Part shown: positions 1 through 64,000 of the stretch, piece after piece
Numbering within the stretch: the stretch's first letter is position 1
Layout: the number at the start of each line of letters is the position of its first letter
Virus record (IMG/VR): IMGVR_UViG_3300042937_001707
Coordinates: 1-64,000 of that record
DNA length: 64,000 bases
Origin: a virus
Reading direction: 5' to 3' (one strand)
Notes under the pieces: generated by a model
Databases searched by the model: none
What the model was told of the DNA's origin: nothing
The model's input: only the letters and a program-made list of their open reading frames with translations
Made by a program: the position numbers and the translations under genes

Positions 1-681
1 TTATTGAGTGTCTCTTACAGTTTTAATTGCCCTTAATACTGCTTCTTTGTGAGTTTTGTGTTTGAATGGGGTTTCAATCGGGGATAATTTGCCATTCTTT
101 ACAATATGTGGCGTATGAGAGTCTTCTGTAGAAACTACTGTAGCAACCTTTTTCCTTTTACCGTCTTGAGTTTTATGGAAAATGTGGGTAACTTCTGAAG
201 AACCGCCATGTTCTGACGTATCTCCTTTTTCAGATTCCAATTTTCCTTCTGGATGTATAGAAGTATCAAGTTTTGTTTCTACTTCTTTTTTTACCTTTTC
301 TTTTGGAGCGGGTTTTTCCTGTTTTGGTTTTTGTTGAGGAATTACTGGCTTACCAATTTTCGCCAACAAACTTTCAGCAGTTCTTTTGACATAAGGAGAA
401 GGAGAATCTGCGTGATGGGAAAGAAAACGATCCAATATAGAATGATCGTGTCCGGAGTTTTTTACATATTCCTTACCGAGGGAATGAAATCCTTCTTCTT
501 TAGAAGAATGCCTTTTGTGCAATTCTTTTAGTATTGCGGCTTTTCTATCAGCCCAGTGATCAGACGCTTTATCGTTTGGGTCTGCGTGGGTTTCCAGATG
601 TTTGAATAAATCTTCGTGCGAGAGGGATTTTGCGAAATCAGAATGTACGCCTTCTTCAAGAAATCTTTTAAACGATATCAT
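1..681 (-). CDS. Hypothetical His-rich protein, possible internal head protein
   Basis: 226-aa ORF; N-terminus MISFKRFLEE resembles T4 internal-protein capsid-targeting peptides; TATAAATA 21 nt upstream. Confidence 0.5.
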   Translation of the reverse strand: MISFKRFLEEGVHSDFAKSLSHEDLFKHLETHADPNDKASDHWADRKAAILKELHKRHSSKEEGFHSLGKEYVKNSGHDHSILDRFLSHHADSPSPYVKRTAESLLAKIGKPVIPQQKPKQEKPAPKEKVKKEVETKLDTSIHPEGKLESEKGDTSEHGGSSEVTHIFHKTQDGKRKKVATVVSTEDSHTPHIVKNGKLSPIETPFKHKTHKEAVLRAIKTVRDTQ

Positions 682-701
682 TTATGTATCCTAAATAGAA
701 G

Positions 702-709
702 TATTTATA
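702..709 (-). promoter_or_regulatory. T4-type late promoter TATAAATA
   Basis: Exact consensus on the minus strand upstream of ORF 1..681. Confidence 0.7.
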
Positions 710-877
710 ATTATGATAAATAAATTTATTTACTTTTTCAAATTTTAGAGGTATGCTAAGTTTGCGACAGTTACTGAATCTGATTTTATTAGAGATAAAC
801 AGATTAAATAAACTTTCTTATATTGTCTATAATCCTAGATATAGAATATTAATGATAACATTGATTAATAATATAAT

Positions 878-1444
878 ATGAACATTTTTGCTTTAGACGA
901 CAACCCCAAAATTGCAGCACAATACCACAACAACGCTCATTGCGTAAAAATGATTTTGGAGTGTTCGCAGTTGCTTTGTACGGCTCATAGGGTCTTGGAT
1001 GGTAAAGAAGTTATCGAGAAAACTGCTTCTGGTAGAAATATTAAACGTTGGAAATTAGAGGACGAAAGAGATGTTAAATTGTATAAATCAACTCATATTT
1101 CACACCCTTCTGCTATTTGGTGTAGGCAATCTGACAGCAATTATAGATACCTCTACGACTTATTGGTTGAACTCTGTAAGGAATACACATTTCGATATGG
1201 AAAAATTCATAAATGTGAGTCTTCTGGATTAGTTTCGTTTTTAGAAACCCAACCAAAAAATATTCCAATTGGCGAGTTTATTCAAGTAACTCCAGCGATG
1301 CCAGAAGAATATAAGATACAAAATGATTCGGTAGCTTCATATAGAAACTATTATAACAAATCAAAACAACATCTTGCGTCTTGGGTGGGAAAGGTAAATT
1401 CAAGACCAATTCCAGAATGGTTTGTTTTGGAGAATCCTTCATGA
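878..1444 (+). CDS. Pyrimidine dimer DNA glycosylase / endonuclease V (DenV-like) family protein
   Basis: MNIFxLD..P...A..H...H.VKMILE..QLL.TAH, H..HP...W and C.EYT.RYGK.H motifs. Confidence 0.8.
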   Translation: MNIFALDDNPKIAAQYHNNAHCVKMILECSQLLCTAHRVLDGKEVIEKTASGRNIKRWKLEDERDVKLYKSTHISHPSAIWCRQSDSNYRYLYDLLVELCKEYTFRYGKIHKCESSGLVSFLETQPKNIPIGEFIQVTPAMPEEYKIQNDSVASYRNYYNKSKQHLASWVGKVNSRPIPEWFVLENPS

Positions 1445-1758
1445 CTAAAAAGTTTACCTACGAGGGTTCTAATAAATTTTGTAAATCTATCTATTTGTTG
1501 GGGTTGTCTGTTGCCCAACTAGGGGGTTTAGTTTTTACGCTTACTGTTATTTGCGCTATATATTTCTTTGTTGACGCCTTTTTTATTACCAAAAATTTAG
1601 ACATATTTACTGATAAATTAATATTTTTTGGGTTTGGAGCGGTTTTTTTCATCGCTACTGAAATTTTGGGGAATTCTCTGATAAGTCTATCCCAATTTAT
1701 AAATTGGTGGGATAGAGGGAGCGTTAATACCAAAATCACTAGGAACGTAAGAAAATAA
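1441..1758 (+). CDS. Small membrane protein (two predicted TM helices)
   Basis: ATG at 1441 overlaps the upstream stop (ATGA); two hydrophobic stretches. Confidence 0.55.
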   Translation: MTKKFTYEGSNKFCKSIYLLGLSVAQLGGLVFTLTVICAIYFFVDAFFITKNLDIFTDKLIFFGFGAVFFIATEILGNSLISLSQFINWWDRGSVNTKITRNVRK

Positions 1759-1788
1759 ATAGTAGACAAACATTTTTAGGTAATCATT

Positions 1789-2034
1789 ATGTGTCCAATT
1801 TATGACGTAAGAGATAAAAAAACTGGAGAAGTAACCGAAATGGTTATGACTATTTCTCAGTGGGAAGAATTCAAGAAAAATAATCCAGATAAAGAACAAC
1901 ATTTTTCAACTTTGAATTTTGCTGATTCTGTATCTTTGGGAATTAAGAAACCACCATCGGATTTTAAGGAAGGAGTAATCGACAGAATTAAGAAAAATAA
2001 CCCGGGAAATCAAATGACTTCTCGGTGGGATTAA
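1789..2034 (+). CDS. Conserved small T4-like phage protein (FmdB-like N-terminus)
   Basis: P.Y.....TGE..E...TI..WEEF...NP pattern; position just upstream of phoH is typical of cyanophage-like myoviruses. Confidence 0.6.
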   Translation: MCPIYDVRDKKTGEVTEMVMTISQWEEFKKNNPDKEQHFSTLNFADSVSLGIKKPPSDFKEGVIDRIKKNNPGNQMTSRWD

Positions 2035-2091
2035 TTAAAATTATGATAAATTCTTGATAATAATGGATGTTTTGACAATTTTTTAGTCAGT

Positions 2092-2126
2092 AGGGAATAG
2101 GGTCTAGTGCCTTATTCCCTTTTTTT
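2092..2126 (+). terminator. Rho-independent terminator
   Basis: Stem AGGGAATAGGG / CCTTATTCCCT followed by a T run. Confidence 0.7.
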
Positions 2127-2144
2127 ATTTTAAAGGAATAATCT

Positions 2145-2915
2145 ATGGCAATCAGACCAGTCAAGAAAGCAAACACAAAATTTCTAAAGAGTCATGAAAT
2201 AGATGAAGCAGATAAAGTTTCTTTTATTAAAAAGGCGAAGAAAAAACCAAACGCGGGTTTATCTAACCTACAATTGAAAGAAATACACCCATTAACCGAA
2301 AATCAAGGAAAAGTTTTTTCTGCTTATGCTGAAGAAAAGAATTTAGTATGTTCGGGTTCTGCGGGAACGGGAAAAACTTTTTGTTTATTGTATTTAATGC
2401 TGCAAGAGTTAGTATATAACAACGAATACGAAAAGATTTTAATTGTTCGTTCTGCTGTCCCAACAAGAAACATAGGATTTTTACCTGGGACGGAAGATGA
2501 AAAATTAGCGATTTACGAAACAACATACAAAAGTATATGTAATGATCTATTTGGAAGAGCAGACGCGTATGAAATCTTGAAGAAGAAAGATCTTATAGAA
2601 TTCGTATCTACTTCTTATATCAGAGGAACTACTTTTGATAATGTTTTAATATTAGTTGATGAAATGCAAAATTGCATATTTCACGAATTAGATAGTGTTA
2701 TCACTCGTTGCGGTAAAAATAGTAGGATATTCTTTTCTGGAGATATGGTCCAATCAGATTTTGACGGAAGGAAAGAAACTAGCGGATTCTTAGATTTTAT
2801 AAAAATTATTAAAAATATGGATTCGTTTTCAATTACAAATTTTACAATAGAAGATTGCGTTCGCAGCGGTCTTGTCCGCGAATATTTAACCGTAAAAGAA
2901 AAATGCGGTTTATAG
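2145..2915 (+). CDS. phoH: PhoH-family ATPase
   Basis: Walker A GSAGTGKT, IGFLPG, RGTTF, DEMQN, GD..QSD and VRSGLV motifs. Confidence 0.93.
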   Translation: MAIRPVKKANTKFLKSHEIDEADKVSFIKKAKKKPNAGLSNLQLKEIHPLTENQGKVFSAYAEEKNLVCSGSAGTGKTFCLLYLMLQELVYNNEYEKILIVRSAVPTRNIGFLPGTEDEKLAIYETTYKSICNDLFGRADAYEILKKKDLIEFVSTSYIRGTTFDNVLILVDEMQNCIFHELDSVITRCGKNSRIFFSGDMVQSDFDGRKETSGFLDFIKIIKNMDSFSITNFTIEDCVRSGLVREYLTVKEKCGL

Positions 2916-3665
2916 ATATTTACATTTAAATTGTTTATGATGTTTTCTTTCGCCTTTTGCGACTGCGATCATACATCCAATATTTAAATTTTGATTTTGA
3001 CAAAATGTAGATAAATTTTTTATTTTTTGAATTTCCCCATCAGGAAAGGTTATTATATAAGACTTTTCCTTTTGGGATTTTACAAATTCTTTAAGTTTAA
3101 TTTTCTTTTCTAATATTATTTGATTTGACGGTTTGTGTCCGAAGTATAATTCTTTATGGAAACATTGCCAATTTTTATGCAATAGTCCCCTACCATTAGC
3201 AACACAACGCATCCCTGATTCTGTTAATTTATATTTTTTACAAAATAAACTTAGATTTTTGATTTCAAAAATTTCATCTTCTGGAGAAACGCAAATATAT
3301 TCTTTTGAATTTTTCTCGGAAAGTATTTGTTTTTTCTTTGGAGAAATAATGTCTCCAGTGGTATCAAAAGTTTTTCCTCCATTGTGTTTGTTTAAAAATA
3401 GTGGATGATTTTTAGCATCTATTTTTGTTAAATAATTTTCTTCGAAATCGGAACATGATTTTGGGTTATTTGGAAACATTTTATGAATTTTAATAATATC
3501 TGGTTCTCCATATTCTTCTCTAAAGGTTTTCACATATTTAGAAGAAGTAAAATAAGATTCCCATAAAACTTTTGGGTGACATCCTTTGGCAGTTTTCCTA
3601 CCATAATAGAATTTTTTATGTTCAGACCAACCAATAATGTAGGTAAAAGGAATATAAATATTCAT
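2910..3665 (-). mobile_element. Free-standing GIY-YIG (Seg-like) homing endonuclease with two C-terminal HTH-like repeats
   Basis: FTY..YYG.K, YFTSS, conserved E and FLNK motifs; two repeats of Y....P.......I.NLS.FC....L....M..VA.G....HK...C; inverted relative to its neighbours. Confidence 0.75.
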
Positions 3666-3732
3666 GCTGACATGCTCCGTAAAGTTTAAATGTTAGGGTA
3701 GGTGGGGAGGTGAGATTCCCGCGACCTACGTT

Positions 3733-3740
3733 TATTTATA
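3733..3740 (-). promoter_or_regulatory. T4-type late promoter for the homing endonuclease
   Basis: TATAAATA on the minus strand 68 nt upstream of the ATG. Confidence 0.65.
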
Positions 3741-3763
3741 ATAAAAATATTTAACGGAGAAAT

Positions 3764-4003
3764 ATGAACAGAGCGGAAAGACGACATAACACCAAAAGAA
3801 TTATTCAAAAAAGAAAGAATATATTAGGTGCAAATTGGAATCCAAAGTATAATAATGAACCTCATCGTTTATCTAAGATGAATGGCGTGAATTGCGGAAA
3901 TCCAAAATGTCTCTTCTGCTCTAATCCTAGAAAAGTGTGGAACGAAAAAACTATACACGAAAAGTCTTTTTATCAGAGAGAACTTATTGAAGATGAAATT
4001 TAA
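3764..4003 (+). CDS. Small basic hypothetical protein with Cys cluster
   Basis: SD GGAG before ATG; H...CGNPKC..C.NPRK motif. Confidence 0.65.
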   Translation: MNRAERRHNTKRIIQKRKNILGANWNPKYNNEPHRLSKMNGVNCGNPKCLFCSNPRKVWNEKTIHEKSFYQRELIEDEI

Positions 4004-4655
4004 TCATGTAAATCCGACAGAATTGTTGGAATTGAATACCGAAAATTTAAACGGTAAAAGGCACTATTTGACGCCAAACGGAAAATATCCGTCAATAACT
4101 AGTGTGTTGGGATCGTTTCCAAATCGCGCTCTGTTTGAATGGCGTAAAAGAGTTGGCGAAGCAGAGGCGAATAGAGTCTCTGCTGTCGCTTCTTCTAGGG
4201 GAACAAAATTTCACCTACTTTGCGAAAAATATCTATCTAATGAAGAAATAGATAAAAAGCAATTTATGCCAGACGCATTGAATTCTTTTTACGAATTCAA
4301 AGGTATTTTGCATAGGATATCTGATATTCATAAATTAGAAGTTCCTTTATATTCTAATAAATTGAAGGTTGCCGGAAGGTGCGATTGCATAGCAAATTTT
4401 GATAATAGACTTTCAATAATTGACTTTAAGACGAGTAAAAAAGAAAAAAGAGAAGATTGGATTCAGGATTATTTTATTCAAGCTACATTTTATTCAATGT
4501 CGTATTTTGAGTTGACGGGGATTCAAGCAAAACAAATAGCAATTCTAGTTTCGGTTGATGATGGCGACGATCAAGCCTTTATTAAAGAAGTTAAAGACTA
4601 TATCCCTTCCACGATATCTAAAATCAAAGAATATTATAGATATTATCATATATAA
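3993..4655 (+). CDS. PD-(D/E)XK (Cas4-like) exonuclease
   Basis: YPSITSVL, W..RVG..EA, RGT..H..CE, AGR.DC and IIDFKTS..K motifs. Confidence 0.85.
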   Translation: MKFNHVNPTELLELNTENLNGKRHYLTPNGKYPSITSVLGSFPNRALFEWRKRVGEAEANRVSAVASSRGTKFHLLCEKYLSNEEIDKKQFMPDALNSFYEFKGILHRISDIHKLEVPLYSNKLKVAGRCDCIANFDNRLSIIDFKTSKKEKREDWIQDYFIQATFYSMSYFELTGIQAKQIAILVSVDDGDDQAFIKEVKDYIPSTISKIKEYYRYYHI

Positions 4656-4658
4656 ATA
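4651..4658 (+). promoter_or_regulatory. T4-type late promoter upstream of rlpA
   Basis: Exact TATAAATA. Confidence 0.65.
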
Positions 4659-4787
4659 AAAAACCAACCTTTACTTTTCGAGTAAAGCGAGGTAAACTAT
4701 TCTTTTAACCGATGAGGTTACTTTTTAAAGTAGTCAAAAATCATCAAATTCAAGGTTGATTTATTTCAACTGTAGAGGAGAAAAATA

Positions 4788-5126
4788 ATGATGAAATTAT
4801 TTTCAATTGTACTTTTAATGTTCATAACTTCCGAAGTTTCTTTAGCTCAAACTGGTACTGCTTCCTGGTATGGTCCGGGGTTCCACGGAAAGAAAACTGC
4901 TTCTGGAAAACCTTTTAACTCTCGCGCGTTTACTGCAGCACATAAAAATATTGCGTTTGGGTCTAAGGTTAAAGTTACGAACCTTAAAAATAAAAAGTCA
5001 GTACTTGTGACAATCACTGATAGGGGACCATTTGTTCGCGGTCGTATTATTGATTTATCACAAGCCGCTAAAAATGCTATTGGTATGGGTGGAACTGCTC
5101 CGGTTTCGCTTCAAGTGGTGAAATAA
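4788..5126 (+). CDS. rlpA: RlpA-like lytic transglycosylase (DPBB) with signal peptide
   Basis: GTASWYG..FHG..TASG, TAAH, V.I.DRGPF..GRIIDLS motifs; hydrophobic N-terminus ending SLA. Confidence 0.9.
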   Translation: MMKLFSIVLLMFITSEVSLAQTGTASWYGPGFHGKKTASGKPFNSRAFTAAHKNIAFGSKVKVTNLKNKKSVLVTITDRGPFVRGRIIDLSQAAKNAIGMGGTAPVSLQVVK

Positions 5127-5136
5127 ATGTAATAAC

Positions 5137-5164
5137 GGGATCCTCTTTTGGGGATCCCACTTTT
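5137..5164 (+). terminator. Rho-independent terminator after rlpA
   Basis: GGGATCCTC-TTTT-GGGGATCCC stem then ACTTTT. Confidence 0.6.
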
Positions 5165-5175
5165 AAGGAAAAATT

Positions 5176-5403
5176 ATGGTGTCTCCGAAAGTAGAAGAAA
5201 AGGAAAAATTCTCAAAACATATTATTTCCTTAGTAGAAAGGGATAATATTTCTTATATAGATGCAATTACCGAATATTGTGAAACTATTGGTCTAGAAAT
5301 AGAAATTGCTGCAAAATTAATCACCCCTTCTATTGTTTCTAAGATTTCTGAGGAAGCAATGAGAAGTAACCTTATTGAAAAAAGTCCAGTATTGCCGATA
5401 TAA
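5176..5403 (+). CDS. gp33: Late promoter transcription coactivator gp33
   Basis: YIDAI..YCE...E.E...KLI......KI..EA...N pattern; gp33-59-32 synteny. Confidence 0.82.
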   Translation: MVSPKVEEKEKFSKHIISLVERDNISYIDAITEYCETIGLEIEIAAKLITPSIVSKISEEAMRSNLIEKSPVLPI

Positions 5404-5984
5404 TGAATGGAAATGATGCTGCTAATTTATATAATGCTATAAAATTACATTTCACTTCTGAAAAATATAATGCTATAACCTATAGGTTTAAGACCAAATC
5501 TAAATTCGTACCAGAAAATCAATTTTTTATATTCCAAAAACTTGGAAAAATGTATGGTGACGATTTAATTCATTATTACGTCTCAAATTTATCAGAAAAC
5601 CCCAAACTTTGGGTGATGGATTTATTATCTGACGATTGCGAAACCAGATATAAAAGTTGGAAAAAACGAAACGATTCTCTTTCTTATGTTTATAAAAACG
5701 AAATAGGAACTTTATTGGATGAGTATCCTTTAAACGAATTGATACTTGTTAAGGGAACGTATCCGTTGTTGATGGTAAAAACTATGCAAGAAATCGTAAG
5801 TTTGGATACTTTACTTTTGACTGATTCTATATTACAATTTTTTAATGTCTGGAATATGAAAATAAAAGAAAGAATAGTTTGGGAACCTTTTAGGATGAAA
5901 TGTGATAAGTATAGATCGTTTATGAATATAGATCTCCCAAAGTTTAAGAATATATTGAAAGAGGAGGTAAAATGTCGTAGCTAA
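5403..5984 (+). CDS. gp59: Helicase loader gp59
   Basis: Y.AIKLHFT...Y N-terminal motif; synteny. Confidence 0.82.
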   Translation: MNGNDAANLYNAIKLHFTSEKYNAITYRFKTKSKFVPENQFFIFQKLGKMYGDDLIHYYVSNLSENPKLWVMDLLSDDCETRYKSWKKRNDSLSYVYKNEIGTLLDEYPLNELILVKGTYPLLMVKTMQEIVSLDTLLLTDSILQFFNVWNMKIKERIVWEPFRMKCDKYRSFMNIDLPKFKNILKEEVKCRS

Positions 5985-6058
5985 ATAGTTCTATATTATG
6001 ATTATTTGGATAAGATTGTTTTTAAGTTGTATTAAGTTTGTATAAAGAGGTAAAAAAT

Positions 6059-6973
6059 ATGTCTAGTTTTGCTAATCTAAAGAGATCCTCAGGATCTAGT
6101 CTCGAAAAACTCTCCAAGGCGGTAGAATCACTAAATTCTTCTTCTTATAATGATGGCGAAGATGTTTATTGGAAGTGTGAAACCGATAAAACAGGTAATG
6201 GTTATGCCGTAATCAGATTCCTTCCAGCTTCTTCTCAAGACGGTGATGACGCTATTCCATTCGTAAAGTATTACGATCACGGGTTTCAAGGTCCAGGTGG
6301 TTGGTATATCGAAAAGTCCCTAACAACCATTGGACAAAACGATCCAGTTTCTGAACATAATAGTTCTTTGTGGAATTCTGGTATTGAGGCAAATAAAGAA
6401 GTTGCTCGTAAACAGAAGCGTCGCCTACATTATGTTTCTAACATTTATGTTGTAAAGGACCCAAAGCATCCAGAAAACGAAGGTAAGATTTTCCTTTTCC
6501 GTTATGGTAAGAAGATTATGGAAAAGATTACTACAGCAATGAATCCTCAGTTTGAGGACGATAAACCATTTGATCCTTTTGATTTTTGGTCTGGCGCTAA
6601 TTTCAAGTTGAAGATTCGTAAGGTTGATGGTTATCAGAATTATGACCTTTCGGAATTTGATTCTACTGGTCCATTATTTGATGATGATGATAAAATGGAA
6701 TCGGTTTGGAAGGCAGAACATTCCTTGAAGGAAGTAATTGATCCAAAGAATTTTAAAACTTATGACGAACTAAAGTCTAAGTTGGACAGAGTTCTTGGTA
6801 ATACTTCTACTGGTCGCAGTGGTCCTACCACAGTAGAACGTGCCAGAGCAATGAAACCAGAACCAAAAGTAGATGAATCCAACGAAGTATTCTCATCCAG
6901 TTCGTCAGTAGATATTGACGAAACAGACGAAGATTTGGATTATTTCAGTAAACTGCTCTCAGACGAAGAGTAA
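6059..6973 (+). CDS. gp32: Single-stranded DNA-binding protein gp32
   Basis: GNGYAVIRFLP, HGFQGPGGWYIE, FDFW.GANFKLKIR, acidic tail; start moved to ATG 6059 behind GAGG. Confidence 0.96.
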   Translation: MSSFANLKRSSGSSLEKLSKAVESLNSSSYNDGEDVYWKCETDKTGNGYAVIRFLPASSQDGDDAIPFVKYYDHGFQGPGGWYIEKSLTTIGQNDPVSEHNSSLWNSGIEANKEVARKQKRRLHYVSNIYVVKDPKHPENEGKIFLFRYGKKIMEKITTAMNPQFEDDKPFDPFDFWSGANFKLKIRKVDGYQNYDLSEFDSTGPLFDDDDKMESVWKAEHSLKEVIDPKNFKTYDELKSKLDRVLGNTSTGRSGPTTVERARAMKPEPKVDESNEVFSSSSSVDIDETDEDLDYFSKLLSDEE

Positions 6974-6981
6974 GGATTATC

Positions 6982-7008
6982 GGGGAGGGTAAAACCTCCC
7001 CATTTTTA
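6982..7008 (+). terminator. Terminator between convergent gp32 and tape-measure-like gene
   Basis: GGGGAGG-GTAAAA-CCTCCCC then ATTTTT. Confidence 0.75.
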
Positions 7009-9660
7009 TACCAAAGCTGATGAAGAACCTTTTCTATATTGCATTTGGTGTAATACCGAATCTCTAACGTCCATTTTAGATATACCACCAGCTGCAAAAT
7101 CGTCTCCGCCGCCATTTCCACCGCTCACAGGAGCATTGACGTTTATATTTGGCGCTTGAGATTCTTGTGGGGCTTTTATTGCTTCCATTTTCGATTCTTT
7201 AAGCGATTCATTATTTTTTGTGGTTTCTTCTAATCGTTTTCCGGATAATTCTTCTTTAACGTTTGGTTGTAGATTTGCTGTTTCTTCTGGTCTGAAGAAC
7301 TCCGTAGCCTTTCTAACTATTTTTTCGTCAATAGTTTCTTCTGGTCTGGAGGAATCAGTAGCCTTTCTAACTATTTTTTCGTCAATAGTTTCTTCTGGTC
7401 TGAAGAACTCCGTAGCCTTTCTAACTATTTTTTCGTCAATAGTTTCTTCTGGTCTGGAGGAATCAGTAGCCTTTCTAACTATTTTTTCGTCAATAGTTTC
7501 TTCTGGTTTCTTGAGTTTCCTTAACCTAGAATTATCAAAACCTTCAACTCCAGCAAAAGTGAATCCTTCTCCTATAGCAGACAATCCTTGATATAAACCC
7601 TCATCAACCACTGATTTAATATTTCCGGGTTTTGTAATATTTTCAAGAGTAGAACCAAAAGCGTCTTTTAGAGTATCGACCAAAGTTTTTTCTTTTGGTT
7701 GTTCTTCTGTATCTGTTTGTTGTCCTTTTGGCTTTGCTGCATCTCCAGTACTTGGGGTTTCTTGAGCTAGTTCTGTTTCTGTAGAACCTATTGAATATTT
7801 TTTAAGAATTCCTTCTGCAGCGGAAATCCTTTGGGTCATATTTTCTTTCCCAGCTTTTTCGTATTCTTTCGTCCAAATTTCAGTTGCTTCTTTTGCGGAT
7901 TTTGCAGACTTTATGCCTTTATAAACATTTCCGTATTCTTTATGTTTTGTTTGTCCTGTTATTTCTTCGTAGATATATTCTAATTGTCCATTAAGGGTGT
8001 TCCACTTATCACCTTTTCTAGCTTTCAATTCTTTAAATCTAGGACCATCAACAGACCATTGAGCGATACCTCTCCCTGGACCACCACCTTTTTGTTTTTG
8101 GTTGGGATTGAAGGTGGGGCTTTCTATTTTTAAACTTCCAGTAATACCTGCTGCTTGTTCTTTTGTAAACCCTTTACTAACGAAAAAGTCAAAAACTTTC
8201 TTTTCGTTTGATTGTGTTGCTGTTTCTTTTGTTGCAGTTTCTTTTTTTAGCGAGGGGTCTTCTTGGACCTTTTCTGAAGTTTCTTCTTGTTCTTCTTCCT
8301 CTTCTATTTCTGACGGTACATTTTGTTGTTGTGCTGTGACACCTTTCTTTTTGATATCATCTGCAAGTTTTGGCGTTTCATTTTGCTGTACTGGAGTTGT
8401 TTGGGGTGTTTGAGGTAAACTAGGTTCTTTATATGCAGACTCACTTTCTTTTTCTGTTGGTCTTCTTATAGCGACCAATTCGTGATTTTTCTTTTTGGTA
8501 TTTCTTGTAGATCTTGTTACTCCGCCGCCACCTTTTGTACCTTGATTTCCTCCAATTATAGTAATCATGTTTCCGTCTAAAGAAACAACAAAACCGACGT
8601 GCCCCTTATTTTTATCTGTACCTCTATTAAATACAGCTATGTCTCCGGGTTTCGCGTCATTTAAATTTACTGCTTCTCCATAAGTTAAGAAACTTTTTGC
8701 ACTTTTTACTGATTTTGATTTTTTATATCCATTGGCAGATAAGACAGAATTAACGAATGTTGCGCACCAAGCTTCTGATATCCCAAAACCAGAACCCAAA
8801 TTTGTTTTAAAAAATGCTTCTAATTCTTTTTTGTTTGCCTTTTCTGTCATGCCCTCAAATTTTTCGGCAACTTGTACTAACCTTCCAGTAGGTGTTGTTC
8901 CTGCTCCTGGAGAAGTTTGTTGGGAGCGAGTTTCTGTTTGGGTCCCTGTTGTTGGGGTTGTACCTGTTCCGGTTTGTTCTGCGGTTCTTTGTTCCTGGTT
9001 TTCTCCCTCTTCTTCAAACTCTAAACCTAATGTATCTTTTGCGAATTTCTTCGCCTTTTCCCAAGGAGAGTTATTCATCTCTCTATCATCCAACCAATCT
9101 ATCGCTTTATAGATTCCAGCACCGGCAGCACCAAATAAAAACCCTTTTAGAAGTTTTGGTAATAATGACCCTAATAAACTTCCCAAAAATCCTTTACCAG
9201 TTCCGAACGTTCCTCCTATACCAACACCTTCGGACAATTTTAGAATTCCATTATTCATGGACTCAAAAATTTTATAGAATTTTTCTAGGTTTTCTTTTCC
9301 TATCCCAATCCCACCTGCGGTTTTAGTAACTTCAATGTCCTTTGCTTTTGATTCTAGAAGGTTTTGTGTTACTTGTTGACTCGTTGATGTCGTTTCGATA
9401 TAACGTAAAATGTTATTGTTTAAATCGAATAGAAGCCCTTTAATGTTTTCCAATGCCCTTACCATTGCTTCTCCAAAATAATTCGAAGAATTCTCTTTTG
9501 TTGCAGTAGCGTTGGAAGTAACGTTTTGATTGAGGTTTATGGCTCCATAATTTACTAATTGGAGTTTTCCCGATTGAACCAATGACGTTAATATTTGCGA
9601 TTTATCGTCTAAGGATAAATTCCCAATAGCATTTTTGTTGTTTAGTGCTGGTAACGCCAT
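7006..9660 (-). CDS. Tape-measure/baseplate hub (gp29-like) protein with TIGR02594-type (NlpC/P60-like) and phage tail lysozyme domains
   Basis: AWCA.FVN..GD..VF.R..GHVGFV..GGNQ and QAAGI.G....ES..G.GIAQW motifs; lies downstream of gp26/gp51. Confidence 0.7.
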   Translation of the reverse strand: MALPALNNKNAIGNLSLDDKSQILTSLVQSGKLQLVNYGAINLNQNVTSNATATKENSSNYFGEAMVRALENIKGLLFDLNNNILRYIETTSTSQQVTQNLLESKAKDIEVTKTAGGIGIGKENLEKFYKIFESMNNGILKLSEGVGIGGTFGTGKGFLGSLLGSLLPKLLKGFLFGAAGAGIYKAIDWLDDREMNNSPWEKAKKFAKDTLGLEFEEEGENQEQRTAEQTGTGTTPTTGTQTETRSQQTSPGAGTTPTGRLVQVAEKFEGMTEKANKKELEAFFKTNLGSGFGISEAWCATFVNSVLSANGYKKSKSVKSAKSFLTYGEAVNLNDAKPGDIAVFNRGTDKNKGHVGFVVSLDGNMITIIGGNQGTKGGGGVTRSTRNTKKKNHELVAIRRPTEKESESAYKEPSLPQTPQTTPVQQNETPKLADDIKKKGVTAQQQNVPSEIEEEEEQEETSEKVQEDPSLKKETATKETATQSNEKKVFDFFVSKGFTKEQAAGITGSLKIESPTFNPNQKQKGGGPGRGIAQWSVDGPRFKELKARKGDKWNTLNGQLEYIYEEITGQTKHKEYGNVYKGIKSAKSAKEATEIWTKEYEKAGKENMTQRISAAEGILKKYSIGSTETELAQETPSTGDAAKPKGQQTDTEEQPKEKTLVDTLKDAFGSTLENITKPGNIKSVVDEGLYQGLSAIGEGFTFAGVEGFDNSRLRKLKKPEETIDEKIVRKATDSSRPEETIDEKIVRKATEFFRPEETIDEKIVRKATDSSRPEETIDEKIVRKATEFFRPEETANLQPNVKEELSGKRLEETTKNNESLKESKMEAIKAPQESQAPNINVNAPVSGGNGGGDDFAAGGISKMDVRDSVLHQMQYRKGSSSALV
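7280..7507. repeat. 54-bp in-frame tandem repeat x4 (ABAB)
   Basis: Encodes PEETIDEKIVRKAT(DSS/EFF)R four times with alternating variants. Confidence 0.95.
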
Positions 9661-9661
9661 T

Positions 9662-9793
9662 TTAGTTCCTATTTTGACTTAGTTTTTCGTTTTCTTCGTT
9701 AATATGTTGTAATAATAAATTCAAAAACACTTCTCTTTCCCACGGGATCATATTTTCTAGTTCAGATAAACTATATTTGTGATGTTGCATCAT
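9662..9793 (-). CDS. gp51: Baseplate hub assembly protein gp51-like (not in ORF track; frame open back to the gp26 slippery site)
   Basis: Translates as MMQHHKYSLSELENMIPWEREVFLNLL..., with in-frame upstream LSHDNLENYYKTNFA. Confidence 0.8.
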   Translation of the reverse strand: MMQHHKYSLSELENMIPWEREVFLNLLLQHINEENEKLSQNRN

Positions 9794-9840
9794 TGCAAAA
9801 TTTGTTTTATAATAGTTTTCCAAATTATCATGAGAAAGAG

Positions 9841-10560
9841 TTACCCTAAAAAATTATCAAGACCTACAATATCAATATCGTGTACAAACCCACATTTAGA
9901 ACATTTTACCGTTAGGGTTTCTTTTAATACTGGTAAATTGCTGAAAAATTCTTCTACCTTTTTAAATTGATCAATAGACATAGATTCTAAAAATTCTAAT
10001 ACCTCTGATTTTGGCGTTTCGTTTTTGTAATAGAAATTTTGTTCGTCGAATATGTAATCTAATGAGTTATAAATTACCTCTAATGTTAGGGTAACGGCGT
10101 CAGTAATTTCAGTATTCAATTTAGACAATTCTGCAATATCAGGATATTTCATTTTAAACCCAACACTATCCGTTAATCGAATTATGTCGTTATTTTCTTT
10201 TTTGTCTACAGAAACTTCTAATAGGTTTATAGAAACCGGCATTAAGTTCCCGCAAATATTTTCTTCTATTTTATTATTGCATCTATATTTTGTTTCTACA
10301 ATTTCTCCAATAGACCTTGCTCTAAGTTGTAGGAAAAAGTATTCTATGTCTATTTGATTGAGTTTGTTAACGTCAATATCTGAGGTACAACAATTTTTTA
10401 TTATTTGTTTAATATTATTTAAAGCGAATTCTGCGTCTTCAGATTGTTTTGCTAGTAATAGAATTTTTTGTTCTTTTACTAGGAAAGGTCTAAACATAAC
10501 CGTTTGATTTGAAATTGGTAATGTCGTTTCATACAAAGGACTTTCGATTTTTGGTAACAT
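9841..10560 (-). CDS. gp26: Baseplate hub subunit/chaperone gp26
   Basis: LP.I..P.Y, FRPFLVKE.KILL, D.EY.FL.LRARS.GE and C..CG motifs. Confidence 0.9.
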   Translation of the reverse strand: MLPKIESPLYETTLPISNQTVMFRPFLVKEQKILLLAKQSEDAEFALNNIKQIIKNCCTSDIDVNKLNQIDIEYFFLQLRARSIGEIVETKYRCNNKIEENICGNLMPVSINLLEVSVDKKENNDIIRLTDSVGFKMKYPDIAELSKLNTEITDAVTLTLEVIYNSLDYIFDEQNFYYKNETPKSEVLEFLESMSIDQFKKVEEFFSNLPVLKETLTVKCSKCGFVHDIDIVGLDNFLG

Positions 10561-10574
10561 AATTTACTCCATGA

Positions 10575-11252
10575 TTAAAATACTGGGAATGGTATAGATC
10601 CACCTAAAGGAATTGCTGCGTTGTAGTATGTGTATGCAAAAGTTACTGTTAGTTTATGTATTGCGTTACCATTTTCCCAAGAAAGGGGCATTTCGTTTAA
10701 AGATATTGGAAATGCGTGAAACAAACCAACCCAATACGATGGGTCGTTTTTTACGTTATATTGCGTGATTAATATAAATGCTTCGTATTGATTTTTATAT
10801 TTAAAATCGTAGTTTACTACTGGACCGTCAGTAAATAGACCAACAACGTCTTCTATTCCTATTTGGAATGGGAAAAAAGACGCGTTTGAAATATAATTCA
10901 TCCAATATTCAAAAATCCAACGTTCAATCATATTGTCTGAGCAAATAAAAGTTAGGTTTATTTTGTTATATGAATTTTGTATTGGGTGTAGGATTTCTGG
11001 ACCGTATAACTTTTGCGTAACCGCAGAAAATGTCCTTGATGGTAATTCTGCCGCTTCGCAGTGAAATTTCATTTTTTTCCAAGCAGAAGCTGGGTCTTCT
11101 CCGTCAAGACCTGCAGCCGCCATCAAATCCAAAGCAAAAACCGGATTTGTTGGGGTGATCATAACGTCAAAGTTACAGGGTCTTGCTACTTCCGTTTTAG
11201 AGAAAGTTTCAAGAAAATTTCTTATATCTGAGTTATATTTTATTTCGCTCAT
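10575..11252 (-). CDS. Tail tube initiator (gp54/gp19-like)
   Basis: CE.AELP.R, I.LTF, FE.W, AFP.S...M.LSW and LTVTFAY tube-fold motifs. Confidence 0.7.
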   Translation of the reverse strand: MSEIKYNSDIRNFLETFSKTEVARPCNFDVMITPTNPVFALDLMAAAGLDGEDPASAWKKMKFHCEAAELPSRTFSAVTQKLYGPEILHPIQNSYNKINLTFICSDNMIERWIFEYWMNYISNASFFPFQIGIEDVVGLFTDGPVVNYDFKYKNQYEAFILITQYNVKNDPSYWVGLFHAFPISLNEMPLSWENGNAIHKLTVTFAYTYYNAAIPLGGSIPFPVF

Positions 11253-11992
11253 CTTTTATATTTCTTCCAAACTTTTGAATTTGATTGTTTTTGCATATCT
11301 GCTACTGGTAGGTTTGCGGCAAATAACCATTCGTGCGCTTCTACTGGCAGTATCCTACTTTTAACATTAGATTTAAGATACAGTTTAATACAATATTCTT
11401 TTAAATCTTTATAATTTTTAGACCTTTTAATGATCTCATAACTTATATTAGAAACTAACATATCGTTCTCTTTTATGTATTGAGATTTGCTTGCTATTTC
11501 TGCTATAATCAAAGATCTAACTTCATAGGGTAAATAGTGTATATTCACCCCAAGAAAATGCGAACCTTTATTTTCTAATAAAATTATCAGGGGAAATTTA
11601 TCCCAATAAGGCAATGTATCTTTATATTTTGCGTCATAAGAAAAGAAAAACATTCCTCCCGGATAAAAAACCTTTTTCTTTATTATTTTGTCCAGTTCTG
11701 GAGCGTTAGATTTTAAAGCCTTTACTTTTAAATTTAACCAACCCATCGATTGACTCGCTAGAGCAGATCTTTCTGCTGGAGAAGCGTTTTTAAACCTCTC
11801 ATACATAGAAGGTAATTTTCTTTGTTTAAAGAACGCTTCATTTAATTCTTCTTGGTTTGTTGCATACCTTCCTGGAGAATTTGTAAATGTTAATTCTGCC
11901 CAAGCGCCAACCCCCATAAAAAACGGGTTGAAAATATATTTTTTGCCTTTTAATTCAACAACATGCCATTCCGAATATTTTGTATTGTCCAT
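11249..11992 (-). CDS. gp2: DNA end protector protein gp2
   Basis: F.YDAK.K..LPYWD.FPL and G.N.HYLP motifs; adjacent to gp4. Confidence 0.85.
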   Translation of the reverse strand: MDNTKYSEWHVVELKGKKYIFNPFFMGVGAWAELTFTNSPGRYATNQEELNEAFFKQRKLPSMYERFKNASPAERSALASQSMGWLNLKVKALKSNAPELDKIIKKKVFYPGGMFFFSYDAKYKDTLPYWDKFPLIILLENKGSHFLGVNIHYLPYEVRSLIIAEIASKSQYIKENDMLVSNISYEIIKRSKNYKDLKEYCIKLYLKSNVKSRILPVEAHEWLFAANLPVADMQKQSNSKVWKKYKR

Positions 11993-12009
11993 GGACTATT
12001 TATTGAATA

Positions 12010-12447
12010 TTAAAAGATGTCTTTTTCTGTAAGAAGTTTAAACGTCCAACCCCTATGTCTGCAATATTCTTTTGCTGCCGCCCATTTAGCAGAATTTACT
12101 CCCCAAGTACAAACTTCGTTAATATACGTTTTGGTTACTCTTTTCTTTATTTTTGGTTCTATAGTTTGAGCATAAGGTTTTACTTCTATGACATAAGTTT
12201 CTATAGAACCGTCTAATTTTTTAACTTTTGCTAATATATCTGGAAAGTATCTGTGTTGTCTGTTGTCTACTGGAGAAATATAATTTATTACCAATTCTTC
12301 AGAACCCCAAGATAAAACGTTTTCGTTTTTATCCAACCACTTAAAAACTCTCAGCTCCCAGGAAGAGCGATAAATTACGTTATGAGGGTCTCCATGATAT
12401 TTTTCTGGATTCTTTAATTTATAAATACCCTGTTTGTAATTAGACAT
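12010..12447 (-). CDS. gp4: Head completion nuclease gp4
   Basis: NP.KY.GD...V.YRSSWE, HRYFPD, IEVKP and N.AKW.AA motifs. Confidence 0.92.
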   Translation of the reverse strand: MSNYKQGIYKLKNPEKYHGDPHNVIYRSSWELRVFKWLDKNENVLSWGSEELVINYISPVDNRQHRYFPDILAKVKKLDGSIETYVIEVKPYAQTIEPKIKKRVTKTYINEVCTWGVNSAKWAAAKEYCRHRGWTFKLLTEKDIF

Positions 12448-12458
12448 CTAAAGTTCAA

Positions 12459-12466
12459 TATAAATA
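12459..12466 (+). promoter_or_regulatory. Late promoter of the baseplate operon
   Basis: TATAAATA in the divergent gp4/gp48 gap; ACTAAATA variant on the minus strand at 12471-12478. Confidence 0.7.
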
Positions 12467-12497
12467 ATATTATTTAGTAGATTCGTAGGAATTTCTT

Positions 12498-13523
12498 ATG
12501 GCAATGCCTTCATTTTTAGCTGCAAATCCTCTAGCTTCTTTAGACCCAGAAACTTTGATCCTAGAAGGTTTAGAAGCGTTTAGTCCTGGGGGTGTGTTTC
12601 CCAGTAGAAATGTTGGTATGTATGACTTTATATCGTTAAAATATCCAGAAGATATAGAACATTATTTTATGCATGGGCATTATATAAATTTTTACGTGAA
12701 CGCTCCAGTTTGGGGTAAATATTGGGAAAAAGACGGAAAAACAGGAATTTCTTCTTATTCTTATGAAGGTATGCCAGAAGTTGGTGGTTTACTTGGTTCT
12801 ATCGGTATTACTTCGAACGGATATTCTATAAAGGAAGTTGAACGCGACGGGACTCCAATCAAAGACCCAACTTCTGCTGCTGGCGCTGTAAACCATATTA
12901 GAACCCAAAGGATATCCCAAGCGATTTCGCTTTATATTCCAGATACTATGTCGTATAGTTCGCAAATACAATACGAACACACTTCCGCTAGACAAATGGG
13001 CGCTTCTTTGTTAAATTCTTTGGATAAAACCCTTTCTGGTTATCTTAGTAAGGTAACTAACAGTAAATTGGTTCAAGGTATTTCTGGCGCTATGAACCTT
13101 TTGGAAAACCTTGGTAAAATTGGTGGAGTCACTGTAAACGATCAAATGTTGGTTCTTTTTAGGCAAGTTGGTTTGCGAGAATTCTCATACGATTTTTTCT
13201 TCACCCCAAAAAGTCCAAAAGAAGCAGAGTCAGTACAGCAAATAATAAGAGCGTTTAGGTTTCATGCTCATCCGGAGGCAGTATTAGATTATGGTTTATT
13301 TTATATTGCTCCTGGAACTTTTGATATAGAGTTTATGCACAGGGGTTCTAGAAACACTAAAATACATCAAGTTTCCACTTGCGTTCTTACTGGGTATGAC
13401 GTGGATTACGCTCCAACGGGTTGGTCAACCCACGTAGATGGTATGCCCATACAAACAAGAATGTCTTTACATTTTACTGAGACTCAGGTTGTGACTAAGC
13501 AAGATATTGAAGCAGGTTACTAA
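12498..13523 (+). CDS. gp48: Baseplate tail tube cap gp48
   Basis: YP.D, I.LY.P, R.F...F.F.PKS..E...V..II..F and CVL....VDY motifs. Confidence 0.8.
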   Translation: MAMPSFLAANPLASLDPETLILEGLEAFSPGGVFPSRNVGMYDFISLKYPEDIEHYFMHGHYINFYVNAPVWGKYWEKDGKTGISSYSYEGMPEVGGLLGSIGITSNGYSIKEVERDGTPIKDPTSAAGAVNHIRTQRISQAISLYIPDTMSYSSQIQYEHTSARQMGASLLNSLDKTLSGYLSKVTNSKLVQGISGAMNLLENLGKIGGVTVNDQMLVLFRQVGLREFSYDFFFTPKSPKEAESVQQIIRAFRFHAHPEAVLDYGLFYIAPGTFDIEFMHRGSRNTKIHQVSTCVLTGYDVDYAPTGWSTHVDGMPIQTRMSLHFTETQVVTKQDIEAGY

Positions 13524-14366
13524 ATGTCAAATTTCTTTTATTTTTACCCTAGTATTGTTTACAATAAACAAATAGTTACAGACCTGCTTGTTAGAGCAAA
13601 GGTTAGGGAATCTTGGTTAAATGATCCAAGAATATATTACAATTATAAGTATAAGGATTCTGATAGACCAGAACACTTAGCGCACAAGTATTACGGAGAA
13701 GAAGAATTACACTGGGTTATTCTATTCACGAATAATATTTTTGATGCGAATTGGGATTTCCCAATAGATTATTATACTTTCAACAAATATATTGAAGACA
13801 AATATAAAGAACAAGGGTCTATAGTTAACAAAACTGGATTGGCATACGCCCAAACAACCCCTGACCCGATATATAGATACCAAAAGACAGTTACTATAAC
13901 TACAAGCGAAGGGATATCTAAAAGAAATTATGTTATTGACGAAAAGTCGTACAGAGAACTAGAATTTACCAATACTTATTCTACTGGAACCCCTTATACA
14001 ATTTATGCGGAATCGGAATTAAATTCTTACCAATTAACACTTAATGCTGGCTCCGTATTAAATGTTGGGGATATATTAATCGGTAATGAGTTTATACCAA
14101 ATTTTGCTAAAGTTGAATCTATTGATTCTGCGAACAGTTTATTTAATATAACTATACCAGCAAAAAGTAGTGAAACTAATGGGAAAATATTTATCTATAA
14201 TTCGCAATCTAATTATAGTATATATGAAGTTTCAAAAAAATACCCAGAAATAACTATCTATGATAGAGAAATGGAAATAAATGAATCTAAAAGAAACGTT
14301 AAAATTTTAGATAAAAATTACATACGAAAGGCTCAAGAAGAATTTCAACGATTGATTAAACAATAA
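13524..14366 (+). CDS. gp53: Baseplate wedge subunit gp53
   Basis: D.DRPE.LA.KYYG....HWVIL..N LysM-like motif; E...NE.KR.VKIL. Confidence 0.85.
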   Translation: MSNFFYFYPSIVYNKQIVTDLLVRAKVRESWLNDPRIYYNYKYKDSDRPEHLAHKYYGEEELHWVILFTNNIFDANWDFPIDYYTFNKYIEDKYKEQGSIVNKTGLAYAQTTPDPIYRYQKTVTITTSEGISKRNYVIDEKSYRELEFTNTYSTGTPYTIYAESELNSYQLTLNAGSVLNVGDILIGNEFIPNFAKVESIDSANSLFNITIPAKSSETNGKIFIYNSQSNYSIYEVSKKYPEITIYDREMEINESKRNVKILDKNYIRKAQEEFQRLIKQ

Positions 14367-14368
14367 TT

Positions 14369-15865
14369 ATGGCAGAAATTACAGATAACGCAGTAACTCA
14401 ACTTAATGGTTTAGAATTATATAAGTGTCAGATTTTATCTGCAGAAAATAAAATCATAGACTTAAAACCAACTTTGGTTGAAATTAACTATTTTGAGGAT
14501 ATATTTTCTAACGCCACTTCTGGTAATATAGTTTTAAACGACTCTGGTGGTTTGCATAACGCTTATTCTTGGTGCGGCGACGAGTTTGTACTTTTGGAAT
14601 TCGACAAACCCGGAAATTTAGATAAAAATAAACGGTTTCGTGGGATGTTTAGAATATTTAAAACTCAAGGAAGGCACTTAACTGGAAGAGAATTTAACGA
14701 AACCTTCGTATTACATTTTTGTTGCGAAGAAGAATTCCTTTCAAATCGGATGCAGTTAAATAAATCTTATAAACAAATGAGAATATCTGATATCGTAAAA
14801 GATATCGCTTTAAATGTTTTGAAAATTCCAAAAGATAAATTTCCAGACGCTAATATTGAACCCACTTTTGGTAAGTATGATATAGTAATTCCGAATATGA
14901 GACCCCTTGAAGCTGTTGCTTGGTTATGTACTATGGCGATTGCTGATAATAGTTCTGGTTCTCATGGTGGTCCAGAAGGTGGTGCGACATACCTATTTTA
15001 TAAGAACAGGTATGGTTGGAATTTTAGATCCATACTATCAATATTTAATAATATCCCTAAATTTGAATATAAAAGCCCGTTCAAAAAAAGTAAAAACACT
15101 TCTGGGTATTGGTATGGTACTAAGAACCTTTCTCCAAAAGAAGATATGAATTTTGATTTCGACCCCTTTGAGCAGATTATATCATATCAAATTGTAGATA
15201 ATCACGACGCAATGGATATGATGCAAAGCGGGATGGTTTCAAATAAACTTATTGCTATTGATTATTTAAGAAGAACTCACGAAGAAAAGGTATTTGATTA
15301 TGAAAAATACTTTAATAATCATTTGGCAAAAAAAGTTGAAATGTATAAGACCTATAATAAAAACCCTATTCTTAGTAACGCAGAAGATAGATTTAAGAAA
15401 AAACATAACGAATATCAACCAGTAGTAAAAATTGCTCCATCAACGACAAACCAAAAAAATAATCCATATATAAAAGAAAGACAGCCAAATATACCTCAAA
15501 ATTTTGTTGAGAATACCATCCCGTACAGATTTGCTCAATTGGGGTTGATAAATTTCAATAGGTTAAAATTGCTTATATCCGGAGACCCATATATTGCCGT
15601 TGGTAACATAATTTATGTACATTTTCCGCAAGCAAAAGAAGAAAAAGGTACAAAACCTTTGGATAGGTTTTTGAAGGGTAGGTATTTGGTTTCTGCAGTT
15701 AGACAAAGGTTTGATCAAGGTGTTTATGAAACGGTTTTAGAATGCGTAAAAGACGCTTATTGTGGACAAGTAGAAGCGAGAACTAACGTTCAAGGATTAA
15801 AACCTTTTGACAATAGTAATAATGTTATAATACAGGTCCGTTCTGATAATTATAAATGGTGGTGA
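14369..15865 (+). CDS. Baseplate hub protein (gp27-like)
   Basis: INYFEDIF....SG and G.YLVSAVR..F motifs; located between gp53 and gp5. Confidence 0.65.
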   Translation: MAEITDNAVTQLNGLELYKCQILSAENKIIDLKPTLVEINYFEDIFSNATSGNIVLNDSGGLHNAYSWCGDEFVLLEFDKPGNLDKNKRFRGMFRIFKTQGRHLTGREFNETFVLHFCCEEEFLSNRMQLNKSYKQMRISDIVKDIALNVLKIPKDKFPDANIEPTFGKYDIVIPNMRPLEAVAWLCTMAIADNSSGSHGGPEGGATYLFYKNRYGWNFRSILSIFNNIPKFEYKSPFKKSKNTSGYWYGTKNLSPKEDMNFDFDPFEQIISYQIVDNHDAMDMMQSGMVSNKLIAIDYLRRTHEEKVFDYEKYFNNHLAKKVEMYKTYNKNPILSNAEDRFKKKHNEYQPVVKIAPSTTNQKNNPYIKERQPNIPQNFVENTIPYRFAQLGLINFNRLKLLISGDPYIAVGNIIYVHFPQAKEEKGTKPLDRFLKGRYLVSAVRQRFDQGVYETVLECVKDAYCGQVEARTNVQGLKPFDNSNNVIIQVRSDNYKWW

Positions 15866-15868
15866 TGC

Positions 15869-16636
15869 ATGGAAAAAACTAAAAATTTCCCTGGGATGGA
15901 TGGGTTTATTTGGTGGACTGGTATAGTAGAAGACCGTAAAGACCCTTTGAAAGTTGGTAGGGTTAGGGTTAGAATTTTTGGTTGGCATAAAGACGATAAA
16001 TCAAACGTTCCTTCTGACGGTTTATTATGGGCGCAACCTGTTATGTCGGCAAACGCATACCAAATTTCTCACGTACCAAAGGAAGGAGAAGTTTTGTTTG
16101 GGTTTTTTATGGATGGAGAATACGCGCAAGTACCGTTTTATATGGGGGTAATTCCAAATATACCAGAAATAAGGTATCCTAAGGAAAAAGGTTTTGCAGA
16201 CCCAGCAACAGAAGAAGAAATAAAACAAAGACCAAGAACATTGCATTCTGGACAAACGAGATATCCTGGAGACGGAGAATTAAATCAGCCAACAATTAGC
16301 AGGTCTGCTAGAAACGAAAATATGGATCAAACGCCATATGGTAAGTCTCATGGAGGGAAATATCCATATGTATTTTCAATACAAACTGAATCTGGGCATT
16401 ATTTGGATTTAGACGATACTCCAAACGCGGAAAGGGTTACTTTAATTCATAGAACTGGAAGTTTTATTTCTATAGATTCTGGAGGAAATATCACCATTTC
16501 GGGTAAAAATGTTAATATAATTGCGACTGGTTCCATAAATAATAAAGCTCCTGGCGGCATTAATGAAGATACTCCGAATCACAAAACTACAGGTACTCAC
16601 ACAGATGCTATTGGTATACACTATAGCGGGGGCTAA
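15869..16636 (+). CDS. gp5: Baseplate central spike gp5 (OB-fold plus short beta-helix, no lysozyme)
   Basis: W.G.VEDR.DPL..GRVRVRI.G.H, GFF.DG..AQ.P and YPY....TESGH....DDTP..ER....H..G motifs. Confidence 0.85.
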   Translation: MEKTKNFPGMDGFIWWTGIVEDRKDPLKVGRVRVRIFGWHKDDKSNVPSDGLLWAQPVMSANAYQISHVPKEGEVLFGFFMDGEYAQVPFYMGVIPNIPEIRYPKEKGFADPATEEEIKQRPRTLHSGQTRYPGDGELNQPTISRSARNENMDQTPYGKSHGGKYPYVFSIQTESGHYLDLDDTPNAERVTLIHRTGSFISIDSGGNITISGKNVNIIATGSINNKAPGGINEDTPNHKTTGTHTDAIGIHYSGG

Positions 16637-16646
16637 TAAATAATAC

Positions 16647-17039
16647 ATGCAAAATAAAGACATAATATACTCGGACTTAGACCTAATGTTTAACATACAT
16701 CCTGTTAAACAAGATTTGGTTATGAGTATAAACGAGAAGGCAGTAATTCGTTCTGTTAGAAATTTGGTTCTTACAAACCATTACGAAAGACCGTTTCAAT
16801 CTGAAATAGGGTCAAACGTTAAGAAAATGTTGTTTGAACCAATTACTTCTCTTACAGAAAATTACATTCAGAGAGAAATTTATAATGTTGTAACAACTTT
16901 TGAACCCAGAGCAAAAAATGTTTTTGTTCAAGTTAAAGGTTATCCTGACGAAAACGCATTACGAGCAAATATTGTATTTTATATAGAAAATTCAACGACA
17001 CCAGTTGTAGTAGATATGCTTTTAGAAAGATCAAGATAG
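16647..17039 (+). CDS. gp25: Baseplate wedge subunit gp25
   Basis: YSDLD, SVRNLVLT...ERPF..EIGS....LFE and FEPR motifs. Confidence 0.92.
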   Translation: MQNKDIIYSDLDLMFNIHPVKQDLVMSINEKAVIRSVRNLVLTNHYERPFQSEIGSNVKKMLFEPITSLTENYIQREIYNVVTTFEPRAKNVFVQVKGYPDENALRANIVFYIENSTTPVVVDMLLERSR

Positions 17040-17049
17040 GAAAAAATAA

Positions 17050-19137
17050 ATGGCAACCTCTAATTCTAATTTAACTCTTGTGGGGACAGATTTTGATCAG
17101 ATCAAAAGTAATTTATTAACTTTCCTTAGAGGTCAAGATGTTCTAAAAGACGCAGATTATACTGGTAGTGTTCTTCAAACTTTATTAGACGTTTTAGCGT
17201 ACAATACCCATTATAATGCCTTCTATTTGAATATGGTTGCTAATGAAATGTTTTTGGATTCTGCCGTTAAAAGAGCTTCCGTAATATCGCATTCGAAAAT
17301 GTTAGGGTATTTTCCAAGATCTGTTGTTGCTCCTACTGCCACAATTAAATTAACCATTACTAATTATGAACTACCGTCTATAACTATTCCTAAATTTACA
17401 AAATTTATATCAGAGTCTGTTGATGGTGTTAACTACGTTTTTATGACCGATAAAGAATACGTTGTTAATAACGATCCAAATAATAACCCTAATACTGCTA
17501 TAGTAATAGCAGACGTTATAGTAAAACAAGGAGAACCAGTACAGTATACATTCACGTATAATTTAAAAGAAAACCCAAAGGGTATATATAAAATACCAGA
17601 CGCAAATATAGACCTAAGCACACTCCAAGTAATAGTCCAAAAGTCTCGGTTGGATTTTTCTTCTGTTTCTTTTTATACGGGTTCTACTGAAACTTTGTCC
17701 ATAACTCCTGAATCAGAAATTTATTTCGTTCAAGAATCTATGGATGGTTTTTATGAAATTTACTTTGGTGATGGAGTTCTTGGTAAACAATTAGAAAACG
17801 GTAATGTTGTAATAGTTTCCTACATAACGTCTGATGGTAGTATTGCAAACGGAGCTAAAGAATTCACTATTGTGGGGGGTAACGAACAGCTTGCTTCTGG
17901 CATCATAAGCGTTGAAACTACTAGTCCAGCCTTTGGAGGCAGAGAAAAAGAATCTATTGAGTCAATAAAATTTATTGCTCCAAAATCATACTCGGCGCAA
18001 AATAGGGCAGTAACGAATCAAGATTATATGACCCTATTGAATAACAATAATTATGGGTTTATATTTGATTCTGTTAATGTTTGGGGTGGACAAGAAAATG
18101 ATCCTCCTGTGTATGGTCAAGTTTTTGTTTCTCTAAAACCACAAGGAGGTTACGCTTTAACAACATCTCAAAAAGAAATTGTGAAAACAAAGTTGATTAA
18201 ACCTTTGAATGTAATTACTGTTGAGCCTACTATTATTGATCCAGACTACACATATATTAAATTAGAAATAGATGTAATATATGATTCCAGAAAAACTATA
18301 CTGAGCGTTGGTGAACTTGAATCTAGAATAAGAACTTCCATACAAGAGTTTTCAAGAGAAACTTTAAACTCTTTTAATTCTACATTTAGTTACCCGGATT
18401 TAATGTTCGCAGTTCAGAACGCTGATAATTCTATCGTGACCAACGAAATAGACGTAACCCTTCAAAAGAAGTTCTTACCAAGTTTAGAAGTAGCCACAAC
18501 ATATGAATTAGAGTTTGGAAGCGTATTGGAGAGGGGTATATTATTTTCTGGTATAACTTCTTCTCCTTCTATGCAATATTATGATAGACAAAATTCTTAT
18601 GCCGTTATTGATGGGATATACCTTGAAGAATTGCCTTCATATTCTGGGGGTGTTGAATCAATCGATATTGTTAATCCCGGATTTGGATATAAAACAAACC
18701 CTTCAATAAAAATAGTTGGTGATGGGTCTGGCGCTAATGCGTATTCTATAGTTGTTAATGGTTCTTTGAGCAAAATTGTTGTTGATAACCCCGGAGCGAA
18801 TTATTCTCAGGCAATTATTGAAATTGAGGGTGGTGGTGGAAATCTGGGTCAAGCAACAGCAACACTACAAGGTAGGTATGGTACTATAAAATCTTATTAT
18901 TACAATAAGAAAAATATAAAAACTTCTTTTGATGAAAATGTTGGCGTTGTTGATTATTATACTGGAAAAGTAACTCTAACAGATTTTAATCCTTTGAATG
19001 TGAATAACCCATTGGCACAATTAACTTTGACGGCAAAACCTCAATCTAACATTATAAGTTCCAGTAGAAATAGAATATTAACTATAGACCAGTTTGACCC
19101 TTCAGCAATAGTGATAAACATCAAAGAGAAATCCTAA
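17050..19137 (+). CDS. gp6: Baseplate wedge subunit gp6
   Basis: DFD.IK, LLDVLAYNTHY, FLDSA..R.SV.S, FGDG..G, QNRAVT..DY and WGG..N.PP.YG motifs. Confidence 0.93.
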   Translation: MATSNSNLTLVGTDFDQIKSNLLTFLRGQDVLKDADYTGSVLQTLLDVLAYNTHYNAFYLNMVANEMFLDSAVKRASVISHSKMLGYFPRSVVAPTATIKLTITNYELPSITIPKFTKFISESVDGVNYVFMTDKEYVVNNDPNNNPNTAIVIADVIVKQGEPVQYTFTYNLKENPKGIYKIPDANIDLSTLQVIVQKSRLDFSSVSFYTGSTETLSITPESEIYFVQESMDGFYEIYFGDGVLGKQLENGNVVIVSYITSDGSIANGAKEFTIVGGNEQLASGIISVETTSPAFGGREKESIESIKFIAPKSYSAQNRAVTNQDYMTLLNNNNYGFIFDSVNVWGGQENDPPVYGQVFVSLKPQGGYALTTSQKEIVKTKLIKPLNVITVEPTIIDPDYTYIKLEIDVIYDSRKTILSVGELESRIRTSIQEFSRETLNSFNSTFSYPDLMFAVQNADNSIVTNEIDVTLQKKFLPSLEVATTYELEFGSVLERGILFSGITSSPSMQYYDRQNSYAVIDGIYLEELPSYSGGVESIDIVNPGFGYKTNPSIKIVGDGSGANAYSIVVNGSLSKIVVDNPGANYSQAIIEIEGGGGNLGQATATLQGRYGTIKSYYYNKKNIKTSFDENVGVVDYYTGKVTLTDFNPLNVNNPLAQLTLTAKPQSNIISSSRNRILTIDQFDPSAIVINIKEKS

Positions 19138-22100
19138 TGATAAAAACTTCTCTATTAGTACAACAGCAATTACCTAGTTTCGTTAGGGAAGATGATAACT
19201 ATCAGAATTTTGTTGCTTTTATAGAATCTTATTATGAATGGTTAGAACAAGATTCTAATGTATTAAGCGAATCTAAAAAAATACAAGAATATATTGATAT
19301 TGATTCTACCGTTGAAAAATTCGTTGAATATTTTTATTCAACGTTTATGCCAGCATTTCCAAAAGATGTTATTACAGACAAAAGAAAATTATTAAGGTTC
19401 TCAAAAGAACTTTATGAAAATAAAGGAAATAGAGCGGCTTATAAATTTCTATTTAGATGTTTATATAATGTTGATTCTGACGTATATGAAACTAAAGAAT
19501 ATGTAGTAAAAGCGTCTGCAGGTAAATGGTTTTTACCTAAATCTGTTAAAATTAAATCCAATGATTCTAGGTGGATCAATGCTGAAAATTTGTTTATTTT
19601 CGGTGATATTTCAAAGTCTTTGGCTAAAATCGAAAGGGCAAAGGTTGTAAACGATAGGGTAGAGATATTCATATCCGACATACAAAGGTTGTTCCAAACT
19701 GGAGAATTTGTAAAAGTAGTTGACGTAAACCTCCAAAACGTTTATTTTGATGTTGAAGGTAATATAGTAGAAGAAGGGGAAATATTAGAGGGAAAACTAT
19801 TAGGAACTATATCTTCAGTTGACGTTAATCGAAATTATAGAGGTAATTATTATTTATCGGGCGACCCGGTCGTTTTTTACGAAGGATTAGAAGAGGAAAC
19901 TTCTGATATTGGTGCTGTTGCTGAAGTCGGGGAAGTTACTTTGGGTGCTATACAGCGCGTAAAAGTTGAAGAGGGATCTTATGGTTATAGAGAACATCCC
20001 AACACATTTATTTTTGTAACTCCCGATTCCGGTAAACCTATATTAACGGTTGGTGCTATAAATCCAGCAAATACGTCAAACGTGACAATGATGGTTGCGG
20101 ATTCTTTGGAATTGAAAGAAAATATTCCACTAAATTGCAACGTTTTTACTGGGTTCCCAATAAGCAATACTCTTAATTATAATTTCTCAAGAACATTAGC
20201 AAATTCTTTAATATGTAATGCAAATACGGTTATGGCGAATGCATTTACGTTTAGAGAATTTTCGACGTATTCTATTGATACAGTTATTGTTCAAAATGGT
20301 GGTGGTGGATTTAGAACAATTCCCACCATATCCGCCGAATCAATGTATGAAACGGATTTGCCGTTTGGAATGGGGGATGAATACGACCCTAGATACACTC
20401 CAGCAGCAAATACGGTAACGTCTATCAAAAATTTTGGTATTCTAGGACCAATCCTTATCAGAACAGACTCTTCTGGTAATAGAAAACGAGGAGTTGGCTA
20501 CAAGGTAGGGGACGAAATACTATTTTCTGGTGGTCTTGGTGGAGGGGCTTTTGCAAACGTTACTTCAGTATTATCTGGAGGCGAAATCAACACCGTTTCT
20601 TATTATACGTCCACAAACAACCCTGCCCCTTTAGGCGGGTTTGGATATTCCAACGGAGAATTGCCTTACGTTTACGTTAAACCAACGGAAACTTCTGCTA
20701 GTATTTCTAGCAATAATGTACTAAGGGTTTCTAGTTCTTTTGTTACTGGAAATGTTTTAGTGGGGCAAACTGTTTCTGGTAATGGTATTCCTGTTACAAC
20801 AACCGTTATAAATTCATATTCTAATGGTTGGGTAATATTATCTAATAGCGCGACAGGAACCTATGTATCCAACACTTATTCTTTTGTTGGAACCGGAGCA
20901 GACTTATACGTCAGTACTGTACTTGGCGATGGAGCAAAGCTGGTACCAATTACAGATAGAATTGGTTCAATAACAACAATAAAAATTACCAATTTTGGTG
21001 AAGATTATATTTCTGCGCCAAAAGTTTCTCTAAAGGTTCAGGATATCGCTGTAAGTAACGTAAGTTTGTTATATGTACCTCAAAAGGGAGACATAGTATA
21101 TCAAGGAGCCAATTCTACTAGTTTTACTTATAAGTCGTATGTTGATTCTATTAATAGAATCACGTTTGACGAAAATTCTGAAACATCTACTTATATACTA
21201 AGGGTTTATAATTATAATAAACTTCCAAACCCTAACGCAGAATTAACTCTACAAAAAACCAAAATAATAGAACCAAATACATATCCAATAACTATAAAAA
21301 CCGACTATGTTTTCCCTAGAAAATTTTTACCAGACGGAACTTCTCAGATAGTTGGTAAAGACGGTATATTAACTTATGGTGATGGTACTGCTAAAGCAAA
21401 TTCTAAATTCTTAAACGGACTGATACTTGGTTCTGGAAGATATATTGATGAATCGCACCAACCAAGTTCTTTTTCTGTTCTGGAAGATGAAAACTACAAT
21501 AATTTTACTTATGTCGTTTCTGTTGAAAAAGACATCTCAAAATATAGAGATATTCTATATGAAAGTATGCATCCTTCTGGAACCAAGGTAATTGGTCAAG
21601 CGGTAATAAAGAACGAAGCTAACTCTGAAATAGAATTAAAAGAATCAACTTATGTAAATTATATTGACGATTTTGAATATATATGGGCTGCGTTGGCTAC
21701 TGAAGAAGTTGCCGAAAACGAGTTTAATTCTGAATTAATGCGATTCCCAGAATCAATTTCCAAATATGCAACGCTTGATTCTAATAATTCCAATATGTTG
21801 CGGTTGTCTACATTCCCCAATATTTCTAAAGACCAAAACATATATGGTGCTGGAATTCTTTGGGACACTAAAATAAAATCTGTTAATATTGCAAACAGCA
21901 GCATAATTTTAACAGAAAACGCTACTGAAAACCAAAACAATACTTTATTGCTGGTTATGGATAATTGGTCTGGATCGGATAATAAGTACATATTACCGCA
22001 CCAATTGATTCTATGCAATACTTCTAGTAATAGTAATGTTGTGGTAATAAGAACTTCTTCTAGTAGCAATTTAACGTCTGATTTGATTAAAAATCAGATC

Positions 22101-22706
22101 GTTGTTGGAAATACTACGACTATCTATGCTAACACTGTTAATAACAGTAACATGCTTAAAGGGGTTGAATCTGTCTCCAATATTGTTATTGGGCAATATA
22201 TTACCGGAAACAATATTCCTAGCGGAACAAAAGTCTCTCAAATAATTTCTGGTAATAATACCATTGTTATGACCCATAATGCTTCTGCTAATGCTAACGG
22301 ATACAGCTATAGCTACTTTGATAAACAGACCGAGACCACTGTTGGCGTATATAAATATAATTATATACAATTCCAGAGCGTTCCTTACAATACTAGAATA
22401 AGTAGAATAATAACGTCGAACAATACTTTATTATTATCAAACAATTGTATAAAAACTTCTATCGATAATGTTTATTATTTCTTGGGTGATGGTACTAGTA
22501 ATAGAGACTCTGAAATTCCATCCGAATTCGTAAGGGTAGAATCTGGTCAATTTACTGAAAAATACGGTTCTATTGGTGGTGCGAGACAAAGACCAGAAGA
22601 AAACTATTTTGTATTCAATGACGATTTATTAAGCGAATCTGGAGAACCGCTACTAACAGAAAATAATGTTAACATATCAGCAACAATTTACATAAGAATT
22701 AAATAG
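19137..22706 (+). CDS. gp7: Baseplate wedge initiator gp7-like protein
   Basis: Q.P.FVRE..F..F..SYYEWLE, Y..KG...YKFLFR..Y and HP.G motifs; follows gp6. Confidence 0.7.
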   Translation: MIKTSLLVQQQLPSFVREDDNYQNFVAFIESYYEWLEQDSNVLSESKKIQEYIDIDSTVEKFVEYFYSTFMPAFPKDVITDKRKLLRFSKELYENKGNRAAYKFLFRCLYNVDSDVYETKEYVVKASAGKWFLPKSVKIKSNDSRWINAENLFIFGDISKSLAKIERAKVVNDRVEIFISDIQRLFQTGEFVKVVDVNLQNVYFDVEGNIVEEGEILEGKLLGTISSVDVNRNYRGNYYLSGDPVVFYEGLEEETSDIGAVAEVGEVTLGAIQRVKVEEGSYGYREHPNTFIFVTPDSGKPILTVGAINPANTSNVTMMVADSLELKENIPLNCNVFTGFPISNTLNYNFSRTLANSLICNANTVMANAFTFREFSTYSIDTVIVQNGGGGFRTIPTISAESMYETDLPFGMGDEYDPRYTPAANTVTSIKNFGILGPILIRTDSSGNRKRGVGYKVGDEILFSGGLGGGAFANVTSVLSGGEINTVSYYTSTNNPAPLGGFGYSNGELPYVYVKPTETSASISSNNVLRVSSSFVTGNVLVGQTVSGNGIPVTTTVINSYSNGWVILSNSATGTYVSNTYSFVGTGADLYVSTVLGDGAKLVPITDRIGSITTIKITNFGEDYISAPKVSLKVQDIAVSNVSLLYVPQKGDIVYQGANSTSFTYKSYVDSINRITFDENSETSTYILRVYNYNKLPNPNAELTLQKTKIIEPNTYPITIKTDYVFPRKFLPDGTSQIVGKDGILTYGDGTAKANSKFLNGLILGSGRYIDESHQPSSFSVLEDENYNNFTYVVSVEKDISKYRDILYESMHPSGTKVIGQAVIKNEANSEIELKESTYVNYIDDFEYIWAALATEEVAENEFNSELMRFPESISKYATLDSNNSNMLRLSTFPNISKDQNIYGAGILWDTKIKSVNIANSSIILTENATENQNNTLLLVMDNWSGSDNKYILPHQLILCNTSSNSNVVVIRTSSSSNLTSDLIKNQIVVGNTTTIYANTVNNSNMLKGVESVSNIVIGQYITGNNIPSGTKVSQIISGNNTIVMTHNASANANGYSYSYFDKQTETTVGVYKYNYIQFQSVPYNTRISRIITSNNTLLLSNNCIKTSIDNVYYFLGDGTSNRDSEIPSEFVRVESGQFTEKYGSIGGARQRPEENYFVFNDDLLSESGEPLLTENNVNISATIYIRIK

Positions 22707-22713
22707 GTTTAAT

Positions 22714-24129
22714 ATGGGAATAATAACCAGCAGTTTACCAAATCTAGGTAATCCAACAAGTAATACATTATTAATAGGGGTAAACGTTATTAACGAAACC
22801 CCAAATAATAGCGTAAAAATAACCGCAGCAAACCTAAAATCGTTTATTGTTGCCGAAGCATTTTTAAAGGCGAATCAATCCTTTGTAAAAGCTAATGCTT
22901 CTTACGATGCATCAAATTCTGCTGCTAATTACGCCAATTCAGCGTTCGTTTATGCCAATTCAGCATATAATTGGGCTAATGCTTCTTATAATTTCGCAAA
23001 CACTACGGCAAACACACTCTCTAATACAGAAATAAAATTATCCTCTGTATATAGTTTCTCTAATTCTTTATATGATATCTCAAATATAATTTTTGGCGTT
23101 GCTAATTCCGGGGTTTCTTTTTCCGCTAATGCGTTTATTCAAGCAAACGCCGCATTTATTCAAGCAAATTCTGCAAATTCTTATGCTATAGGGGTAAACG
23201 CTAAATTACAACAAATATATGATACAGCAAATTCAGCTTCTATATCTGCACAATTTGCAAACACAAATTCAACTGTAGCTTACGATTTAGCGCAAACTGC
23301 AATAGGCGATTCTCAAAATGCAAACACAAACGCTTTTACAGCATTGAGTGTTGCAAACAATGCGTTATTTATTGCAGCAAATACTGATATAAAATTATCT
23401 TCTGCGTATAGTTTGGCAAACAGCACACATGAATCTTTGGTTTCTGAATTAAATCTATATCCTATCGTTAACGCGAAAAGATTTAATGTTGTTGGTGATG
23501 GTGTTACAGACGATACGGTAAATTTGCAAAACGTTATTAATTCTATTCCTTTTGGAACGATCTTTATCCCTTCTGGCTTTTATGGTGTTACCACTTTGAA
23601 TATTAATCCTGGTATAAGCATTAAAGGCGACGGAAGTAACTCTTCGATATTTGTAACGTTAGCAAATAATTCTACTGTCCTTAAATATACAAAATCCAAC
23701 ACCTCTCTAAGTCCCGATAATATTTCTATATCTAGTATTGGTTTTAGATCTAACGGTACTGTTAATTGTATTCCTATCGGAGTTTCCGGCAATAGTAGCT
23801 CTTTACTTTGTGTTAATGCGAAAATATCAGATATTAAGATTGATGCAGAATTTGGATATTCTTTTTCTAAAGGTGTTGAATTATCAAATTGTAAAAATTA
23901 TATAGTTTCTTCTGTCATTTCAAGTAACTGTAATAATGATGTAGTAATTTCTAATTCTTTTAAAGGGCAGATTGTTAATAGTATATTTGATAGCGATTTG
24001 GCTAATAATATCATAGAAACAGGAACAAGTGATAAAAACATTATCTCCAACAATATAACAAGAAAGAGAATAAATATTGTCGGTCCTAATACCTTGAAAG
24101 TTAATAATATAGAAAACGCCTCAGAATAA
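22714..24129 (+). CDS. Fibre/spike protein: heptad coiled coil plus pectate-lyase-like beta-helix
   Basis: AN(S/A)A(F/Y) heptads; VN...F...GDGVTDDT..LQ..I....G.IFIP.G.Y motif. Confidence 0.65.
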   Translation: MGIITSSLPNLGNPTSNTLLIGVNVINETPNNSVKITAANLKSFIVAEAFLKANQSFVKANASYDASNSAANYANSAFVYANSAYNWANASYNFANTTANTLSNTEIKLSSVYSFSNSLYDISNIIFGVANSGVSFSANAFIQANAAFIQANSANSYAIGVNAKLQQIYDTANSASISAQFANTNSTVAYDLAQTAIGDSQNANTNAFTALSVANNALFIAANTDIKLSSAYSLANSTHESLVSELNLYPIVNAKRFNVVGDGVTDDTVNLQNVINSIPFGTIFIPSGFYGVTTLNINPGISIKGDGSNSSIFVTLANNSTVLKYTKSNTSLSPDNISISSIGFRSNGTVNCIPIGVSGNSSSLLCVNAKISDIKIDAEFGYSFSKGVELSNCKNYIVSSVISSNCNNDVVISNSFKGQIVNSIFDSDLANNIIETGTSDKNIISNNITRKRINIVGPNTLKVNNIENASE

Positions 24130-24139
24130 AGGTAAATAA

Positions 24140-25192
24140 ATGTCTACACCTATCATAAGAATTTCTCAACTTCCGCCAGAAACAGAAAGAACTATGGCTG
24201 GCAATCCAAGTAATACTTGGTTCGCCATAGTTAATGTTAACGAGATGAAAACCAAAAGGCTTTCTCTAGACGCTTTATTAAAATATCTTTCAGAATATTT
24301 TGGAGATCCCCTACCTTTTCCATACCTTAAATTTCAAACTGAGGGTGGACTAAAAGCCAACGGGTCTTCTATAGCGACTGCTAATTTGGGTGATGTTCTT
24401 TTAATCAGCGATACAACAACATTTAATCACTCAAATGCTTCCTACAATACAGCTAATTCTGCTTCAATTTATGCAAACGGTGCGTTTTCTAGAGCAAATG
24501 TTGCCAGACAACACGCAAACGTTGCATATAATCACGCTAATTCTGCCTTTAATAAAGCAAATTCGGCTATTTCTTTGTTTTCATCTGGTGGAGTTTCTTT
24601 GCTATCTTCTAATCCAGATAACACCAAATTATCTTTGGGGCAAAGTTTATCGGTTTCTGTTTCGCCTATAGCATTGACGGCAACAAACGGTATAACTATA
24701 GACGGCGGTCTTAATAAATCTTTATCCCTTGGCCAACCTTTGACTATAGGAGCCAACCCAATAACTATCAATACGTTAAATGGTATTACTGGTGGAAAAC
24801 AATTGAGGTTGGGAGAATCTATAACGCTTGACGGGGCTTTTATATATAATCACGCAAATTCTTCTTATAATTATGCAAATAATTGTATAATAAAACCAGC
24901 AATTAATTATGTCACAAGCTCTCAAAATAATTTAGTAACCATTGCTAACAATAGATATATAATTTTAGGTGATGTCAATAGTAATATTCACGTAAAACTT
25001 CCTGCTGGAGTTCCTAAAGAAAATACATTCATATACTTTACTAATATGTCTCCATCTAAGAATAATACCATTCAGTATAATGGTACGAGAATACACGGTC
25101 TTGCTCCAAACGAACATTTAAAAATAGACGTACCAAACGTTTCTATAACAATGTGTTATATAGATTCTACTAGAGGTTGGGTAATAGTATAA
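24140..25192 (+). CDS. Virion fibre/baseplate-associated protein
   Basis: IRISQLP N-terminus, HANSA heptads, C-terminal V.LP...I...G..I.G...L...Y.D...GW domain. Confidence 0.55.
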   Translation: MSTPIIRISQLPPETERTMAGNPSNTWFAIVNVNEMKTKRLSLDALLKYLSEYFGDPLPFPYLKFQTEGGLKANGSSIATANLGDVLLISDTTTFNHSNASYNTANSASIYANGAFSRANVARQHANVAYNHANSAFNKANSAISLFSSGGVSLLSSNPDNTKLSLGQSLSVSVSPIALTATNGITIDGGLNKSLSLGQPLTIGANPITINTLNGITGGKQLRLGESITLDGAFIYNHANSSYNYANNCIIKPAINYVTSSQNNLVTIANNRYIILGDVNSNIHVKLPAGVPKENTFIYFTNMSPSKNNTIQYNGTRIHGLAPNEHLKIDVPNVSITMCYIDSTRGWVIV

Positions 25193-27054
25193 TGATAGCA
25201 AATAACAGCATATTAACTAATGATAGTAATAGTTACGAAATTACTCAATTTTTTTACGCTCCGCAGGTAATTTTACCTCCAGATAACAAAAATTTGCAAT
25301 CTTTGTACGGGTTCATTTCTTATAATGACCCTTGGAACGAAACTTCTTACTCAAGTAATGCAGCTGAAACGATTATTATTAGAGATGCTGCTATTATTGA
25401 AAATTCTAATAGTTTAATTATAGTAAACGAACCAACTCTGAATGATTTTTTTATTGGGCAAAAAGTTTCTCATGAAAACGTTCCAGCAAATACAGTAGTT
25501 GATCAAATAAATTATGAAGATTTTGTTTTAACGTTAAGTAAAAACGCAACGAAAACTTCAGTAGGTAAATTCACTTTTACTGGGTTTATTCCTAATGATA
25601 ATAAAATAACTTTGAATGATAATGGGGCTTTGTCTAATAAGGATAATTTTTATTCTGATTGTGCGGTTAAAATTGATATTTTAAACGATCCTGGAGAATT
25701 AAATTATTATAGAAGCGTAGTTGGATATGACGCTTCAACTAAAACGATAACTCTAAACGAGCCTTTAATGGATTATCCTCCAATTAATAGTTCTTCTACT
25801 GTTACTTTAGTTAATGATAACGATCACCCACCAAAACCAAAAGATACCATAAAATATAAAAAACAAATATTTAAAAATATGTTTTATTTGAAGAAAATTA
25901 CTTCAAATAATATTTCTCCGGTAGTAAGAAGAATAAATTGGTCTGAAGGGGAAGTATACGATTACTATAGAGATGATATTGATTTATATGAAAAAAATTC
26001 TGATGGAACTCCGGTATATAAATTCTATGTAATGAATCAATTTTATCAGGTATTTAAATGTCTTTGGAATAATAATGGTGGCGTTTCTACAGTAGAACCG
26101 TATTTCGTTGCTGGTAATTTTGATGATACTACTAATATTTTCTACGACCCAGACGATGGGTATAAATGGAAATATATGTTTACTATTTCTTATGGTAAAC
26201 TTCAGCAGTTTATGGATGAAAATTGGATTCCTATTCCAATTTCAACACCACCAGAAGCGAAATTTTCTAACGAAAAGGCTGGTGGAATAGAAGTAATAAA
26301 TGTAACAAATGGTGGTTCTGGTTATGATTTATCATTAGCCCTTGTTGATGTTTCTATTATGGGAGACGGTTTGGGTGCTTCTGCCTATGCGGAAGTAGAT
26401 CAAACAACAAAAAAAATTCAAAATATTGTAGTAAGAAATCCAGGATATAATTATACCACCGCTAACGTCGTTATATCTTCAGCAACAGGAAATAATGCCT
26501 CTGCGATTGCTTCTATATCTCCAATAGGGGGAAATGGTGCAGATATTATGTCTGAGATGGGATGTGATCGAGTGATGGTCGCTTTCTTGTTTCAAGAATC
26601 TGAAGGTAATAAACTTCCAACAGACATGCAAATAAGACAAATAGGGTTACTTTCTAGTCCTACTGCTAATAGTACATATCCATACGTTGCTAACGCGGAA
26701 ACTTATGCCACATCTACTGATATTATTGTTTCTAACGGTTTTGGTACGTTTCAGGATGGAGAAATAGTATATCAGACACCAAATAATGCAAATTTTGCAA
26801 ACTCTACGTTTACTGCAACTTGCGTAAATTTCGAGTCAGCCCCAAATAAACTTAGACTGATTAACTTAAATGGTACTTATGTTAATGGTTCTTCCATATA
26901 TGGATTATCTTCTGGTACCGCCAGAACTTTGCTGCAAGTATTTGATCCAGATTTGATAAAGTATACAGGACACATAATCCATATAGAAAACCGCCAAGAA
27001 ATCCAGAGGAGCAGCGACGGTTTGGAATTATTCAGATTAGTCATAAAATTTTAA
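25192..27054 (+). CDS. gp8: Baseplate wedge subunit gp8
   Basis: VVRRINW..G..YD.Y, FYVMN....VFKCL.N, DGY.WKYMFT and ENR..I.R motifs; ATG overlaps upstream stop. Confidence 0.8.
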   Translation: MIANNSILTNDSNSYEITQFFYAPQVILPPDNKNLQSLYGFISYNDPWNETSYSSNAAETIIIRDAAIIENSNSLIIVNEPTLNDFFIGQKVSHENVPANTVVDQINYEDFVLTLSKNATKTSVGKFTFTGFIPNDNKITLNDNGALSNKDNFYSDCAVKIDILNDPGELNYYRSVVGYDASTKTITLNEPLMDYPPINSSSTVTLVNDNDHPPKPKDTIKYKKQIFKNMFYLKKITSNNISPVVRRINWSEGEVYDYYRDDIDLYEKNSDGTPVYKFYVMNQFYQVFKCLWNNNGGVSTVEPYFVAGNFDDTTNIFYDPDDGYKWKYMFTISYGKLQQFMDENWIPIPISTPPEAKFSNEKAGGIEVINVTNGGSGYDLSLALVDVSIMGDGLGASAYAEVDQTTKKIQNIVVRNPGYNYTTANVVISSATGNNASAIASISPIGGNGADIMSEMGCDRVMVAFLFQESEGNKLPTDMQIRQIGLLSSPTANSTYPYVANAETYATSTDIIVSNGFGTFQDGEIVYQTPNNANFANSTFTATCVNFESAPNKLRLINLNGTYVNGSSIYGLSSGTARTLLQVFDPDLIKYTGHIIHIENRQEIQRSSDGLELFRLVIKF

Positions 27055-27096
27055 CAAATAAATAGTTAAAAACATCTTTACTGAAGGAAAAGTTAA

Positions 27097-30000
27097 ATGC
27101 TAAATTTTAATGTTGAGCCGTACAGAGACGATTTCGATCCTAATAAACATTTTCACAGAATTCTTTTCAAACCTGGAAAAGCGATTCAGGCAAGGGAATT
27201 GACTCAATCCCAAACGATTTTACAGGATCAAATTTCCAAATTTGCATTTCATATTTTTTCACAAAATACCCCAGTAACTGGAGGTAATGTAACCATCAAT
27301 ACCGATTGTTATTATCTTCGACTATTACCAGAATATGAAGAAAATTCTATTGATGTAAATAATTTTCTCAATAGAATCATTAGGGACGATACTGGAACTG
27401 TTATTGCTAGAGTTCTTGCAGTAGCAGAAGAAACTTTTGTTAACGAAGTTTCCGCAGAAGCCCCAACTTTAATTGTTTCTTATATTTCCGGACAACAATT
27501 TGATGCTGGAGATATAATTTATTCTGCTGACGATTCTAATTTTACTGCACAATTAACTTCAGCAAATCATTCTGGAAAATCTTCTGTCGCTCATATTGCA
27601 GAAGGGGTTTTCTTTGTCGTAAATGGATATAGTTACTCAAATATTCAAAATCCAGACGGAACTTATTCAAAATATACTATTGGTAATTTTGTTGGAGTTC
27701 AACCGCAAATTGCAATTCTTGATAAGTATGGAAATAAACCAACATTAAGAGTGGGTTTAAATATAAACGAAACAGTTTATGATTATGTTGACGACCCTTC
27801 TTTATTAGATCCAGCTATTGGTGCATCCAATTATCAGGCTCCTGGCGCAGATAGATACGTCATTGAATTGGATTTAGAAACCAGACCTTTATCCATTGGT
27901 GACGACCAAAGCTTCATTGAATTGGTCAGAATGGAAGAAGGAGAAATAAAAAAGCAAGTAAACAATACTGTATATTCTGTTATTGATGATTATTTCGCCA
28001 AAAGGACTTCAGAAACAAACGGAAACTATATTGTAAACGATTTCGCATTTACGCCAAAAATAAATCCAGCAGACGCAAATTCTTATATTATGACTGTAGG
28101 AAAGGGTGTTGCTTATGTAAATGGGTATAGAGTAGAAAATCAATCTGATATTGGCATTCTTGGTCAAAGAGCAAGAACAACAGAATCTAGTAATAATGCG
28201 ACTGTATATTTTGAGTATGGAAACTATTTCTATGTTGATAATTTAGAAGGGTTTTTCGAAATAACGAAATTACCAAAAGTAGATATTCATTGCGTACCTT
28301 ATAATAATATAAATGTTTCTTCAACCACAGAATATAATAAAACTTTAGTCGGAACTTCTTATGTGAGGAACTTAGAACAATATTCTGGCGATATTTCTAA
28401 TCCAGATTCTATCGTTTATAAAATGTTTGTTACCGATATACAAACAAGAAACATAAATGGGGCTGCGGCGAATACTGCACCAACATTTGACCGTTTATGG
28501 TTACAGTCTGGAACTTTTACTACTACTGCAAATGCTTATGTTGGAGTTACGGTTTCTATTACTTCTGGGTCTAGTGCCGGAGATACTAGAACAATCGTCG
28601 AATCTTACTCTAGCGGCATGATTGTAGTTAGCTCAAATTTTTCTGAAAGAATAGATTCCACTTCAAAATACACACTAAATTTTGGCATAAAAGACGCAGA
28701 AAGTATTGTACTATCCACTTCTCCCGTGTCAAAAACGATAAGAAGTAATATAAATTCTCAACACGGTAAAGAAAGAGGGTTTTCTACTGGTTATGCCAAA
28801 TTGGTCGAGCCAAGCGATCCAGAAATGGTGTGGAACCTTGGACATTCTTATGTTAAACAATTAACAGATACCAGTTATCAGGGAACATATCTATACGCAG
28901 ACCAATCTTTACAATTCGCAAACGGTAAACTGGAATTATATTTAACGGCTCCAAATTCAACGACTTTCTCTGGTTCAGGTTCTTTAAGTGCAGATCAAAT
29001 AAAATCGAATTTTATAGTGTCAAGAAGTGCTAATGGACAAATTTTGACCTTTGACACGATTTCAAGAAAAGTTATTGTAGAACCAACTAACAGACAGTCT
29101 GCTAAATTAGAAATTTCTAATCTCGGTAATATTTCTTTTGATATTGATATTATTTCTAAATTAAACGTCAATAATGCCGACGCTACGAATATTTTAAGAA
29201 CTAAAGAATTATACCAAGGCAATACTTCTTACTATTCAACAGGAACTTCTGTTGTCGATAAAGGTAATATTAGATTTAATTCGGCTTTAGGTCAAGTTTA
29301 TATTCCCTTTGCAGAATTAGTACCAATAACACAAATACAAAGTTTATATGTTTGTGACGTAAAAAGGATTCTTAAAATATATGAAACAGCAAATTCTTCA
29401 ACAGCCCCGAATTCCACTTTAACTAATGTAACAGACGTTACGAAATATTACACTTTTAATAGTGGACAAAAAGATTCGTATTATGATCACGCATATATTC
29501 AATTAAATTTTGGCGCTCCAATAAGAAAAGGTAATTTATTAGTAATATTCGATTACTATTCACATTCTGGTGATATAGGTTACTTTAGCGTAATGTCTTA
29601 TTTTAAGGGTGTAAGAAAAGAAGAATATTCCGAAGTATTAAATTCTAATTATACCGCTAAAAATGGCGATGTATATAGTGCGTCTGATAGTATTGACTTC
29701 AGACCAACCAGAAAAAATGGAGATGCAAATTTCGTTTTTGATAAAGATTACATTGTTCCAAATTACCTAACTGCATTTACTGGAGATTATGAATACTATC
29801 TAGGTAGAAAGGACATTTTAATATTAACAAAAGATAGAACATTTGAAATCGTACAAGGAGTTCCTGCGCAATATCCAAAATTTCCAACCATACCAGATGC
29901 TTCTATGGATATTGCCAAAATAAATTTAGACCCATATACAGCATATATAACTGGAGAAAATTCAAAAGTAACAAATATTGCAATTCAAAAAATAGCCCAT

Positions 30001-33000
30001 AAAACATGGAAGATGAAGAACATTTCCGATTTGGAAAAGAGAGTTAATAATATTGAATATTATACTTCCCTAAGTTTATTAGAAAAGAACGCGGAATCTT
30101 TACAAATTCCAGACGAAAACGGATTAAATAGGTTTAAATATGGTATACTAGCAGATGATTTTACTGGATTCTCTGCTTCTGATACTGCAAATTACGACTT
30201 CAATAGCGCTGTATTAAAACTTGAAAGGTCTTTAACTGCTTCACATACAGTAGAAAATTGGAAGTTGCAGTGTTCTGCTCTTTCTAGAAATATGGGAGCG
30301 ATTGATAATTCTCAATTAACAGATTTTGCAATAACAAGCAACAAAACAAATAAATTCTACACGTTACCATTTACAAAAAAACCAGTTATTGAACAAAAAC
30401 TAGCAAGCAGAACTATAAACGTCAACCCTGTTGCTGTTATTGATGTTGTTGGAGACTTGGATTTGTCCCCTCCAATGGATACTTATGTCGATAACTTAAA
30501 ACTACCAAGTTTATTGATAGCCGACCCAGCGTTTAAATTCTATGAACCATCCGATCAAGTAAATCTTTTAAGTCAGTCTGATTGGAAACTCGTTGCTGGA
30601 ACTACTACAGAAAAATTGGTTGATACAACTAGAATAGTTGATTCTGCTGGTGGTACTACTATAACAAAAGAGTTCCTAAAAACTTGGCAAGAATCGAGGG
30701 ATAGTTTATATGGATACTACAAAGATTTAAATACAAACTTTATAGAAACCAACGATTTCATTACAGATATTAATATAATGCCCTTTGTTCGAGCGCAAGA
30801 AATTGAGTTTAAAACTAAAGGTTTATTAATTAATACCCCGCTAAATTGTTATTTCGATAACGTAAACATTAACGAAAACGTCAGATTACCAAATCTTCTA
30901 AAAGTTGCGGTTTCTGGTGGAGAATTTAAAGAAGGTGATGTTATTGGTTATTTATCTGCAGGGGTTTTCGTTCCTACAGGAAAAATACTCGGGGTTGCAT
31001 ATGAACCAGTTTCTAGATTTCCTTCTGGTGCTCTAACGACTCTAAGACTAAGAATGCTTCACCAATACCTATATGTTGTTGGAGATATTGGTATTACAAG
31101 ATATGCGGCTCCAGACACCAATTCGATTAATGTTGGCGTATTTAATACAAACGGAAGTTTTTCTAGGACAACCGCTTCTGGCGTTTTAGTAGAAACGTTA
31201 CATTCGTCTGGATTATTAGGGGCTGTTTCTGGAGGAACTGCGCAAACAGCAGATTTATACGAAGACGAAACCGGGAGAGACTATTCAGCAATAAGTAGAG
31301 CAGAATCTTTGGGTCAAAATAATAATACATATTTACCAAAAACCCTATTTAAGAGAACGGTTCGTAGGCAATTGGGAGTAACTTCAATTACTTTATCGTC
31401 AATGGCTTCTTCTACTAATAATTTTTATAAAGATGCTATTGTTACTATTTTCAATCCAAATCCAATAAATGACGAATGGAGCAGTTCTGCAGTAATTTCT
31501 GCTTATAATGGGTCTACTAAAGTAGCAACATTATCCACAACAATAAATGTAGAAATTTCTTCTGCCACTATTTACTCTATAAGTAGAAATACTTCTATTT
31601 TCAAAACTTCTGCTTCTACACCATTAGCAACTTCAAGAAATAACCCAGTTAATTTCTCAGAACCAATGCCGTTTATGTCTTCTGTTAATGGTATGTTTTG
31701 TGGTATATTTAAAGTTCCTGGTGGTAAGTTTTTCTCTGGAACTAAAGTTTTCAGAGTGGATAATGGTATTGATGGTAATGCAAATTCTGCTACAACATAC
31801 GCAGAATCGTCCTTCTTTGCTTCAAACTTGGCGACGCAAAGTCAAAGTTTACAATTTGCGTCAAAAATACCTGGATGGACAGAAACGGATAAAATCAACA
31901 AGAGTTCTACTAGGAAGGAGCAAGAATATATTGCCCCACCTCCACCTCCTCCACCACCAGAAGACCCTTTGTGTCAATCTTTTATCGTCGAAGGAAATTT
32001 ATATCCTAATGGGGTTTTCTTAAAATCTTTAAGTCTATTTTTTAGAACAAGGTCTATAGATCAACCAATTTATATTTATTTGGTTGAAACATTAAATGGG
32101 TATCCTACATCAAAGGTTCTTGAAAATTCTAAAGTCATCATAGACCCATTAGTTGTAAATACTTCCGAAAGACCTCATTACTTGGATCAAAATTCAAAAA
32201 CAACATTTGAATTTGATGTTCCAGTATACATCAAACCCGACATTTTGTACGCATTTGTTGTTAGATCTTCTTCTTTGGAGTATACTTGCTGGTTGGCTGC
32301 TCAAAACGATTTTGCGTTGGCGTCAACTTCAAAAAATCTTCCAACAGACCCAGACCCACAAACAACAGCTAAATTGAGTTCTAATCCATATGTTGGAACG
32401 TTATTTGTATCTCAAAACGCAATAACTTGGAGCGCTGAACAAACAAAATCGTTAATGTTTACCATTGATGCTTGTGAATTCGACGTTTCCAAAACTCCGA
32501 ATATTGATTTTGTCATCCCAAAAAGCGCCCCAAGATCTAAGCCAATAGATTTTGCTTCTGCGTATTTTAAAGATGATTTACAAGTTATTGCTAATACAAC
32601 ATATTCTGTATTCTCGCAAAGAAATTCTATTGAATATGATAAGTTGAATCTATCAACTTCGGATTTCACTCCAACACAGACTAAAATAAATTATTCTTAT
32701 GATACAACACCAAAAAATACTTGGTTGTTAACAGGAACAAAAACTCCTATTAATCCTGGTAGGTATGGAACTCCTTCTGCTGATCAGTTTTTAACTGATG
32801 GTAGGGGTGCTAGAATTATTGCTGGAAATAGTAATAATTCTTTAGTTATGACTGCGCAATTAACATCTTCAAATAAATGGGTTAGCCCCATGATTTCTGA
32901 TGATGGTGTTTCTTTATATACAACAAAATGGTTGATTAACGATCTAGGAGTATATGATTATAATATCAATATTGTTGATGGGGGTAAAAATTACTCCAAC

Positions 33001-33864
33001 ACGACTACTGGAGTAAGAATAGAAGCTGATGGTTATGGGGTTGGTGCACTTGCAGACGTTGTTGTTGATCCGTCTAATGGAAATTCTATTTCTAAAATAG
33101 TATTTGCTAATAATGGACGTAATTATGCAGTAAGACCTAAATTATATCTTTCTACAATATCTACTGCAAATACTGTATCTGGTAATGATAATATCATATT
33201 TAAAACAGAAAATGGGAGCATTGCTAATGGTTCTATTTGGTATGGTCAATCTATATCTAATGGTAATAGTTCGTTTGTTACAACAGTAGTTTCTGCAAAC
33301 AATGCCAATGGTTGGGTTACGGTTTCTAATAATGTATTTGGAACTTCGACGAATCAAACTTTCTATATCGATGGAGAACCAAGATTTGAAAATGGAAAAC
33401 CCGCGATTATTATAAATTGCGAAACTTGTACTAGAACAGGAAACGGTCTGGCAAAATATATTTCTAAACGGGTTGTTCTTGCTCCTGGAGATGAAGCCGG
33501 AGATCTAAGAGTTTATTATACTGCATATAAACCATTGAATACAGAAATATATGTTTATTATAAGATTCTTTCTGGAGAAGACGAACAAAAATTTGATGAT
33601 GGAACTTGGCAAATAATGACTCCAATTTCTTCTACTAATAGGGTTTCCTCTACAAGAACAGATTTAATTGAATATGTTGCTGCTCCAGGTAAGGATAATA
33701 TAGCTAATAATAATATTGTTTACACCAGTAGTTCTGGAGCAACATATTCAACATTTAACCAATTTGCTATTAAGGTGGTAATGACAACTACAGATCCTAC
33801 ATATGTTCCTTTCTTAACTGATATTAGGGCAATTGCTCTTCCTGCTGGAACTGGAATGAGGTAA
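27097..33864 (+). CDS. Large virion structural protein (DUF4815/VrlC-like), 2255 aa
   Basis: NV.PY.DDFD..K.F.RILF.PG..IQARELTQ.Q, APGADR, LEKR..N.EYYTSL and DPL.QSF motifs. Confidence 0.75.
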   Translation: MLNFNVEPYRDDFDPNKHFHRILFKPGKAIQARELTQSQTILQDQISKFAFHIFSQNTPVTGGNVTINTDCYYLRLLPEYEENSIDVNNFLNRIIRDDTGTVIARVLAVAEETFVNEVSAEAPTLIVSYISGQQFDAGDIIYSADDSNFTAQLTSANHSGKSSVAHIAEGVFFVVNGYSYSNIQNPDGTYSKYTIGNFVGVQPQIAILDKYGNKPTLRVGLNINETVYDYVDDPSLLDPAIGASNYQAPGADRYVIELDLETRPLSIGDDQSFIELVRMEEGEIKKQVNNTVYSVIDDYFAKRTSETNGNYIVNDFAFTPKINPADANSYIMTVGKGVAYVNGYRVENQSDIGILGQRARTTESSNNATVYFEYGNYFYVDNLEGFFEITKLPKVDIHCVPYNNINVSSTTEYNKTLVGTSYVRNLEQYSGDISNPDSIVYKMFVTDIQTRNINGAAANTAPTFDRLWLQSGTFTTTANAYVGVTVSITSGSSAGDTRTIVESYSSGMIVVSSNFSERIDSTSKYTLNFGIKDAESIVLSTSPVSKTIRSNINSQHGKERGFSTGYAKLVEPSDPEMVWNLGHSYVKQLTDTSYQGTYLYADQSLQFANGKLELYLTAPNSTTFSGSGSLSADQIKSNFIVSRSANGQILTFDTISRKVIVEPTNRQSAKLEISNLGNISFDIDIISKLNVNNADATNILRTKELYQGNTSYYSTGTSVVDKGNIRFNSALGQVYIPFAELVPITQIQSLYVCDVKRILKIYETANSSTAPNSTLTNVTDVTKYYTFNSGQKDSYYDHAYIQLNFGAPIRKGNLLVIFDYYSHSGDIGYFSVMSYFKGVRKEEYSEVLNSNYTAKNGDVYSASDSIDFRPTRKNGDANFVFDKDYIVPNYLTAFTGDYEYYLGRKDILILTKDRTFEIVQGVPAQYPKFPTIPDASMDIAKINLDPYTAYITGENSKVTNIAIQKIAHKTWKMKNISDLEKRVNNIEYYTSLSLLEKNAESLQIPDENGLNRFKYGILADDFTGFSASDTANYDFNSAVLKLERSLTASHTVENWKLQCSALSRNMGAIDNSQLTDFAITSNKTNKFYTLPFTKKPVIEQKLASRTINVNPVAVIDVVGDLDLSPPMDTYVDNLKLPSLLIADPAFKFYEPSDQVNLLSQSDWKLVAGTTTEKLVDTTRIVDSAGGTTITKEFLKTWQESRDSLYGYYKDLNTNFIETNDFITDINIMPFVRAQEIEFKTKGLLINTPLNCYFDNVNINENVRLPNLLKVAVSGGEFKEGDVIGYLSAGVFVPTGKILGVAYEPVSRFPSGALTTLRLRMLHQYLYVVGDIGITRYAAPDTNSINVGVFNTNGSFSRTTASGVLVETLHSSGLLGAVSGGTAQTADLYEDETGRDYSAISRAESLGQNNNTYLPKTLFKRTVRRQLGVTSITLSSMASSTNNFYKDAIVTIFNPNPINDEWSSSAVISAYNGSTKVATLSTTINVEISSATIYSISRNTSIFKTSASTPLATSRNNPVNFSEPMPFMSSVNGMFCGIFKVPGGKFFSGTKVFRVDNGIDGNANSATTYAESSFFASNLATQSQSLQFASKIPGWTETDKINKSSTRKEQEYIAPPPPPPPPEDPLCQSFIVEGNLYPNGVFLKSLSLFFRTRSIDQPIYIYLVETLNGYPTSKVLENSKVIIDPLVVNTSERPHYLDQNSKTTFEFDVPVYIKPDILYAFVVRSSSLEYTCWLAAQNDFALASTSKNLPTDPDPQTTAKLSSNPYVGTLFVSQNAITWSAEQTKSLMFTIDACEFDVSKTPNIDFVIPKSAPRSKPIDFASAYFKDDLQVIANTTYSVFSQRNSIEYDKLNLSTSDFTPTQTKINYSYDTTPKNTWLLTGTKTPINPGRYGTPSADQFLTDGRGARIIAGNSNNSLVMTAQLTSSNKWVSPMISDDGVSLYTTKWLINDLGVYDYNINIVDGGKNYSNTTTGVRIEADGYGVGALADVVVDPSNGNSISKIVFANNGRNYAVRPKLYLSTISTANTVSGNDNIIFKTENGSIANGSIWYGQSISNGNSSFVTTVVSANNANGWVTVSNNVFGTSTNQTFYIDGEPRFENGKPAIIINCETCTRTGNGLAKYISKRVVLAPGDEAGDLRVYYTAYKPLNTEIYVYYKILSGEDEQKFDDGTWQIMTPISSTNRVSSTRTDLIEYVAAPGKDNIANNNIVYTSSSGATYSTFNQFAIKVVMTTTDPTYVPFLTDIRAIALPAGTGMR

Positions 33865-33865
33865 T

Positions 33866-34096
33866 ATGTTAGTAAAAACTGAGGAAGGAAACTTTATTAG
33901 GGATACAGAATCTATGGCGCTTCTTAATACTGATAGAAGCGCCAGAGAAGAATATTTCATGAAAGCGAAAATGTTACATATACAAAAGACAGAAATTGCT
34001 AATATAAATAATGAGATAGATTCGTTAAAAAACGACATAGGTGATATTAAATCTATGCTAATTCAATTAATATCGGATAAAACTAATGGCAAATAA
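33866..34096 (+). CDS. Small conserved coiled-coil protein
   Basis: RD..S.A.LNT and EI..LK.DI.DIK.ML motifs, typical just after the large structural gene. Confidence 0.7.
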   Translation: MLVKTEEGNFIRDTESMALLNTDRSAREEYFMKAKMLHIQKTEIANINNEIDSLKNDIGDIKSMLIQLISDKTNGK

Positions 34097-37000
34097 TATA
34101 ACCAATATCTATTTCTCTAATACTTTCGGTGATTTAGTAAGAACCGCAAATAACCTAGTAAACGCTTGGCAATATTTGGGGTTTTATGATTGGGATAAAC
34201 CTTCTGGAACTTTTTCTATATCAAGTTCTGGAACTGGGTTTCTTTCCAATACGATATCAGTATTTTCTAGAGAAACTAGGGTAGAAGGTGTTGGCAGTAG
34301 TTTATACGTCCAAAATAATGCTGAAGTGGGGAAAACTCTATCTCTCACAGATAGAGCGAATAACGTAACGTTGTATTCGAACGGAACTTCAATATTTTCT
34401 GGTGGATATCAAAATTATGCTTCTTACTTAACCGGAATTGGTTATGAAAATGTTAACAATAGTTACGGTATAGTTACTCTTGCTAAATCTCTATTTGCCA
34501 ATAGCGTAGATATTCTAGAAACAGCCAATGTAAATTTAATACAAGCAAACAATCAAATAATTTATTACAATTTATCTGGGAATACTGCACAATTTTCTGC
34601 GAACGTTACAGTTGGAAATTTGGTAAGTAATAATTTTATATATGCTGCAAATAATATTTCTACTAATAGAAATTTATTTGTGTCTGTAAATTCTCATGTT
34701 ATAGGTTTATCTTATACCGATAGATTGCAGGCAAATACTTCTGCAAATACTAGATATCTTTCTGTAACTGATGACGCCTTTGTAGATTACTTGCAAGCGA
34801 ATACAAATTTACAAACAGGGGTTGCTGTTGCAAATACGAGAGTCGTTACTGGTATTGTTCAAGCGAATAATACTGTTATTGCTAATACAGTTACTGCTAA
34901 CTCAATAGTTACTTCGCCAACATTACATGGTAGTAGTAACGTATTCAGCGGATATGTACAAGCTAATACCAGAATCGTTACTGGTATTGTTCAAGCAAAT
35001 AATACCGTTATTGCTAATACCGTTTCCGCCAACTCTTTGGTTACTACTCCAACGTTGCATGGTAGCAGTAACGTATTCACCGATTATGTTCAAGCTAATA
35101 CGAGAGTTGTTACAGGTATAGTTCAAGCTAATACTAACATATTTACTGCAACAATCTCTGCTAATAGTTCTATAGTTACTCCTACAGTTCAAGCTTCTTC
35201 GAACGTTTATACAGGATTTCTTAAAGCAAATAATTTAATTGTTACTGATGTTATTGAATCTCAATCTAGAGTTATAACAGATACTGCTTTAGCTAATACT
35301 AGAATAATTACAGCGACTTTACAATCTAATAATTCTATACTATCAAACGACATTTTAGCTAACACTAGAGTAGTTACTGGTATTGTTCAAGCGAACACCC
35401 ACATATATACCGACTACGCTCAAGCTAACACTAGAGTAGTTACTGGTATTGTTCAAGCTAATACTAACGTAATAACTAATGATGTTTTAGCAAATACTAG
35501 AGTTGTTGCAGGATTCGTTCAAGCAAACAATACCGTAATATCTAATACTATTTCTGCTAATACTGTTGTTACTTCTCCTACTTTACATGGTAGTAGTAAT
35601 GTATTTTCTGGATATGTTCAGGCTAATACTAGAGTTGTAACAGGTATTGTTCAGGCAAATAATATAGTTCATTCTAATACTGTTTCTGCTAATACTGTTG
35701 TTACTTCTCCTACTTTACATGGTAGTAGTAATGTATTCTCTGGATATATTCAGGCTAATACTAGAGTTGTCACTGAAACTGTTCAATCTAATACTAATGT
35801 AATAACTAATGATGTTTTAGCAAATACTAGAGTTGTCACTGAAACTGTTCAATCTAATACTAATGTAATAACTAATGATGTTTTAGCAAATACTAGAGTT
35901 GTGACAGGTATTGTCCAAGCTAATACTAATGTAATAACTAATGATGTTTTAGCAAATACTAGAGTTGTGACAGGTATTGTCCAAGCTAATACTAGAGTTG
36001 TCACTGAAACTGTTCAATCTAATACTAATGTAATAACTAATACTGTTTCAGCTAATTCATTAGTTACTTCTCCTACTTTACACGGTAGTAGTAACGTATT
36101 TACTGCGATTTTGCAAGCAAATAGTGCAGCAAACACTCAAAACCTATCAGTAACTCAGAGAATATTTACAAATGATTTTATATCTAATACTAACATTTTA
36201 GTAGTAAATAATGCAAATACTACCAATTTATACGCATCAAATCTAGTTCAAGCTAATAGTGTAGGATATCTAGATAACAGCCAAAATCCATCTGTATATA
36301 ATGTATATTCAAGAGAAGCACTATTCAATAATGCTTCGATAGTTTCAAACATGGTTGTTGGAGGAGACTTAAAAGTTTTAGGGGCTACTCAGTATGATGG
36401 TAAATCAATAAGATTAAGTGCTAACAGCCCTTCTTGGTGGACCAACACCATTCCTGCAGAACTGATTGTTAATAGAAAATTAGATGAGGCAAATGGTATA
36501 TGGTATTCTGCAAACTCTGACGCAGCAATATCTTGGTCCGATCTATCTTTAAGATGGAGAGCAGTCGATGTTCCTAATTCTACCGCCAACAGTAAAATTT
36601 ATACTAATTTATTGCTAGAGTTAGATATTGCTGATAATCTAAATGAAACTAGTTCCGTAAGAGTTCCTTCTTCTAGAGTACATTCTCTAACAAGAACACA
36701 CGCAAATTCTGCATTCTTAAATTCTAATTCTGCTTATACACATGCAAATTCTGTTTATACACACGCAAATTCAGCAATAACTATAGGGACAACGCCAGTA
36801 TATTTAAATAGAACTAATACAGTTTTTGGTGGTATATCAACATTGTCGGTAACAGGAACAACATTATCTAACTTTGTTGTTGCAAACACTAATGTAATTT
36901 CTCCAATAGTTGTTTCAAACAGCTTACAAGCAAACAATTTTGCTAATACCCAAAATCTTTCTGTAACCCAAACAATATTTACTAGAGATTTTCGAGCAAA

Positions 37001-39953
37001 CAACGACGCTTTTATTGCTGAAGAAGCAAATGTTAATAATAAATTAGTGGTTTCGGGGTTAACTGGACAAATAGACCTAAAACCTTTATCAACTAATGTT
37101 AGAATTTGGGACAACAATAATTCAAATTATCATGAAATTGTTACTGGAGATACAACAGCTAATTATTTGTTAAATCTTGCCGCTGGAAATACTACTCTAG
37201 TTCCCGGCACTATGGTTCCAACTTCTTTAACTATTACTGCTTCTGGAGGTATCGCAACCGACGCGACTACCAATTTAAGCGTTAATAGACAGTTCCAATT
37301 AACTGGACAAGCAAGGAGCTTACATGATTTAGCAACTACTGGTCTATTTACCAGAAACTCTGCCGGATCTATAATTTCAAGATCTATCGCTGTTTCTGGA
37401 ACAGGAATTTCTATTACTAATGCTGATGGATCTGCTGGAAATCCAACAATAACTTCTAATGCTACAAGTGCAAATACCGTTTCTACAATTGTTGCTAGGG
37501 ATGCTTCAGGTAATTTCTCTGCAGGAACAATTACCGCATCTTTAAGCGGTAATGCAACCAGCTCATCTAAAGTAAACAGCATTTTAACCAGAGGTACATA
37601 TTTAACAGGCAGCAATTTTGACGGATCTGCAGCAACCACTTGGACAGTAGATGCTACAACAACTAATACAGCAAACAAAATTGTTGCTAGAGATGGATCT
37701 GGTAATTTCTCTGCGGGAACAATTACCGCAGCTTTAAGCGGTAATGCTTCTACTGCAACTACTTTACAAACTGCAAGAAATATTAATGGAGTGTCCTTTA
37801 ATGGTTCTGCGAATATACTCGTTCCAAATCTTTTTGGAACCAACGGAACAACAACACTAAACACAGTAGGTGTTACTTCTGGTGTGAATTATGCAACCAT
37901 AACAAACGCTGCAAACGGATCTCCAGTGTTGATATCAACAGAGGGGCAGTTTGATAGTAATGTTGGTCTAACCATATCTACAAAAGGTACTGGGGCGATA
38001 ACTCTAGATACCGGGGTTGGATTAGGAGCTATAGACCTAAAACCAGGAACTAGTACCGTAAGAATATGGGATACTAATAACACCAATTATTGGGAATTCA
38101 TTACTTCTGACGTAACGTCCAACTATTCTGTTACTCTTCCGGTTGGTAATGTTGTATTAACTGCGGGTACTATGGTTCCAACAAGCAGAACATTGACAAT
38201 AGCGAATGGAACTGGTATTACTGGCGGCGGTTCTGCTACAGATTTATCTACAAATAGATCATGGACTATTGGTTTAACTGGACAAGCATTAAACCTTCAC
38301 GACATGACAACTACTGGATTATTTACTAGAACATCTTCTGGTACAATAACTGCTAGGTCTATCGCTGTTTCTGGAACAGGAATTTCTATTACTAATGCCG
38401 ATGGATCTGCTGGAAATCCAACAATAGCTTCTAATGCTACAAGTGCAAATACCGTTTCTACAATTGTTGCTAGAGATGGATCTGGTAATTTCTCTGCAGG
38501 AACAATTACCTCATCTTATTTTAATTCTTCTGATAATTCAGTTACTACTGGTGTGACTGGAATTATATCGAAGACTTCTGATAATTTTTATAGAACTGCT
38601 AGTGCTGCTGCTGTCGCAAGTTTTATCAGCGGTCAGACAATGAACATCAACGGTACTGCTACTGGTATTGGTGGTGCTGGAACCGTTAGCGTATCGACAG
38701 GATCATTTAGTTCTACTTTATCAGTAACTGGACAATTCTCGTCTTCTACGAGAATACTTGCTACTGGTTCTCAAGCATCGTCTTCTTTAGGAACTTCAAC
38801 AGGTTCTCTTGGTGGTATTGAAATCCAAGGACCAAACAGTTCTTCCGCAGCATTCATAGCATTTCATAGACCAGGAGCTTACGCTACATATTTTGGTCTA
38901 GGAACTAACAATAGACTGCAAGTCGGTGGTTGGTCTGCTGCAACATCATCGTGGAATATTCCGTATTCCACTCTTGGTATAGCATTTGACAACACCGATC
39001 AAGCAGGAACTCCGGCAAGGGTTTGGGGTGGTACAAACGACGCAACAACTTGGTACGAATACACTCCAGCAACATTAACTGTAGGATCGTATTTAACTGG
39101 TTCTAATTATACTGGCTATAACGCAACCACTTGGGCAGTAGATGCTACAACAACTAATACAGCAAACAAAATTGTTGTTAGAGACGGTTCTGGTAATTTC
39201 TCTGCAGGAACAATTACAGCATCTTTATCTGGTAATGCGTCTACTGCAAGTAAAGTAAATAACATTTTAACCAGAGGAACATATTTAACAGGCAGCAATT
39301 TTGACGGTTCTGCTGCAACCACTTGGGCAGTAGATGCTACAACAACTAATACAGCAAACAAAATTGTCGCTAGAGATGGTAACGGACAAATTACTGCTAC
39401 TACCGCAATAATTGGAACCTCCGAATTTAGTAGTGTTGGGACTATTGAACTGGGAAGACAAGGAACAGGCGATAGGGGAGCTTTAATCGACTTTCATTCA
39501 GCAGGAACTCCTGGGCAATATGATTATCATGCTAGAATTATTAAAGATGTTGGTGCTAATGGTAATTTTTGGATGTCTAATATCGGTTCCGGTAATACTG
39601 GAATGTCTGCCGGAACTGGAACTGCAATTTTAAGTCCCTCAGGAGATTTCACTGCTTCTGGAAACGTTACTGCATATTCCGACAAAACGCTGAAAAAAGA
39701 TGTTATTACATTAGAAAATTCTTTAGATAAAGTTTTAAATCTAAGAGGTGTGTCTTTTACCAAGATTGACTCCAATAAGAAAGGAATCGGTGTAATTGCT
39801 CAAGAGGTTCAAGAAGTTCTTCCAGAAGTTGTTGTAGAAAATTCCGATGGAATACTTTCAGTTGCTTATGGTAATATCGTAGGTGTTCTAATTGAGGCAA
39901 TTAAAGAACAGCAAAAACAAATTGACGAACTAAAATCTAAAATAGGAAACTAA
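34086..39953 (+). CDS. Long tail fibre with C-terminal intramolecular chaperone (peptidase S74)
   Basis: Thr/Asn-rich repeats; C-terminal AYSD..LK...LRGV.F...[13 protein letters not shown]...VAYGN...LIEAIKE. Confidence 0.85.
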   Translation: MANNITNIYFSNTFGDLVRTANNLVNAWQYLGFYDWDKPSGTFSISSSGTGFLSNTISVFSRETRVEGVGSSLYVQNNAEVGKTLSLTDRANNVTLYSNGTSIFSGGYQNYASYLTGIGYENVNNSYGIVTLAKSLFANSVDILETANVNLIQANNQIIYYNLSGNTAQFSANVTVGNLVSNNFIYAANNISTNRNLFVSVNSHVIGLSYTDRLQANTSANTRYLSVTDDAFVDYLQANTNLQTGVAVANTRVVTGIVQANNTVIANTVTANSIVTSPTLHGSSNVFSGYVQANTRIVTGIVQANNTVIANTVSANSLVTTPTLHGSSNVFTDYVQANTRVVTGIVQANTNIFTATISANSSIVTPTVQASSNVYTGFLKANNLIVTDVIESQSRVITDTALANTRIITATLQSNNSILSNDILANTRVVTGIVQANTHIYTDYAQANTRVVTGIVQANTNVITNDVLANTRVVAGFVQANNTVISNTISANTVVTSPTLHGSSNVFSGYVQANTRVVTGIVQANNIVHSNTVSANTVVTSPTLHGSSNVFSGYIQANTRVVTETVQSNTNVITNDVLANTRVVTETVQSNTNVITNDVLANTRVVTGIVQANTNVITNDVLANTRVVTGIVQANTRVVTETVQSNTNVITNTVSANSLVTSPTLHGSSNVFTAILQANSAANTQNLSVTQRIFTNDFISNTNILVVNNANTTNLYASNLVQANSVGYLDNSQNPSVYNVYSREALFNNASIVSNMVVGGDLKVLGATQYDGKSIRLSANSPSWWTNTIPAELIVNRKLDEANGIWYSANSDAAISWSDLSLRWRAVDVPNSTANSKIYTNLLLELDIADNLNETSSVRVPSSRVHSLTRTHANSAFLNSNSAYTHANSVYTHANSAITIGTTPVYLNRTNTVFGGISTLSVTGTTLSNFVVANTNVISPIVVSNSLQANNFANTQNLSVTQTIFTRDFRANNDAFIAEEANVNNKLVVSGLTGQIDLKPLSTNVRIWDNNNSNYHEIVTGDTTANYLLNLAAGNTTLVPGTMVPTSLTITASGGIATDATTNLSVNRQFQLTGQARSLHDLATTGLFTRNSAGSIISRSIAVSGTGISITNADGSAGNPTITSNATSANTVSTIVARDASGNFSAGTITASLSGNATSSSKVNSILTRGTYLTGSNFDGSAATTWTVDATTTNTANKIVARDGSGNFSAGTITAALSGNASTATTLQTARNINGVSFNGSANILVPNLFGTNGTTTLNTVGVTSGVNYATITNAANGSPVLISTEGQFDSNVGLTISTKGTGAITLDTGVGLGAIDLKPGTSTVRIWDTNNTNYWEFITSDVTSNYSVTLPVGNVVLTAGTMVPTSRTLTIANGTGITGGGSATDLSTNRSWTIGLTGQALNLHDMTTTGLFTRTSSGTITARSIAVSGTGISITNADGSAGNPTIASNATSANTVSTIVARDGSGNFSAGTITSSYFNSSDNSVTTGVTGIISKTSDNFYRTASAAAVASFISGQTMNINGTATGIGGAGTVSVSTGSFSSTLSVTGQFSSSTRILATGSQASSSLGTSTGSLGGIEIQGPNSSSAAFIAFHRPGAYATYFGLGTNNRLQVGGWSAATSSWNIPYSTLGIAFDNTDQAGTPARVWGGTNDATTWYEYTPATLTVGSYLTGSNYTGYNATTWAVDATTTNTANKIVVRDGSGNFSAGTITASLSGNASTASKVNNILTRGTYLTGSNFDGSAATTWAVDATTTNTANKIVARDGNGQITATTAIIGTSEFSSVGTIELGRQGTGDRGALIDFHSAGTPGQYDYHARIIKDVGANGNFWMSNIGSGNTGMSAGTGTAILSPSGDFTASGNVTAYSDKTLKKDVITLENSLDKVLNLRGVSFTKIDSNKKGIGVIAQEVQEVLPEVVVENSDGILSVAYGNIVGVLIEAIKEQQKQIDELKSKIGN
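34725..36120 (+). repeat. 11-aa (33/66-bp) QANTRVVTGIV-type repeat tract in the fibre
   Basis: Degenerate repeats plus near-exact 66-bp tandem units at about 35757-36040. Confidence 0.85.
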
Positions 39954-39954
39954 T

Positions 39955-40302
39955 ATGTCAGCAGGATATTTAGAATTATTTTTGGAACAAGGGGAAGATT
40001 ATTCCGTTAATATCACATTAGACGGATTAAACGGTTATCCATATAATCTTACCAATTCTAACGTAAAATCTGATATAAGAAAATCTTATTGGTCTGCGAA
40101 CGTTGCTGCTTCTTTTTCTGCAAATGTTGCTAATACCCAATTAGGGATTATAAATTTATCACTATCTGCAAATACTACACAAAACATTAAATCTGGAAGG
40201 TATGTTTATGACGTTTTTATAACAAATACATCAAACCCCACTAATAGATCAAAAGTTTTGGAAGGGATTATTCACGTAGAACCTAGTTCAACTAAAATAT
40301 AA
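39955..40302 (+). CDS. Small virion adaptor protein (BppU-like)
   Basis: L..EQG.D, IRKSY, G.I.LSL....T....GRYVYDV and VLEG...V.P motifs. Confidence 0.6.
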   Translation: MSAGYLELFLEQGEDYSVNITLDGLNGYPYNLTNSNVKSDIRKSYWSANVAASFSANVANTQLGIINLSLSANTTQNIKSGRYVYDVFITNTSNPTNRSKVLEGIIHVEPSSTKI

Positions 40303-40314
40303 GTTTGACATTTT

Positions 40315-40322
40315 TATAAATA
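40315..40322 (+). promoter_or_regulatory. T4-type late promoter
   Basis: Intergenic TATAAATA. Confidence 0.7.
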
Positions 40323-40344
40323 CTAATAAAATTAGGAAACTAAA

Positions 40345-40632
40345 ATGTCAATCAGAGCAGTATCAGTAAAAGTCAATGGGCAAAACCCAACTAGAGTTGG
40401 TAATGTGACTTATGATAATACTATTAATGTTAAAGTTGATAACCAACAAGATTATTCTGTAAAATCTATAAATTATGGAGCTAAAAAAATATCTCAGTTA
40501 GAAGACGTTTACTCTTTTAGTCCTGTGGACGGTAACGTGTTGGTATTTAATGCTGTAACAGGTAAATATGTATCCAAAAGGATAGACTCTTCTTCTATTG
40601 ACATAAACAATATTGATGGCGGATTATTTTAA
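40345..40632 (+). CDS. Small virion protein ending IDGGLF
   Basis: L.DV.....DG.VLVF.....KY fibre motif; SD AGGA. Confidence 0.6.
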   Translation: MSIRAVSVKVNGQNPTRVGNVTYDNTINVKVDNQQDYSVKSINYGAKKISQLEDVYSFSPVDGNVLVFNAVTGKYVSKRIDSSSIDINNIDGGLF

Positions 40633-40648
40633 AAAATTAGGAAAATAA

Positions 40649-42154
40649 ATGGCAAATACAATCATCCAAATAAAACGCTCTCAAACCACAGCGTTACCAA
40701 CCACACTAAATTACGGTGAGTTAGCATATTCGTTCCAATCTGGTAAAATAGCAATTGGTGACGCTACTACTGGAGTTGTTGTTATAGGCGGCAATACCTA
40801 TACACAAATGCTAGATGCCGCCACTTCTTCTAATACTGGTTCTACCATTGTTAAGAGAGATTCTGACGGAAGTTTTTCCGCCACTGTTGTTAATGCTAGT
40901 TTATGGGGTAACGCTAATACAGCAACGAAATGGCAAACCGCAAGAGACGTATTTGTTTTTGGTGATGCGTCTGGTTCTGCATCTATAGACGGAACTGCTA
41001 ATGCCGGTATTGGATTAACTTTCGCAACAGTAAATAACAACGTTGGAACGTTTGGTGGCGTTTCTCAAATTCCAGTATTTACGGTAAACGGTAAAGGTCT
41101 TGTTACTGCAGCAGCTAATGTTTCCATTGCAACAACACTTAATATAACTGGCGATACTGGTTCTGATGGCGTTTCTCTATTAACAGAGACTTTGAATTTC
41201 CAAGGTGGAGATGGAATTACCACCACAGTAACCGACGATAATATTTCTATATTCGTTGATAATACTGTTATTAGAACTTCTGGCGGACAAACTGTTGGTG
41301 GCGATTTAACAGTTTCCGGCGATTTAACCGTACTTGGTAACACAGTAACAGTTAATACTTCTAGTTTGTTTGTAGAAGACTCTCTAATTAAACTTGCAAA
41401 CAATAATACTTCTGGCGATGGTTTAGATATCGGTTTCTATGGAACTTATAACGACTCTGGAGTTAAATTCTCTGGTTTAGCCAGAACCATTTCGGATTCT
41501 AAACAATATTTCTTATTTAAAGGCTTGGATGACGACCCCACAGGAAATACGATTCCTTCTGCTTCCATTACTGTTGCTAATACCGCAACATTAAGAGCTA
41601 ATGTAACTGGTGGTGTAATATCTAATTTACATCAAGCAATCCAACCTTCAGATGGTGGTACTGGACTAAGAAGTTATACCGTCGGCGATATAATTTTTGC
41701 TAATGGTTCTACTTCTCTAACAGTATTAAGCGACGTTTCTGTTGGTAGCGTTTTACTTTCTGGTGGTACTGGTGTAGCACCTTCTTACGGAAAAGTTGGT
41801 CTAGCCACTCACGTAGCAGATATTCTACCTATCGCTCATGGCGGTACTAATGCTGCGGCAATTGGTTCTGCTGGTTCTGTTGCGTATAGTAATGGTACAT
41901 CGTATCTATTCAATACAGTTGGAACAACAGGACAAGCGTTTATATCTGGCGGTTCTGGCGCTCCTACTTTTGGAACATTAGATTTGCTTGGTGGTGGTCT
42001 TGGTTTCACCAATCCAAACGCAAACTCAGCAGTATTCTATTCCGGAAGTGGAAATGCTATGTCTTATACAAATTCTGCTTCTGACGGTCATGTATTACAA
42101 TTTGCTGCGGCAACTGGAGTAAAATTCGGTCATCTTGATGGCGGATCTTTCTAA
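40649..42154 (+). CDS. Tail fibre-like protein
   Basis: IQIKRS...P..L..GELAY N-terminal domain; V..KG.VT, VED..I.L and GGT repeats; ends LDGGSF. Confidence 0.7.
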   Translation: MANTIIQIKRSQTTALPTTLNYGELAYSFQSGKIAIGDATTGVVVIGGNTYTQMLDAATSSNTGSTIVKRDSDGSFSATVVNASLWGNANTATKWQTARDVFVFGDASGSASIDGTANAGIGLTFATVNNNVGTFGGVSQIPVFTVNGKGLVTAAANVSIATTLNITGDTGSDGVSLLTETLNFQGGDGITTTVTDDNISIFVDNTVIRTSGGQTVGGDLTVSGDLTVLGNTVTVNTSSLFVEDSLIKLANNNTSGDGLDIGFYGTYNDSGVKFSGLARTISDSKQYFLFKGLDDDPTGNTIPSASITVANTATLRANVTGGVISNLHQAIQPSDGGTGLRSYTVGDIIFANGSTSLTVLSDVSVGSVLLSGGTGVAPSYGKVGLATHVADILPIAHGGTNAAAIGSAGSVAYSNGTSYLFNTVGTTGQAFISGGSGAPTFGTLDLLGGGLGFTNPNANSAVFYSGSGNAMSYTNSASDGHVLQFAAATGVKFGHLDGGSF

Positions 42155-42175
42155 AAAAGATCTTTAGTAAAAACA

Positions 42176-42226
42176 TATAAATAATAACCGTAGGAAGGAA
42201 AAATATATTCTTTTCTACGGTTTTTT
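42176..42226 (+). terminator. Late promoter TATAAATA (42176-42183) immediately followed by a terminator-like hairpin
   Basis: 15-bp stem 42186-42200 / 42208-42222 then T run. Confidence 0.6.
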
Positions 42227-42243
42227 ATTAATAGGGGTGATAA

Positions 42244-42762
42244 ATGAATAATGAGAGATTTTTTAACGCTTATGTTGAATTGTTGACGTCAACCTTTCAT
42301 GACGCTTTGGGAAAAAATATAGTATTCCAAGCGCAAGCAAAAATCAATGCAGAAGATCAAGAAGAATTAAAAAAGAAGGTCGAAATTTTAGAAAATAAGT
42401 TACAAGAATTTAACGACATAGAAAAGAACATAGAAGAAAAGGACCACCAACTACTCGATAAAAATACAGAAATTGGTAGATTAAAAAACGAATTCGAACA
42501 AATAAGAGCAGAAACAAACCACTTAAATACTTTTAAGAACGAGTTGATTTCTGCAAGACAAGAATTACAAAATAAAGAAAAAGAAAAAGAAAAACTCGCG
42601 TTAAGATACGAAAAGAAAATAGAAGAATTAAACTCTAAAATAGAATATCTACAAATGACGCCAGCACAAAGAAGAAAATTTGATGCTAAAAACGCTCCCG
42701 TAGTAACTAAAGAAATTAAAGAAGAAGTAGATTCCTATTCTAAAGACGGCGGAACATTTTAA
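42244..42762 (+). CDS. Coiled-coil protein ending DGGTF
   Basis: E/K/L-rich heptads. Confidence 0.7.
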   Translation: MNNERFFNAYVELLTSTFHDALGKNIVFQAQAKINAEDQEELKKKVEILENKLQEFNDIEKNIEEKDHQLLDKNTEIGRLKNEFEQIRAETNHLNTFKNELISARQELQNKEKEKEKLALRYEKKIEELNSKIEYLQMTPAQRRKFDAKNAPVVTKEIKEEVDSYSKDGGTF

Positions 42763-42772
42763 GAGATATTAA

Positions 42773-43777
42773 GTGGCGAACACAGTAATTCAATTAAAGA
42801 AATCTATAGTACCTGGAAATGTTCCTAGTAGTTTAGAAAGCGGCGAAATAGCGATTAATACCGCTGACGGTATTTTATTCTATAAAGATCCTTCTAATGT
42901 TATAAGAACCGTAAGAACAGATACCACAACAAACGCATATTCTGTTCTAAATGTAAATTCTTCATTATTAATTGCAACATCCAATTCTGATATTTTATCT
43001 ATAGACTCTACGGGAGCAATAACATTAACTCCAGATTCTGTTAATGATAAATTTACTATTGGAGTAAAATCCGGAACAGTTTTTGAAGAGGGTGTTGTTC
43101 AATTATACGATGGAGTTGATTCGAATTCTATTGTGTTAGTAGCAACAGCAAACGCATTAAACGCTGTCTATAACTTAGCAAATTTAGCATTTAACAGTTC
43201 TGGATCTGGTCCTACATCAACAAACTTAGCGTATCAAGAATTCACAGCCGCAAATAATCAAACAGAATTTTCCATTACAAATGGATATAATATAGGTAAA
43301 ATTAAAGTATTTGTAAATGGTGTACTTTTAAATTCTTCCGACTATACGGCAACAAATGGAACATCTATAATATTATCGTCTCCAGCACCTTTAGGTGACG
43401 ACGTTTCAATACAAAAATGGTATAACGATGTAAATGTTGCAAATTCTTATAGTTTAATATATGGAAATATTGATTCGAATAATATAATAACTACGACAAA
43501 TAGCGCAAATCAAGTATTGGATTTATTTTCAACCGCGTTATATAGATCCGTGAAATATCAAATACAAGTCACAAGTTCGACAAGTTATCAAATAAGTGAA
43601 TTATTGTTGATTCATGATGGAACCACTTCTTATATTACAGAATATGGTTTAATTACAACAAATGGCGTATTAATGAGTTATGATACAGACGTTTCCGGAG
43701 GATCTGTGAGATTATTGATATCTCCTACCAACAATAGCAATAGTATTAAATTCACAAAAACCTCAATTGTAGTATAA
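42773..43777 (+). CDS. Virion fibre-connector protein
   Basis: GTG start; IQLKKS...P..L..GEIAIN N-domain; VFVNGV.L...DY module; C-terminal YRS.KY.IQ...IHDG....EYG domain. Confidence 0.65.
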   Translation: MANTVIQLKKSIVPGNVPSSLESGEIAINTADGILFYKDPSNVIRTVRTDTTTNAYSVLNVNSSLLIATSNSDILSIDSTGAITLTPDSVNDKFTIGVKSGTVFEEGVVQLYDGVDSNSIVLVATANALNAVYNLANLAFNSSGSGPTSTNLAYQEFTAANNQTEFSITNGYNIGKIKVFVNGVLLNSSDYTATNGTSIILSSPAPLGDDVSIQKWYNDVNVANSYSLIYGNIDSNNIITTTNSANQVLDLFSTALYRSVKYQIQVTSSTSYQISELLLIHDGTTSYITEYGLITTNGVLMSYDTDVSGGSVRLLISPTNNSNSIKFTKTSIVV

Positions 43778-43780
43778 TAT

Positions 43781-44518
43781 ATGTCGAATTCAAGAGCAAT
43801 TTCAAAAATACCCTCTGGTCAATTATTTTCAAAATATAATGGGGCTAATAGTGGCGCATTATTGATGTTATCTGGAAATAACACAATCGGAGGAACAACA
43901 TATTTCGATTTATTAAAAGCAACAAATATTGCTCCAGGAACAACCGATCCAAACAAAACGGTTCGTTTAAATAGTACAGGAAGCATCGAAATAATTGATA
44001 GCACCTATACTAATGTTATATTTACAATAACCAACAGCGGCAACATATCAAATAAAGGTACAATTACTCCGGGATCTTATACCGCAGGTCAAGTGATAAA
44101 AGATACTATGTTGGATAATAGTCAAGTTACTGTCGTTAGTACGACTATTGCAACGACAGGATCAACAGTGAATTTTATTACTTATAATTATACTCCTGTT
44201 AGTTCATCGAGTTATTTGATCATTCACTATCATCTATCAAAATATCAACCACAAGGAACCACCGATGATAGTTGGTATTCGCAATTATTAGTTGATAACA
44301 CTGAAATTGCATACGCTTGGCAGATGGCTAATGATAATAATCAGGGTACAAGCGGTCGTTCGGGAGTATTATTCCCATTGACGGGTAGATACACAAATTC
44401 TAGCACATCAACAAAACAAATACAAGTTGGTGCTCGTAGAGACAGCGCCGATGATGGTATAATTATAGATAACTCTCCTACATCTATGTGGTTGCGTATT
44501 ACAGAGATTGCAAGATGA
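43781..44518 (+). CDS. Putative fibre tip/receptor-binding protein
   Basis: GQVI...TP.S.SS..II......ITEIA C-terminal domain. Confidence 0.55.
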   Translation: MSNSRAISKIPSGQLFSKYNGANSGALLMLSGNNTIGGTTYFDLLKATNIAPGTTDPNKTVRLNSTGSIEIIDSTYTNVIFTITNSGNISNKGTITPGSYTAGQVIKDTMLDNSQVTVVSTTIATTGSTVNFITYNYTPVSSSSYLIIHYHLSKYQPQGTTDDSWYSQLLVDNTEIAYAWQMANDNNQGTSGRSGVLFPLTGRYTNSSTSTKQIQVGARRDSADDGIIIDNSPTSMWLRITEIAR

Positions 44519-44549
44519 ATTTTCTTTGTTAATATTTTTTAAATCTTAG

Positions 44550-44588
44550 TATAAATACTAAATAAACCTCCGAGGATAGGGAATCGGG
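44550..44588 (+). promoter_or_regulatory. Late promoter plus CCGA-GGATAGGGAA-TCGG leader hairpin
   Basis: TATAAATA 44550-44557; 18-nt motif 44570-44587 repeated exactly at 62608-62625. Confidence 0.7.
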
Positions 44589-47500
44589 ATGTCAACAAAA
44601 AAGTTTACCACTAGGCATGGTATAGATGCCAATTATCAAGATATTGTTTCTGCCAATAATGTATCAACCAATACATTAACAGCTCTTGTTTCTACGGGAA
44701 CTCCACCTCTAACCGTCTCATCAACTACAAAAGTTGAAAATCTCAACGTAGATTTACTCGATGGTTATAATACTGCAACATCAAACGCTGCAAATACTGT
44801 AGTCGTAAGAGATGCAAATTCATTTATTTCTTTAAATGGATTGTATATGAACTCTTCCGAGGGATTGAAAAATATCTCGTGGAATAATACATATTCAACA
44901 TATGATATGGAACTACTAAATGGAGTTACATTACAAGTAGGACAAGAATCTCATATCTATGGTAGAGCAACAGAAACCATCCAAAATGGTAAAATTGTTA
45001 TGTTCGCTGGCGCTCAAGGAGATGGTCTTCTATTAAGATTAGCAAATACACAAGTTACTGGATTTGAACCTAGATGGATTGTTGGTGTTGCCACCCAAAC
45101 TATTCCTCAAAATAATTGGGGATATGTAACTTGGTTTGGTAAGGTTAATGACGTTGACACGTACAATTATTCTCTTGGAGATATTTTATATCTAGATAAT
45201 AACAATCCTGGAGCATTTTCTAATACAAGACCTACTGCCCCAGATTATGCTATAACATTAGCAGCAGTTGTTAGAGTTTCTAATTCTCCATCTTCTAATA
45301 ATGGCATTTTGATGGTTCGTCCAGATTTTGGATATGAATTATCAGAAGCACGTGACGTTAAGATTACTAATATTTCAGCAAACGATGTTATTATTTGGAG
45401 TGCGAATAATAGATGGGAGAATAAACCTCAATCGAATTTAGATGTTGGCAATTCCGATAAATTAGATGGCGAACATGGTAGTTATTATACAGGGTATACA
45501 GATACTGCTAATACAAACAATTTAATTTACACCAATAATGTAATAAATTCTAATGTAACATTATTACAGGGAATTAATACTACCCAAAATACTAATATTA
45601 GCAATTTAACATCATGGTTAAGTTCTAATGTAAGTTTGATTGCTGGAGTTGATAATACCCAAAATACAAATATATTATCTATACAGGAAGTAGATAATAC
45701 TCAGAATACAAGATTGACTGTTATTGAAGGTGTTGATGTTACTCAGAACACCAATATTAGCAATTTAACATCATGGTTAAGTTCTAATGTAAGTTTGATT
45801 GCTGGAGTTGATAATACCCAAAATACAAGATTGACTGTTATTGAAGGTGTTGATGTTACTCAAAACACATTTACTCAAGCAGCATTTACTCATGCTAATG
45901 CCGCATTCTTATCTTCTAATACTAAATTTAGTTCTTCTGGTGGGACAATCACAGGAGATGTTGTTATTACTGGTAATGTTGCGGTTCAAGGCACTACAAC
46001 CACTCTTGATGTTGATACTATTGCTGTAGAAGACAAGAACATAACTTTAGCAAATGTTGCTTCTCCTACGAATATTACTGCTGATGGCGGTGGTATTACT
46101 GTTAGAGGAACAACAGATAAAACTTGGAATTGGATTAACGCAACTTCTTCGTGGACTTCTAGCGAAAATATTGACATTGCTTCTGGTAAAACCTATAAAA
46201 TTAACGGAATAGATGTACTAACATCCACAACAATATCTAATATACAAGGAGTAGATAATACTCAAAATACAAGATTGACTGTCATTGAAGGAACTGATGT
46301 TACCCAGAACACAAATATTACTAATTTAACAAGTTGGTTAAGTTCTAATAATACTCTGCAAACAAATATAAACGCGACTCAGAATACTTCTATTACTGCA
46401 GCATTTATCCAAGCAAACTCTGCTTATAACCAAGCAAATACCACAAACACAAACGCTTCTAATGCTTCGAATTTGACTACAGGAACAATTCCGGGCGATA
46501 GAGGTGTTACCGCTGGTTCCACAACTCCATCGTTTATTGAATATAATGGAACTACGAAAACTGCTGGTCAGTTTGATGGTGGTTCAACTGCACCAACAAA
46601 TACTACTAGATTAAATTACGATGGTAATTTATATGCCACTACGTTCTATGGAGAAGGAACTGGTTTAACTGGAACTGCGTCAAATTTAACTGCCAATGTC
46701 GCTAATTTTGAAGTAATAACCAACGCTACTTCTGGAACATATTATCCACAATTGGTTTCTGCTACTTCCGGAACTCTTGCTGGATATACTAATAATGCGT
46801 TTGCGTTTGATGTTGCAAATGGTAGGTTTGGGATTGCGACAACAACACCAACAACAAAGTTACACATAACCGAAAGCGCCGGTGCTTGTGTACCAATTCT
46901 AACATTAGACAATTCTTCTGGTTGGGCTACTGGCATCAATTTTAAAGTCAATTATTCTGGTTATACGACTTCAAGAATAGTATACGATTTTTATGGTTCA
47001 GAATTCGCCGGATTGTCTCACGGAATGAATTATGTTTCTGGTAGACCTTCAAATTCCAATCATTGGTTTAGAGACTCAGCAAATAATATCCAATTAGCAA
47101 TTTTAAATTCGGGTAATGTAGTAATTGGTTCTAATACTACAAATTACAAATTTGAAGTTGTGGGGACTGCTAAAGCAAATACATTAACTCTAACTGCAAA
47201 TACTGCTTCTACTAATACTACAACAGGAACATTAATTGTAACTGGTGGCGTTGGTATTTCGGGTGCATTAAATGCTACCACAAAATCGTTCGATATCGTT
47301 CATCCTTCCGATCCAAATAAACGATTAAGATATGGTTCGTTGGAATCTCCATATCACGGAGTAAGATTAACAGGTAAAGGAAAAGTTATTAACGGAAAAG
47401 GAGTAGTAACCTTACCATATTACTTTAGAGATTTGGTTCATGAAGAAGATGTTAATATTCAATTAACAAATATTAAACACGGTAAAGTATTATGGGTAGA

Positions 47501-47636
47501 AGACATTAACATTAAAGAAAATCGGTTTACAGTGGGTATTGACGAAACTACTAGCATTTTTACTAAAGAATACGAATTCTTTTGGGATATAACGGCAGAA
47601 AGAAAAGATGTACCTTCATTAATAGTAGAGGAATAA
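44589..47636 (+). CDS. Tail fibre with TQNT coiled-coil repeats and C-terminal chaperone-like domain
   Basis: 14-aa VDNTQNTRLTVIEG repeats; KSF.I.HP....RL.YG.LE.P..GV..TG...LP.Y C-terminus. Confidence 0.7.
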   Translation: MSTKKFTTRHGIDANYQDIVSANNVSTNTLTALVSTGTPPLTVSSTTKVENLNVDLLDGYNTATSNAANTVVVRDANSFISLNGLYMNSSEGLKNISWNNTYSTYDMELLNGVTLQVGQESHIYGRATETIQNGKIVMFAGAQGDGLLLRLANTQVTGFEPRWIVGVATQTIPQNNWGYVTWFGKVNDVDTYNYSLGDILYLDNNNPGAFSNTRPTAPDYAITLAAVVRVSNSPSSNNGILMVRPDFGYELSEARDVKITNISANDVIIWSANNRWENKPQSNLDVGNSDKLDGEHGSYYTGYTDTANTNNLIYTNNVINSNVTLLQGINTTQNTNISNLTSWLSSNVSLIAGVDNTQNTNILSIQEVDNTQNTRLTVIEGVDVTQNTNISNLTSWLSSNVSLIAGVDNTQNTRLTVIEGVDVTQNTFTQAAFTHANAAFLSSNTKFSSSGGTITGDVVITGNVAVQGTTTTLDVDTIAVEDKNITLANVASPTNITADGGGITVRGTTDKTWNWINATSSWTSSENIDIASGKTYKINGIDVLTSTTISNIQGVDNTQNTRLTVIEGTDVTQNTNITNLTSWLSSNNTLQTNINATQNTSITAAFIQANSAYNQANTTNTNASNASNLTTGTIPGDRGVTAGSTTPSFIEYNGTTKTAGQFDGGSTAPTNTTRLNYDGNLYATTFYGEGTGLTGTASNLTANVANFEVITNATSGTYYPQLVSATSGTLAGYTNNAFAFDVANGRFGIATTTPTTKLHITESAGACVPILTLDNSSGWATGINFKVNYSGYTTSRIVYDFYGSEFAGLSHGMNYVSGRPSNSNHWFRDSANNIQLAILNSGNVVIGSNTTNYKFEVVGTAKANTLTLTANTASTNTTTGTLIVTGGVGISGALNATTKSFDIVHPSDPNKRLRYGSLESPYHGVRLTGKGKVINGKGVVTLPYYFRDLVHEEDVNIQLTNIKHGKVLWVEDINIKENRFTVGIDETTSIFTKEYEFFWDITAERKDVPSLIVEE

Positions 47637-47637
47637 T

Positions 47638-50007
47638 ATGGCAACTGCATATAATAGTAAACTTGTTACTGATAATTTGGTATTATGTATAGATGCTGCT
47701 AATCCAAAAAGTTATCCAGGAACTGGAAATAATTGGTTTAATTTAGTAAAAGGCAATCGTTCAGAAACTATATCCGGAGAAACCACTACAAATTTAATGT
47801 ATTCTTCCGGAACTTTTGTTGGGTCTATTGGAACATTAACGGGTTCTTTTTCAGTGACAACTGTAGAGGCAAATAGTAAATATCGCGTTCAGTGTAACAC
47901 TAGTGGGCTAATTAGAATATCAATTCCTAATGGTTTGTTAGTAAACAACCAAACATATACATTATCATACAAATATAAAGTCATTTCTGGATTAACCAAC
48001 TTTTTAATAAACGATTTTTGTGATGTTAATGTTGGCGACAGATTAATTATAGATACAGGCGATTATATTTTTGCTTCAGCAACGGCGAAAAGAATTACTT
48101 ATGATTCGACATATAGATTTTTTGATACACCAACATTTCAAGTTGGTGATATTATAGATATTTGGGATATACAAGTAGAACAAAAAACGTATCCGACTGT
48201 TTTTGTAAATGGTATAAGATCCTCTGCAACATCAAATCAAATTTTAACTGGCGGAAATCAAAATTCAGATTTAATCAATGGTCCATCATACCAATCTCAA
48301 GGGGTAATTGTGTTCGATGGCGTTGATGATTACGTTAAACAAAACCCTATGGCGTTTAAATCAGGAAGTGGGTGGACTCTATCGTGTTGGATAAGTCCTG
48401 TATTTAATTCCACTAAAATAGGAGCTTCTGTATTTTATGCTGTTGAAGGTAATTATCTAGGATACCCTTGTTCTGTCCCACTAACAACTCAAACGGATAC
48501 TACATATATAACACCTAAAAGCTCAATAGGTAGCACTTTTTATATTTGTTCTAACTATGTAACCAATTTTGTTGGTTCAGAAAGAATCCCTAAAATTTTT
48601 AAGATGAATTCTATTTTCACAGCGGTCGATCAAGGATTTAATACAGGTTCTGTAGGATACCTATCCACTCCAGTTCACATAACAGCATCTACATATTATT
48701 CTGGGAAAATATATGTATGCGAAAACCTTAGCCAATATAGTAAATATGGAAAAATAGGATTCAAACGATATAATTCTGATGGATCGTTAGATACTGGTTT
48801 CGGAACATCTACTTCTGGATTTAATTTTTCTACGGCATTTTCCGCAGAAGACAGTTCAGGAAATATTTATGTTGTTGGCTCCTTTACTTCTTATAACGGA
48901 ACCGCAGCAAACCGAATTATTAAATTAAACACTGACGGTTCAATAGATACTTCTTTTGTTTATGGTACTGGGTTTAATAATGTAGTAACAGCAATTTACA
49001 TAGATCCAATTAATGGAGGCATATATGTTATAGGAAATTTTACTTCTTATAACGGAACCGCAGCAAACCGAATTATTAAATTAACCTCTACTGGGTCGAT
49101 AGATGCTTCTTTTGTTTATGGTACTGGGTTTAATGATCAAGTCCTTTGTATAGAGTTTGACGAAAACGGAGATTTATATGTTGGGGGAGGGTTCACTACA
49201 TATAATGGAACGGCAGTAAATCGCATGGTTAAATTAACCTCTACTGGGTCGATAGATGCTTCTTTTGTTTATGGTACTGGGTTTAATGGTGTTGTTAGAT
49301 CAATATCATACAGTTATGACTTTTCATGGTTATATGTTGGGGGAGCGTTTACTACATATAACGGAACCGCAGCAAACCGAATAATTACATTAAACACTGA
49401 CGGGTCAATAGAAACTTCTTTTGTTTATGGTACTGGGTTTGACGGTGCTGTGCTTTCTATATTAGCAGATAGTTCAGGTTTGTTATATGTTGGTGGCTCA
49501 TTCACTACATATCAAGGCAGTGCTGTAAGTAGATTCGTAGGATTAGACATATATGATGGGACTTTTGTAACAGACATATTTGGTCTTACTTCTGATTTTG
49601 AATCTTGTGTAAATCTATCTACAAATTTTTATAATATCAGATATTTAGATGGGTTTGTATTTGCGTGGGTTAACAAAACACCTGTAGACTTAACTATTAT
49701 CGGAGCATCGCAAACAATTTTAACAGCCAATGAATTATATGACATTTTTGACGGGAATACCACTATAAATTTAGTGGAATCTATGGATACTAATTCTACC
49801 TATAAAGCATATTTAAACGGACAATTAGTATGTGAAATTCCAAATGTAGAAAATTCTGGTATTCTTTTATATAATTTGTTTAATGACATTTCAACGTCAT
49901 CTAAATTTCAAGGGAAAGCTTCTAATATTTCTGTATACAGCAAAGCATTATCCGCCACAGAAATTCAACAAAACTTCAACGCTACAAGGAGCAGATATGG
50001 AATATAA
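47638..50007 (+). CDS. LamG/concanavalin-like protein with inserted delta-60 beta-propeller repeats
   Basis: LVL..DAAN..SY.G N-terminus, FDGVDDY, 4-5 copies of YV.G.FT.YNG....RI.KL...GSID.SF..GTGF, ALS..EIQQNFNA C-terminus. Confidence 0.75.
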   Translation: MATAYNSKLVTDNLVLCIDAANPKSYPGTGNNWFNLVKGNRSETISGETTTNLMYSSGTFVGSIGTLTGSFSVTTVEANSKYRVQCNTSGLIRISIPNGLLVNNQTYTLSYKYKVISGLTNFLINDFCDVNVGDRLIIDTGDYIFASATAKRITYDSTYRFFDTPTFQVGDIIDIWDIQVEQKTYPTVFVNGIRSSATSNQILTGGNQNSDLINGPSYQSQGVIVFDGVDDYVKQNPMAFKSGSGWTLSCWISPVFNSTKIGASVFYAVEGNYLGYPCSVPLTTQTDTTYITPKSSIGSTFYICSNYVTNFVGSERIPKIFKMNSIFTAVDQGFNTGSVGYLSTPVHITASTYYSGKIYVCENLSQYSKYGKIGFKRYNSDGSLDTGFGTSTSGFNFSTAFSAEDSSGNIYVVGSFTSYNGTAANRIIKLNTDGSIDTSFVYGTGFNNVVTAIYIDPINGGIYVIGNFTSYNGTAANRIIKLTSTGSIDASFVYGTGFNDQVLCIEFDENGDLYVGGGFTTYNGTAVNRMVKLTSTGSIDASFVYGTGFNGVVRSISYSYDFSWLYVGGAFTTYNGTAANRIITLNTDGSIETSFVYGTGFDGAVLSILADSSGLLYVGGSFTTYQGSAVSRFVGLDIYDGTFVTDIFGLTSDFESCVNLSTNFYNIRYLDGFVFAWVNKTPVDLTIIGASQTILTANELYDIFDGNTTINLVESMDTNSTYKAYLNGQLVCEIPNVENSGILLYNLFNDISTSSKFQGKASNISVYSKALSATEIQQNFNATRSRYGI

Positions 50008-50251
50008 TGATAGAAATTTTATAATCTTTCCAACTTCGGAATTATCAAAAGTTGATTTTAGTCAAGTATTAGAAACTTCTGCCGAAACGGTTAGACGTTC
50101 TGTGGATGGTTCCAAAACGTTTGTTAAATGGGATGGAGAACAGCCAGAATTTGTTTCTACTTTGGAGAATACAGAAGGTCCGTATACTTACGAAGAAATA
50201 TTAGAAATATTAAATGGATTAGAATGGACTGCTCCAATGGAGGAAATGTAA
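49997..50251 (+). CDS. Small conserved protein associated with LamG genes
   Basis: VDFSQV.ETS.ETVR.S.DG.KTFVKW and YT..EIL motifs; start reassigned to ATG 49997. Confidence 0.65.
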   Translation: MEYNDRNFIIFPTSELSKVDFSQVLETSAETVRRSVDGSKTFVKWDGEQPEFVSTLENTEGPYTYEEILEILNGLEWTAPMEEM

Positions 50252-50989
50252 GTGAGTTTGGGTCACGGAGCAAGTATTGTTACTAATGGATTAGTTTTAT
50301 GTTTAGATGCTGCTAATCCAAAAAGTTATCCTGGATCAGGTGCTGTTTGGTATGATTTGAGTGGAAATGGTAATCACGCTTCTTTAGTAAATGGACCAGT
50401 TTATTCTACAGAAAATAATGGCAAATTTGTATTAGACGGAATAAATGATTATGTAGAAACGATTAATCCTCTAAATTTATCAACAACCAATGCGGTAACA
50501 GTTTTATTTTCAGTAAAAGTATTATCCTATGGGACTTCTCCAAAAGTTCTATATGAATTAGGTCCAAATTTTAACAGTTATACCGATTGTTTTGTAGCAT
50601 CATTTTCTGATAATTCTGTTGGAGCGAATTATGATATTTTTGCTAGTGTTAGAGGAAATGTTGGATATAATATAGGAGTATATTCTAAAACTTTATTAAA
50701 CGATTCCAATTGGCATTCTAATATTATAATACACGACACTTCACAAACTTCCAAAGAAAATCTTATATACAGCAACGGTGTTATAAAAGACGAAATATCT
50801 AACCCCCTTTCTGGATATGCTAATAATACTAATAATTTCGGTAACAGAAAATTTTATATAGGTTGTAGGGGAGGAGCTAGTTTGTTTGGCAATATTGAAA
50901 TATCGAGTGTTATGGCGTATAACAGAGCATTATCCGCAGCAGAAATTCAACAAAATTTTAACGCTTCTCGCAATCGCTTCGGGATATAA
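50252..50989 (+). CDS. LamG/concanavalin-like lectin domain protein
   Basis: IVT.GLVL.LDAAN..SYPGSG..W.DLSGN, DG.NDY and YNRALS..EI.QNFNA motifs. Confidence 0.75.
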   Translation: MSLGHGASIVTNGLVLCLDAANPKSYPGSGAVWYDLSGNGNHASLVNGPVYSTENNGKFVLDGINDYVETINPLNLSTTNAVTVLFSVKVLSYGTSPKVLYELGPNFNSYTDCFVASFSDNSVGANYDIFASVRGNVGYNIGVYSKTLLNDSNWHSNIIIHDTSQTSKENLIYSNGVIKDEISNPLSGYANNTNNFGNRKFYIGCRGGASLFGNIEISSVMAYNRALSAAEIQQNFNASRNRFGI

Positions 50990-50992
50990 ATA
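50985..50992 (+). promoter_or_regulatory. Late promoter heading the collagen/modification operon
   Basis: TATAAATA 30 nt upstream of ATG 51023; downstream genes abut or overlap through 60998. Confidence 0.7.
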
Positions 50993-51022
50993 GTTAAATA
51001 ACAACTCCTTAGAGAATACCAA

Positions 51023-51643
51023 ATGGCATTAAACGAACAAAATATAGTAATTCAACCTAATGTTGGTATAGCAAATACTAACCCAAAAATTACGTTTTCC
51101 GCAGCAGACGCATCAACAAATGCTAAGAATATTGTTCTTAATGTATACCCAACTTCAAACGGAACACTTTCTTTTGAAGGTAACGCCGGACAATTATTCT
51201 CTATCACAGACTCAATGTCTGGAACAATATTCTCTGTTAATGATATTTCTGGTATTCCTTCTATAGAAGTTTTAGACACTGGATTAGTAAAACTTGCCCA
51301 ATATTCTGGCGACGTTCAAATCGGACCTTCTACAGTTTTAATTTCGGAAAATTATACTACCACAACCACAAATCAAATTACACTAGACAGCTTTCCCGCA
51401 GCAACATATAGAACAGCAACTTATGAAGTGCAAATGACTTCATCTACAAATTATCATACAATAACACTAAAACTAATACATAACGGCACAACAGTTTATC
51501 TCGCTCAATATGGAGAAATATTCACAAATGCTTCTCTAGGAACATTTGATGCTACAATTACTTCCGGTAATATGAATTTATTATTTACTCCAACCAATGC
51601 TACTACCGTAGTAAAATTAACAAGACAACTAATCTTGGTATAA
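51023..51643 (+). CDS. Virion fibre-connector protein
   Basis: LSFEG.AGQLFS.TD...G.IFSVND.SG.P motif; C-terminal YR.A.Y.VQ...IHNG....QYG domain shared with 42773..43777. Confidence 0.65.
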   Translation: MALNEQNIVIQPNVGIANTNPKITFSAADASTNAKNIVLNVYPTSNGTLSFEGNAGQLFSITDSMSGTIFSVNDISGIPSIEVLDTGLVKLAQYSGDVQIGPSTVLISENYTTTTTNQITLDSFPAATYRTATYEVQMTSSTNYHTITLKLIHNGTTVYLAQYGEIFTNASLGTFDATITSGNMNLLFTPTNATTVVKLTRQLILV

Positions 51644-51644
51644 A

Positions 51645-53333
51645 ATGGCAACAAATAAACCCTTTGAAATAAAAAACGGATTAATTGTTGGGGATACTCT
51701 TGTCGCAAATTCAACTGGTCATTGGGTAGGTCCATCAACAAATATAACCGGAGATCAAGGATTTCAAGGAAATATTGGGATAACTGGAAATGTTGGATTT
51801 ACTGGAATAGCAGGATTCCAAGGTAGACAAGGAGTACAAGGTTCTACTGGTCCTCAAGGCGTACAAGGTGCTTTGGGTGCTACTGGTAATATTGGAGTTC
51901 AGGGTGCTATCGGAATAGCAGGATTTCAAGGTAGGCAGGGCGTTCAAGGTTCTACTGGTCCTCAAGGCGTACAAGGCGTGGTTGGTGCTACTGGAAATGC
52001 TGGAGTTCAGGGCGCTATCGGAATATCAGGATTTCAAGGTAGACAAGGAATACAAGGTTCTACTGGTCCTCAAGGCGTTCAGGGAGCAGTTGGTGCTACT
52101 GGAAATAGTGGAATAGCAGGATTCCAAGGCAGACAAGGGTTTCAAGGCACACAAGGTCCACAGGGACCACAAGGAGTTCAGGGAGCAGTTGGTGCTACTG
52201 GTAATGCTGGTGTGCAAGGTGCTATTGGAATAGCAGGATTTCAAGGTAGACAAGGAATACAAGGTTCTACTGGACCACAAGGAGCACAAGGCGCTGTAGG
52301 TGCTACTGGTAATGTTGGTGTGCAAGGTGCTATTGGAATAGCAGGATTTCAAGGCAGACAAGGGTTTCAAGGTTCTACTGGTCCACAAGGAGCACAAGGC
52401 GCTGTAGGTGCTACTGGTAATGCTGGAATAGCAGGATTTCAAGGAAGACAAGGATTCCAAGGCGCACAAGGACCACAAGGACCACAAGGCGTTCAAGGCG
52501 CTGTTGGTGCTACTGGTAATACTGGAGTTCAGGGTGCTATTGGAATAGCAGGATTCCAAGGTAGACAAGGAGTCCAAGGTCCACAGGGACCACAAGGTGT
52601 ACAAGGTGCTGTTGGCGCTACTGGACCGCAAGGAGTTCAAGGGACAGTTGGAATAGCAGGATTTCAAGGTAGACAAGGAGTCCAAGGTCCACAGGGACCA
52701 CAAGGCGTACAGGGAGCAGTTGGCGCCACTGGTCCTCAAGGGGTTGCTGGAATAGCAGGATTCCAAGGCAGACAAGGATTCCAAGGCGCACAAGGTCCGC
52801 AAGGAGCACAAGGAGCACAAGGCGCTGTAGGTGCTACTGGTCCTCAAGGAGTTGCTGGAATAGCAGGATTCCAAGGCAGACAAGGATTCCAAGGAGCAAA
52901 TTTAATAATTCCTGCCAATAATCTTAGTACATTAGGAGTAAATGCTGCACTTGGCGGAACTGGAGAAATACGAGCATCTGGAAATATCATAGCAGCATAC
53001 TCAGATCAAAGATTAAAGAAAAATATAAACAAAATTGAAAATTGTTTAGAAAAAGTATTAAGTATAAGTGGAATTTATTTTACTCAAAATAAGTTAGCAG
53101 AAAAGTTTGGATATAACGATTATAGTAAAAAAATAGGATTGATAGCACAGCAAATAAAACCTTTTGCTCCTGAAATAGTTAAACCTGCTCCTTTTGATAC
53201 GGATTCCGATGGAAATAGCATTTCTGGGGAAAATTACATAACAGTACAATATGAAAAATTAATTCCAATAATAGTAGAAGCTATAAAAGAACAACAAAAG
53301 CAAATTAAAGAACTTTTAACATTAAGAAACTAA
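51645..53333 (+). CDS. Collagen-like fibre protein 1 with S74 chaperone domain
   Basis: 128 uninterrupted Gly-X-Y triplets (51750-52901); AYSDQRLK...IGLIAQ...APFD...YEKL.P...EAIKE. Confidence 0.9.
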
Positions 53334-53337
53334 TCAG

Positions 53338-55047
53338 ATGGCAGAACAATCTAAACTAATAATAAAAAATGGATTAGTTGTTGGAAATACTTCAGTTATT
53401 TCCAACAATTCTGTTTGGATTGCTTCTACAACGAACATAAAAGGTCCGCAAGGACCACAAGGATTTCAAGGCGTTCAAGGATTCCAAGGACCACAAGGAG
53501 CACAAGGACCACAAGGGTCTCAAGGAATTGCGGGAGTTACAGGACCACAAGGCATACAAGGGGTTGTTGGTAGACAAGGGTTCCAAGGTCCACAAGGATT
53601 TCAAGGAGCGCAAGGACCACAGGGAGCACAAGGTGCTGTCGGTGCTACTGGACCCCAAGGAGTTCAAGGCGCTGCAAGTTCTATTGCAGGGTTCCAAGGT
53701 CCACAAGGGTTTCAAGGCGCTCAAGGTCCACAAGGTGCACAAGGTGCTGTCGGTGCTACTGGTCCACAAGGAGTTCAAGGAGCAATCGGCGTAACAGGAG
53801 TCCAAGGAGTCCAAGGTCCACAGGGACCACAAGGTGCACAAGGTGCAGTTGGTGCTACTGGACCACATGGAGTTCAAGGAGCAGTTGGCATATCTGGATT
53901 CCAAGGTAGACAAGGAGTCCAAGGAGCGCAAGGACCACAGGGAGCACAAGGTGCTGTCGGTGCTACTGGACCCCAAGGAGTTCAAGGCGCTGCAAGTTCT
54001 ATTGCAGGATTTCAAGGCAGACAAGGGTTTCAAGGCGCACAAGGTCCACAGGGCGCACAAGGAGCAGTTGGTATTACTGGTCCTCAAGGAGTTCAAGGAG
54101 CAATCGGCGTAACAGGAGTCCAAGGAGTCCAAGGTCCACAGGGACCACAAGGTGCACAAGGTGCAGTTGGCGTTACTGGACCACAAGGAGTTCAAGGTGC
54201 TGCAAGTTCTATTGCAGGATTTCAAGGCAGACAAGGGTTTCAAGGCGCACAAGGTCCACAGGGCGCACAAGGAGCAGTTGGCGTTACTGGACCACAAGGA
54301 GTTCAAGGCGCTGCAAGTTCTATTGCAGGATTTCAAGGCAGACAAGGAGTCCAAGGTCCACAAGGTCCACAGGGCGCACAAGGAGCAGTTGGCGTTACTG
54401 GACCACAAGGAGTTCAAGGTGCTGCAAGTTCTATTGCAGGATTTCAAGGCAGACAAGGAGTCCAAGGTCCACAGGGACCACAAGGTGCACAAGGTGCAGT
54501 TGGCGTTACTGGACCACAAGGAGTTCAAGGAGCAGTTGGAATAGCAGGATTCCAAGGTAGACAAGGAGTCCAAGGTCCACAAGGTCCGCAGGGCGTTCAA
54601 GGGATATCTAATGTTTTGCAAACATCAGTAACTGCGTTAGGAGTTGGAACCCCAGCAGGACCAACAGGAGAAATAAGAGCAACCGGAAACATAACTTCGT
54701 ATTATTCTGACATAAGGTTAAAAGATAATATAGAATCTATAAAAAATGCTAGTGAAAAATTATATCAATTAAATGGAATTTTTTATAAACAAAATAAGTT
54801 TGCAGAAACCTTTGGATATAAAGATTATAGCAAACAAATAGGAGTTATAGCACAAGAAGTTCAAAAAATTATACCAGAAGCTGTTGCATTAGCACCATTT
54901 GATATTGATGAAAATCACAATAGCATCACAGGTTTAAATTTATTAACGGTTAATTATGAAAAATTAATTCCATTAATAATAGAAACTATAAAAGAACAAC
55001 AAAAAGAAATAGATTTATTAATAAAAGAAATAAAATATGGCAGCTAA
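53338..55047 (+). CDS. Collagen-like fibre protein 2 with S74 chaperone domain
   Basis: Gly-X-Y domain 53443-54609 with 5 GAASSIAG interruptions; YYSDIRLK motif. Confidence 0.9.
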
Positions 55048-56719
55048 TAATAATTTCGTTGTAAAAAATGGCATATCTATAAATCTAAATGAAATAATTT
55101 CATCAGAAGGCATTTGGACTGGTCCCGCTTCAAGCTATTCCGGATCACAAGGACCACAAGGAGCACAAGGACCACAAGGCGCTCAGGGTGCTGTGGGTGC
55201 TGCTGGTCCACAAGGAGTTCAAGGAGTAGAAGGATTCCAAGGTCCACAAGGATTTCAAGGCGCTCAAGGTCCACAAGGTCCACAGGGAGCACAAGGCGCA
55301 GTTGGTGCTACTGGTCCACAAGGCATACAAGGGGTGGCAGGGTTCCAAGGTCCACAAGGATTCCAAGGCGCTCAAGGTCCACAAGGTCCACAAGGCGCTC
55401 AAGGCGCAGTTGGTGCTATTGGACCACAGGGCATTCAAGGGGTAGCAGGATTTCAAGGTCCACAAGGATTTCAAGGCGCTCAAGGCGCTCAGGGTGCTGT
55501 CGGTGCTACTGGTCCTCAAGGAGTACAAGGTGCTGCAAGTTCGATTGCGGGGTTCCAAGGTCCACAAGGATTCCAAGGCGCTCAAGGTCAACAAGGACCA
55601 CAAGGCGCTCAAGGCGCAGTTGGTGCTATTGGACCACAGGGCATTCAAGGGGTAGCAGGATTTCAAGGTCCACAAGGATTTCAAGGAGCGCAAGGTCCAC
55701 AAGGTCCACAAGGCGCTCAAGGGGCAGTTGGCGTTACCGGACCACAAGGAGTTCAAGGGGTGGCAGGGTTCCAAGGTCCACAAGGATTTCAAGGTGCTCA
55801 AGGCGCTCAGGGTGCTGTCGGTGCTACTGGTCCTCAAGGAGTACAAGGTGCTGCAAGTTCGATTGCGGGGTTCCAAGGTAGACAAGGATTTCAAGGCGCT
55901 CAAGGTCCACAAGGACCACAAGGCGCTCAAGGCGCTGTAGGTGCTACTGGTCCTCAAGGAGTTGCTGGAATAGCAGGATTCCAAGGTAGACAAGGATTCC
56001 AAGGCGCTCAAGGTCCACAGGGCGCTCAAGGAGCACAAGGCGCTGTAGGTGCTACTGGTCCTCAAGGAGTTGCTGGAATAGCAGGATTCCAAGGTAGGCA
56101 AGGATTCCAAGGCGCTCAAGGTCCACAGGGAGCACAGGGGGCAGTTGGTGTTACTGGACCGCAAGGAGTTCAAGGAGCGGCTAGTTCAATTGCAGGATTT
56201 CAAGGCAGACAAGGAGTTCAAGGTCCACAGGGTCCACAGGGAGCACAGGGGGCAGTTGGTGCTACTGGTCCTCAAGGAGTACAAGGAGCGGCTAGCAATG
56301 TGGTAACTGAAGTTACAGCACTAGGAGTTAATACTATAGCAGGAACAACAGGAGAAATAAGAGCAACTGGACAAATTACTGCATATTATTCTGATAAAAG
56401 ATTAAAACAAGTTTTAGGAAATGTTGACAATTGTTTAGAAAAGATAAGTAAAATACATGGTGTATATTACGAACAAAACGAATTAGCTAATTCATTTGGA
56501 TATAAAGACTCTTCAAGACAAATAGGATTTATAGCACAAGAAATACAAGAAGTGCTACCAGAAGCAGTAAAAATTGCCCCTTTTGATTCTAATAAATATG
56601 GACATAGTATTTCTGGAGAAAAATATTTAACCGTACTATACTCAAAAATAGTACCGTTATTAATAGAAGCATTAAAAGAACAGAAAATACAGATAGATGA
56701 ACTAAAAACAAAAAATTGA
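55037..56719 (+). CDS. Collagen-like fibre protein 3 with S74 chaperone domain
   Basis: Gly-X-Y domain 55142-56293 with 3 interruptions; YYSDKRLK motif. Confidence 0.9.
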
Positions 56720-56727
56720 GGAATATT

Positions 56728-57300
56728 ATGAAAGGTGAATGGTGTTATTTTAAATCATATTTTGATAAAGATACTTGCGAAAAAATAATCAGAGATGTTC
56801 AATCCATTCCATCACAAGATGCTCTTGTTGGTAATATCGATGCTTTCGCTGATTATAAAAATAGAAGAAGTAAAATAAAATTTATTCATAGTTCAAATTG
56901 GAGATTTGCGTATATATTTGATGCATTATGGAAAGCAGCAATAAGTGCAAATAATGATTTTTTTGACATACACATTACTAGATTAAATTTCATTCAATTC
57001 GCAGAATATAGTCACGAAGACCAAGGAGAATATAAAAACCATCACGACGTTTTTTGGTTAAACAATGATCCCGTTTATCATAGAAAACTTTCTTGTGTAA
57101 TCCAACTATCAGACTCTACTGAATATGAAGGTGGAGATTTTGAGTTAGTAGATGTATCAACATATCCTGATGCTTCTGAGATTAGGCAACAAGGATCGAC
57201 TATATTTTTTCCTTCATTTTTTACACATAGAGCAAATCCAGTAATAAGAGGAACTAGATATAGTATTGCTGCATGGTTTGAAGGTCCGAAATGGAGATAA
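56728..57300 (+). CDS. 2OG-Fe(II) oxygenase (prolyl-hydroxylase/PKHD-like)
   Basis: HHD...RKLS..IQLS...YEGG...FPSF..H...PV..GTRYS...W; start moved to ATG 56728 behind GAGGA. Confidence 0.88.
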   Translation: MKGEWCYFKSYFDKDTCEKIIRDVQSIPSQDALVGNIDAFADYKNRRSKIKFIHSSNWRFAYIFDALWKAAISANNDFFDIHITRLNFIQFAEYSHEDQGEYKNHHDVFWLNNDPVYHRKLSCVIQLSDSTEYEGGDFELVDVSTYPDASEIRQQGSTIFFPSFFTHRANPVIRGTRYSIAAWFEGPKWR

Positions 57301-57301
57301 T

Positions 57302-58024
57302 ATGCACCCAACCATACATTATAATGAACCGTTTGATTACTACATTATAGATGATTTTTTAGAACCATCTATCGCAAAAAAGATATCAGAAGAATTTATC
57401 CCATTTGAATCCACACATTGGTTCGATTATAATAATCCATTAGAAATAAAAAAAACTTTAAACAATTGGTATCATTTTCCAGAAACCACTTATAAGTTTT
57501 TTTCTTATCTAAATTCAAAAGAATTCGTAGAAATAATTCAAAATATAACAAAAACAAATAATCTATATACTGATATCGGATTACATGGTGCTGGCTGGCA
57601 CATTCATGGTAACGGTGGGAAATTGAATGTACATCTAGATTATTCAATTCACCCAAAATTAAAATTACAAAGAAAATATAATTTTATAATATATCTATCA
57701 CAGGAATGGAATCCAAAATGGGGAGGTAATTTAGAATTTTGGTCACACGATTTTCTAAACAAAAAACCAAAAGAAAAAATTGCCCAAGTGGATTGTATAT
57801 TCAATAGAGCAGTAATTTTTGACACTACCAAAAATTCTTGGCATGGGTTTAACGATCCCATAACTTGCCCAAATAATACATATAGAAAAAGTATTGCTTG
57901 TTATTACCTAACTGACCCAGAAGAAATCACAGAGGAACGATACAGAGCATTATATTCAGCATCAAAATCTCAAGAGAATGATAGAAACATTGAACAATTG
58001 ATTAAAAATAGAAGTAAACTATGA
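57302..58024 (+). CDS. 2OG-Fe(II) oxygenase (proline-hydroxylase-like)
   Basis: L.VHLD, IYL...W...WGG.LE.W, FNRAVIF, SWHG and RKS motifs. Confidence 0.85.
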   Translation: MHPTIHYNEPFDYYIIDDFLEPSIAKKISEEFIPFESTHWFDYNNPLEIKKTLNNWYHFPETTYKFFSYLNSKEFVEIIQNITKTNNLYTDIGLHGAGWHIHGNGGKLNVHLDYSIHPKLKLQRKYNFIIYLSQEWNPKWGGNLEFWSHDFLNKKPKEKIAQVDCIFNRAVIFDTTKNSWHGFNDPITCPNNTYRKSIACYYLTDPEEITEERYRALYSASKSQENDRNIEQLIKNRSKL

Positions 58025-59739
58025 ATAAAAAATGTAAAATTGTTATGATTACCATGTTTAAGAATGAAGCAAGATCCATAGAAAGAATGCTAAATTCTTG
58101 TTTACCTTTTGTAGATTACTATGTTCTTCAGAACAACGGATCGACAGACGGTTCCGATCAAATAGTAAAAGATTTCTTGATTAATAACGAGTTATCCGGA
58201 ACTTTATATGATGTAGAAGAAGGTTGGGTTGGATTTGGATGGAATAGAGATCATTTAATTCAAACATGTCAAGATATTGATCATGGATGTGATTGGATTT
58301 TAAAGATGGATTGCGACGAAGTTCTAGAAATTGACAGCAATTTTAATTGGGAGTTGTTAAGTGATAAATCTACCCAAGCATTTCATATTCCTGCAGTAAG
58401 TGGAACTTGTGTATATTATAGAGCATGGATGTGGAACGCAAACCTTCCTTGGAGATTTAATCACGATACTTGCCACGAAACAATATATTGCGAAATTCCG
58501 GAAATAGATAAAAACTTTGTGTGTAAAGACTTACCAAAATCTTTTAGACAAGTAGGATATAACGAAGGACAAAGTTGGTCGGTTCCTACAAAATTTATTT
58601 CAGACTCTTTAATCTTAGAAGAAAAAATGATTAAAGAAAACACAATACATTCCGATATATACCATTTTTGGTATATAGGCAAAAGTTATGCAGATGCTTA
58701 TCCATCAACAGCATTTCCTCTGGGAAAAACGCAGCAGAAAGAATATGCAAGAAGATGTATTTACTATTTTACTGAATATTTAAATTTAATACATGATTTT
58801 GAAAATACGAAAAAAGCAAAATTTATAGACGAAACTTCTTACATGTCACTAATTTTAATGGCAGAGGCATATATATTCTTAAATAAAGAAGACAACGCAA
58901 TAGAGTGTTATATTCTTGCAGAATCTTTTGCTCCAAAAAGAAATGATCATCTTTTTGGATTAGCAAGAATTTATAAACGTTTGAAGCAATATGAAGAAAT
59001 GTTACAAATCACTTCTGTAATGATTAACCCAGAAAGAAAAAACCCTTTCCCAGAATATTGTAATTTTATAGATTCTTCTTTATATATCAATGAAGAAAAT
59101 AATGTCGTAGAAGAACTTCATAATTTTGCATTATCACATAATACAAAAGAACAACATATTCCATTACCATTTTATATAAATTTAAATAAAGATAAAAATT
59201 TATTTGTAGTTGATAATTTTTATACCAATCCAGATGATGTCAGAGATTTTGCATTAAATTTTGTTGAATATAAAGAAGATTTAAATTGGTATAAAGGGTT
59301 AAGATCTACAGTAACATATAGACCAGATGGTATAAAAGAAGCATTTGAAGAAATAATAGGAAAAAAGATTTATAATTTCGAAGAACACGGATTTAATGGA
59401 GTTTTTCAGATAACAAGCGCAAAAGATCCCCAAGTATATCATTATGATGCACAAAAATGGGCAGCAATGATATATTTAACCCCAAATTCTCCGCTAGAAA
59501 GCGGAACAAGAACCCATAGATCCAAATTAAACGGAACAAAACACGCATCAGAACCAAACGTTGATTTTGCATTTAATGGCAATTTCTATGACAGCACTAA
59601 ATTTGAAATTATTGATAATGTGGGGAATATATACAATAGATTAGTAATAATGGATGCTCAAAATATCCATTCTGCTGGTCCATATTTTGGCTCTGCTATT
59701 CATGATAGTAGATTAACTCATTTATTTTTCTTCGATTAA
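58021..59739 (+). CDS. GT2 glycosyltransferase + TPR-like region + C-terminal 2OG-Fe(II) dioxygenase-like domain fusion
   Basis: M.KNE...I.R.L.S, GSTDG, F...R, DCDE and HE motifs; helical middle; VVDNFY.NPD.VR, HYD, YNRL, H and RL..LFFFD. Confidence 0.8.
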   Translation: MNKKCKIVMITMFKNEARSIERMLNSCLPFVDYYVLQNNGSTDGSDQIVKDFLINNELSGTLYDVEEGWVGFGWNRDHLIQTCQDIDHGCDWILKMDCDEVLEIDSNFNWELLSDKSTQAFHIPAVSGTCVYYRAWMWNANLPWRFNHDTCHETIYCEIPEIDKNFVCKDLPKSFRQVGYNEGQSWSVPTKFISDSLILEEKMIKENTIHSDIYHFWYIGKSYADAYPSTAFPLGKTQQKEYARRCIYYFTEYLNLIHDFENTKKAKFIDETSYMSLILMAEAYIFLNKEDNAIECYILAESFAPKRNDHLFGLARIYKRLKQYEEMLQITSVMINPERKNPFPEYCNFIDSSLYINEENNVVEELHNFALSHNTKEQHIPLPFYINLNKDKNLFVVDNFYTNPDDVRDFALNFVEYKEDLNWYKGLRSTVTYRPDGIKEAFEEIIGKKIYNFEEHGFNGVFQITSAKDPQVYHYDAQKWAAMIYLTPNSPLESGTRTHRSKLNGTKHASEPNVDFAFNGNFYDSTKFEIIDNVGNIYNRLVIMDAQNIHSAGPYFGSAIHDSRLTHLFFFD

Positions 59740-59741
59740 TT

Positions 59742-60998
59742 ATGAAATTTAGCATTATAACCCCAGAACATAATAAAAATAATCCGTATTTGATGGAATT
59801 GTTCGAATCCATAGAAAACCAAACTTATGAAAATTGGGAATGGGTAATATTATTAAATAATGGTTGCGAATTCGAAGACCTTCCAGAACAAATTTTATAC
59901 CATGATAAAGTAAATGTATACAAACTAGAAGAAACCAATTCAAATATTGGATTTATAAAAAATAAAGCATTTCATCTTGGGTCCGGAGATGTTTTAGTAG
60001 AAGTTGATCATGATGATATATTAATAAAAAATTGTTTAGAAAAATTATACGAAGTATATCAAGATGAAAACATGGGATTCGTATATAGCGATAATGCCGT
60101 CTTACATATGACCGATGAATTTTCCCCATATGACGCAAATCAAGGGTGGGAATATTCTATTTATAATTGGAAAGGTCGAGATTTAATTTCTATGAAAAGT
60201 TTCGAACCATCTTCTCAAAGTTTAGGTTATATTTGGTATGCTCCAGATCATGTCAGATCTTGGAGGTCTAATGTCTATAAAGAAATTGGAGGACACAATC
60301 CAGAATTATCAGTATGCGATGATCATGAATTATGTATTAGAACATATCTACACACTAAAATGAAAAGAATTCCGGAAGTTCTTTATATCTATAGAATTAC
60401 CGGGGAAAATACTTGGTTGGAAAGAAATCAAGAAATACAACAAAAAACAATAGAATTATTCAATAATTATATTCAACTTTTAGCAGAAAAAGATTGCGAA
60501 GAAAAAGGATTATTGAAAATTGATTTGGGAGGGGGTTTAAATCCGTATAAAGATTATAAAACCGTTGATATCACAGAATCTGCGGATTTTCAATACGATT
60601 TAAATGAAGGGATACCGTTACCAGATAATAGCGTAGGAGTTATCAATGCCAGTCATATATTAGAACATTTAAAAGATCCTATCAAATCTATGAGCGAAAT
60701 TCATAGGGTGTTATGTCATGGTGGATGGGCTTTTATAGAAATTCCAAGCACGGATGGAAGAGGAGCATTCCAAGACCCCACACATGTAAGTTTCTGGAAC
60801 GAAAATAGTTTTTTATATTATACCGATAAATATCTTGCTAATTTTATAAATAATAAATATATAAGATTTCAAGAATATTATAAACAAACATATTTTCCAA
60901 ATGAATGGTTACAACAAATAAATGTTTGTGTTACTTCCGCATATTTAACAGTTATTAAAGACGATTCTATCCGATACCCCGGATTTTTAAAAATATAA
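59742..60998 (+). CDS. GT2 glycosyltransferase + class I SAM methyltransferase fusion
   Basis: FSIITP, SI..QTY.NWEW, EVDHDD, VYSD, GG....DD.EL; DLGGG, DL..GIP..DNSV, H.LEH, EI.RVL..GG and AFQDPTH. Confidence 0.85.
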   Translation: MKFSIITPEHNKNNPYLMELFESIENQTYENWEWVILLNNGCEFEDLPEQILYHDKVNVYKLEETNSNIGFIKNKAFHLGSGDVLVEVDHDDILIKNCLEKLYEVYQDENMGFVYSDNAVLHMTDEFSPYDANQGWEYSIYNWKGRDLISMKSFEPSSQSLGYIWYAPDHVRSWRSNVYKEIGGHNPELSVCDDHELCIRTYLHTKMKRIPEVLYIYRITGENTWLERNQEIQQKTIELFNNYIQLLAEKDCEEKGLLKIDLGGGLNPYKDYKTVDITESADFQYDLNEGIPLPDNSVGVINASHILEHLKDPIKSMSEIHRVLCHGGWAFIEIPSTDGRGAFQDPTHVSFWNENSFLYYTDKYLANFINNKYIRFQEYYKQTYFPNEWLQQINVCVTSAYLTVIKDDSIRYPGFLKI

Positions 60999-61001
60999 AT
61001 A
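60994..61001 (+). promoter_or_regulatory. T4-type late promoter
   Basis: TATAAATA overlapping the upstream stop, 28 nt before ATG 61030. Confidence 0.65.
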
Positions 61002-61029
61002 CTAATATAAACAACTTATAGGTATCAAT

Positions 61030-61479
61030 ATGCCAAAATACAATCAATCAAACGTTTCAGGAGAATTGTGGAGAAGATCTCCTCAAATAATTTGTTATAA
61101 TAATTATAATCAAAATCCAGTAATACTTTTTGATGAAGAAGATATAATAGTATTGAATAATGGAGAATTTGCATCCAATAGAATCCAGTCAAAATTACAT
61201 CAAGAATTTAATTCTGATAACGCTAATACTGCATTTGAGTTGAGAAACCCGGAAACAGAAGAATATATAGGAACATTTGCAACATACAAAGATTTATACG
61301 TATTAATGTATTCTTTATATTTTCATTTGGCAAAGGAGAGAGACAAAGGACCACAACCATATCCAAGTTGGATATGGAACGACCAAACTAATTCGTGGGA
61401 TGCTCCTATCCCAAAACCGGAAGATGGACAAGAATATTATTGGGATGAAAGTTCTCAAGAATGGGTTATCGTTGCATAA
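61030..61479 (+). CDS. Hypothetical tail-associated protein with C-terminal PQPYPSW..W.AP..P...Y.WDE...W module
   Basis: Clean ORF; Trp/Pro motif common next to glycine-rich phage tail proteins. Confidence 0.6.
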   Translation: MPKYNQSNVSGELWRRSPQIICYNNYNQNPVILFDEEDIIVLNNGEFASNRIQSKLHQEFNSDNANTAFELRNPETEEYIGTFATYKDLYVLMYSLYFHLAKERDKGPQPYPSWIWNDQTNSWDAPIPKPEDGQEYYWDESSQEWVIVA

Positions 61480-61491
61480 GGAGAACTCATC

Positions 61492-62445
61492 ATGACAATG
61501 GTAGCGAGTGGATATATTGAATTAGGTCCAAACGCAGCAGCAGCTACACCAAACACCTCAATTGGAACAGAGTTAAAAAGAACTGCATATGCGTCAACAA
61601 ACTTAACAGAAACAGATTGTAGATATTTAGGTGGAATCAACACAGGACAAATAGGGTTTTCTAATTTTTATTCAAAATATGTGATACAAGGACAAACTTT
61701 TGCAACTAGCACCAGTGGAAATTGGACAGTGCCAACAGGAGTTTATTATGTCAGCATATTATGTATTGGCGCTGGCGGCGGAGGTGCAGCGCTTTCTGGA
61801 AGCACCACTTATTCTGGAGGCGGAGGTGCATTATCATATACAAATAACATACCAGTAACACCAGGAGAAGTTTTATCATATGTTGCAGCACCTATAACCG
61901 CAAGACAAGCGCAAGGAGGAACGTCTTCTGTTTCTAGGGGGGCAACTGTTCTTGTAAGTGCTGCTGGAGGAAGCCAATATGCAACAGGAGGTCAAGCTTC
62001 TGCTGGAGTTGGATCTGTTAAATATTCTGGAGGAAATGGGAATTCTTATACAGGTATAGGATCTGCTGGCGGTGGAGGTGCAGCCGGATATTCTGGAGTT
62101 GGAGGAACCGGAGGAAACCCATCCACACAAGCGGGAACTGCTGGATCTGGAGGAGGTGGCGGAGGTGGCGGAGGGTCGTCTTCATTCAGTACTGGTGGAG
62201 GCGGAGGAGGAGTAGGGAATATCGGAGAAGGACCAAGTGGTGCTGCTAGTGGGACAAACGGAGGAGCAGGAAAGGGCGGTTCCTATGGAACAGATGGAGT
62301 TGGTGGATTTCTTTTAGGTGGTGCTGGTGGAGGATATGGTGGAGGCGGTGGAAGTGATACAACAGGAACCGGTGGTGCTGGTCTGGTAAGGTTTATGTGG
62401 GGAGTAAACAGATATTACCCATCAACAAATACTGGAGTATTATAA
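61492..62445 (+). CDS. Glycine-rich virion/tail protein
   Basis: SG.WTVP.GV..VS.LCIGAGGGG, V.PG and long Gly-rich tracts. Confidence 0.75.
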   Translation: MTMVASGYIELGPNAAAATPNTSIGTELKRTAYASTNLTETDCRYLGGINTGQIGFSNFYSKYVIQGQTFATSTSGNWTVPTGVYYVSILCIGAGGGGAALSGSTTYSGGGGALSYTNNIPVTPGEVLSYVAAPITARQAQGGTSSVSRGATVLVSAAGGSQYATGGQASAGVGSVKYSGGNGNSYTGIGSAGGGGAAGYSGVGGTGGNPSTQAGTAGSGGGGGGGGGSSSFSTGGGGGGVGNIGEGPSGAASGTNGGAGKGGSYGTDGVGGFLLGGAGGGYGGGGGSDTTGTGGAGLVRFMWGVNRYYPSTNTGVL

Positions 62446-62571
62446 ATATTAATTAAAAAGAAGAATCTCCAAAATATTTACTACAACCTTTTATAAACAA
62501 TTCTGCTGGTTTAATAGAACTATTAGAATCAGACCCCCCTAATAAATTAATAGAATAACTTCTAAATTTCC

Positions 62572-62625
62572 TCCCTATCCTCGTTTTATAAATAATAGTA
62601 TAATTAACCGAGGATAGGGAATCGG
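62572..62625 (+). promoter_or_regulatory. 12-bp inverted repeat with a late promoter in its loop and the SD in its 3-prime arm
   Basis: TCCCTATCCTCG (62572-62583) / CGAGGATAGGGA (62609-62620); TATAAATA at 62587-62594. Confidence 0.65.
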
Positions 62626-62626
62626 A

Positions 62627-62695
62627 ATGTCAACTAAAAATTTTATCACTAAGCATGGTATAGATGTCAATTATAAGGTGTGTATCGATGATTAA
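62627..62695 (+). pseudogene. 22-codon remnant/mini-ORF paralogous to the 5-prime end of fibre gene 44589
   Basis: MSTKNFITKHGIDVNYKVCIDD versus MSTKKFTTRHGIDANYQDIVS; shared leader. Confidence 0.65.
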
Positions 62696-63005
62696 ATACT
62701 CATATAAAATAACAAAATTTAACATAAATCCAGATTCTAAACAACTAACTTCTGTTGAGTGGTGGTATGTCGGTAAAGAAAACGATTGTAAATATGAAAT
62801 TTATAACGTAACGCAATTAGACGTCAAAGGGAAAAAGTTTATTCCCCTAGAAAATTTACAAGAAAAAGAAGTAATTAAATTCATTGAAAGTTCTTTAGAC
62901 AAAGAATATATTAAATCAATGAAAGAAGTTATTACAATGGAAATCGATAAACAAAAAACTCCAGAAACAGTATCAATAACACCACCTTGGATAGAAAATG
63001 TCTAA
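62688..63005 (+). CDS. Small tail-fibre-associated protein
   Basis: V.W.Y.G, FIP.E.L....VI.FI and PPW motifs; likely start ATG 62688. Confidence 0.6.
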   Translation: MIKYSYKITKFNINPDSKQLTSVEWWYVGKENDCKYEIYNVTQLDVKGKKFIPLENLQEKEVIKFIESSLDKEYIKSMKEVITMEIDKQKTPETVSITPPWIENV

Positions 63006-63744
63006 CGTATCAACAAGAGACGAATTAAAAGATTATTGTTTAAGAAGACTTGGCTTTCCAGTAATTGAGATAAATGTATCTGAAGAGCAAATTGAGGATC
63101 GTTTGTCTGATTGTATGCAGTTTTACATTGATTATCATTATGATGCAACTTCTAAAGCATATTATAAACACACAATAACTCAAGAAGATATTGAAAATAG
63201 ATATATAACGGTTCCAGATTCATTAATTGGGGTTACTAGAATATTACCGCTGAACAATTTGCTGAGTAAGTCGTATATGTGGGATATTCGGTATCAACTA
63301 ATCCTCAACAACCTTTGGGATTTAACCTCTACTTCTATGGTTCCGTATACTATAGCAATGCAACATATTCGCGGATTAGAAATGTTGTTTAACGGCGAAA
63401 TTCCCATAAGGTTTCAAAGACATCAAAATAAAGTTAAGATTGATATGGGTTGGGGTACTGAACAATGTCCAGAAGGAACCGTTATTGTTATTGAAGGATA
63501 CCAAATAATAGACCCAGAAGAATACTCCGACGTGTTTAACGACCGTTGGATTAAAAGGTATTCTACAGCATTGATAAAACGTCAGTGGGGAGAAAATATG
63601 AAGAAATTCGGGCAAATTTCTCTACCGGGTGGCGTTACTTTAAATGGGGATAGAATATATCAAGAAGCAGTTGATGAAATTTCAACACTAGAAAACGAAA
63701 TGTTGGTTAAATATTCAGAACCGCCAGAATTCATGATTGGGTAG
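62998..63744 (+). CDS. gp13: Neck protein gp13
   Basis: R..LKDYCLR.LG.PVIEINV..EQ..DR and W.K.Y.TAL.K.QWG.N..KF....LPGGVT.NG motifs. Confidence 0.93.
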   Translation: MSNVSTRDELKDYCLRRLGFPVIEINVSEEQIEDRLSDCMQFYIDYHYDATSKAYYKHTITQEDIENRYITVPDSLIGVTRILPLNNLLSKSYMWDIRYQLILNNLWDLTSTSMVPYTIAMQHIRGLEMLFNGEIPIRFQRHQNKVKIDMGWGTEQCPEGTVIVIEGYQIIDPEEYSDVFNDRWIKRYSTALIKRQWGENMKKFGQISLPGGVTLNGDRIYQEAVDEISTLENEMLVKYSEPPEFMIG

Positions 63745-63750
63745 AAAATA

Positions 63751-64000
63751 ATGCCAACAAACCCATATTTCGATTTCTATAAGAATAGACCAGAACAAAA
63801 CCTCGTAGAAGATTTAATTCACGAGGCAGTTAAGATGTTCGGGTTTGATTGTTATTACATACCCAGAAATGAAGCTGCTGTATCTGATCTACTTTATGGC
63901 GATGACCCGTTAAAGAAATTTGATGCTGCATACCCTATGGAAGTGTATTTAACAAATTCTGTAGATCCCGGCATGAACAACGATTTCTTTTCTAAATTCG
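63751..64000 (+). CDS. gp14: Neck protein gp14 (partial, runs off the window)
   Basis: MPTNPYF...EQNLVEDLI.E.VKMFG.D.YY.PR...LYGDDP..KF..AY..E.Y; follows gp13. Confidence 0.88.
   Translation, partial: MPTNPYFDFYKNRPEQNLVEDLIHEAVKMFGFDCYYIPRNEAAVSDLLYGDDPLKKFDAAYPMEVYLTNSVDPGMNNDFFSKF

Follow-up and report, generated by a model that had tools for sequence, protein, structure and literature searches.

We propose that the gp26-like gene of a freshwater T4-like phage is a two-product gene, in which a −1 slip near its 3′ end would yield, alongside a 239-aa protein, a 299-aa gp26-51 fusion; we put the probability of this reading at roughly 0.8. The gene lies in a stretch of 64,000 nucleotides (positions 1 to 64,000 of IMG/VR record IMGVR_UViG_3300042937_001707; hereafter ‘the window’). 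The frameshift mechanism is of a known kind, and the evidence for it here is comparative. As regards efficiency, we infer that most ribosomes would end at the TAA at 9843-9841, to give the 239-aa PF12322 protein, and that a fraction would slip one base back on U UUU UUA (9853-9847). These slipped ribosomes would go on to read AGG GUA ACU..., thereby adding a 62-residue helical tail, and the resulting 299-aa product would correspond to T4 gp51 in its full length. The slip is probably stimulated by a Shine-Dalgarno (SD)-like sequence some 8-11 nt upstream of the heptamer through pairing with 16S rRNA, the arrangement of E. coli dnaX, and the scheme assigns no part in the slip to a downstream RNA structure. 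If lambda G/GT and T4 genetics are a guide, both forms might act as non-virion chaperones in the initiation of hub and tail tube, where the extra tail would give the long form a second binding partner. The features on which the argument turns are as follows.

9841..10560, minus strand: gp26-like gene, 0 frame, encoding the short product (239 aa; PF12322 and phrog_150 matches)
9843-9841, minus strand: 0-frame stop TAA of the gp26-like gene
9853-9847, minus strand: putative slippery heptamer T TTT TTA, in X XXY YYZ phase with the gp26-like ORF
9662..9853, minus strand: −1-frame ORF, gp51-like C-terminal tail, predicted helical (63 codons; stop TAA 9664-9662)
9854..9859, minus strand: TGA TAA in the −1 frame, abutting the 5′ side of the heptamer and closing that frame upstream
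9862..9865, minus strand: SD-like AGGT, weak, candidate stimulator, 8 nt upstream of the heptamer
7006..9660, minus strand: 884-aa gene downstream of gp51 (CHAP, PF05257; phage tail lysozyme, PF18013)

The gp26-like protein is matched by PF12322 (T4_baseplate) over profile positions 3-218 of 219, with an E-value of 4.1e-51 and 174.2 bits against a cut-off of 24.5, and by phrog_150 (‘baseplate hub’) with an E-value of 5.5e-56. On the minus strand the 3′ end of its gene reads ...GGT CTT GAT AAT TTT TTA GGG TAA, with the heptamer in the phase that the original prediction had described; the −1 frame, likewise predicted to be open as far as 9662, runs from the heptamer as FFRVTLSHDNLENYYK..., is 63 codons long and ends in the TAA at 9664-9662. 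Since TGA TAA stands directly before TTT TTT, the −1 frame can be entered only at the heptamer or within the two codons that follow it. The −1 ORF is matched by phrog_634 (‘baseplate hub assembly catalyst’) over residues 2-62 of 63, with an E-value of 1.3e-27, and it also matches the C-terminal end of phrog_150, the gp26 family profile, at positions 231-278 of 282. Joined at the heptamer, the conceptual long product comprises 237 + 62 = 299 aa, for which the predicted junction peptides are ...GLDNF(L/F)R and VTLSHDNLENYYK. With A as the Z base of the heptamer in the window, the proposed slip requires the A-site tRNA-Leu to re-pair from UUA to UUU.

Taken by itself, a single heptamer in the window is not beyond chance, since T runs and in-phase heptamers are common: the window has a GC content of 34.7% and 66 runs of six or more T on its minus strand, and gp26 genes contain about 1.7 other in-phase XXXYYYZ heptamers each. 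The significance of the heptamer therefore comes from its conservation across related loci. Our comparison of the junction covers 100 distinct loci of the split type, namely five GenBank phages, IMG/VR contigs and the window itself, which together span cyanophages, pelagiphages, a vibriophage, a rhizobiophage and IMG/VR; the IMG/VR share is the best-scoring 80 of 597, and because these were the best-scoring picks and the loci are phylogenetically related, the counts and p-values that follow overstate their independence. When the 63 residues of the −1 frame were searched by tblastn, 569 phage records were matched, from phages of Synechococcus, Prochlorococcus, Pelagibacter, Vibrio, Sinorhizobium, Methylophilales and Aeromonas, and nearly all of these matches begin at query residue 1, that is, at the heptamer.

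A comparison of gp26 3′ ends among relatives, which the original prediction had proposed as its check, came out in its favour: the heptamer is TTTTTTN in 100/100 distinct loci (Z being C in 80, T in 10, A in 9 and G in 1), and the gp51-like ORF lies in the −1 frame relative to gp26 in 112/112. The 0-frame stop falls exactly 3 nt (one codon) past the heptamer in 91/100 loci, and the −1 frame is closed at a median of 8 codons upstream of it. The codon before TTT ends in T in every locus (AGT 39, AAT 26, TCT 12, GAT 12, GCT 11); the amino acid that it encodes varies between Ser, Asn, Asp and Ala, and the background T-ending fractions are 0.35-0.88. The −1 codon that spans the Z base specifies Arg in 79/100 loci, through CGN in 73 and AGR in 6, CGN going with C at Z and AGR with A; Z thus co-varies with the bases that follow it in such a way that the −1-frame Arg residue is kept, by a swap that is synonymous in the −1 frame and changes Phe to Leu in the 0 frame. 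Across the relatives, conceptual fusions come to 290-340 aa.

The same body of evidence bears on the reading that the arrangement is an artefact or a product of decay, either a sequencing indel or a long gene recently broken into a pseudogene. Homopolymer runs are indeed prone to sequencing error, but four lake metagenome runs from four studies (2016-2024; the DNA of the window may itself derive from some of these runs) yielded contigs that show no difference from one another, and zero indels, over 9600-10000, which excludes a homopolymer assembly error. The arrangement also recurs in 100 distinct loci and in hundreds of isolate genomes, and the gp26-like protein varies little in length (231-245 aa in all of its best 120 homologues), so that the gp26 stop is itself conserved, which speaks against decay. 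Taken together, contig identity, locus conservation and homologue lengths effectively refute this reading, and we give it next to no credence.

Another reading dispenses with recoding altogether and takes the small ORF to be a separate gene with an internal or stop-overlapping start, making a free gp51 of 45-60 aa. Database records do annotate a ‘baseplate hub assembly catalyst’ of its own, at 44-59 aa, and in 48/100 loci an ATG stands at a distance of 3-6 codons past the heptamer, in many cases sharing bases with the gp26 stop (TAATG or TGATG); in these 48 loci a free small gp51 could be an additional product, by coupling. Against this, the other 52 loci, the window included, have no −1-frame ATG before codon 10, the first ATG usually being the conserved Met at codon 20 or 21, and yet they keep the protein sequence from the heptamer on. 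Over codons 4-19 of these 52 loci, the summed entropy is 11.3, 10.7 and 20.6 at the first, second and third positions, and this third-position wobble amounts to coding periodicity ahead of any start codon, as is typical of a frame that is translated.

The window itself is a case in point. Its earliest −1-frame start codons are TTG 9823 and ATG 9793, no SD was found before either of them on the minus strand, and the phrog_634 match from residue 2 places gp51 homology well upstream of both; the original prediction had likewise seen no clear SD at ATG 9793, and gp51-like sequence that appeared to extend upstream of it. A separate gene would also leave unaccounted for the Arg codon kept through CGN and AGR across the last base of the heptamer, the invariance of the heptamer and of its NNT predecessor, and the fusion of the same tail to a PF12322 domain in T4-type gp51 (see below), while promoter-like sites are rarer than in shuffled sequences. 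Independent initiation, which the original prediction had set against its own frameshift, is thus no explanation, given that the protein is conserved upstream of any start in 52/100 loci, and we regard the separate-gene reading as very unlikely.

Turning to elements that could stimulate a slip, an SD-like core (GAGG, GGAG, AGGA or AAGG) is found in 97/100 loci, its end lying 8-11 nt short of the heptamer, and overlaps conserved Glu-Gly codons. At this site Glu is encoded by GAG in 60 cases versus GAA in 21, as compared with 577 versus 1650 elsewhere in the same genes, and Gly by GGA or GGG in 65/99, as compared with 221/624 elsewhere. Codon choice at the site is therefore biased towards an SD-like sequence, with p-values that are inflated by the kinship of the loci. 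The window’s own element is AGGT only, at the position where its relatives carry the GAGG/GGAG type. No downstream stimulatory structure emerged from folding 9846-9750 of the window (z −0.42), and RNAalifold returned zero conserved downstream pairs across 22 loci. A small conserved palindrome, TTGCA-N3-4-TGCAA, does occur about 50 nt past the heptamer, at 9790-9806 on the minus strand and at the same place in relatives; we considered it as a stimulator and rejected it, as it is too distant and coincides with the FAxMQ codons.

These observations also bear on whether the shift is made by the ribosome or by RNA polymerase, which might add one U within the U6 run, such that a minority of mRNAs would encode the fusion in-frame. 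A homopolymer run at the shift site, the lack of conserved downstream RNA structure and the runs of 7 or more T in 10/100 loci would all suit transcriptional slippage of this kind. Efficient transcriptional slippage in bacteria, however, uses runs of about 8-9, longer than the 6 T found here, and the run is exactly 6 T in 90/100 loci (Z being C, A or G); moreover, X XXY YYZ phase and a codon-biased SD-like element are ribosome-level features with no role for a polymerase. Since the run does not exceed six T in 90% of loci, the phase is strict and an SD-like element is in place, we infer that slippage is probably ribosomal rather than transcriptional, and consider the latter unlikely.

Further insight into what a long product might be comes from T4, in which gp26 (208 aa) and gp51 (249 aa) are hub assembly chaperones; the assembly of the hub cannot proceed without gp51, and the virion contains none of it (Leiman et al. 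2010, PMC3004832). Both belong to the same family, PF12322, as the gp26-like protein of the window. T4-type gp26 is PF12322 alone, and gp26 of T4 itself shares its terminal GLxxFF motif with the short product described here, with the difference that T4 gene 26 encodes FF as TTC TTT, without a T run. T4-type gp51, in T4 and in an Aeromonas T4-type phage, is a complete PF12322 domain followed, in one frame, by a C-terminal tail homologous to the small ORF; these proteins bear the precomputed labels PF12322 and PF28602. When the conceptual fusion is aligned with the gp51 of T4 and of the Aeromonas phage, they are collinear and gap-free at the junction, in keeping with the predicted equivalence of gp26 and a fusion of about 299 aa to the T4 pair. 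A PF12322 domain and a gp51 tail in one polypeptide is an architecture that would arise here only if the frameshift occurs.

Gene number points the same way. T4 has two divergently transcribed paralogous genes where the window has one gene and a −1 ORF: in whole-record searches, two PF12322 genes were found in T4 and in the Aeromonas T4-type phage, and one in each of five complete split-type phage genomes and of three IMG/VR records that are 87-100% complete; the 79-kb record of the window phage, 47% complete, likewise gave a single PF12322 match. In a tree of PF12322 domains, T4-type gp26 and the N-domain of gp51 lie across a 93/89 branch from the split-type genes, a topology that would fit a duplication in the T4 lineage; as the tree lacks a root and its branches are very long, we draw no order of events from it.

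To ask what the family might resemble in structure, an AF2 model of the gp26-like protein (pLDDT 87) was compared by VIA-align with 48,161 PDB representative chains. Over residues 1-90 of the model, the first three ranks went to 3fgx (Z 7.3), the HK97 tail assembly chaperone (TAC) 2ob9 (Z 7.2; 83 residues aligned, rmsd 3.9) and YqbN, 3klu (Z 6.7), and the fourth to 5ir0, a Vibrio PLE protein (Z 4.4, the next row having Z 4.1), which is treated as a TAC in a 2026 paper (PMC12987554). The four best matches are thus TACs or their prophage relatives, and the G/GT-type analogy drawn in the original prediction gains support at the level of fold. We regard the fold link as moderate: its Z of about 7 is below 8, and the tool warns that matches of this level can be common. 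Foldseek gave no match in the PDB, no sequence-level link was found between PF12322 and TAC families, and the TAC match was not reproduced with a model of T4-type gp51, for which the search was uninformative because generic helix-loop-helix hits of the helical tail filled the list; that tail is predicted, with high confidence, as four helices.

The gp26-like protein also has conserved cysteines: of C57, C94, C103, C220 and C223, four to five show little or no variation among PF12322 proteins, and CxxC pairs occur in T4-type gp51 too. In its second half the model bears a weak resemblance to zinc-ribbon and DnaJ zinc-finger domains (Z 3.3-3.6), and this half is probably a zinc-binding domain.

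Immediately downstream of gp51 lies the 884-aa gene, which the original prediction had called tape-measure-like. In this respect the prediction fared less well, as the protein shows no sequence or profile similarity to T4 gp29: two comparisons by hhalign with a gp29 alignment (PF25671) gave probabilities of 0.3% and 3.6%, and PHROG and Pfam searches returned the CHAP and lysozyme domains only. There is a weak Atlas lead to PF25671, with a score of 0.87, such that ‘tape-measure-like’ is a positional guess with one weak lead. The protein has a Gly-rich hydrophobic segment and, near its C-terminus, about four copies of an 18-residue PEETIDEKIVRKAT... motif, encoded at 7280-7507 by 4.2 copies of a 54-nt unit in which the 108-nt double units are 100% identical; if the protein were a length ruler, the copy number of this repeat could vary its length.

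The neighbouring genes form a T4-like tail and baseplate module, with gp2 and a gp54-like tube initiator on the minus strand, and gp4, gp48, gp53, a short gp5, gp25, gp6 and gp7 on the plus strand. The gp5-like hub protein (15869-16636, plus strand) is only 255 aa long and has no lysozyme domain; CHAP and phage-tail-lysozyme domains sit instead in the 884-aa protein (7006-9660, minus strand), and from this distribution of domains the cell-wall-degrading activity seems to have moved from gp5 to another tail protein. The whole record, of 78,984 bases, is classed by IMG/VR as a ‘provirus’ at 47% completeness, but the genes it carries are those of a lytic T4-like myovirus; its sequence recurs without change in 20 lake and freshwater metagenome runs dating from 2016 to 2024, and no RNA run was listed among those that contain it.

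If the −1 frameshift does take place, several features of the T4 supergroup would fall into line. Sullivan et al. 2010 noted, and left unexplained, that the gp51 of cyanophages and marine vibriophages ‘miss the first ~200 amino acids’; these residues would be supplied by gp26, which would also explain why cyanophage ‘gp51’ has only 20% of the T4 length. The frameshift logic of tail chaperones would extend to the T4 supergroup, with T4, cited as the exception to it, a derived case in which the two products have been split into genes 26 and 51. It would likewise supply a hypothesis for the function of the essential T4 gp51, as the long, GT-like form of a chaperone. We lean towards the broader view that PF12322 represents the missing TACs of the T4 supergroup, that a −1 frameshift stimulated by an SD-like element alone was ancestral, and that T4 duplicated the gene into 26 and 51.

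There would be consequences for annotation as well, as hundreds of genomes that annotate a start-less ‘baseplate hub assembly catalyst’ of 45-60 aa would need correction. Many GenBank cyanophage records carry no annotation for the gp51-like ORF and others begin it at varied internal codons, at 44-59 aa; Synechococcus phage S-WAM1 (2514-2703) and the S-CAM1, S-CAM4 and ACG-2014 records are cases of these annotations. A joined gp26-gp51 CDS was absent from all the GenBank records examined, and a full-text literature search, with subscription journals outside its coverage, found no published report of a gp26-gp51 frameshift.

Set beside known frameshift systems, the heptamer of the window is identical to U UUU UUA of HIV-1 gag-pol, as the original prediction had pointed out. 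The usual form in phage relatives is U UUU UUC (80/100), which makes the identity incidental, a slippery sequence shared with a eukaryotic system that has a downstream stem-loop. A parallel in geometry is E. coli dnaX, whose −1 frameshift reportedly has an SD-like stimulator about 10 nt upstream of its heptamer (Larsen et al. 1994). This upstream placement is shared, with the element at 8-11 nt in nearly all the loci compared here, where it may play a corresponding role; dnaX differs in having a downstream hairpin as well, which has no conserved equivalent in the loci studied here, and in using the heptamer A AAA AAG.

The −1 frameshift of lambda G/GT, and its conservation among TACs, go back to Levin 1993 and to Xu, Hendrix and Duda 2004, as cited in PMC5009743, where Atkins et al. 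2016 describe the G-T frameshift as conserved in long-tailed phages ‘except T4’. For lambda it is known that the short and the long product each bind the tape measure, that the tube protein is a further partner of the long product, and that the virion contains neither of them (PMC5009743). Lambda gpG/gpGT show no sequence similarity to the window protein, which is larger than lambda-type TACs and has a second, probably zinc-binding, domain that these lack, and the heptamers differ too, G GGA AAG in lambda as against U UUU UUN here. The organisation is nonetheless alike, with a short and a −1-extended product from one gene, a shift near its 3′ end and a place in the tail-assembly module. Given the fold link and the hub-chaperone role of the T4 proteins, a G/GT-like reading of gp26 and its fusion is reasonable, and by analogy the two forms would have binding partners of the corresponding kind.

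Follow-up and report, generated by a model that had tools for sequence, protein, structure and literature searches.

A candidate module for making and modifying collagen fibres in a freshwater T4-like myovirus

The 64,000-nucleotide stretch of viral DNA analysed here, referred to as the window, comes from a widespread lake-water (freshwater) T4-like myovirus and contains at 51023-60998 a compact run of about 8-9 genes (eight ORFs listed), all on the + strand. We propose, with a probability of roughly 60%, that this run is a late fibre module in the host-recognition region, in which collagen chains are produced together with co-transcribed, soluble cytoplasmic enzymes that modify them before folding. 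Across related phages the enzyme set tracks the residues of the collagens, which makes it very probable that phages modify the collagen they encode, in the way known from animals and giant viruses. A sequence-only reading had described the operon as building and chemically decorating a collagen appendage. The residue-specific co-occurrence and the protein-type folds of the enzymes speak for this description; against it, the sites modified in animals and mimivirus are absent and the enzyme cassette also occurs away from collagen.

Genes of the collagen operon

The genes follow each other in the order adaptor, three collagen/S74 fibre genes, ox1, ox2, GT2-TPR-oxygenase fusion and GT2-methyltransferase, with gaps of 1-4 bases or with overlaps. 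The features are:

50985..50992, + strand: T4-type late-promoter-like motif TATAAATA, exact, 31 bases 5' of the first gene
51023..51643, + strand: putative fibre-associated adaptor, 206 aa (earlier termed connector), assigned by paralogy, structural neighbours and position
51645..53333, + strand: collagen chain A with a 35-aa N-terminal domain, 128 unbroken Gly-X-Y triplets, a short linker and an S74 chaperone
53001-53003, + strand: predicted autocleavage serine of chain A, Ser453
53338..55047, + strand: collagen chain B with 123 triplets, five SSIA interruptions and an S74 chaperone
54706-54708, + strand: predicted autocleavage serine of chain B, Ser457
55037..56719, + strand: collagen chain C with 124 triplets, three SSIA interruptions and an S74 chaperone
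56390-56392, + strand: predicted autocleavage serine of chain C, Ser452
56728..57300, + strand: ox1, a 190-aa 2OG-Fe(II) oxygenase of P4H/PKHD type (PF13640, motif, PDB profile, co-variation with collagen proline)
57302..58024 (alternative start 57266), + strand: ox2, a ~240-aa 2OG-Fe(II) oxygenase related to OGFOD1/Tpa1-type protein prolyl hydroxylases (PF13640/PF13661, motif, PDB profile)
58021..59739, + strand: three-domain enzyme with GT2, TPR-like helical domain and C-terminal oxygenase DUF6445 (Pfam, AlphaFold2, Foldseek)
59742..60998, + strand: GT2 glycosyltransferase fused to a class I SAM methyltransferase (PF00535 + PF08241)
60994..61001, + strand: late-promoter-like motif TATAAATA, which overlaps the last enzyme gene's stop codon and stands at the head of the gene at 61030

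The run of abutting or overlapping genes in this order, as first read from the sequence, was recovered with every ORF on the + strand at its coordinates and with agreeing Pfam matches. GGAG-type ribosome sites precede ox1 and ox2; ox1 probably starts with the ATG at 56728, while the ORF list gives a TTG at 56716. The late-promoter motif claimed before and after the run is likewise present, with TATAAATA at 50985 and 60994. A further copy lies at 60845 within the GT2-methyltransferase gene, and across the whole window the motif shows no excess over shuffled sequence (17 found, 13.8 expected), with the + strand copies mostly sitting just 5' of gene starts. Because the motif is not over-represented and one copy lies inside the last gene, we can only infer a promoter function; judged by its position and by knowledge of T4-like phages, the copy at 50985 is probably a late promoter.

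The adaptor gave no family in a Pfam search. Its structural neighbours in the ESM Atlas are phage proteins bearing Mtd_N (TM 0.65), and over its C-terminal ~120 aa it is a paralogue of the C-terminal part of a 334-aa protein encoded at 42773-43777 (BLASTP, 39% identity, E 4e-24). In many related loci the adaptor likewise precedes the collagen genes. Chains A, B and C match the Pfam family Collagen (PF01391, E 1e-53 to 1e-62) and carry a C-terminal Peptidase_S74 domain (PF13884, 38-53 bits against a cut-off of 22). The S, D, R and K of the motif S-D-x-R-x-K, which contains the Ser-Lys dyad, are invariant in 25 S74 sequences including relatives of the three chains, and the S74 domains are predicted to cleave themselves at this dyad. 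As some gene starts are not ATG, chain lengths were compared by triplet counts. Recent gene conversion as the cause of the matched lengths was rejected because the collagen paralogues are only 67-76% identical in DNA.

The earlier reading took collagen modification in animals and mimivirus as its precedent; the sites modified there are absent from the window. None of the 375 triplets in the three collagens has proline at Y, every proline being at X, and lysine is absent from the three collagen regions; Gly-X-Thr triplets do occur. The canonical P4H and lysyl-hydroxylase sites are thus missing, so the chemistry differs from that of animals.

The operon is placed in the structural module, with baseplate genes upstream and neck/sheath homologues downstream; the baseplate protein of the window is ~38% identical to its HTVC008M counterpart. 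A near-identity DNA search of the phage collection with the enzyme region gave no match. Zaragoza-Solas et al. (2020, PMC7029224) described a host-recognition cluster of pelagimyophages and cyanomyophages in which glycosyltransferases accompany tail fibres and collagen-repeat proteins; like that cluster, the operon lies between baseplate/VrlC genes and neck genes. The same study reads the glycosyltransferases as host LPS enzymes and links neither them nor oxygenases to collagen fibres. Following this published reading, the enzymes of the window could act during infection on a glycan of the host envelope (LPS O-chain, capsule or S-layer glycan), for example blocking superinfection, with their adjacency to fibre genes reflecting an accessory-gene hot spot of the cluster. 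The island is indeed variable and can hold sugar-nucleotide enzymes, a sulfotransferase and APS-kinase-like genes. Still, membrane segments are lacking in all four enzymes, the operon contains no flippase, polymerase, ligase or priming transferase gene, and a position behind a late-promoter-like motif among structural genes would be late for superinfection exclusion. We regard a role in host glycan remodelling as unlikely, though not negligibly so.

Oxygenases and glycosyltransferases

The three oxygenase domains (ox1, ox2 and DUF6445) group with prolyl-hydroxylase-type enzymes. The intact HxD...H...R motifs reported from the sequence proved to be invariant in all three among 27-43 relatives; in ox1 they correspond to H105-x-D107, H167 and R177. 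Both ox1 and ox2 match the Pfam family 2OG-FeII_Oxy_3. In PDB profile searches ox1 matched PKHD-type hydroxylases (2e-8) and, weakly, P3H1 (5e-3). Its nearest solved relatives are of the PKHD type (PiuC/YbiX type), for which a literature search found no substrate. ox1 is a candidate collagen prolyl hydroxylase. The best PDB profile match of ox2 is OGFOD1 (4e-12).

OGFOD1/Tpa1 and the bacterial PHD hydroxylate a ribosomal protein or translation factor. The oxygenases could be auxiliary metabolic or regulatory genes, for example acting on such proteins of the host or linked to 2-oxoglutarate/nitrogen status, with the glycosyltransferases as unrelated neighbours. Besides OGFOD1, a ribosomal prolyl hydroxylase, being the best solved relative of ox2, hundreds of ox1-like genes are found in cyanophages, many of them outside the structural genes, for instance next to uvsW, and an Ofd1-like oxygenase with no known role is present in a cyanophage virion preparation (PMC12801897). 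However, the uvsW-linked genes are just 28-33% identical to ox1, and its closest isolate homologue (43%, in S-CAM9) sits behind a collagen-bearing tail fibre. As a metabolic role would also leave unexplained both the link of ox1 to collagen proline described below and the presence of an oxygenase in one polypeptide with a GT2-TPR enzyme, it appears very improbable to us.

The fusion enzyme matches Glycos_transf_2, TPR and DUF6445 (PF20043, 27.5 bits against a cut-off of 24). The GT2 matches to PF00535 reach 26 bits in the fusion and 43.7 bits in the GT2-methyltransferase against a cut-off of 23.3, and the GT2 DxD motifs for metal and nucleotide sugar, DCDE and DHDD respectively, are invariant among relatives. 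The AlphaFold2 model of the fusion (pLDDT 89) shows a GT-A fold, and Foldseek placed SunS/ThuS first (E 2e-14 over about 390 columns), followed by LH3, AspH and P3H1. Its sequence profile gave TPR matches, with GmaR closest (2.7e-6). The DUF6445 domain was modelled as a double-stranded beta-helix (pLDDT 92) whose nearest folds are PKHD-type enzymes, PHD2 and OGFOD1; its sequence profile found no match in the PDB, so this placement comes from the fold search. Taken together, the fold and profile matches of the fusion and the oxygenases suggest protein substrates, and the resemblance of the fusion to peptide glycosyltransferases and protein hydroxylases argues against host glycan remodelling. 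The GT2-methyltransferase points the other way, since it resembles polysaccharide GT2 enzymes: its PDB profile matches are the generic GT2 enzymes chondroitin synthase, TarS and GalT1. Its second domain matches Methyltransf_11 (PF08241, 35.8 bits against a cut-off of 21.2), and G263 and G265 of the GxGxG motif are invariant among relatives.

Enzymes and collagen composition in related phages

The sequence-only reading had suggested looking for co-occurrence of the enzymes with collagen genes across related phages. Such co-occurrence was found, and it is residue-specific. The order adaptor, three collagens, ox1, ox2, GT2-TPR-oxygenase and GT2-methyltransferase recurs in >20 distinct IMG/VR contigs at 55-70% protein identity. 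In an unbiased set of loci, seeded on the S74 domain alone, collagen-bearing fibres have an ox1-like gene nearby in 10/19 cases, DUF6445 in 5/19 and a PLOD-like gene in 4/19. Beside S74 fibres without collagen repeats the enzymes are nearly absent, with an ox1-like gene in 1/53 and the other enzymes of the set in 0/53 (Fisher p 1.6e-6 for ox1 and collagen). As these phages commonly carry collagen genes, genome-level co-occurrence was not counted as evidence.

The presence of ox1 follows the proline content of the collagen. Median proline per triplet is 0.35 in the 28 loci with ox1 and about 0.04-0.05 in the 13 loci without it (p 5e-6), and in new S74-seeded loci an ox1-like ORF lies directly 3' of 6/6 Pro-containing collagens and of 0/7 Pro-poor ones. 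Unlike in the window, proline at Y is frequent in the collagens of ox1-bearing relatives (median 0.07). Among six independent pairs on the GT2-methyltransferase tree, an underpowered sample (median p 0.06), 4-6 follow the ox1-proline link and none opposes it. A paired test on the S74-domain tree was rejected because this short domain is poorly resolved, with 3 supported pairs. No relation was seen between ox1 and the lysine or glutamine content of the collagen, and the glutamine association is confounded by the way the loci were found.

Other phages combine collagens having lysine at Y with a different set of enzymes. In the loci L199/L237, L239 and L176, and in the cultured phages S-CAM9 and CRP-6, the latter a Roseobacter phage, such collagens are followed by a fusion enzyme with homology to COLGALT1, to the GT domain of LH3 and to the hydroxylase of LH3 and mimivirus L230. 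LH-type, PLOD-GT (PF25342) and/or GT25 families are present in L199, L176, L239, S-CAM9 and CRP-6, whereas Pfam finds no LH-type oxygenase, PLOD-GT or GT25 domain in the window's enzymes. The presence of PLOD-like enzymes tracks lysine at Y (p 2e-7) and not proline, and in three of these contigs they occupy the genomic slot of the window's enzymes. A single-protein search with the L199 enzyme reached only close relatives and L239.

Enzyme clusters occurring independently of collagen genes, named at the outset as an observation that would count against the proposal, exist for a part of the set. The cassette of ox2, GT2-TPR-oxygenase and GT2-methyltransferase is found without adjacent collagen genes in L095, L122, L114, L131, L066 and L071, and in G010 some 37 kb separate it from the nearest collagen gene; the GT2-methyltransferase homologue of S-CRM01 is about 50 kb from the collagen genes of that phage. 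An ox2 homologue (52% identity) sits in a sugar-nucleotide/glycan island of the 149-kb AG-345-L05 record, which has no collagen match, but this record is weakened as a clean counter-example because it covers only a part of the virus, whose sequence is spread over several records, and a PLOD-like gene is present in one of them. The three cassette genes are also retained beside (Gly-Ala/Val-Gln)n collagens nearly free of proline, threonine and lysine.

A cassette without adjacent collagen genes is what host glycan remodelling would lead one to expect, but that explanation does not account for the ox1-proline and PLOD-like-lysine links or for the lack of the enzymes beside collagen-free fibres. 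Alternatively, the targets of glycosylation and hydroxylation might be virion proteins at large, or some other fibre or capsid protein, rather than the collagen chains specifically. This would agree with a late structural operon, with protein-type enzyme folds and with a cassette that sometimes adjoins other large fibre genes or sits far from collagen; many other giant structural proteins are encoded in the window. Virion glycosylation by phage enzymes is known, glycosylation of capsid and tail tube having been reported for mycobacteriophages (Freeman et al. 2023, as cited in PMC12801897). Yet the near absence of the enzymes beside S74 fibres without collagen, the residue-by-residue match of enzyme type to collagen composition and the ox1-like ORFs immediately 3' of collagen ORFs in several distinct fibre architectures make such a general role quite unlikely.

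Possible pathway and comparison with known systems

For the modification of the collagen chains themselves we propose the following scheme. In a first step, ox1 would hydroxylate proline on unfolded chains; in the window this would be the X-position proline of Gly-Pro-Gln, which is a guess. The GT2-TPR-oxygenase fusion would then grip the chain by its helical domain, hydroxylate a residue and attach the first sugar, and the GT2-methyltransferase would add a further sugar and subsequently methylate it. Finally, the S74 chaperone domains would trimerise, nucleate the triple helix and cleave themselves at the conserved Ser-Lys dyad, leaving a fibre of roughly 110 nm of almost pure decorated collagen. 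The chemical steps, their order, the acceptor residues, the role of ox2 and the location of the fibres in the virion are all what we infer, and we can only guess at stability, shielding or adhesion as the purposes of the fibre.

A wider and more tentative reading, possible but doubtful in our view, is that collagen-maturation toolkits are interchangeable among tailed phages and fit the chemistry of the fibre collagens, P4H-like for proline and LH3/COLGALT1-like fusions for lysine. The clade of the window would then hold an undescribed system of GT2-TPR-oxygenase and GT2-methyltransferase for the decoration of Gln-rich (Gly-X-Gln)n collagens, whose modified residue might be one for which no collagen modification has yet been seen, and its three length-matched, diverged chains may form an A-B-C heterotrimer, the first heterotrimeric non-animal collagen.

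According to a 2022 review, hydroxylation and glycosylation of collagen are an animal trait found among viruses only in mimivirus, and prokaryotic collagens are mostly unmodified homotrimers (PMC8968730). In a Baltic Sea study the role of an abundant viral P4H "auxiliary metabolic gene" was termed cryptic (PMC9301287). If our proposal is true, a large class of "metabolic" or "LPS" genes of aquatic phages would really be virion-maturation genes, glycans on phage fibres could affect host range, decay and grazing, and compact enzyme sets working in the bacterial cytoplasm could be used for hydroxylated or glycosylated recombinant collagen.

Like LH3/PLOD3 together with COLGALT1 and like mimivirus L230, the window combines a hydroxylase fused to a glycosyltransferase with collagen chains, on which the fusion would act before they fold. 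In contrast to these, its fusion consists of GT2, TPR and a PHD/OGFOD1-like oxygenase, and its collagens are without lysine. The succession of a GT-A (GT2) and a TPR-like helical domain is shared with the glycocin S-glycosyltransferases SunS/ThuS and the Listeria flagellin O-GlcNAc transferase GmaR, in which the helical domain binds the peptide or protein substrate; for the window fusion, a protein acceptor is predicted. Identity to these enzymes is about 12-15%, the C-terminal oxygenase domain is found only in the window fusion, and the acceptors, Cys of a bacteriocin for SunS/ThuS and Ser/Thr of flagellin for GmaR, are unrelated to collagen. P3H1 and AspH, like the fusion, pair TPRs with an oxygenase. 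The PF13640-type fold with its HxD...H...R triad is common to collagen P4H, P3H1, the chlorovirus and Bacillus anthracis P4H, PHD2 and OGFOD1/Tpa1, whereas the X-Pro-Gly site of the canonical collagen P4H system is missing from the window's collagens.

The exosporium collagen BclA of Bacillus anthracis carries Thr-linked glycans with methylated sugars. BclA and the glycosylated mycobacteriophage virions resemble the system proposed for the window in combining a surface filament or virion protein with dedicated cytoplasmic glycosyltransferases and sugar methylation, and the window shares Gly-X-Thr triplets. The enzyme families of the window differ, and hydroxylases are not known to be involved in either system. 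All three chains resemble endosialidase-type S74 fibres in exceeding the Pfam cut-off for this domain and in carrying its invariant Ser-Lys dyad. Unlike in those fibres, the chaperone would fold a collagen triple helix instead of a triple beta-helix, and after cleavage the fibre would keep almost no non-collagen distal domain.

Gene arrangement and fibre chains

The segment from 51023 to 60998 is filled by nine plus-strand ORFs that abut or overlap. The arrangement proposed in the sequence-only reading, a connector (here named adaptor) followed by three collagen genes and four enzymes, was confirmed by ORFs, Pfam matches and intact catalytic motifs:

51023-51643, +, 206-aa adaptor protein, near Mtd_N-type fibre proteins in the ESM Atlas
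51645-53333, +, collagen fibre chain A, 562 aa
53338-55047, +, collagen fibre chain B, 569 aa
55037-56719, +, collagen fibre chain C, 560 aa
56728-57300, +, 2OG-Fe(II) oxygenase (ox1)
57302-58024, +, 2OG-Fe(II) oxygenase (ox2)
58021-59739, +, GT2-TPR-DUF6445 oxygenase (fusion enzyme)
59742-60998, +, generic GT2 and SAM methyltransferase in one protein (GT2-MT)

Late promoters had also been claimed at both ends. The motif TATAAATA does occur at both positions, one copy lying 31 bases ahead of the first ORF and another across the stop of the last, and most of its plus-strand copies sit shortly upstream of gene starts. A single late transcript of the nine ORFs is a reasonable inference and not a result, because the frequency of the motif in the window is not above that in shuffles and one extra copy lies within the last enzyme gene. 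For the 206-aa protein, "adaptor" seems a fair working name; "connector" is a putative label, and the protein gave no Pfam family. The 42773-43777 protein ends in a paralogue of its C-terminal 120 aa (39% identity, E 4e-24), both genes lie shortly upstream of fibre genes, and the common terminal domain of ~120 aa would fit a repeated fibre-anchoring adaptor. Directly before the module, a 245-aa protein with a Laminin_G_3/concanavalin-A-like lectin fold (50252-50989) ends at the late-promoter-like motif and may bind carbohydrate as part of a fibre or the baseplate. A 317-aa protein at 61492-62445, for which no Pfam or NCBIfam family was found, is highly Gly-rich in its C-terminal half (runs of 8-9 Gly) and is not a Gly-X-Y collagen.

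The three fibre paralogues are built alike, with an N-terminal domain of 35 aa, a Gly-X-Y region of 384-389 aa, a linker of ~33 aa and the Peptidase_S74 (S74) chaperone, whose S-D-x-R-x-K dyad is invariant across 25 sequences. After the predicted self-cleavage the mature chains would be nearly pure collagen, and the usual rise per residue puts the mature fibre at about 110 nm. Proline occurs at X only, as Gly-Pro-Gln; neither Pro at Y nor Lys was found in the three collagen regions, the Y positions are 56-72% Gln, and Thr occupies Y in 8-18 triplets per chain. From phage to phage the triplet counts vary between 58 and 202, yet in any one phage the three paralogues nearly agree, as a rule to within 2-9% (r 0.99, permutation p < 5e-5; window 51645-56719 and the related phage loci L009, L011, L012, L025, L026, L031, L035, L045, L047, L048, L068 and L073). 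This equality fits an A-B-C heterotrimer or a requirement for equal-length fibres; the unequal numbers of SSIA interruptions (0 in chain A, five in chain B, three in chain C) count somewhat against an in-register heterotrimer. Recent gene conversion as the cause of the equal lengths was ruled out, since the paralogues are just 67-76% identical in DNA.

Enzymes of the module

We read the module as a phage-encoded collagen maturation pathway, to which we give a probability of roughly 0.6. The best-supported part of this reading is the predicted role of ox1 as a collagen prolyl hydroxylase, while the least defined part is what ox2 and the two glycosyltransferases do chemically. Both ox1 and ox2 are PF13640 oxygenases in which HxD...H...R is invariant. 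In profile comparisons with solved structures, PKHD-type hydroxylases come out as the nearest relatives of ox1 (2e-8), followed by P3H1 and P4Hs, and ox2 aligns along almost its full length with OGFOD1, a ribosomal prolyl hydroxylase (4e-12). As the window's collagens carry no canonical Pro-at-Y or Lys sites, ox1 would need X-position proline.

In the structure model of the 572-aa fusion enzyme (pLDDT 89), the GT-A and helical part most resembles SunS/ThuS, which are glycocin peptide glycosyltransferases (E 2e-14), and the next matches of the modelled enzyme are LH3, AspH (TPR plus oxygenase) and P3H1. By sequence, its sole solved GT2 relative is the flagellin O-GlcNAc transferase GmaR. When modelled alone, the DUF6445 domain adopts a double-stranded beta-helix (pLDDT 92), and its nearest matches are PKHD-type enzymes, PHD2 and OGFOD1. 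The same GT2-helical-oxygenase layout is found in a 585-aa protein of Satyrvirus sp., a giant virus of the mimivirus group (A0A3G5AE29, BFVD; Foldseek E 2e-42, 22% identity). Membrane segments were not found in any of the four enzymes. GT2-TPR and DUF6445 oxygenase are separate ORFs in L075-L088, L099, L102-L106 and L112-L146, some relatives of this split type having a second DUF6445-like ORF ahead of ox2, and an N-terminal Methyltransf_24 extension is present in L012, L018, L023, L027, L032, L057 and L058 (774-834 aa) and in L039 (1002 aa); the domains have therefore been shuffled as modules. A UniProt entry from an uncultured Caudovirales phage is named "procollagen-lysine 5-dioxygenase".

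The window falls outside the LH3/L230 system: the domains and lysine sites that define this system were looked for there and not found. By analogy, the window appears to work like that system with different parts. A review names mimivirus as the sole virus known to modify its collagen in this way (PMC8968730), and our literature search found no paper linking these enzymes to phage collagen fibres.

Association with collagen and its residues

The window's gene order recurs in >20 distinct contigs among the loci fetched with the fusion enzyme and ox2, a synteny that shared ancestry alone could explain. Loci seeded with S74 only served as the control set for the link between enzymes and collagen, with a neighbourhood of 10 kb; the analysis as a whole covers the best 80 of >535 S74-fibre loci and the best 80 of 438 ox2 loci in IMG/VR. 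Beside S74 fibres without collagen repeats, an ox1-like gene was present in 1/53 and the other enzymes of the set in 0/53. Fibres with collagen repeats had ox1-like genes in 10/19, DUF6445 in 5/19, GT2-MT in 4/19 and PLOD-like enzymes (resembling LH3, COLGALT1 or mimivirus L230) in 4/19. The ox1-like enrichment (Fisher p 1.6e-6) bears out the co-occurrence with collagen genes named earlier as a check.

The type of enzyme follows the collagen residue. Median Pro per triplet is 0.35 in loci with ox1 vs 0.04 in loci without it, several of the latter carrying hundreds of triplets with virtually zero proline. In the S74-seeded set, an ox1-like ORF lies directly downstream of 6/6 Pro-containing collagens vs 0/7 Pro-poor ones. 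On the GT2-MT protein tree, ox1 changes state at least 8 times, and 4-6 of the six independent pairs are concordant with proline and 0 opposite (median p 0.06, underpowered). Among 74 distinct loci pooled with relatedness ignored, ox1 goes with Pro (p 3e-8) and shows no association with Lys or Gln, and PLOD-like enzymes go with Lys at Y (p 2e-7) and not with Pro.

Downstream of collagens with Lys at Y (7-37% of triplets) lies a fusion enzyme whose three parts match COLGALT1 (~1e-12), the glycosyltransferase domain of LH3 (4e-25) and the hydroxylase of LH3 and mimivirus L230 (up to 1.5e-28). This pairing occurs in the metagenomic T4-like contigs L199/L237, L239 and L176, in the cultured Synechococcus phage S-CAM9 and in Roseobacter phage CRP-6, an unrelated phage of 45 kb; the PLOD-like enzymes of both named phages are annotated as "hypothetical protein". 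Lys is present, Pro nearly absent and an ox1-like gene lacking in L239 and CRP-6; in L237 and S-CAM9, Lys and Pro occur together and so do the two enzymes. In L199, L237 and L239 the enzymes occupy the window's slot, between the collagen fibres and a homologue of the gene at 62998. Judging from sequence, other phages do use true LH3/COLGALT1 homologues for their Lys-bearing fibre collagens. A "hypothetical protein" of ~610 aa fusing GT25 (COLGALT1-like) and PLOD-GT was seen in the cultured phages S-CAM9 (L091; NC_031922, 27.4-36.3 kb), CRP-6 (L242; gp58-gp60), S-PRM1 and S-8S53/55/56. It lies beside a tail fibre that has Lys at Y in 26-37% of its collagen triplets; in S-CAM9 two 2OG oxygenases lie between fibre and fusion. 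The fibre and its enzymes correspond to gp222 and gp220-218 in S-CAM9/S-PRM1, and to gp60 and gp58 in CRP-6.

Cassettes apart from collagen and distribution of the phage

Enzyme clusters independent of collagen had been named as evidence against the maturation pathway. The cassette of ox2, fusion enzyme and GT2-MT is also found with no collagen gene next to it: 0 lie within 10 kb in L095 and L122, the fragments G003 and G004 hold 0 collagen genes, and the nearest collagen gene lies ~7 kb from the cassette in G009 (a complete 180-kb virus record) and ~37 kb in G010. The GT2-MT homologue of S-CRM01 is likewise distant from that phage's collagen genes, and an ox2 homologue sits in a sugar-nucleotide/glycan island of a 149-kb record without a collagen match, although this virus is split over several records. 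Related islands also hold extra GT2s, a sulfotransferase, an APS-kinase-like protein and an epimerase; host LPS modification is the published interpretation of such islands (PMC7029224). Enlarged enzyme islands were seen in L027:4272-8700, L059:1-5714 and L090 (MH319754, 11-20 kb), with extra GT2s, sulfotransferase, APS-kinase/cytidylyltransferase-like proteins, NAD-epimerases, GDP-mannose dehydratase, GT11 fucosyltransferase and aminotransferase, and together form a variable island for sugar synthesis and decoration.

The cassette enzymes are also retained beside (Gly-Ala/Val-Gln)n collagens nearly without Pro, Thr, Ser or Lys. For loci with these enzymes, Gln at Y is 0.50 vs 0.09, a difference confounded by how the loci were collected. 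Collagen-like ORFs of up to 490 triplets in L108:627-8999, L127:2706-7769, L103 and L101 are almost wholly Gly-Ala-Gln/Gly-Val-Gln, with 0-4% proline and scarcely any Thr, Ser or Lys.

The window is the initial 64 kb of a 79-kb IMG/VR virus record and carries genes for baseplate cap, wedge and related proteins, which identify a T4-like myovirus. Judged by its gp6-like wedge protein, its nearest cultured relatives are Pelagibacter phage HTVC008M and cyanomyophages (~36-38% identity). The "provirus" label of the record in IMG/VR is at odds with a T4-like lytic genome. Near-identical DNA of 51000-60990 (84-92% of sampled words) was detected in 20 lake-water or freshwater metagenome runs, 0 of them RNA, from 20 studies of 2016-2024, which makes this a common lake phage.

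Follow-up and report, generated by a model that had tools for sequence, protein, structure and literature searches.

Three adjacent collagen genes, A, B and C, in a 64,000-nt stretch of viral DNA (the window; positions 1 to 64,000 of IMG/VR record IMGVR_UViG_3300042937_001707) encode chains of nearly equal length. Related phages show the same equality, often within 1–2 residues, while the lengths themselves vary ~five-fold, and this combination makes one mixed three-chain rope the most likely explanation. We propose, with a probability of roughly 0.55, that A, B and C are the strands of a single 1:1:1 collagen triple helix, ~110 nm long and docked by its N-termini on a gp9-like socket. The source is probably an uncultured freshwater T4-like myovirus, and the trio would belong to its tail fibre.

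Three collagen genes with S74 chaperone domains

The genes lie in tandem on the plus strand. Chain A (51645–53333, 562 aa) comprises an N-domain (51645–51749), a Gly-X-Y domain (51750–52901) and a linker plus S74 chaperone (52902–53330), with the predicted cleavage residue, Ser453, at 53001. Chain B (53338–55047, 569 aa) starts 4 nt past the stop of A; its N-domain spans 53338–53442, its collagen 53443–54609, and the cleavage Ser of its S74 chaperone (Ser457) is encoded at 54706. Chain C (55037–56719, 560 aa), whose first 11 nt lie within the end of B, has its N-domain at 55037–55141, its collagen at 55142–56293 and an S74 chaperone with cleavage Ser (Ser452) at 56390. These three ORFs, with collagen spans of 384, 389 and 384 aa, are as described in an earlier note on this DNA.

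The N-domain is 35 aa long in each chain, and the repeats begin at Gly36. The earlier note drew attention to this start, which is indeed common to A, B and C, but it is not specific to the trio: Gly occupies column 36 in 17 of 17 aligned members from seven phages (the window and six related loci). The Gly-X-Y domain of A (residues 36–419, 384 aa) has 128 triplets and no break. That of B (residues 36–424, 389 aa) has 123 triplets and five 4-residue breaks of the type GAA-SSIA-G, which amounts to 128 triplet-equivalents plus 5 residues, and that of C (residues 36–419, 384 aa) has 124 triplets and three breaks of this type, or 127 triplet-equivalents; the breaks in C are absent from the earlier note. 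Pro is found at X only, Gln dominates Y, Lys is absent and charge is almost nil.

Pfam Collagen (PF01391) matches A, B and C with E-values of 8e-62, 5.5e-53 and 1e-57. Peptidase_S74 (PF13884) is found at their C-termini with 38.3, 53.5 and 48.9 bits (curated cut-off 22), and a genome search concurs. The S74 motif, with its Ser nucleophile and a Lys five residues downstream, reads YSDQRLK in A, YSDIRLK in B and YSDKRLK in C; each chain has its own chaperone with an SDxRLK motif, as had been noted. Throughout 35 family members of the C-domain clades X, Y and Z described below, SD.RLK is present in all but one, and the exception, SDERMK, retains Ser and Lys. The divergence claimed for the end domains is also real: the window paralogues are 23–43% identical in their N-domains and 52–54% in their C-domains, and the order of their repeats is unlike.

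Chain lengths are matched within arrays and co-vary between them

Relatives were sought with a degenerate DNA pattern for the N-domain and passed through a purity filter (triplets ≥85% of the span) that excludes sub-families in which collagen is part of a larger fibre protein. The resulting comparison set contains 18 non-redundant arrays of uncultured phages (related loci are designated L###). Length was taken as the distance between the conserved Trp27 and the cleavage Ser, each break being counted as whole triplets; the match is this precise only with breaks counted in that way. Across these 18 arrays, the median difference within an array is 4 residues versus 228 after permutation (p < 5e-5). 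In a test on 19 arrays with 46 genes, the coefficient of variation (CV) of the collagen span within arrays is 1.9% versus 36% permuted (p < 5e-5), with an ICC of 0.998; the length match that the earlier note singled out is thus well beyond chance. In the excluded sub-families, for instance the MANQNNF... and MASNQDF... types, collagen lengths are unmatched.

Between arrays, the lengths co-vary over ~125 to 710 residues (about five-fold). Chains of one array measure 539/540/539 residues in L178, 503/504/503 in L022, 599/600/599 in L188, 649/647/648 in L195, 616/615 in L034 and 426/425/422 in the window, and the match is to 1 residue in four arrays. The lock is broken in two, L005 (187/133) and L026 (581/564/581). 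All 18 arrays have two or three copies; those bounded on both sides carry three in eight cases and two in two, never one or four. The expectation that relatives would always have three genes of co-varying length therefore holds for the co-variation, but two-copy arrays occur. Their existence means that a 1:1:1 stoichiometry cannot be general and that 2:1 would be needed there.

The quantity that is matched is the number of register units, not of residues. Counts in register units are tighter than raw residue counts in 13 of the 14 arrays where both differ. In L188, whose chains include one with 27 breaks and one without any, raw lengths of 592/591/616 become 590/591/590 in register units; in the same array, 188/187/186 triplets are paired with linkers of 29/33/35 residues, so that the linker offsets the triplet count. 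L026 and L188 are close relatives with C-domains 87–92% identical, and each orthologous collagen differs by one indel, of +18/+36/+18 aa, all near the C-end. Precision at the level of triplet-equivalents and compensation by the linkers are more easily reconciled with chains that are measured against each other in one helix than with fibres that are just kept at ~110 nm.

Array lengths rest on short-read assemblies. Logan contigs from four lake runs, compared with positions 51000–57300, cover the unique gene junctions at 100% identity, and no contig from these runs spans a collagen array.

Breaks in the repeats are not aligned between paralogues

The breaks fall at triplets 26, 61, 84, 96 and 108 in B and at 44, 79 and 115 in C. 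Because these places do not match and A has no breaks, the claim of a matched register fails: window chain pairs have a common Gly phase over just 17–43% of their length, and the median across arrays is 37%. Breaks are specific to a paralogue, often periodic in one chain and missing in another, and in some arrays strands with 20–27 breaks stand beside break-free strands. A register-shifting break has a partner within 4 aa in 4 of 281 comparisons, ~13 being expected by chance, so there is no co-location, and circular-shift tests gave no excess of coincident breaks between paralogues. An apparent avoidance of coincidence (P ~0.01–0.02 at first) was not robust: once the near-duplicate L026 was removed and either end was used as the anchor, P values lay between 0.02 and 0.87. 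In a mixed helix, the pairing of a strand that has 20–27 breaks with a break-free one would need many single-strand bulges, whereas a homotrimer takes its breaks in phase.

The consensus sequences of the C-domain classes showed no class-specific core positions of big/small or charge-complementary type. No stagger signal emerged from the linkers: their offsets between classes are small (Z ~ Y+1) and were set aside, as homotrimers have no need of them either.

A putative socket domain with a gp9-like fold precedes the array

The gene that immediately precedes the first collagen gene (51023–51643, plus strand) encodes a 206-aa protein whose C-terminal ~100 aa form a conserved domain, the socket. 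In at least 12 related loci, this domain is likewise the last part of the gene before the collagen array. PHROGs and Pfam searches returned no match for the 206-aa protein. Its AF2 model (pLDDT 82) has T4 gp9 (1qex_A), residues 157–284, as its best PDB match (Foldseek E 3.9e-5, TM 0.60); VIA gives Z 13.5 and an rmsd of 8.3 Å over 118 aligned residues, followed by phage baseplate and tailspike domains. The socket is thus predicted to have the fold of the gp9 C-terminal β-sandwich.

A predicted complex of three socket domains with three chain-A N-termini reached an ipSAE of 0.87, a value attained by 58 of 80 solved complexes and by 2 of 110 mismatched pairs; the best of three controls scored 0.00. 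Contacts agreed between runs to at least 95%, the partner pLDDT was at least 78, and the modelled interface draws on the best-conserved residues of each partner.

In T4, the long tail fibres attach coaxially to the gp9 C-domain (PMC3004832). Here too, a protein with the gp9 C-domain fold lies beside the fibre genes, and the model seats the fibre N-termini three-to-three. The likeness is at the level of the fold, with ~10–12% identity, and the fibre would be collagen instead of a gp34-like β rod. The socket domain ends proteins of ~200 to >1,400 aa in the relatives, so its place may be the tip of a proximal fibre and not the baseplate.

One mixed helix or three homotrimers

In the mechanism that we favour, the C-terminal S74 domains of the three chains, each of a different ancient class, would associate and initiate folding, and the helix would then zip toward the N-termini. 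Self-cleavage at the SDxRLK Ser is predicted to release the S74 domains, and the N-terminal strands (residues 1–11) would enter the gp9-like C-terminal domain of the 206-aa protein, itself a trimer, along a common axis. With both ends held in three-fold domains, all strands must be equal in axial reach, and a break in any one of them would be a local bulge or stretch and count as whole triplets. Co-assembly, stoichiometry, cleavage and docking are all parts that we infer from genes and models.

In the main rival reading, close to the equal-length fibres that the earlier note offers as its alternative, the chains form three separate homotrimers, A3, B3 and C3. Diverged S74 domains would then keep assembly orthogonal, all fibres would carry the same plug, with sockets competed for or shared, and equal reach would be selected because a virion could then work with any mixture of fibres. 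We consider this possible, though less likely than the mixed helix. It agrees with the solved S74 relatives found in this analysis, each of which is deposited as a trimer of identical chains, and paralogue-specific breaks that do not co-locate are natural if a chain pairs with itself only. The paralogue N-domains are nearly identical in some genomes, as expected for plugs into one socket. The L005 and L026 exceptions indicate that a mismatch is tolerated; together with the unaligned breaks, the C-domain consensus that showed no complementary core residues and the identical chains of the S74 structures, they speak against a mixed helix. However, equal reach cannot require a precision of 1–2 residues over 300–650 residues, and it accounts neither for the match in triplet-equivalents nor for linkers that offset the triplet count. 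The coordinated +18/+36/+18 indels of close relatives would also lack an obvious cause. The 1:1:1 heterotrimer of the earlier note is partly supported. In its favour are length co-variation, register-unit precision, linker compensation, the coupled indels of L026 and L188, the age of the paralogues, the lack of positional homology between them and the presence of one socket gene for three plug (collagen) genes, with the modelled complex; the Gly36 start and the register are weak grounds for it.

The length match is not inherited from a common array

A tree of the C-domains resolves three clades (supports 100/97, 100/98 and 99/95), named X, Y and Z, to which C, B and A of the window belong, respectively. 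Of the nine complete three-gene arrays, eight carry exactly one member of each clade; in the ninth, L155, the first gene lies outside the clades on a long branch. Judged from these sequences, the three classes are ancient and predate the differences in array length.

The repeats themselves have no such correspondence. Identity of X and Y residues between paralogues at shift 0 is at background (|z| ≤1.6) in 26 of 27 pairs, and non-Gly identity between paralogues is 29–81%. The longest stretch of DNA that two window paralogues share exactly is 68 nt, and a search for HSPs of ≥60 nt at ≥90% identity between the collagen genes found none. With no positional homology between paralogous arrays, the length match is not an inherited alignment. 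Recombination inside the collagen genes does occur, as N-domain junction types are re-assorted relative to the C-domain classes, and paralogues of one genome have repeat motifs in common. These two features, the nearly identical N-domains, which imply conversion, and contigs too short to span an array would suit a match that has no assembly meaning (gene conversion among tandem paralogues, recent duplication or repeat collapse in metagenome assembly), but we consider this highly improbable given the missing positional homology and HSPs, the age of the C-domain classes and the fact that assembly errors would destroy equality rather than produce it in 16 of 18 arrays.

Searches of cultured phages by tblastn matched the S74 part only, at ≤50% identity and with the collagen uncovered; N-domain searches gave nothing usable, and no cultured carrier was found.

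Relation to known collagens and S74 fibres

The chains resemble S74 chaperone fibres (PF13884; the K1F endosialidase type, phage S16 gp37, 6f45, and MYRF, 7dc3) in the C-terminal domain with its S-D-x-R-L-K motif, in the terminal position of that domain within a trimeric fibre protein and in being a tail-fibre module. They differ in that the S74 domain follows a long collagen rod. Only ~33 residues separate the helix from the cleavage Ser, so the mature tip would be tiny. A further difference is the presence of three ancient domain classes, one each per array, whereas 7dc3 and 6f45 consist of three identical chains.

In animal heterotrimeric collagens and C1q, three chains are encoded by neighbouring genes and a non-collagenous end domain makes the chain choice. 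To our knowledge, such a mixed three-chain design has been documented in animals only. The phage genes are similar in being separate and in tandem, in their triplet-locked lengths and in a globular C-terminal domain positioned such that it could start and select the trimer. In contrast, S74 is unrelated to the gC1q and NC1 end domains, and hydroxyproline chemistry is absent here. Heterotrimeric collagens of the type I, IV, IX and C1q kind have interruptions at corresponding places, which the phage trio does not. Prokaryotic and phage collagen-like proteins (Scl, BclA, prophage tail-fibre collagens, PRD1 P5) also combine Gly-X-Y rods that lack hydroxyproline with trimerising flanks and use in fibres (PMC8968730; PMC1079782 for a cyanomyophage); those characterised are homotrimers. 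No description of a length-locked trio of ancient collagen paralogues was found in the literature searched.

If the strands co-assemble, they would be the first heterotrimeric collagen to occur naturally in a virus or prokaryote, in which a small, self-removing domain chooses three different chains and sets their register, a task with which collagen engineers struggle at present (PMC8968730). We see about even odds that this is a natural non-animal heterotrimeric collagen in which three co-evolved, self-cleaving S74 classes choose the chains and single-strand Ser/Thr-rich bulges are tolerated or serve as modification sites for the adjacent oxygenase/glycosyltransferase cassette. Repeat number kept to single-residue precision among genes that have no aligned sequence is rare and offers a clean system for studying coupled repeat-array evolution. 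Should the fibres be separate homotrimers instead, this precision needs a new explanation. The gp9-like socket and N-terminal plug suggest how aquatic T4-like phages swap fibres within their host-recognition region.

A conserved oxygenase and glycosyltransferase cassette follows the array

Directly downstream of the collagen arrays lies a conserved gene identified by Pfam as a 2OG-Fe(II) oxygenase (oxygenase A; PF13640; 56716–57300 in the window); at least 15 related loci have a homologue (E 1e-61 to 1e-96) beside their collagen genes. The conserved cassette continues, on the plus strand throughout, with a second 2OG-Fe(II) oxygenase (oxygenase B; PF13640/PF13661; 57266–58024), a protein with GT2, TPR and DUF6445 domains (58021–59739) and a GT2 plus methyltransferase protein (59742–60998), all assigned by Pfam.

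Organization of the collagen genes and their relatives

Collagen genes A, B, and C follow one another on the + strand (51645-53333, 53338-55047, and 55037-56719, respectively); only 4 nt separate A from B, and B and C overlap by 11 nt. The product of each gene consists of a 35-residue N-domain, a collagen domain that starts at Gly36, ~33 linker residues, and a Peptidase_S74 (S74) chaperone with an S-D-x-R-L-K motif. A comprises 128 Gly-X-Y triplets without interruption, B 123 triplets plus five 4-residue breaks, and C 124 triplets plus three such breaks; every coordinate and count that the earlier note gave for the trio was confirmed. Pro is restricted to X and Y is mostly Gln; Lys is absent and the charge is almost nil. 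The common Gly36 start holds for A, B, and C but is a family-wide trait, with Gly at column 36 in each of the 17 members aligned (the window and six related loci, seven phages in all). The claim of a matched register fails: the breaks sit at differing places, so that pairs of chains run in the same Gly phase for only 17-43% of their extent.

The breaks in B (53676-54440), in C (55537-56195), and in related loci of uncultured phages (L178, L180, L188, L157, and L007) have a high content of Ser, Thr, and Ala and could be hinge or modification sites. They are strictly periodic in some chains, occurring every 6 triplets in gene 3 of L188 and every 12 in gene 2 of L178. An initial hint of mutual avoidance of breaks disappeared under a stricter test.

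Scans of IMG/VR with a C-domain profile and a degenerate N-domain pattern yielded ~30 non-redundant loci with the architecture of the window trio. The conserved gene order, kept in >10 loci, runs from a protein ending in a ~100-aa conserved domain through two or three collagen genes to 2OG oxygenase A, oxygenase B, a GT2/TPR/DUF6445 protein, and a GT2-methyltransferase. The cassette that follows the collagens, in which both oxygenases are of the 2OG-Fe(II) type, occupies 56716-60998 in the window and has the same order in ~9 related loci, namely L178, L180, L145+L170, L022, L026, L188, L032, L013, and L113; oxygenase A by itself adjoins collagen genes in at least 15 related loci. Any modification of these collagens is not animal-type, because Lys is missing from them and Pro is missing from position Y. 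Where both ends of an array are bounded, it contains three genes (8 cases) or two (2 cases), never one or four. In L163, the third gene (3162-5087) of a short-collagen array (~29 triplets) has ~386 extra in-frame residues before the usual N-domain, which may represent a fusion or an unrecognized upstream gene in the same frame.

Collagen lengths are matched within arrays

Between phages the collagen span varies about seven-fold, from 78 to 608 aa. Inside arrays its coefficient of variation is 1.9%, as compared to 36% upon permutation (ICC 0.998), after a purity filter that drops sub-families in which collagen is a mere part of a larger protein and lengths are unmatched. We then defined an anchor-to-anchor length, whose anchors are the conserved Trp27 and the cleavage Ser, with each break converted to the nearest whole number of triplets, a rule of our own set before the comparison. 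The median within-array difference is 4 residues versus 228 in permuted arrays; every array length derives from short-read assembly, and contigs from four lake runs never span an array. The lengths are 426/425/422 in the window, 539/540/539 in L178, 503/504/503 in L022, 599/600/599 in L188, 649/647/648 in L195, 616/615 in L034, and 339/339 in L122; L005 (187/133) and L026 (581/564/581) are exceptions. Triplet-equivalents, in which breaks count as whole triplets, are tighter than raw residues in 13 of the 14 arrays where the two measures differ. L188 is the clearest case: raw lengths of 592/591/616 become 590/591/590, with 27 breaks in one chain and none in another. Triplet count is offset by linker length, 188/187/186 triplets in L188 being joined to 29/33/35 linker residues.

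In sister sub-families (L097, L111+L137, L121+L152, L148, L154+L114, L161, L165, and L175+L177) the N-domains within a genome are near-identical, e.g. MASNQDFIVKNGL…, and only 40-60 collagen triplets are present in far larger fibre proteins; collagen lengths of these paralogues are unmatched.

A maximum-likelihood tree of the C-domains resolves three well-supported clades, X, Y, and Z (in the window, A = Z, B = Y, and C = X), and a separate clade of two-gene arrays with two classes. Eight of nine complete three-gene arrays contain one member per clade; in the ninth, L155, the first gene falls outside the three clades on a long branch. This distribution indicates that the paralogues predate the length differences. 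The collagen repeats of paralogues lack positional homology, zero-shift X/Y identity being at background in 26 of 27 pairs, with non-Gly identity of 29-81%. Among A, B, and C there is no inter-gene HSP of at least 60 nt at at least 90% identity, and exact matches reach 68 nt at most. L026 and L188, close relatives with 87-92% identity between their C-domains, differ by a single indel per orthologous collagen, +18/+36/+18 aa, each close to the C-end. Together, the old C-domain classes, the missing positional homology, and the coupled indels argue for selection that keeps axial lengths equal with near-residue precision.

A putative gp9-like socket for the collagen N-termini

The gene just upstream of A (51023..51643, +) encodes a 206-aa protein whose C-terminal 125 aa are predicted to form a β-sandwich (pLDDT 82). 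Among PDB entries, the C-terminal domain of T4 gp9, which the T4 long tail fibres join coaxially (PMC3004832), matches this socket model best (Foldseek E 3.9e-5; VIA Z 13.5, rmsd 8.3 Å, 118 residues). A complex modeled from three copies of the socket domain and three of the chain-A N-terminus reached an ipSAE of 0.87 (best of three controls, 0.00), a value attained by 58 of 80 solved complexes as against 2 of 110 mismatched pairs, although our model used our own alignments and chain copies, unlike the tool's calibration. Runs shared at least 95% of contacts, and partner pLDDT was at least 78. In the modeled interface, collagen-protein residues 1-11 and 14 face the most conserved socket segment (TVYLAQYGEI + DAT). 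As a prediction, the model supports docking of the collagen N-termini on the gp9-like socket; it does not discriminate between a homotrimeric and a mixed plug.

A 334-aa protein (42773-43777) ends in a second gp9-like socket domain (E 6e-19 to the 206-aa protein), and a 1,015-aa protein two genes downstream (44589-47636) has a related N-terminus (…KKFTTRHGI…). The two look like a further plug-and-socket pair, this one with a fibre from a single gene.

Mixed helix or separate homotrimers

We favor, at a probability of roughly 0.55, a model in which A, B, and C are strands of one mixed A:B:C helix. This helix would be gripped at each end by three-fold domains, an arrangement that would account for equality in register units, linker compensation, and coupled indels, for the presence of each C-domain class once in nearly every three-gene array, and for one socket gene per three plug genes. 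Separate homotrimers of A, B, and C, possible but on balance rather improbable, have precedents: characterized prokaryotic collagens are homotrimers, and solved S74 relatives were deposited with three chains identical in sequence. They would also explain the unaligned break patterns, as breaks of paralogous chains coincide in 4 of 281 comparisons versus ~13 expected. Further points against a mixed helix are that some arrays join a chain of 20-27 breaks to an unbroken one, that L005 and L026 violate the length match, and that a search for complementary C-domain core residues found none. Under the homotrimer reading, a match in triplet-equivalents to within one or two residues goes unexplained. 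A neutral or artefactual origin of the match is very improbable.

The phage and its fibre region

The source record of the window comprises 78,984 bases, estimated as about half of the genome. The window encodes T4-type baseplate wedge genes, giant fibre genes, and a 2,255-aa DUF4815 protein; its baseplate wedge protein shares only ~38% identity with counterparts in Pelagibacter phage HTVC008M and cyanomyophages. Twenty lake/freshwater metagenome runs, from 20 studies dated 2016-2024, contain at least 77% of the sampled words of the stretch. The phage is thus an uncultured freshwater T4-like myovirus. Within 51000-57300, the unique inter-gene junctions are 100% identical in contigs from four independent lake runs; together with the 20 runs, this identifies the lineage as widespread and stable.

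The variable fibre region holding the collagen trio has been called the "host recognition cluster" in pelagimyophage work (PMC7029224). The fourth S74 protein of the record is a 1,955-aa fibre protein (34086-39953) with a C-terminal Peptidase_S74 domain (53.7 bits) and no collagen. Two proteins (47638-50007 and 50252-50989) have an N-terminal motif in common and a Laminin_G_3 (concanavalin-like) domain at the C-terminus; DUF5122 β-propeller repeats are present in the longer of the two. Both are probably additional receptor-binding proteins encoded in this region.
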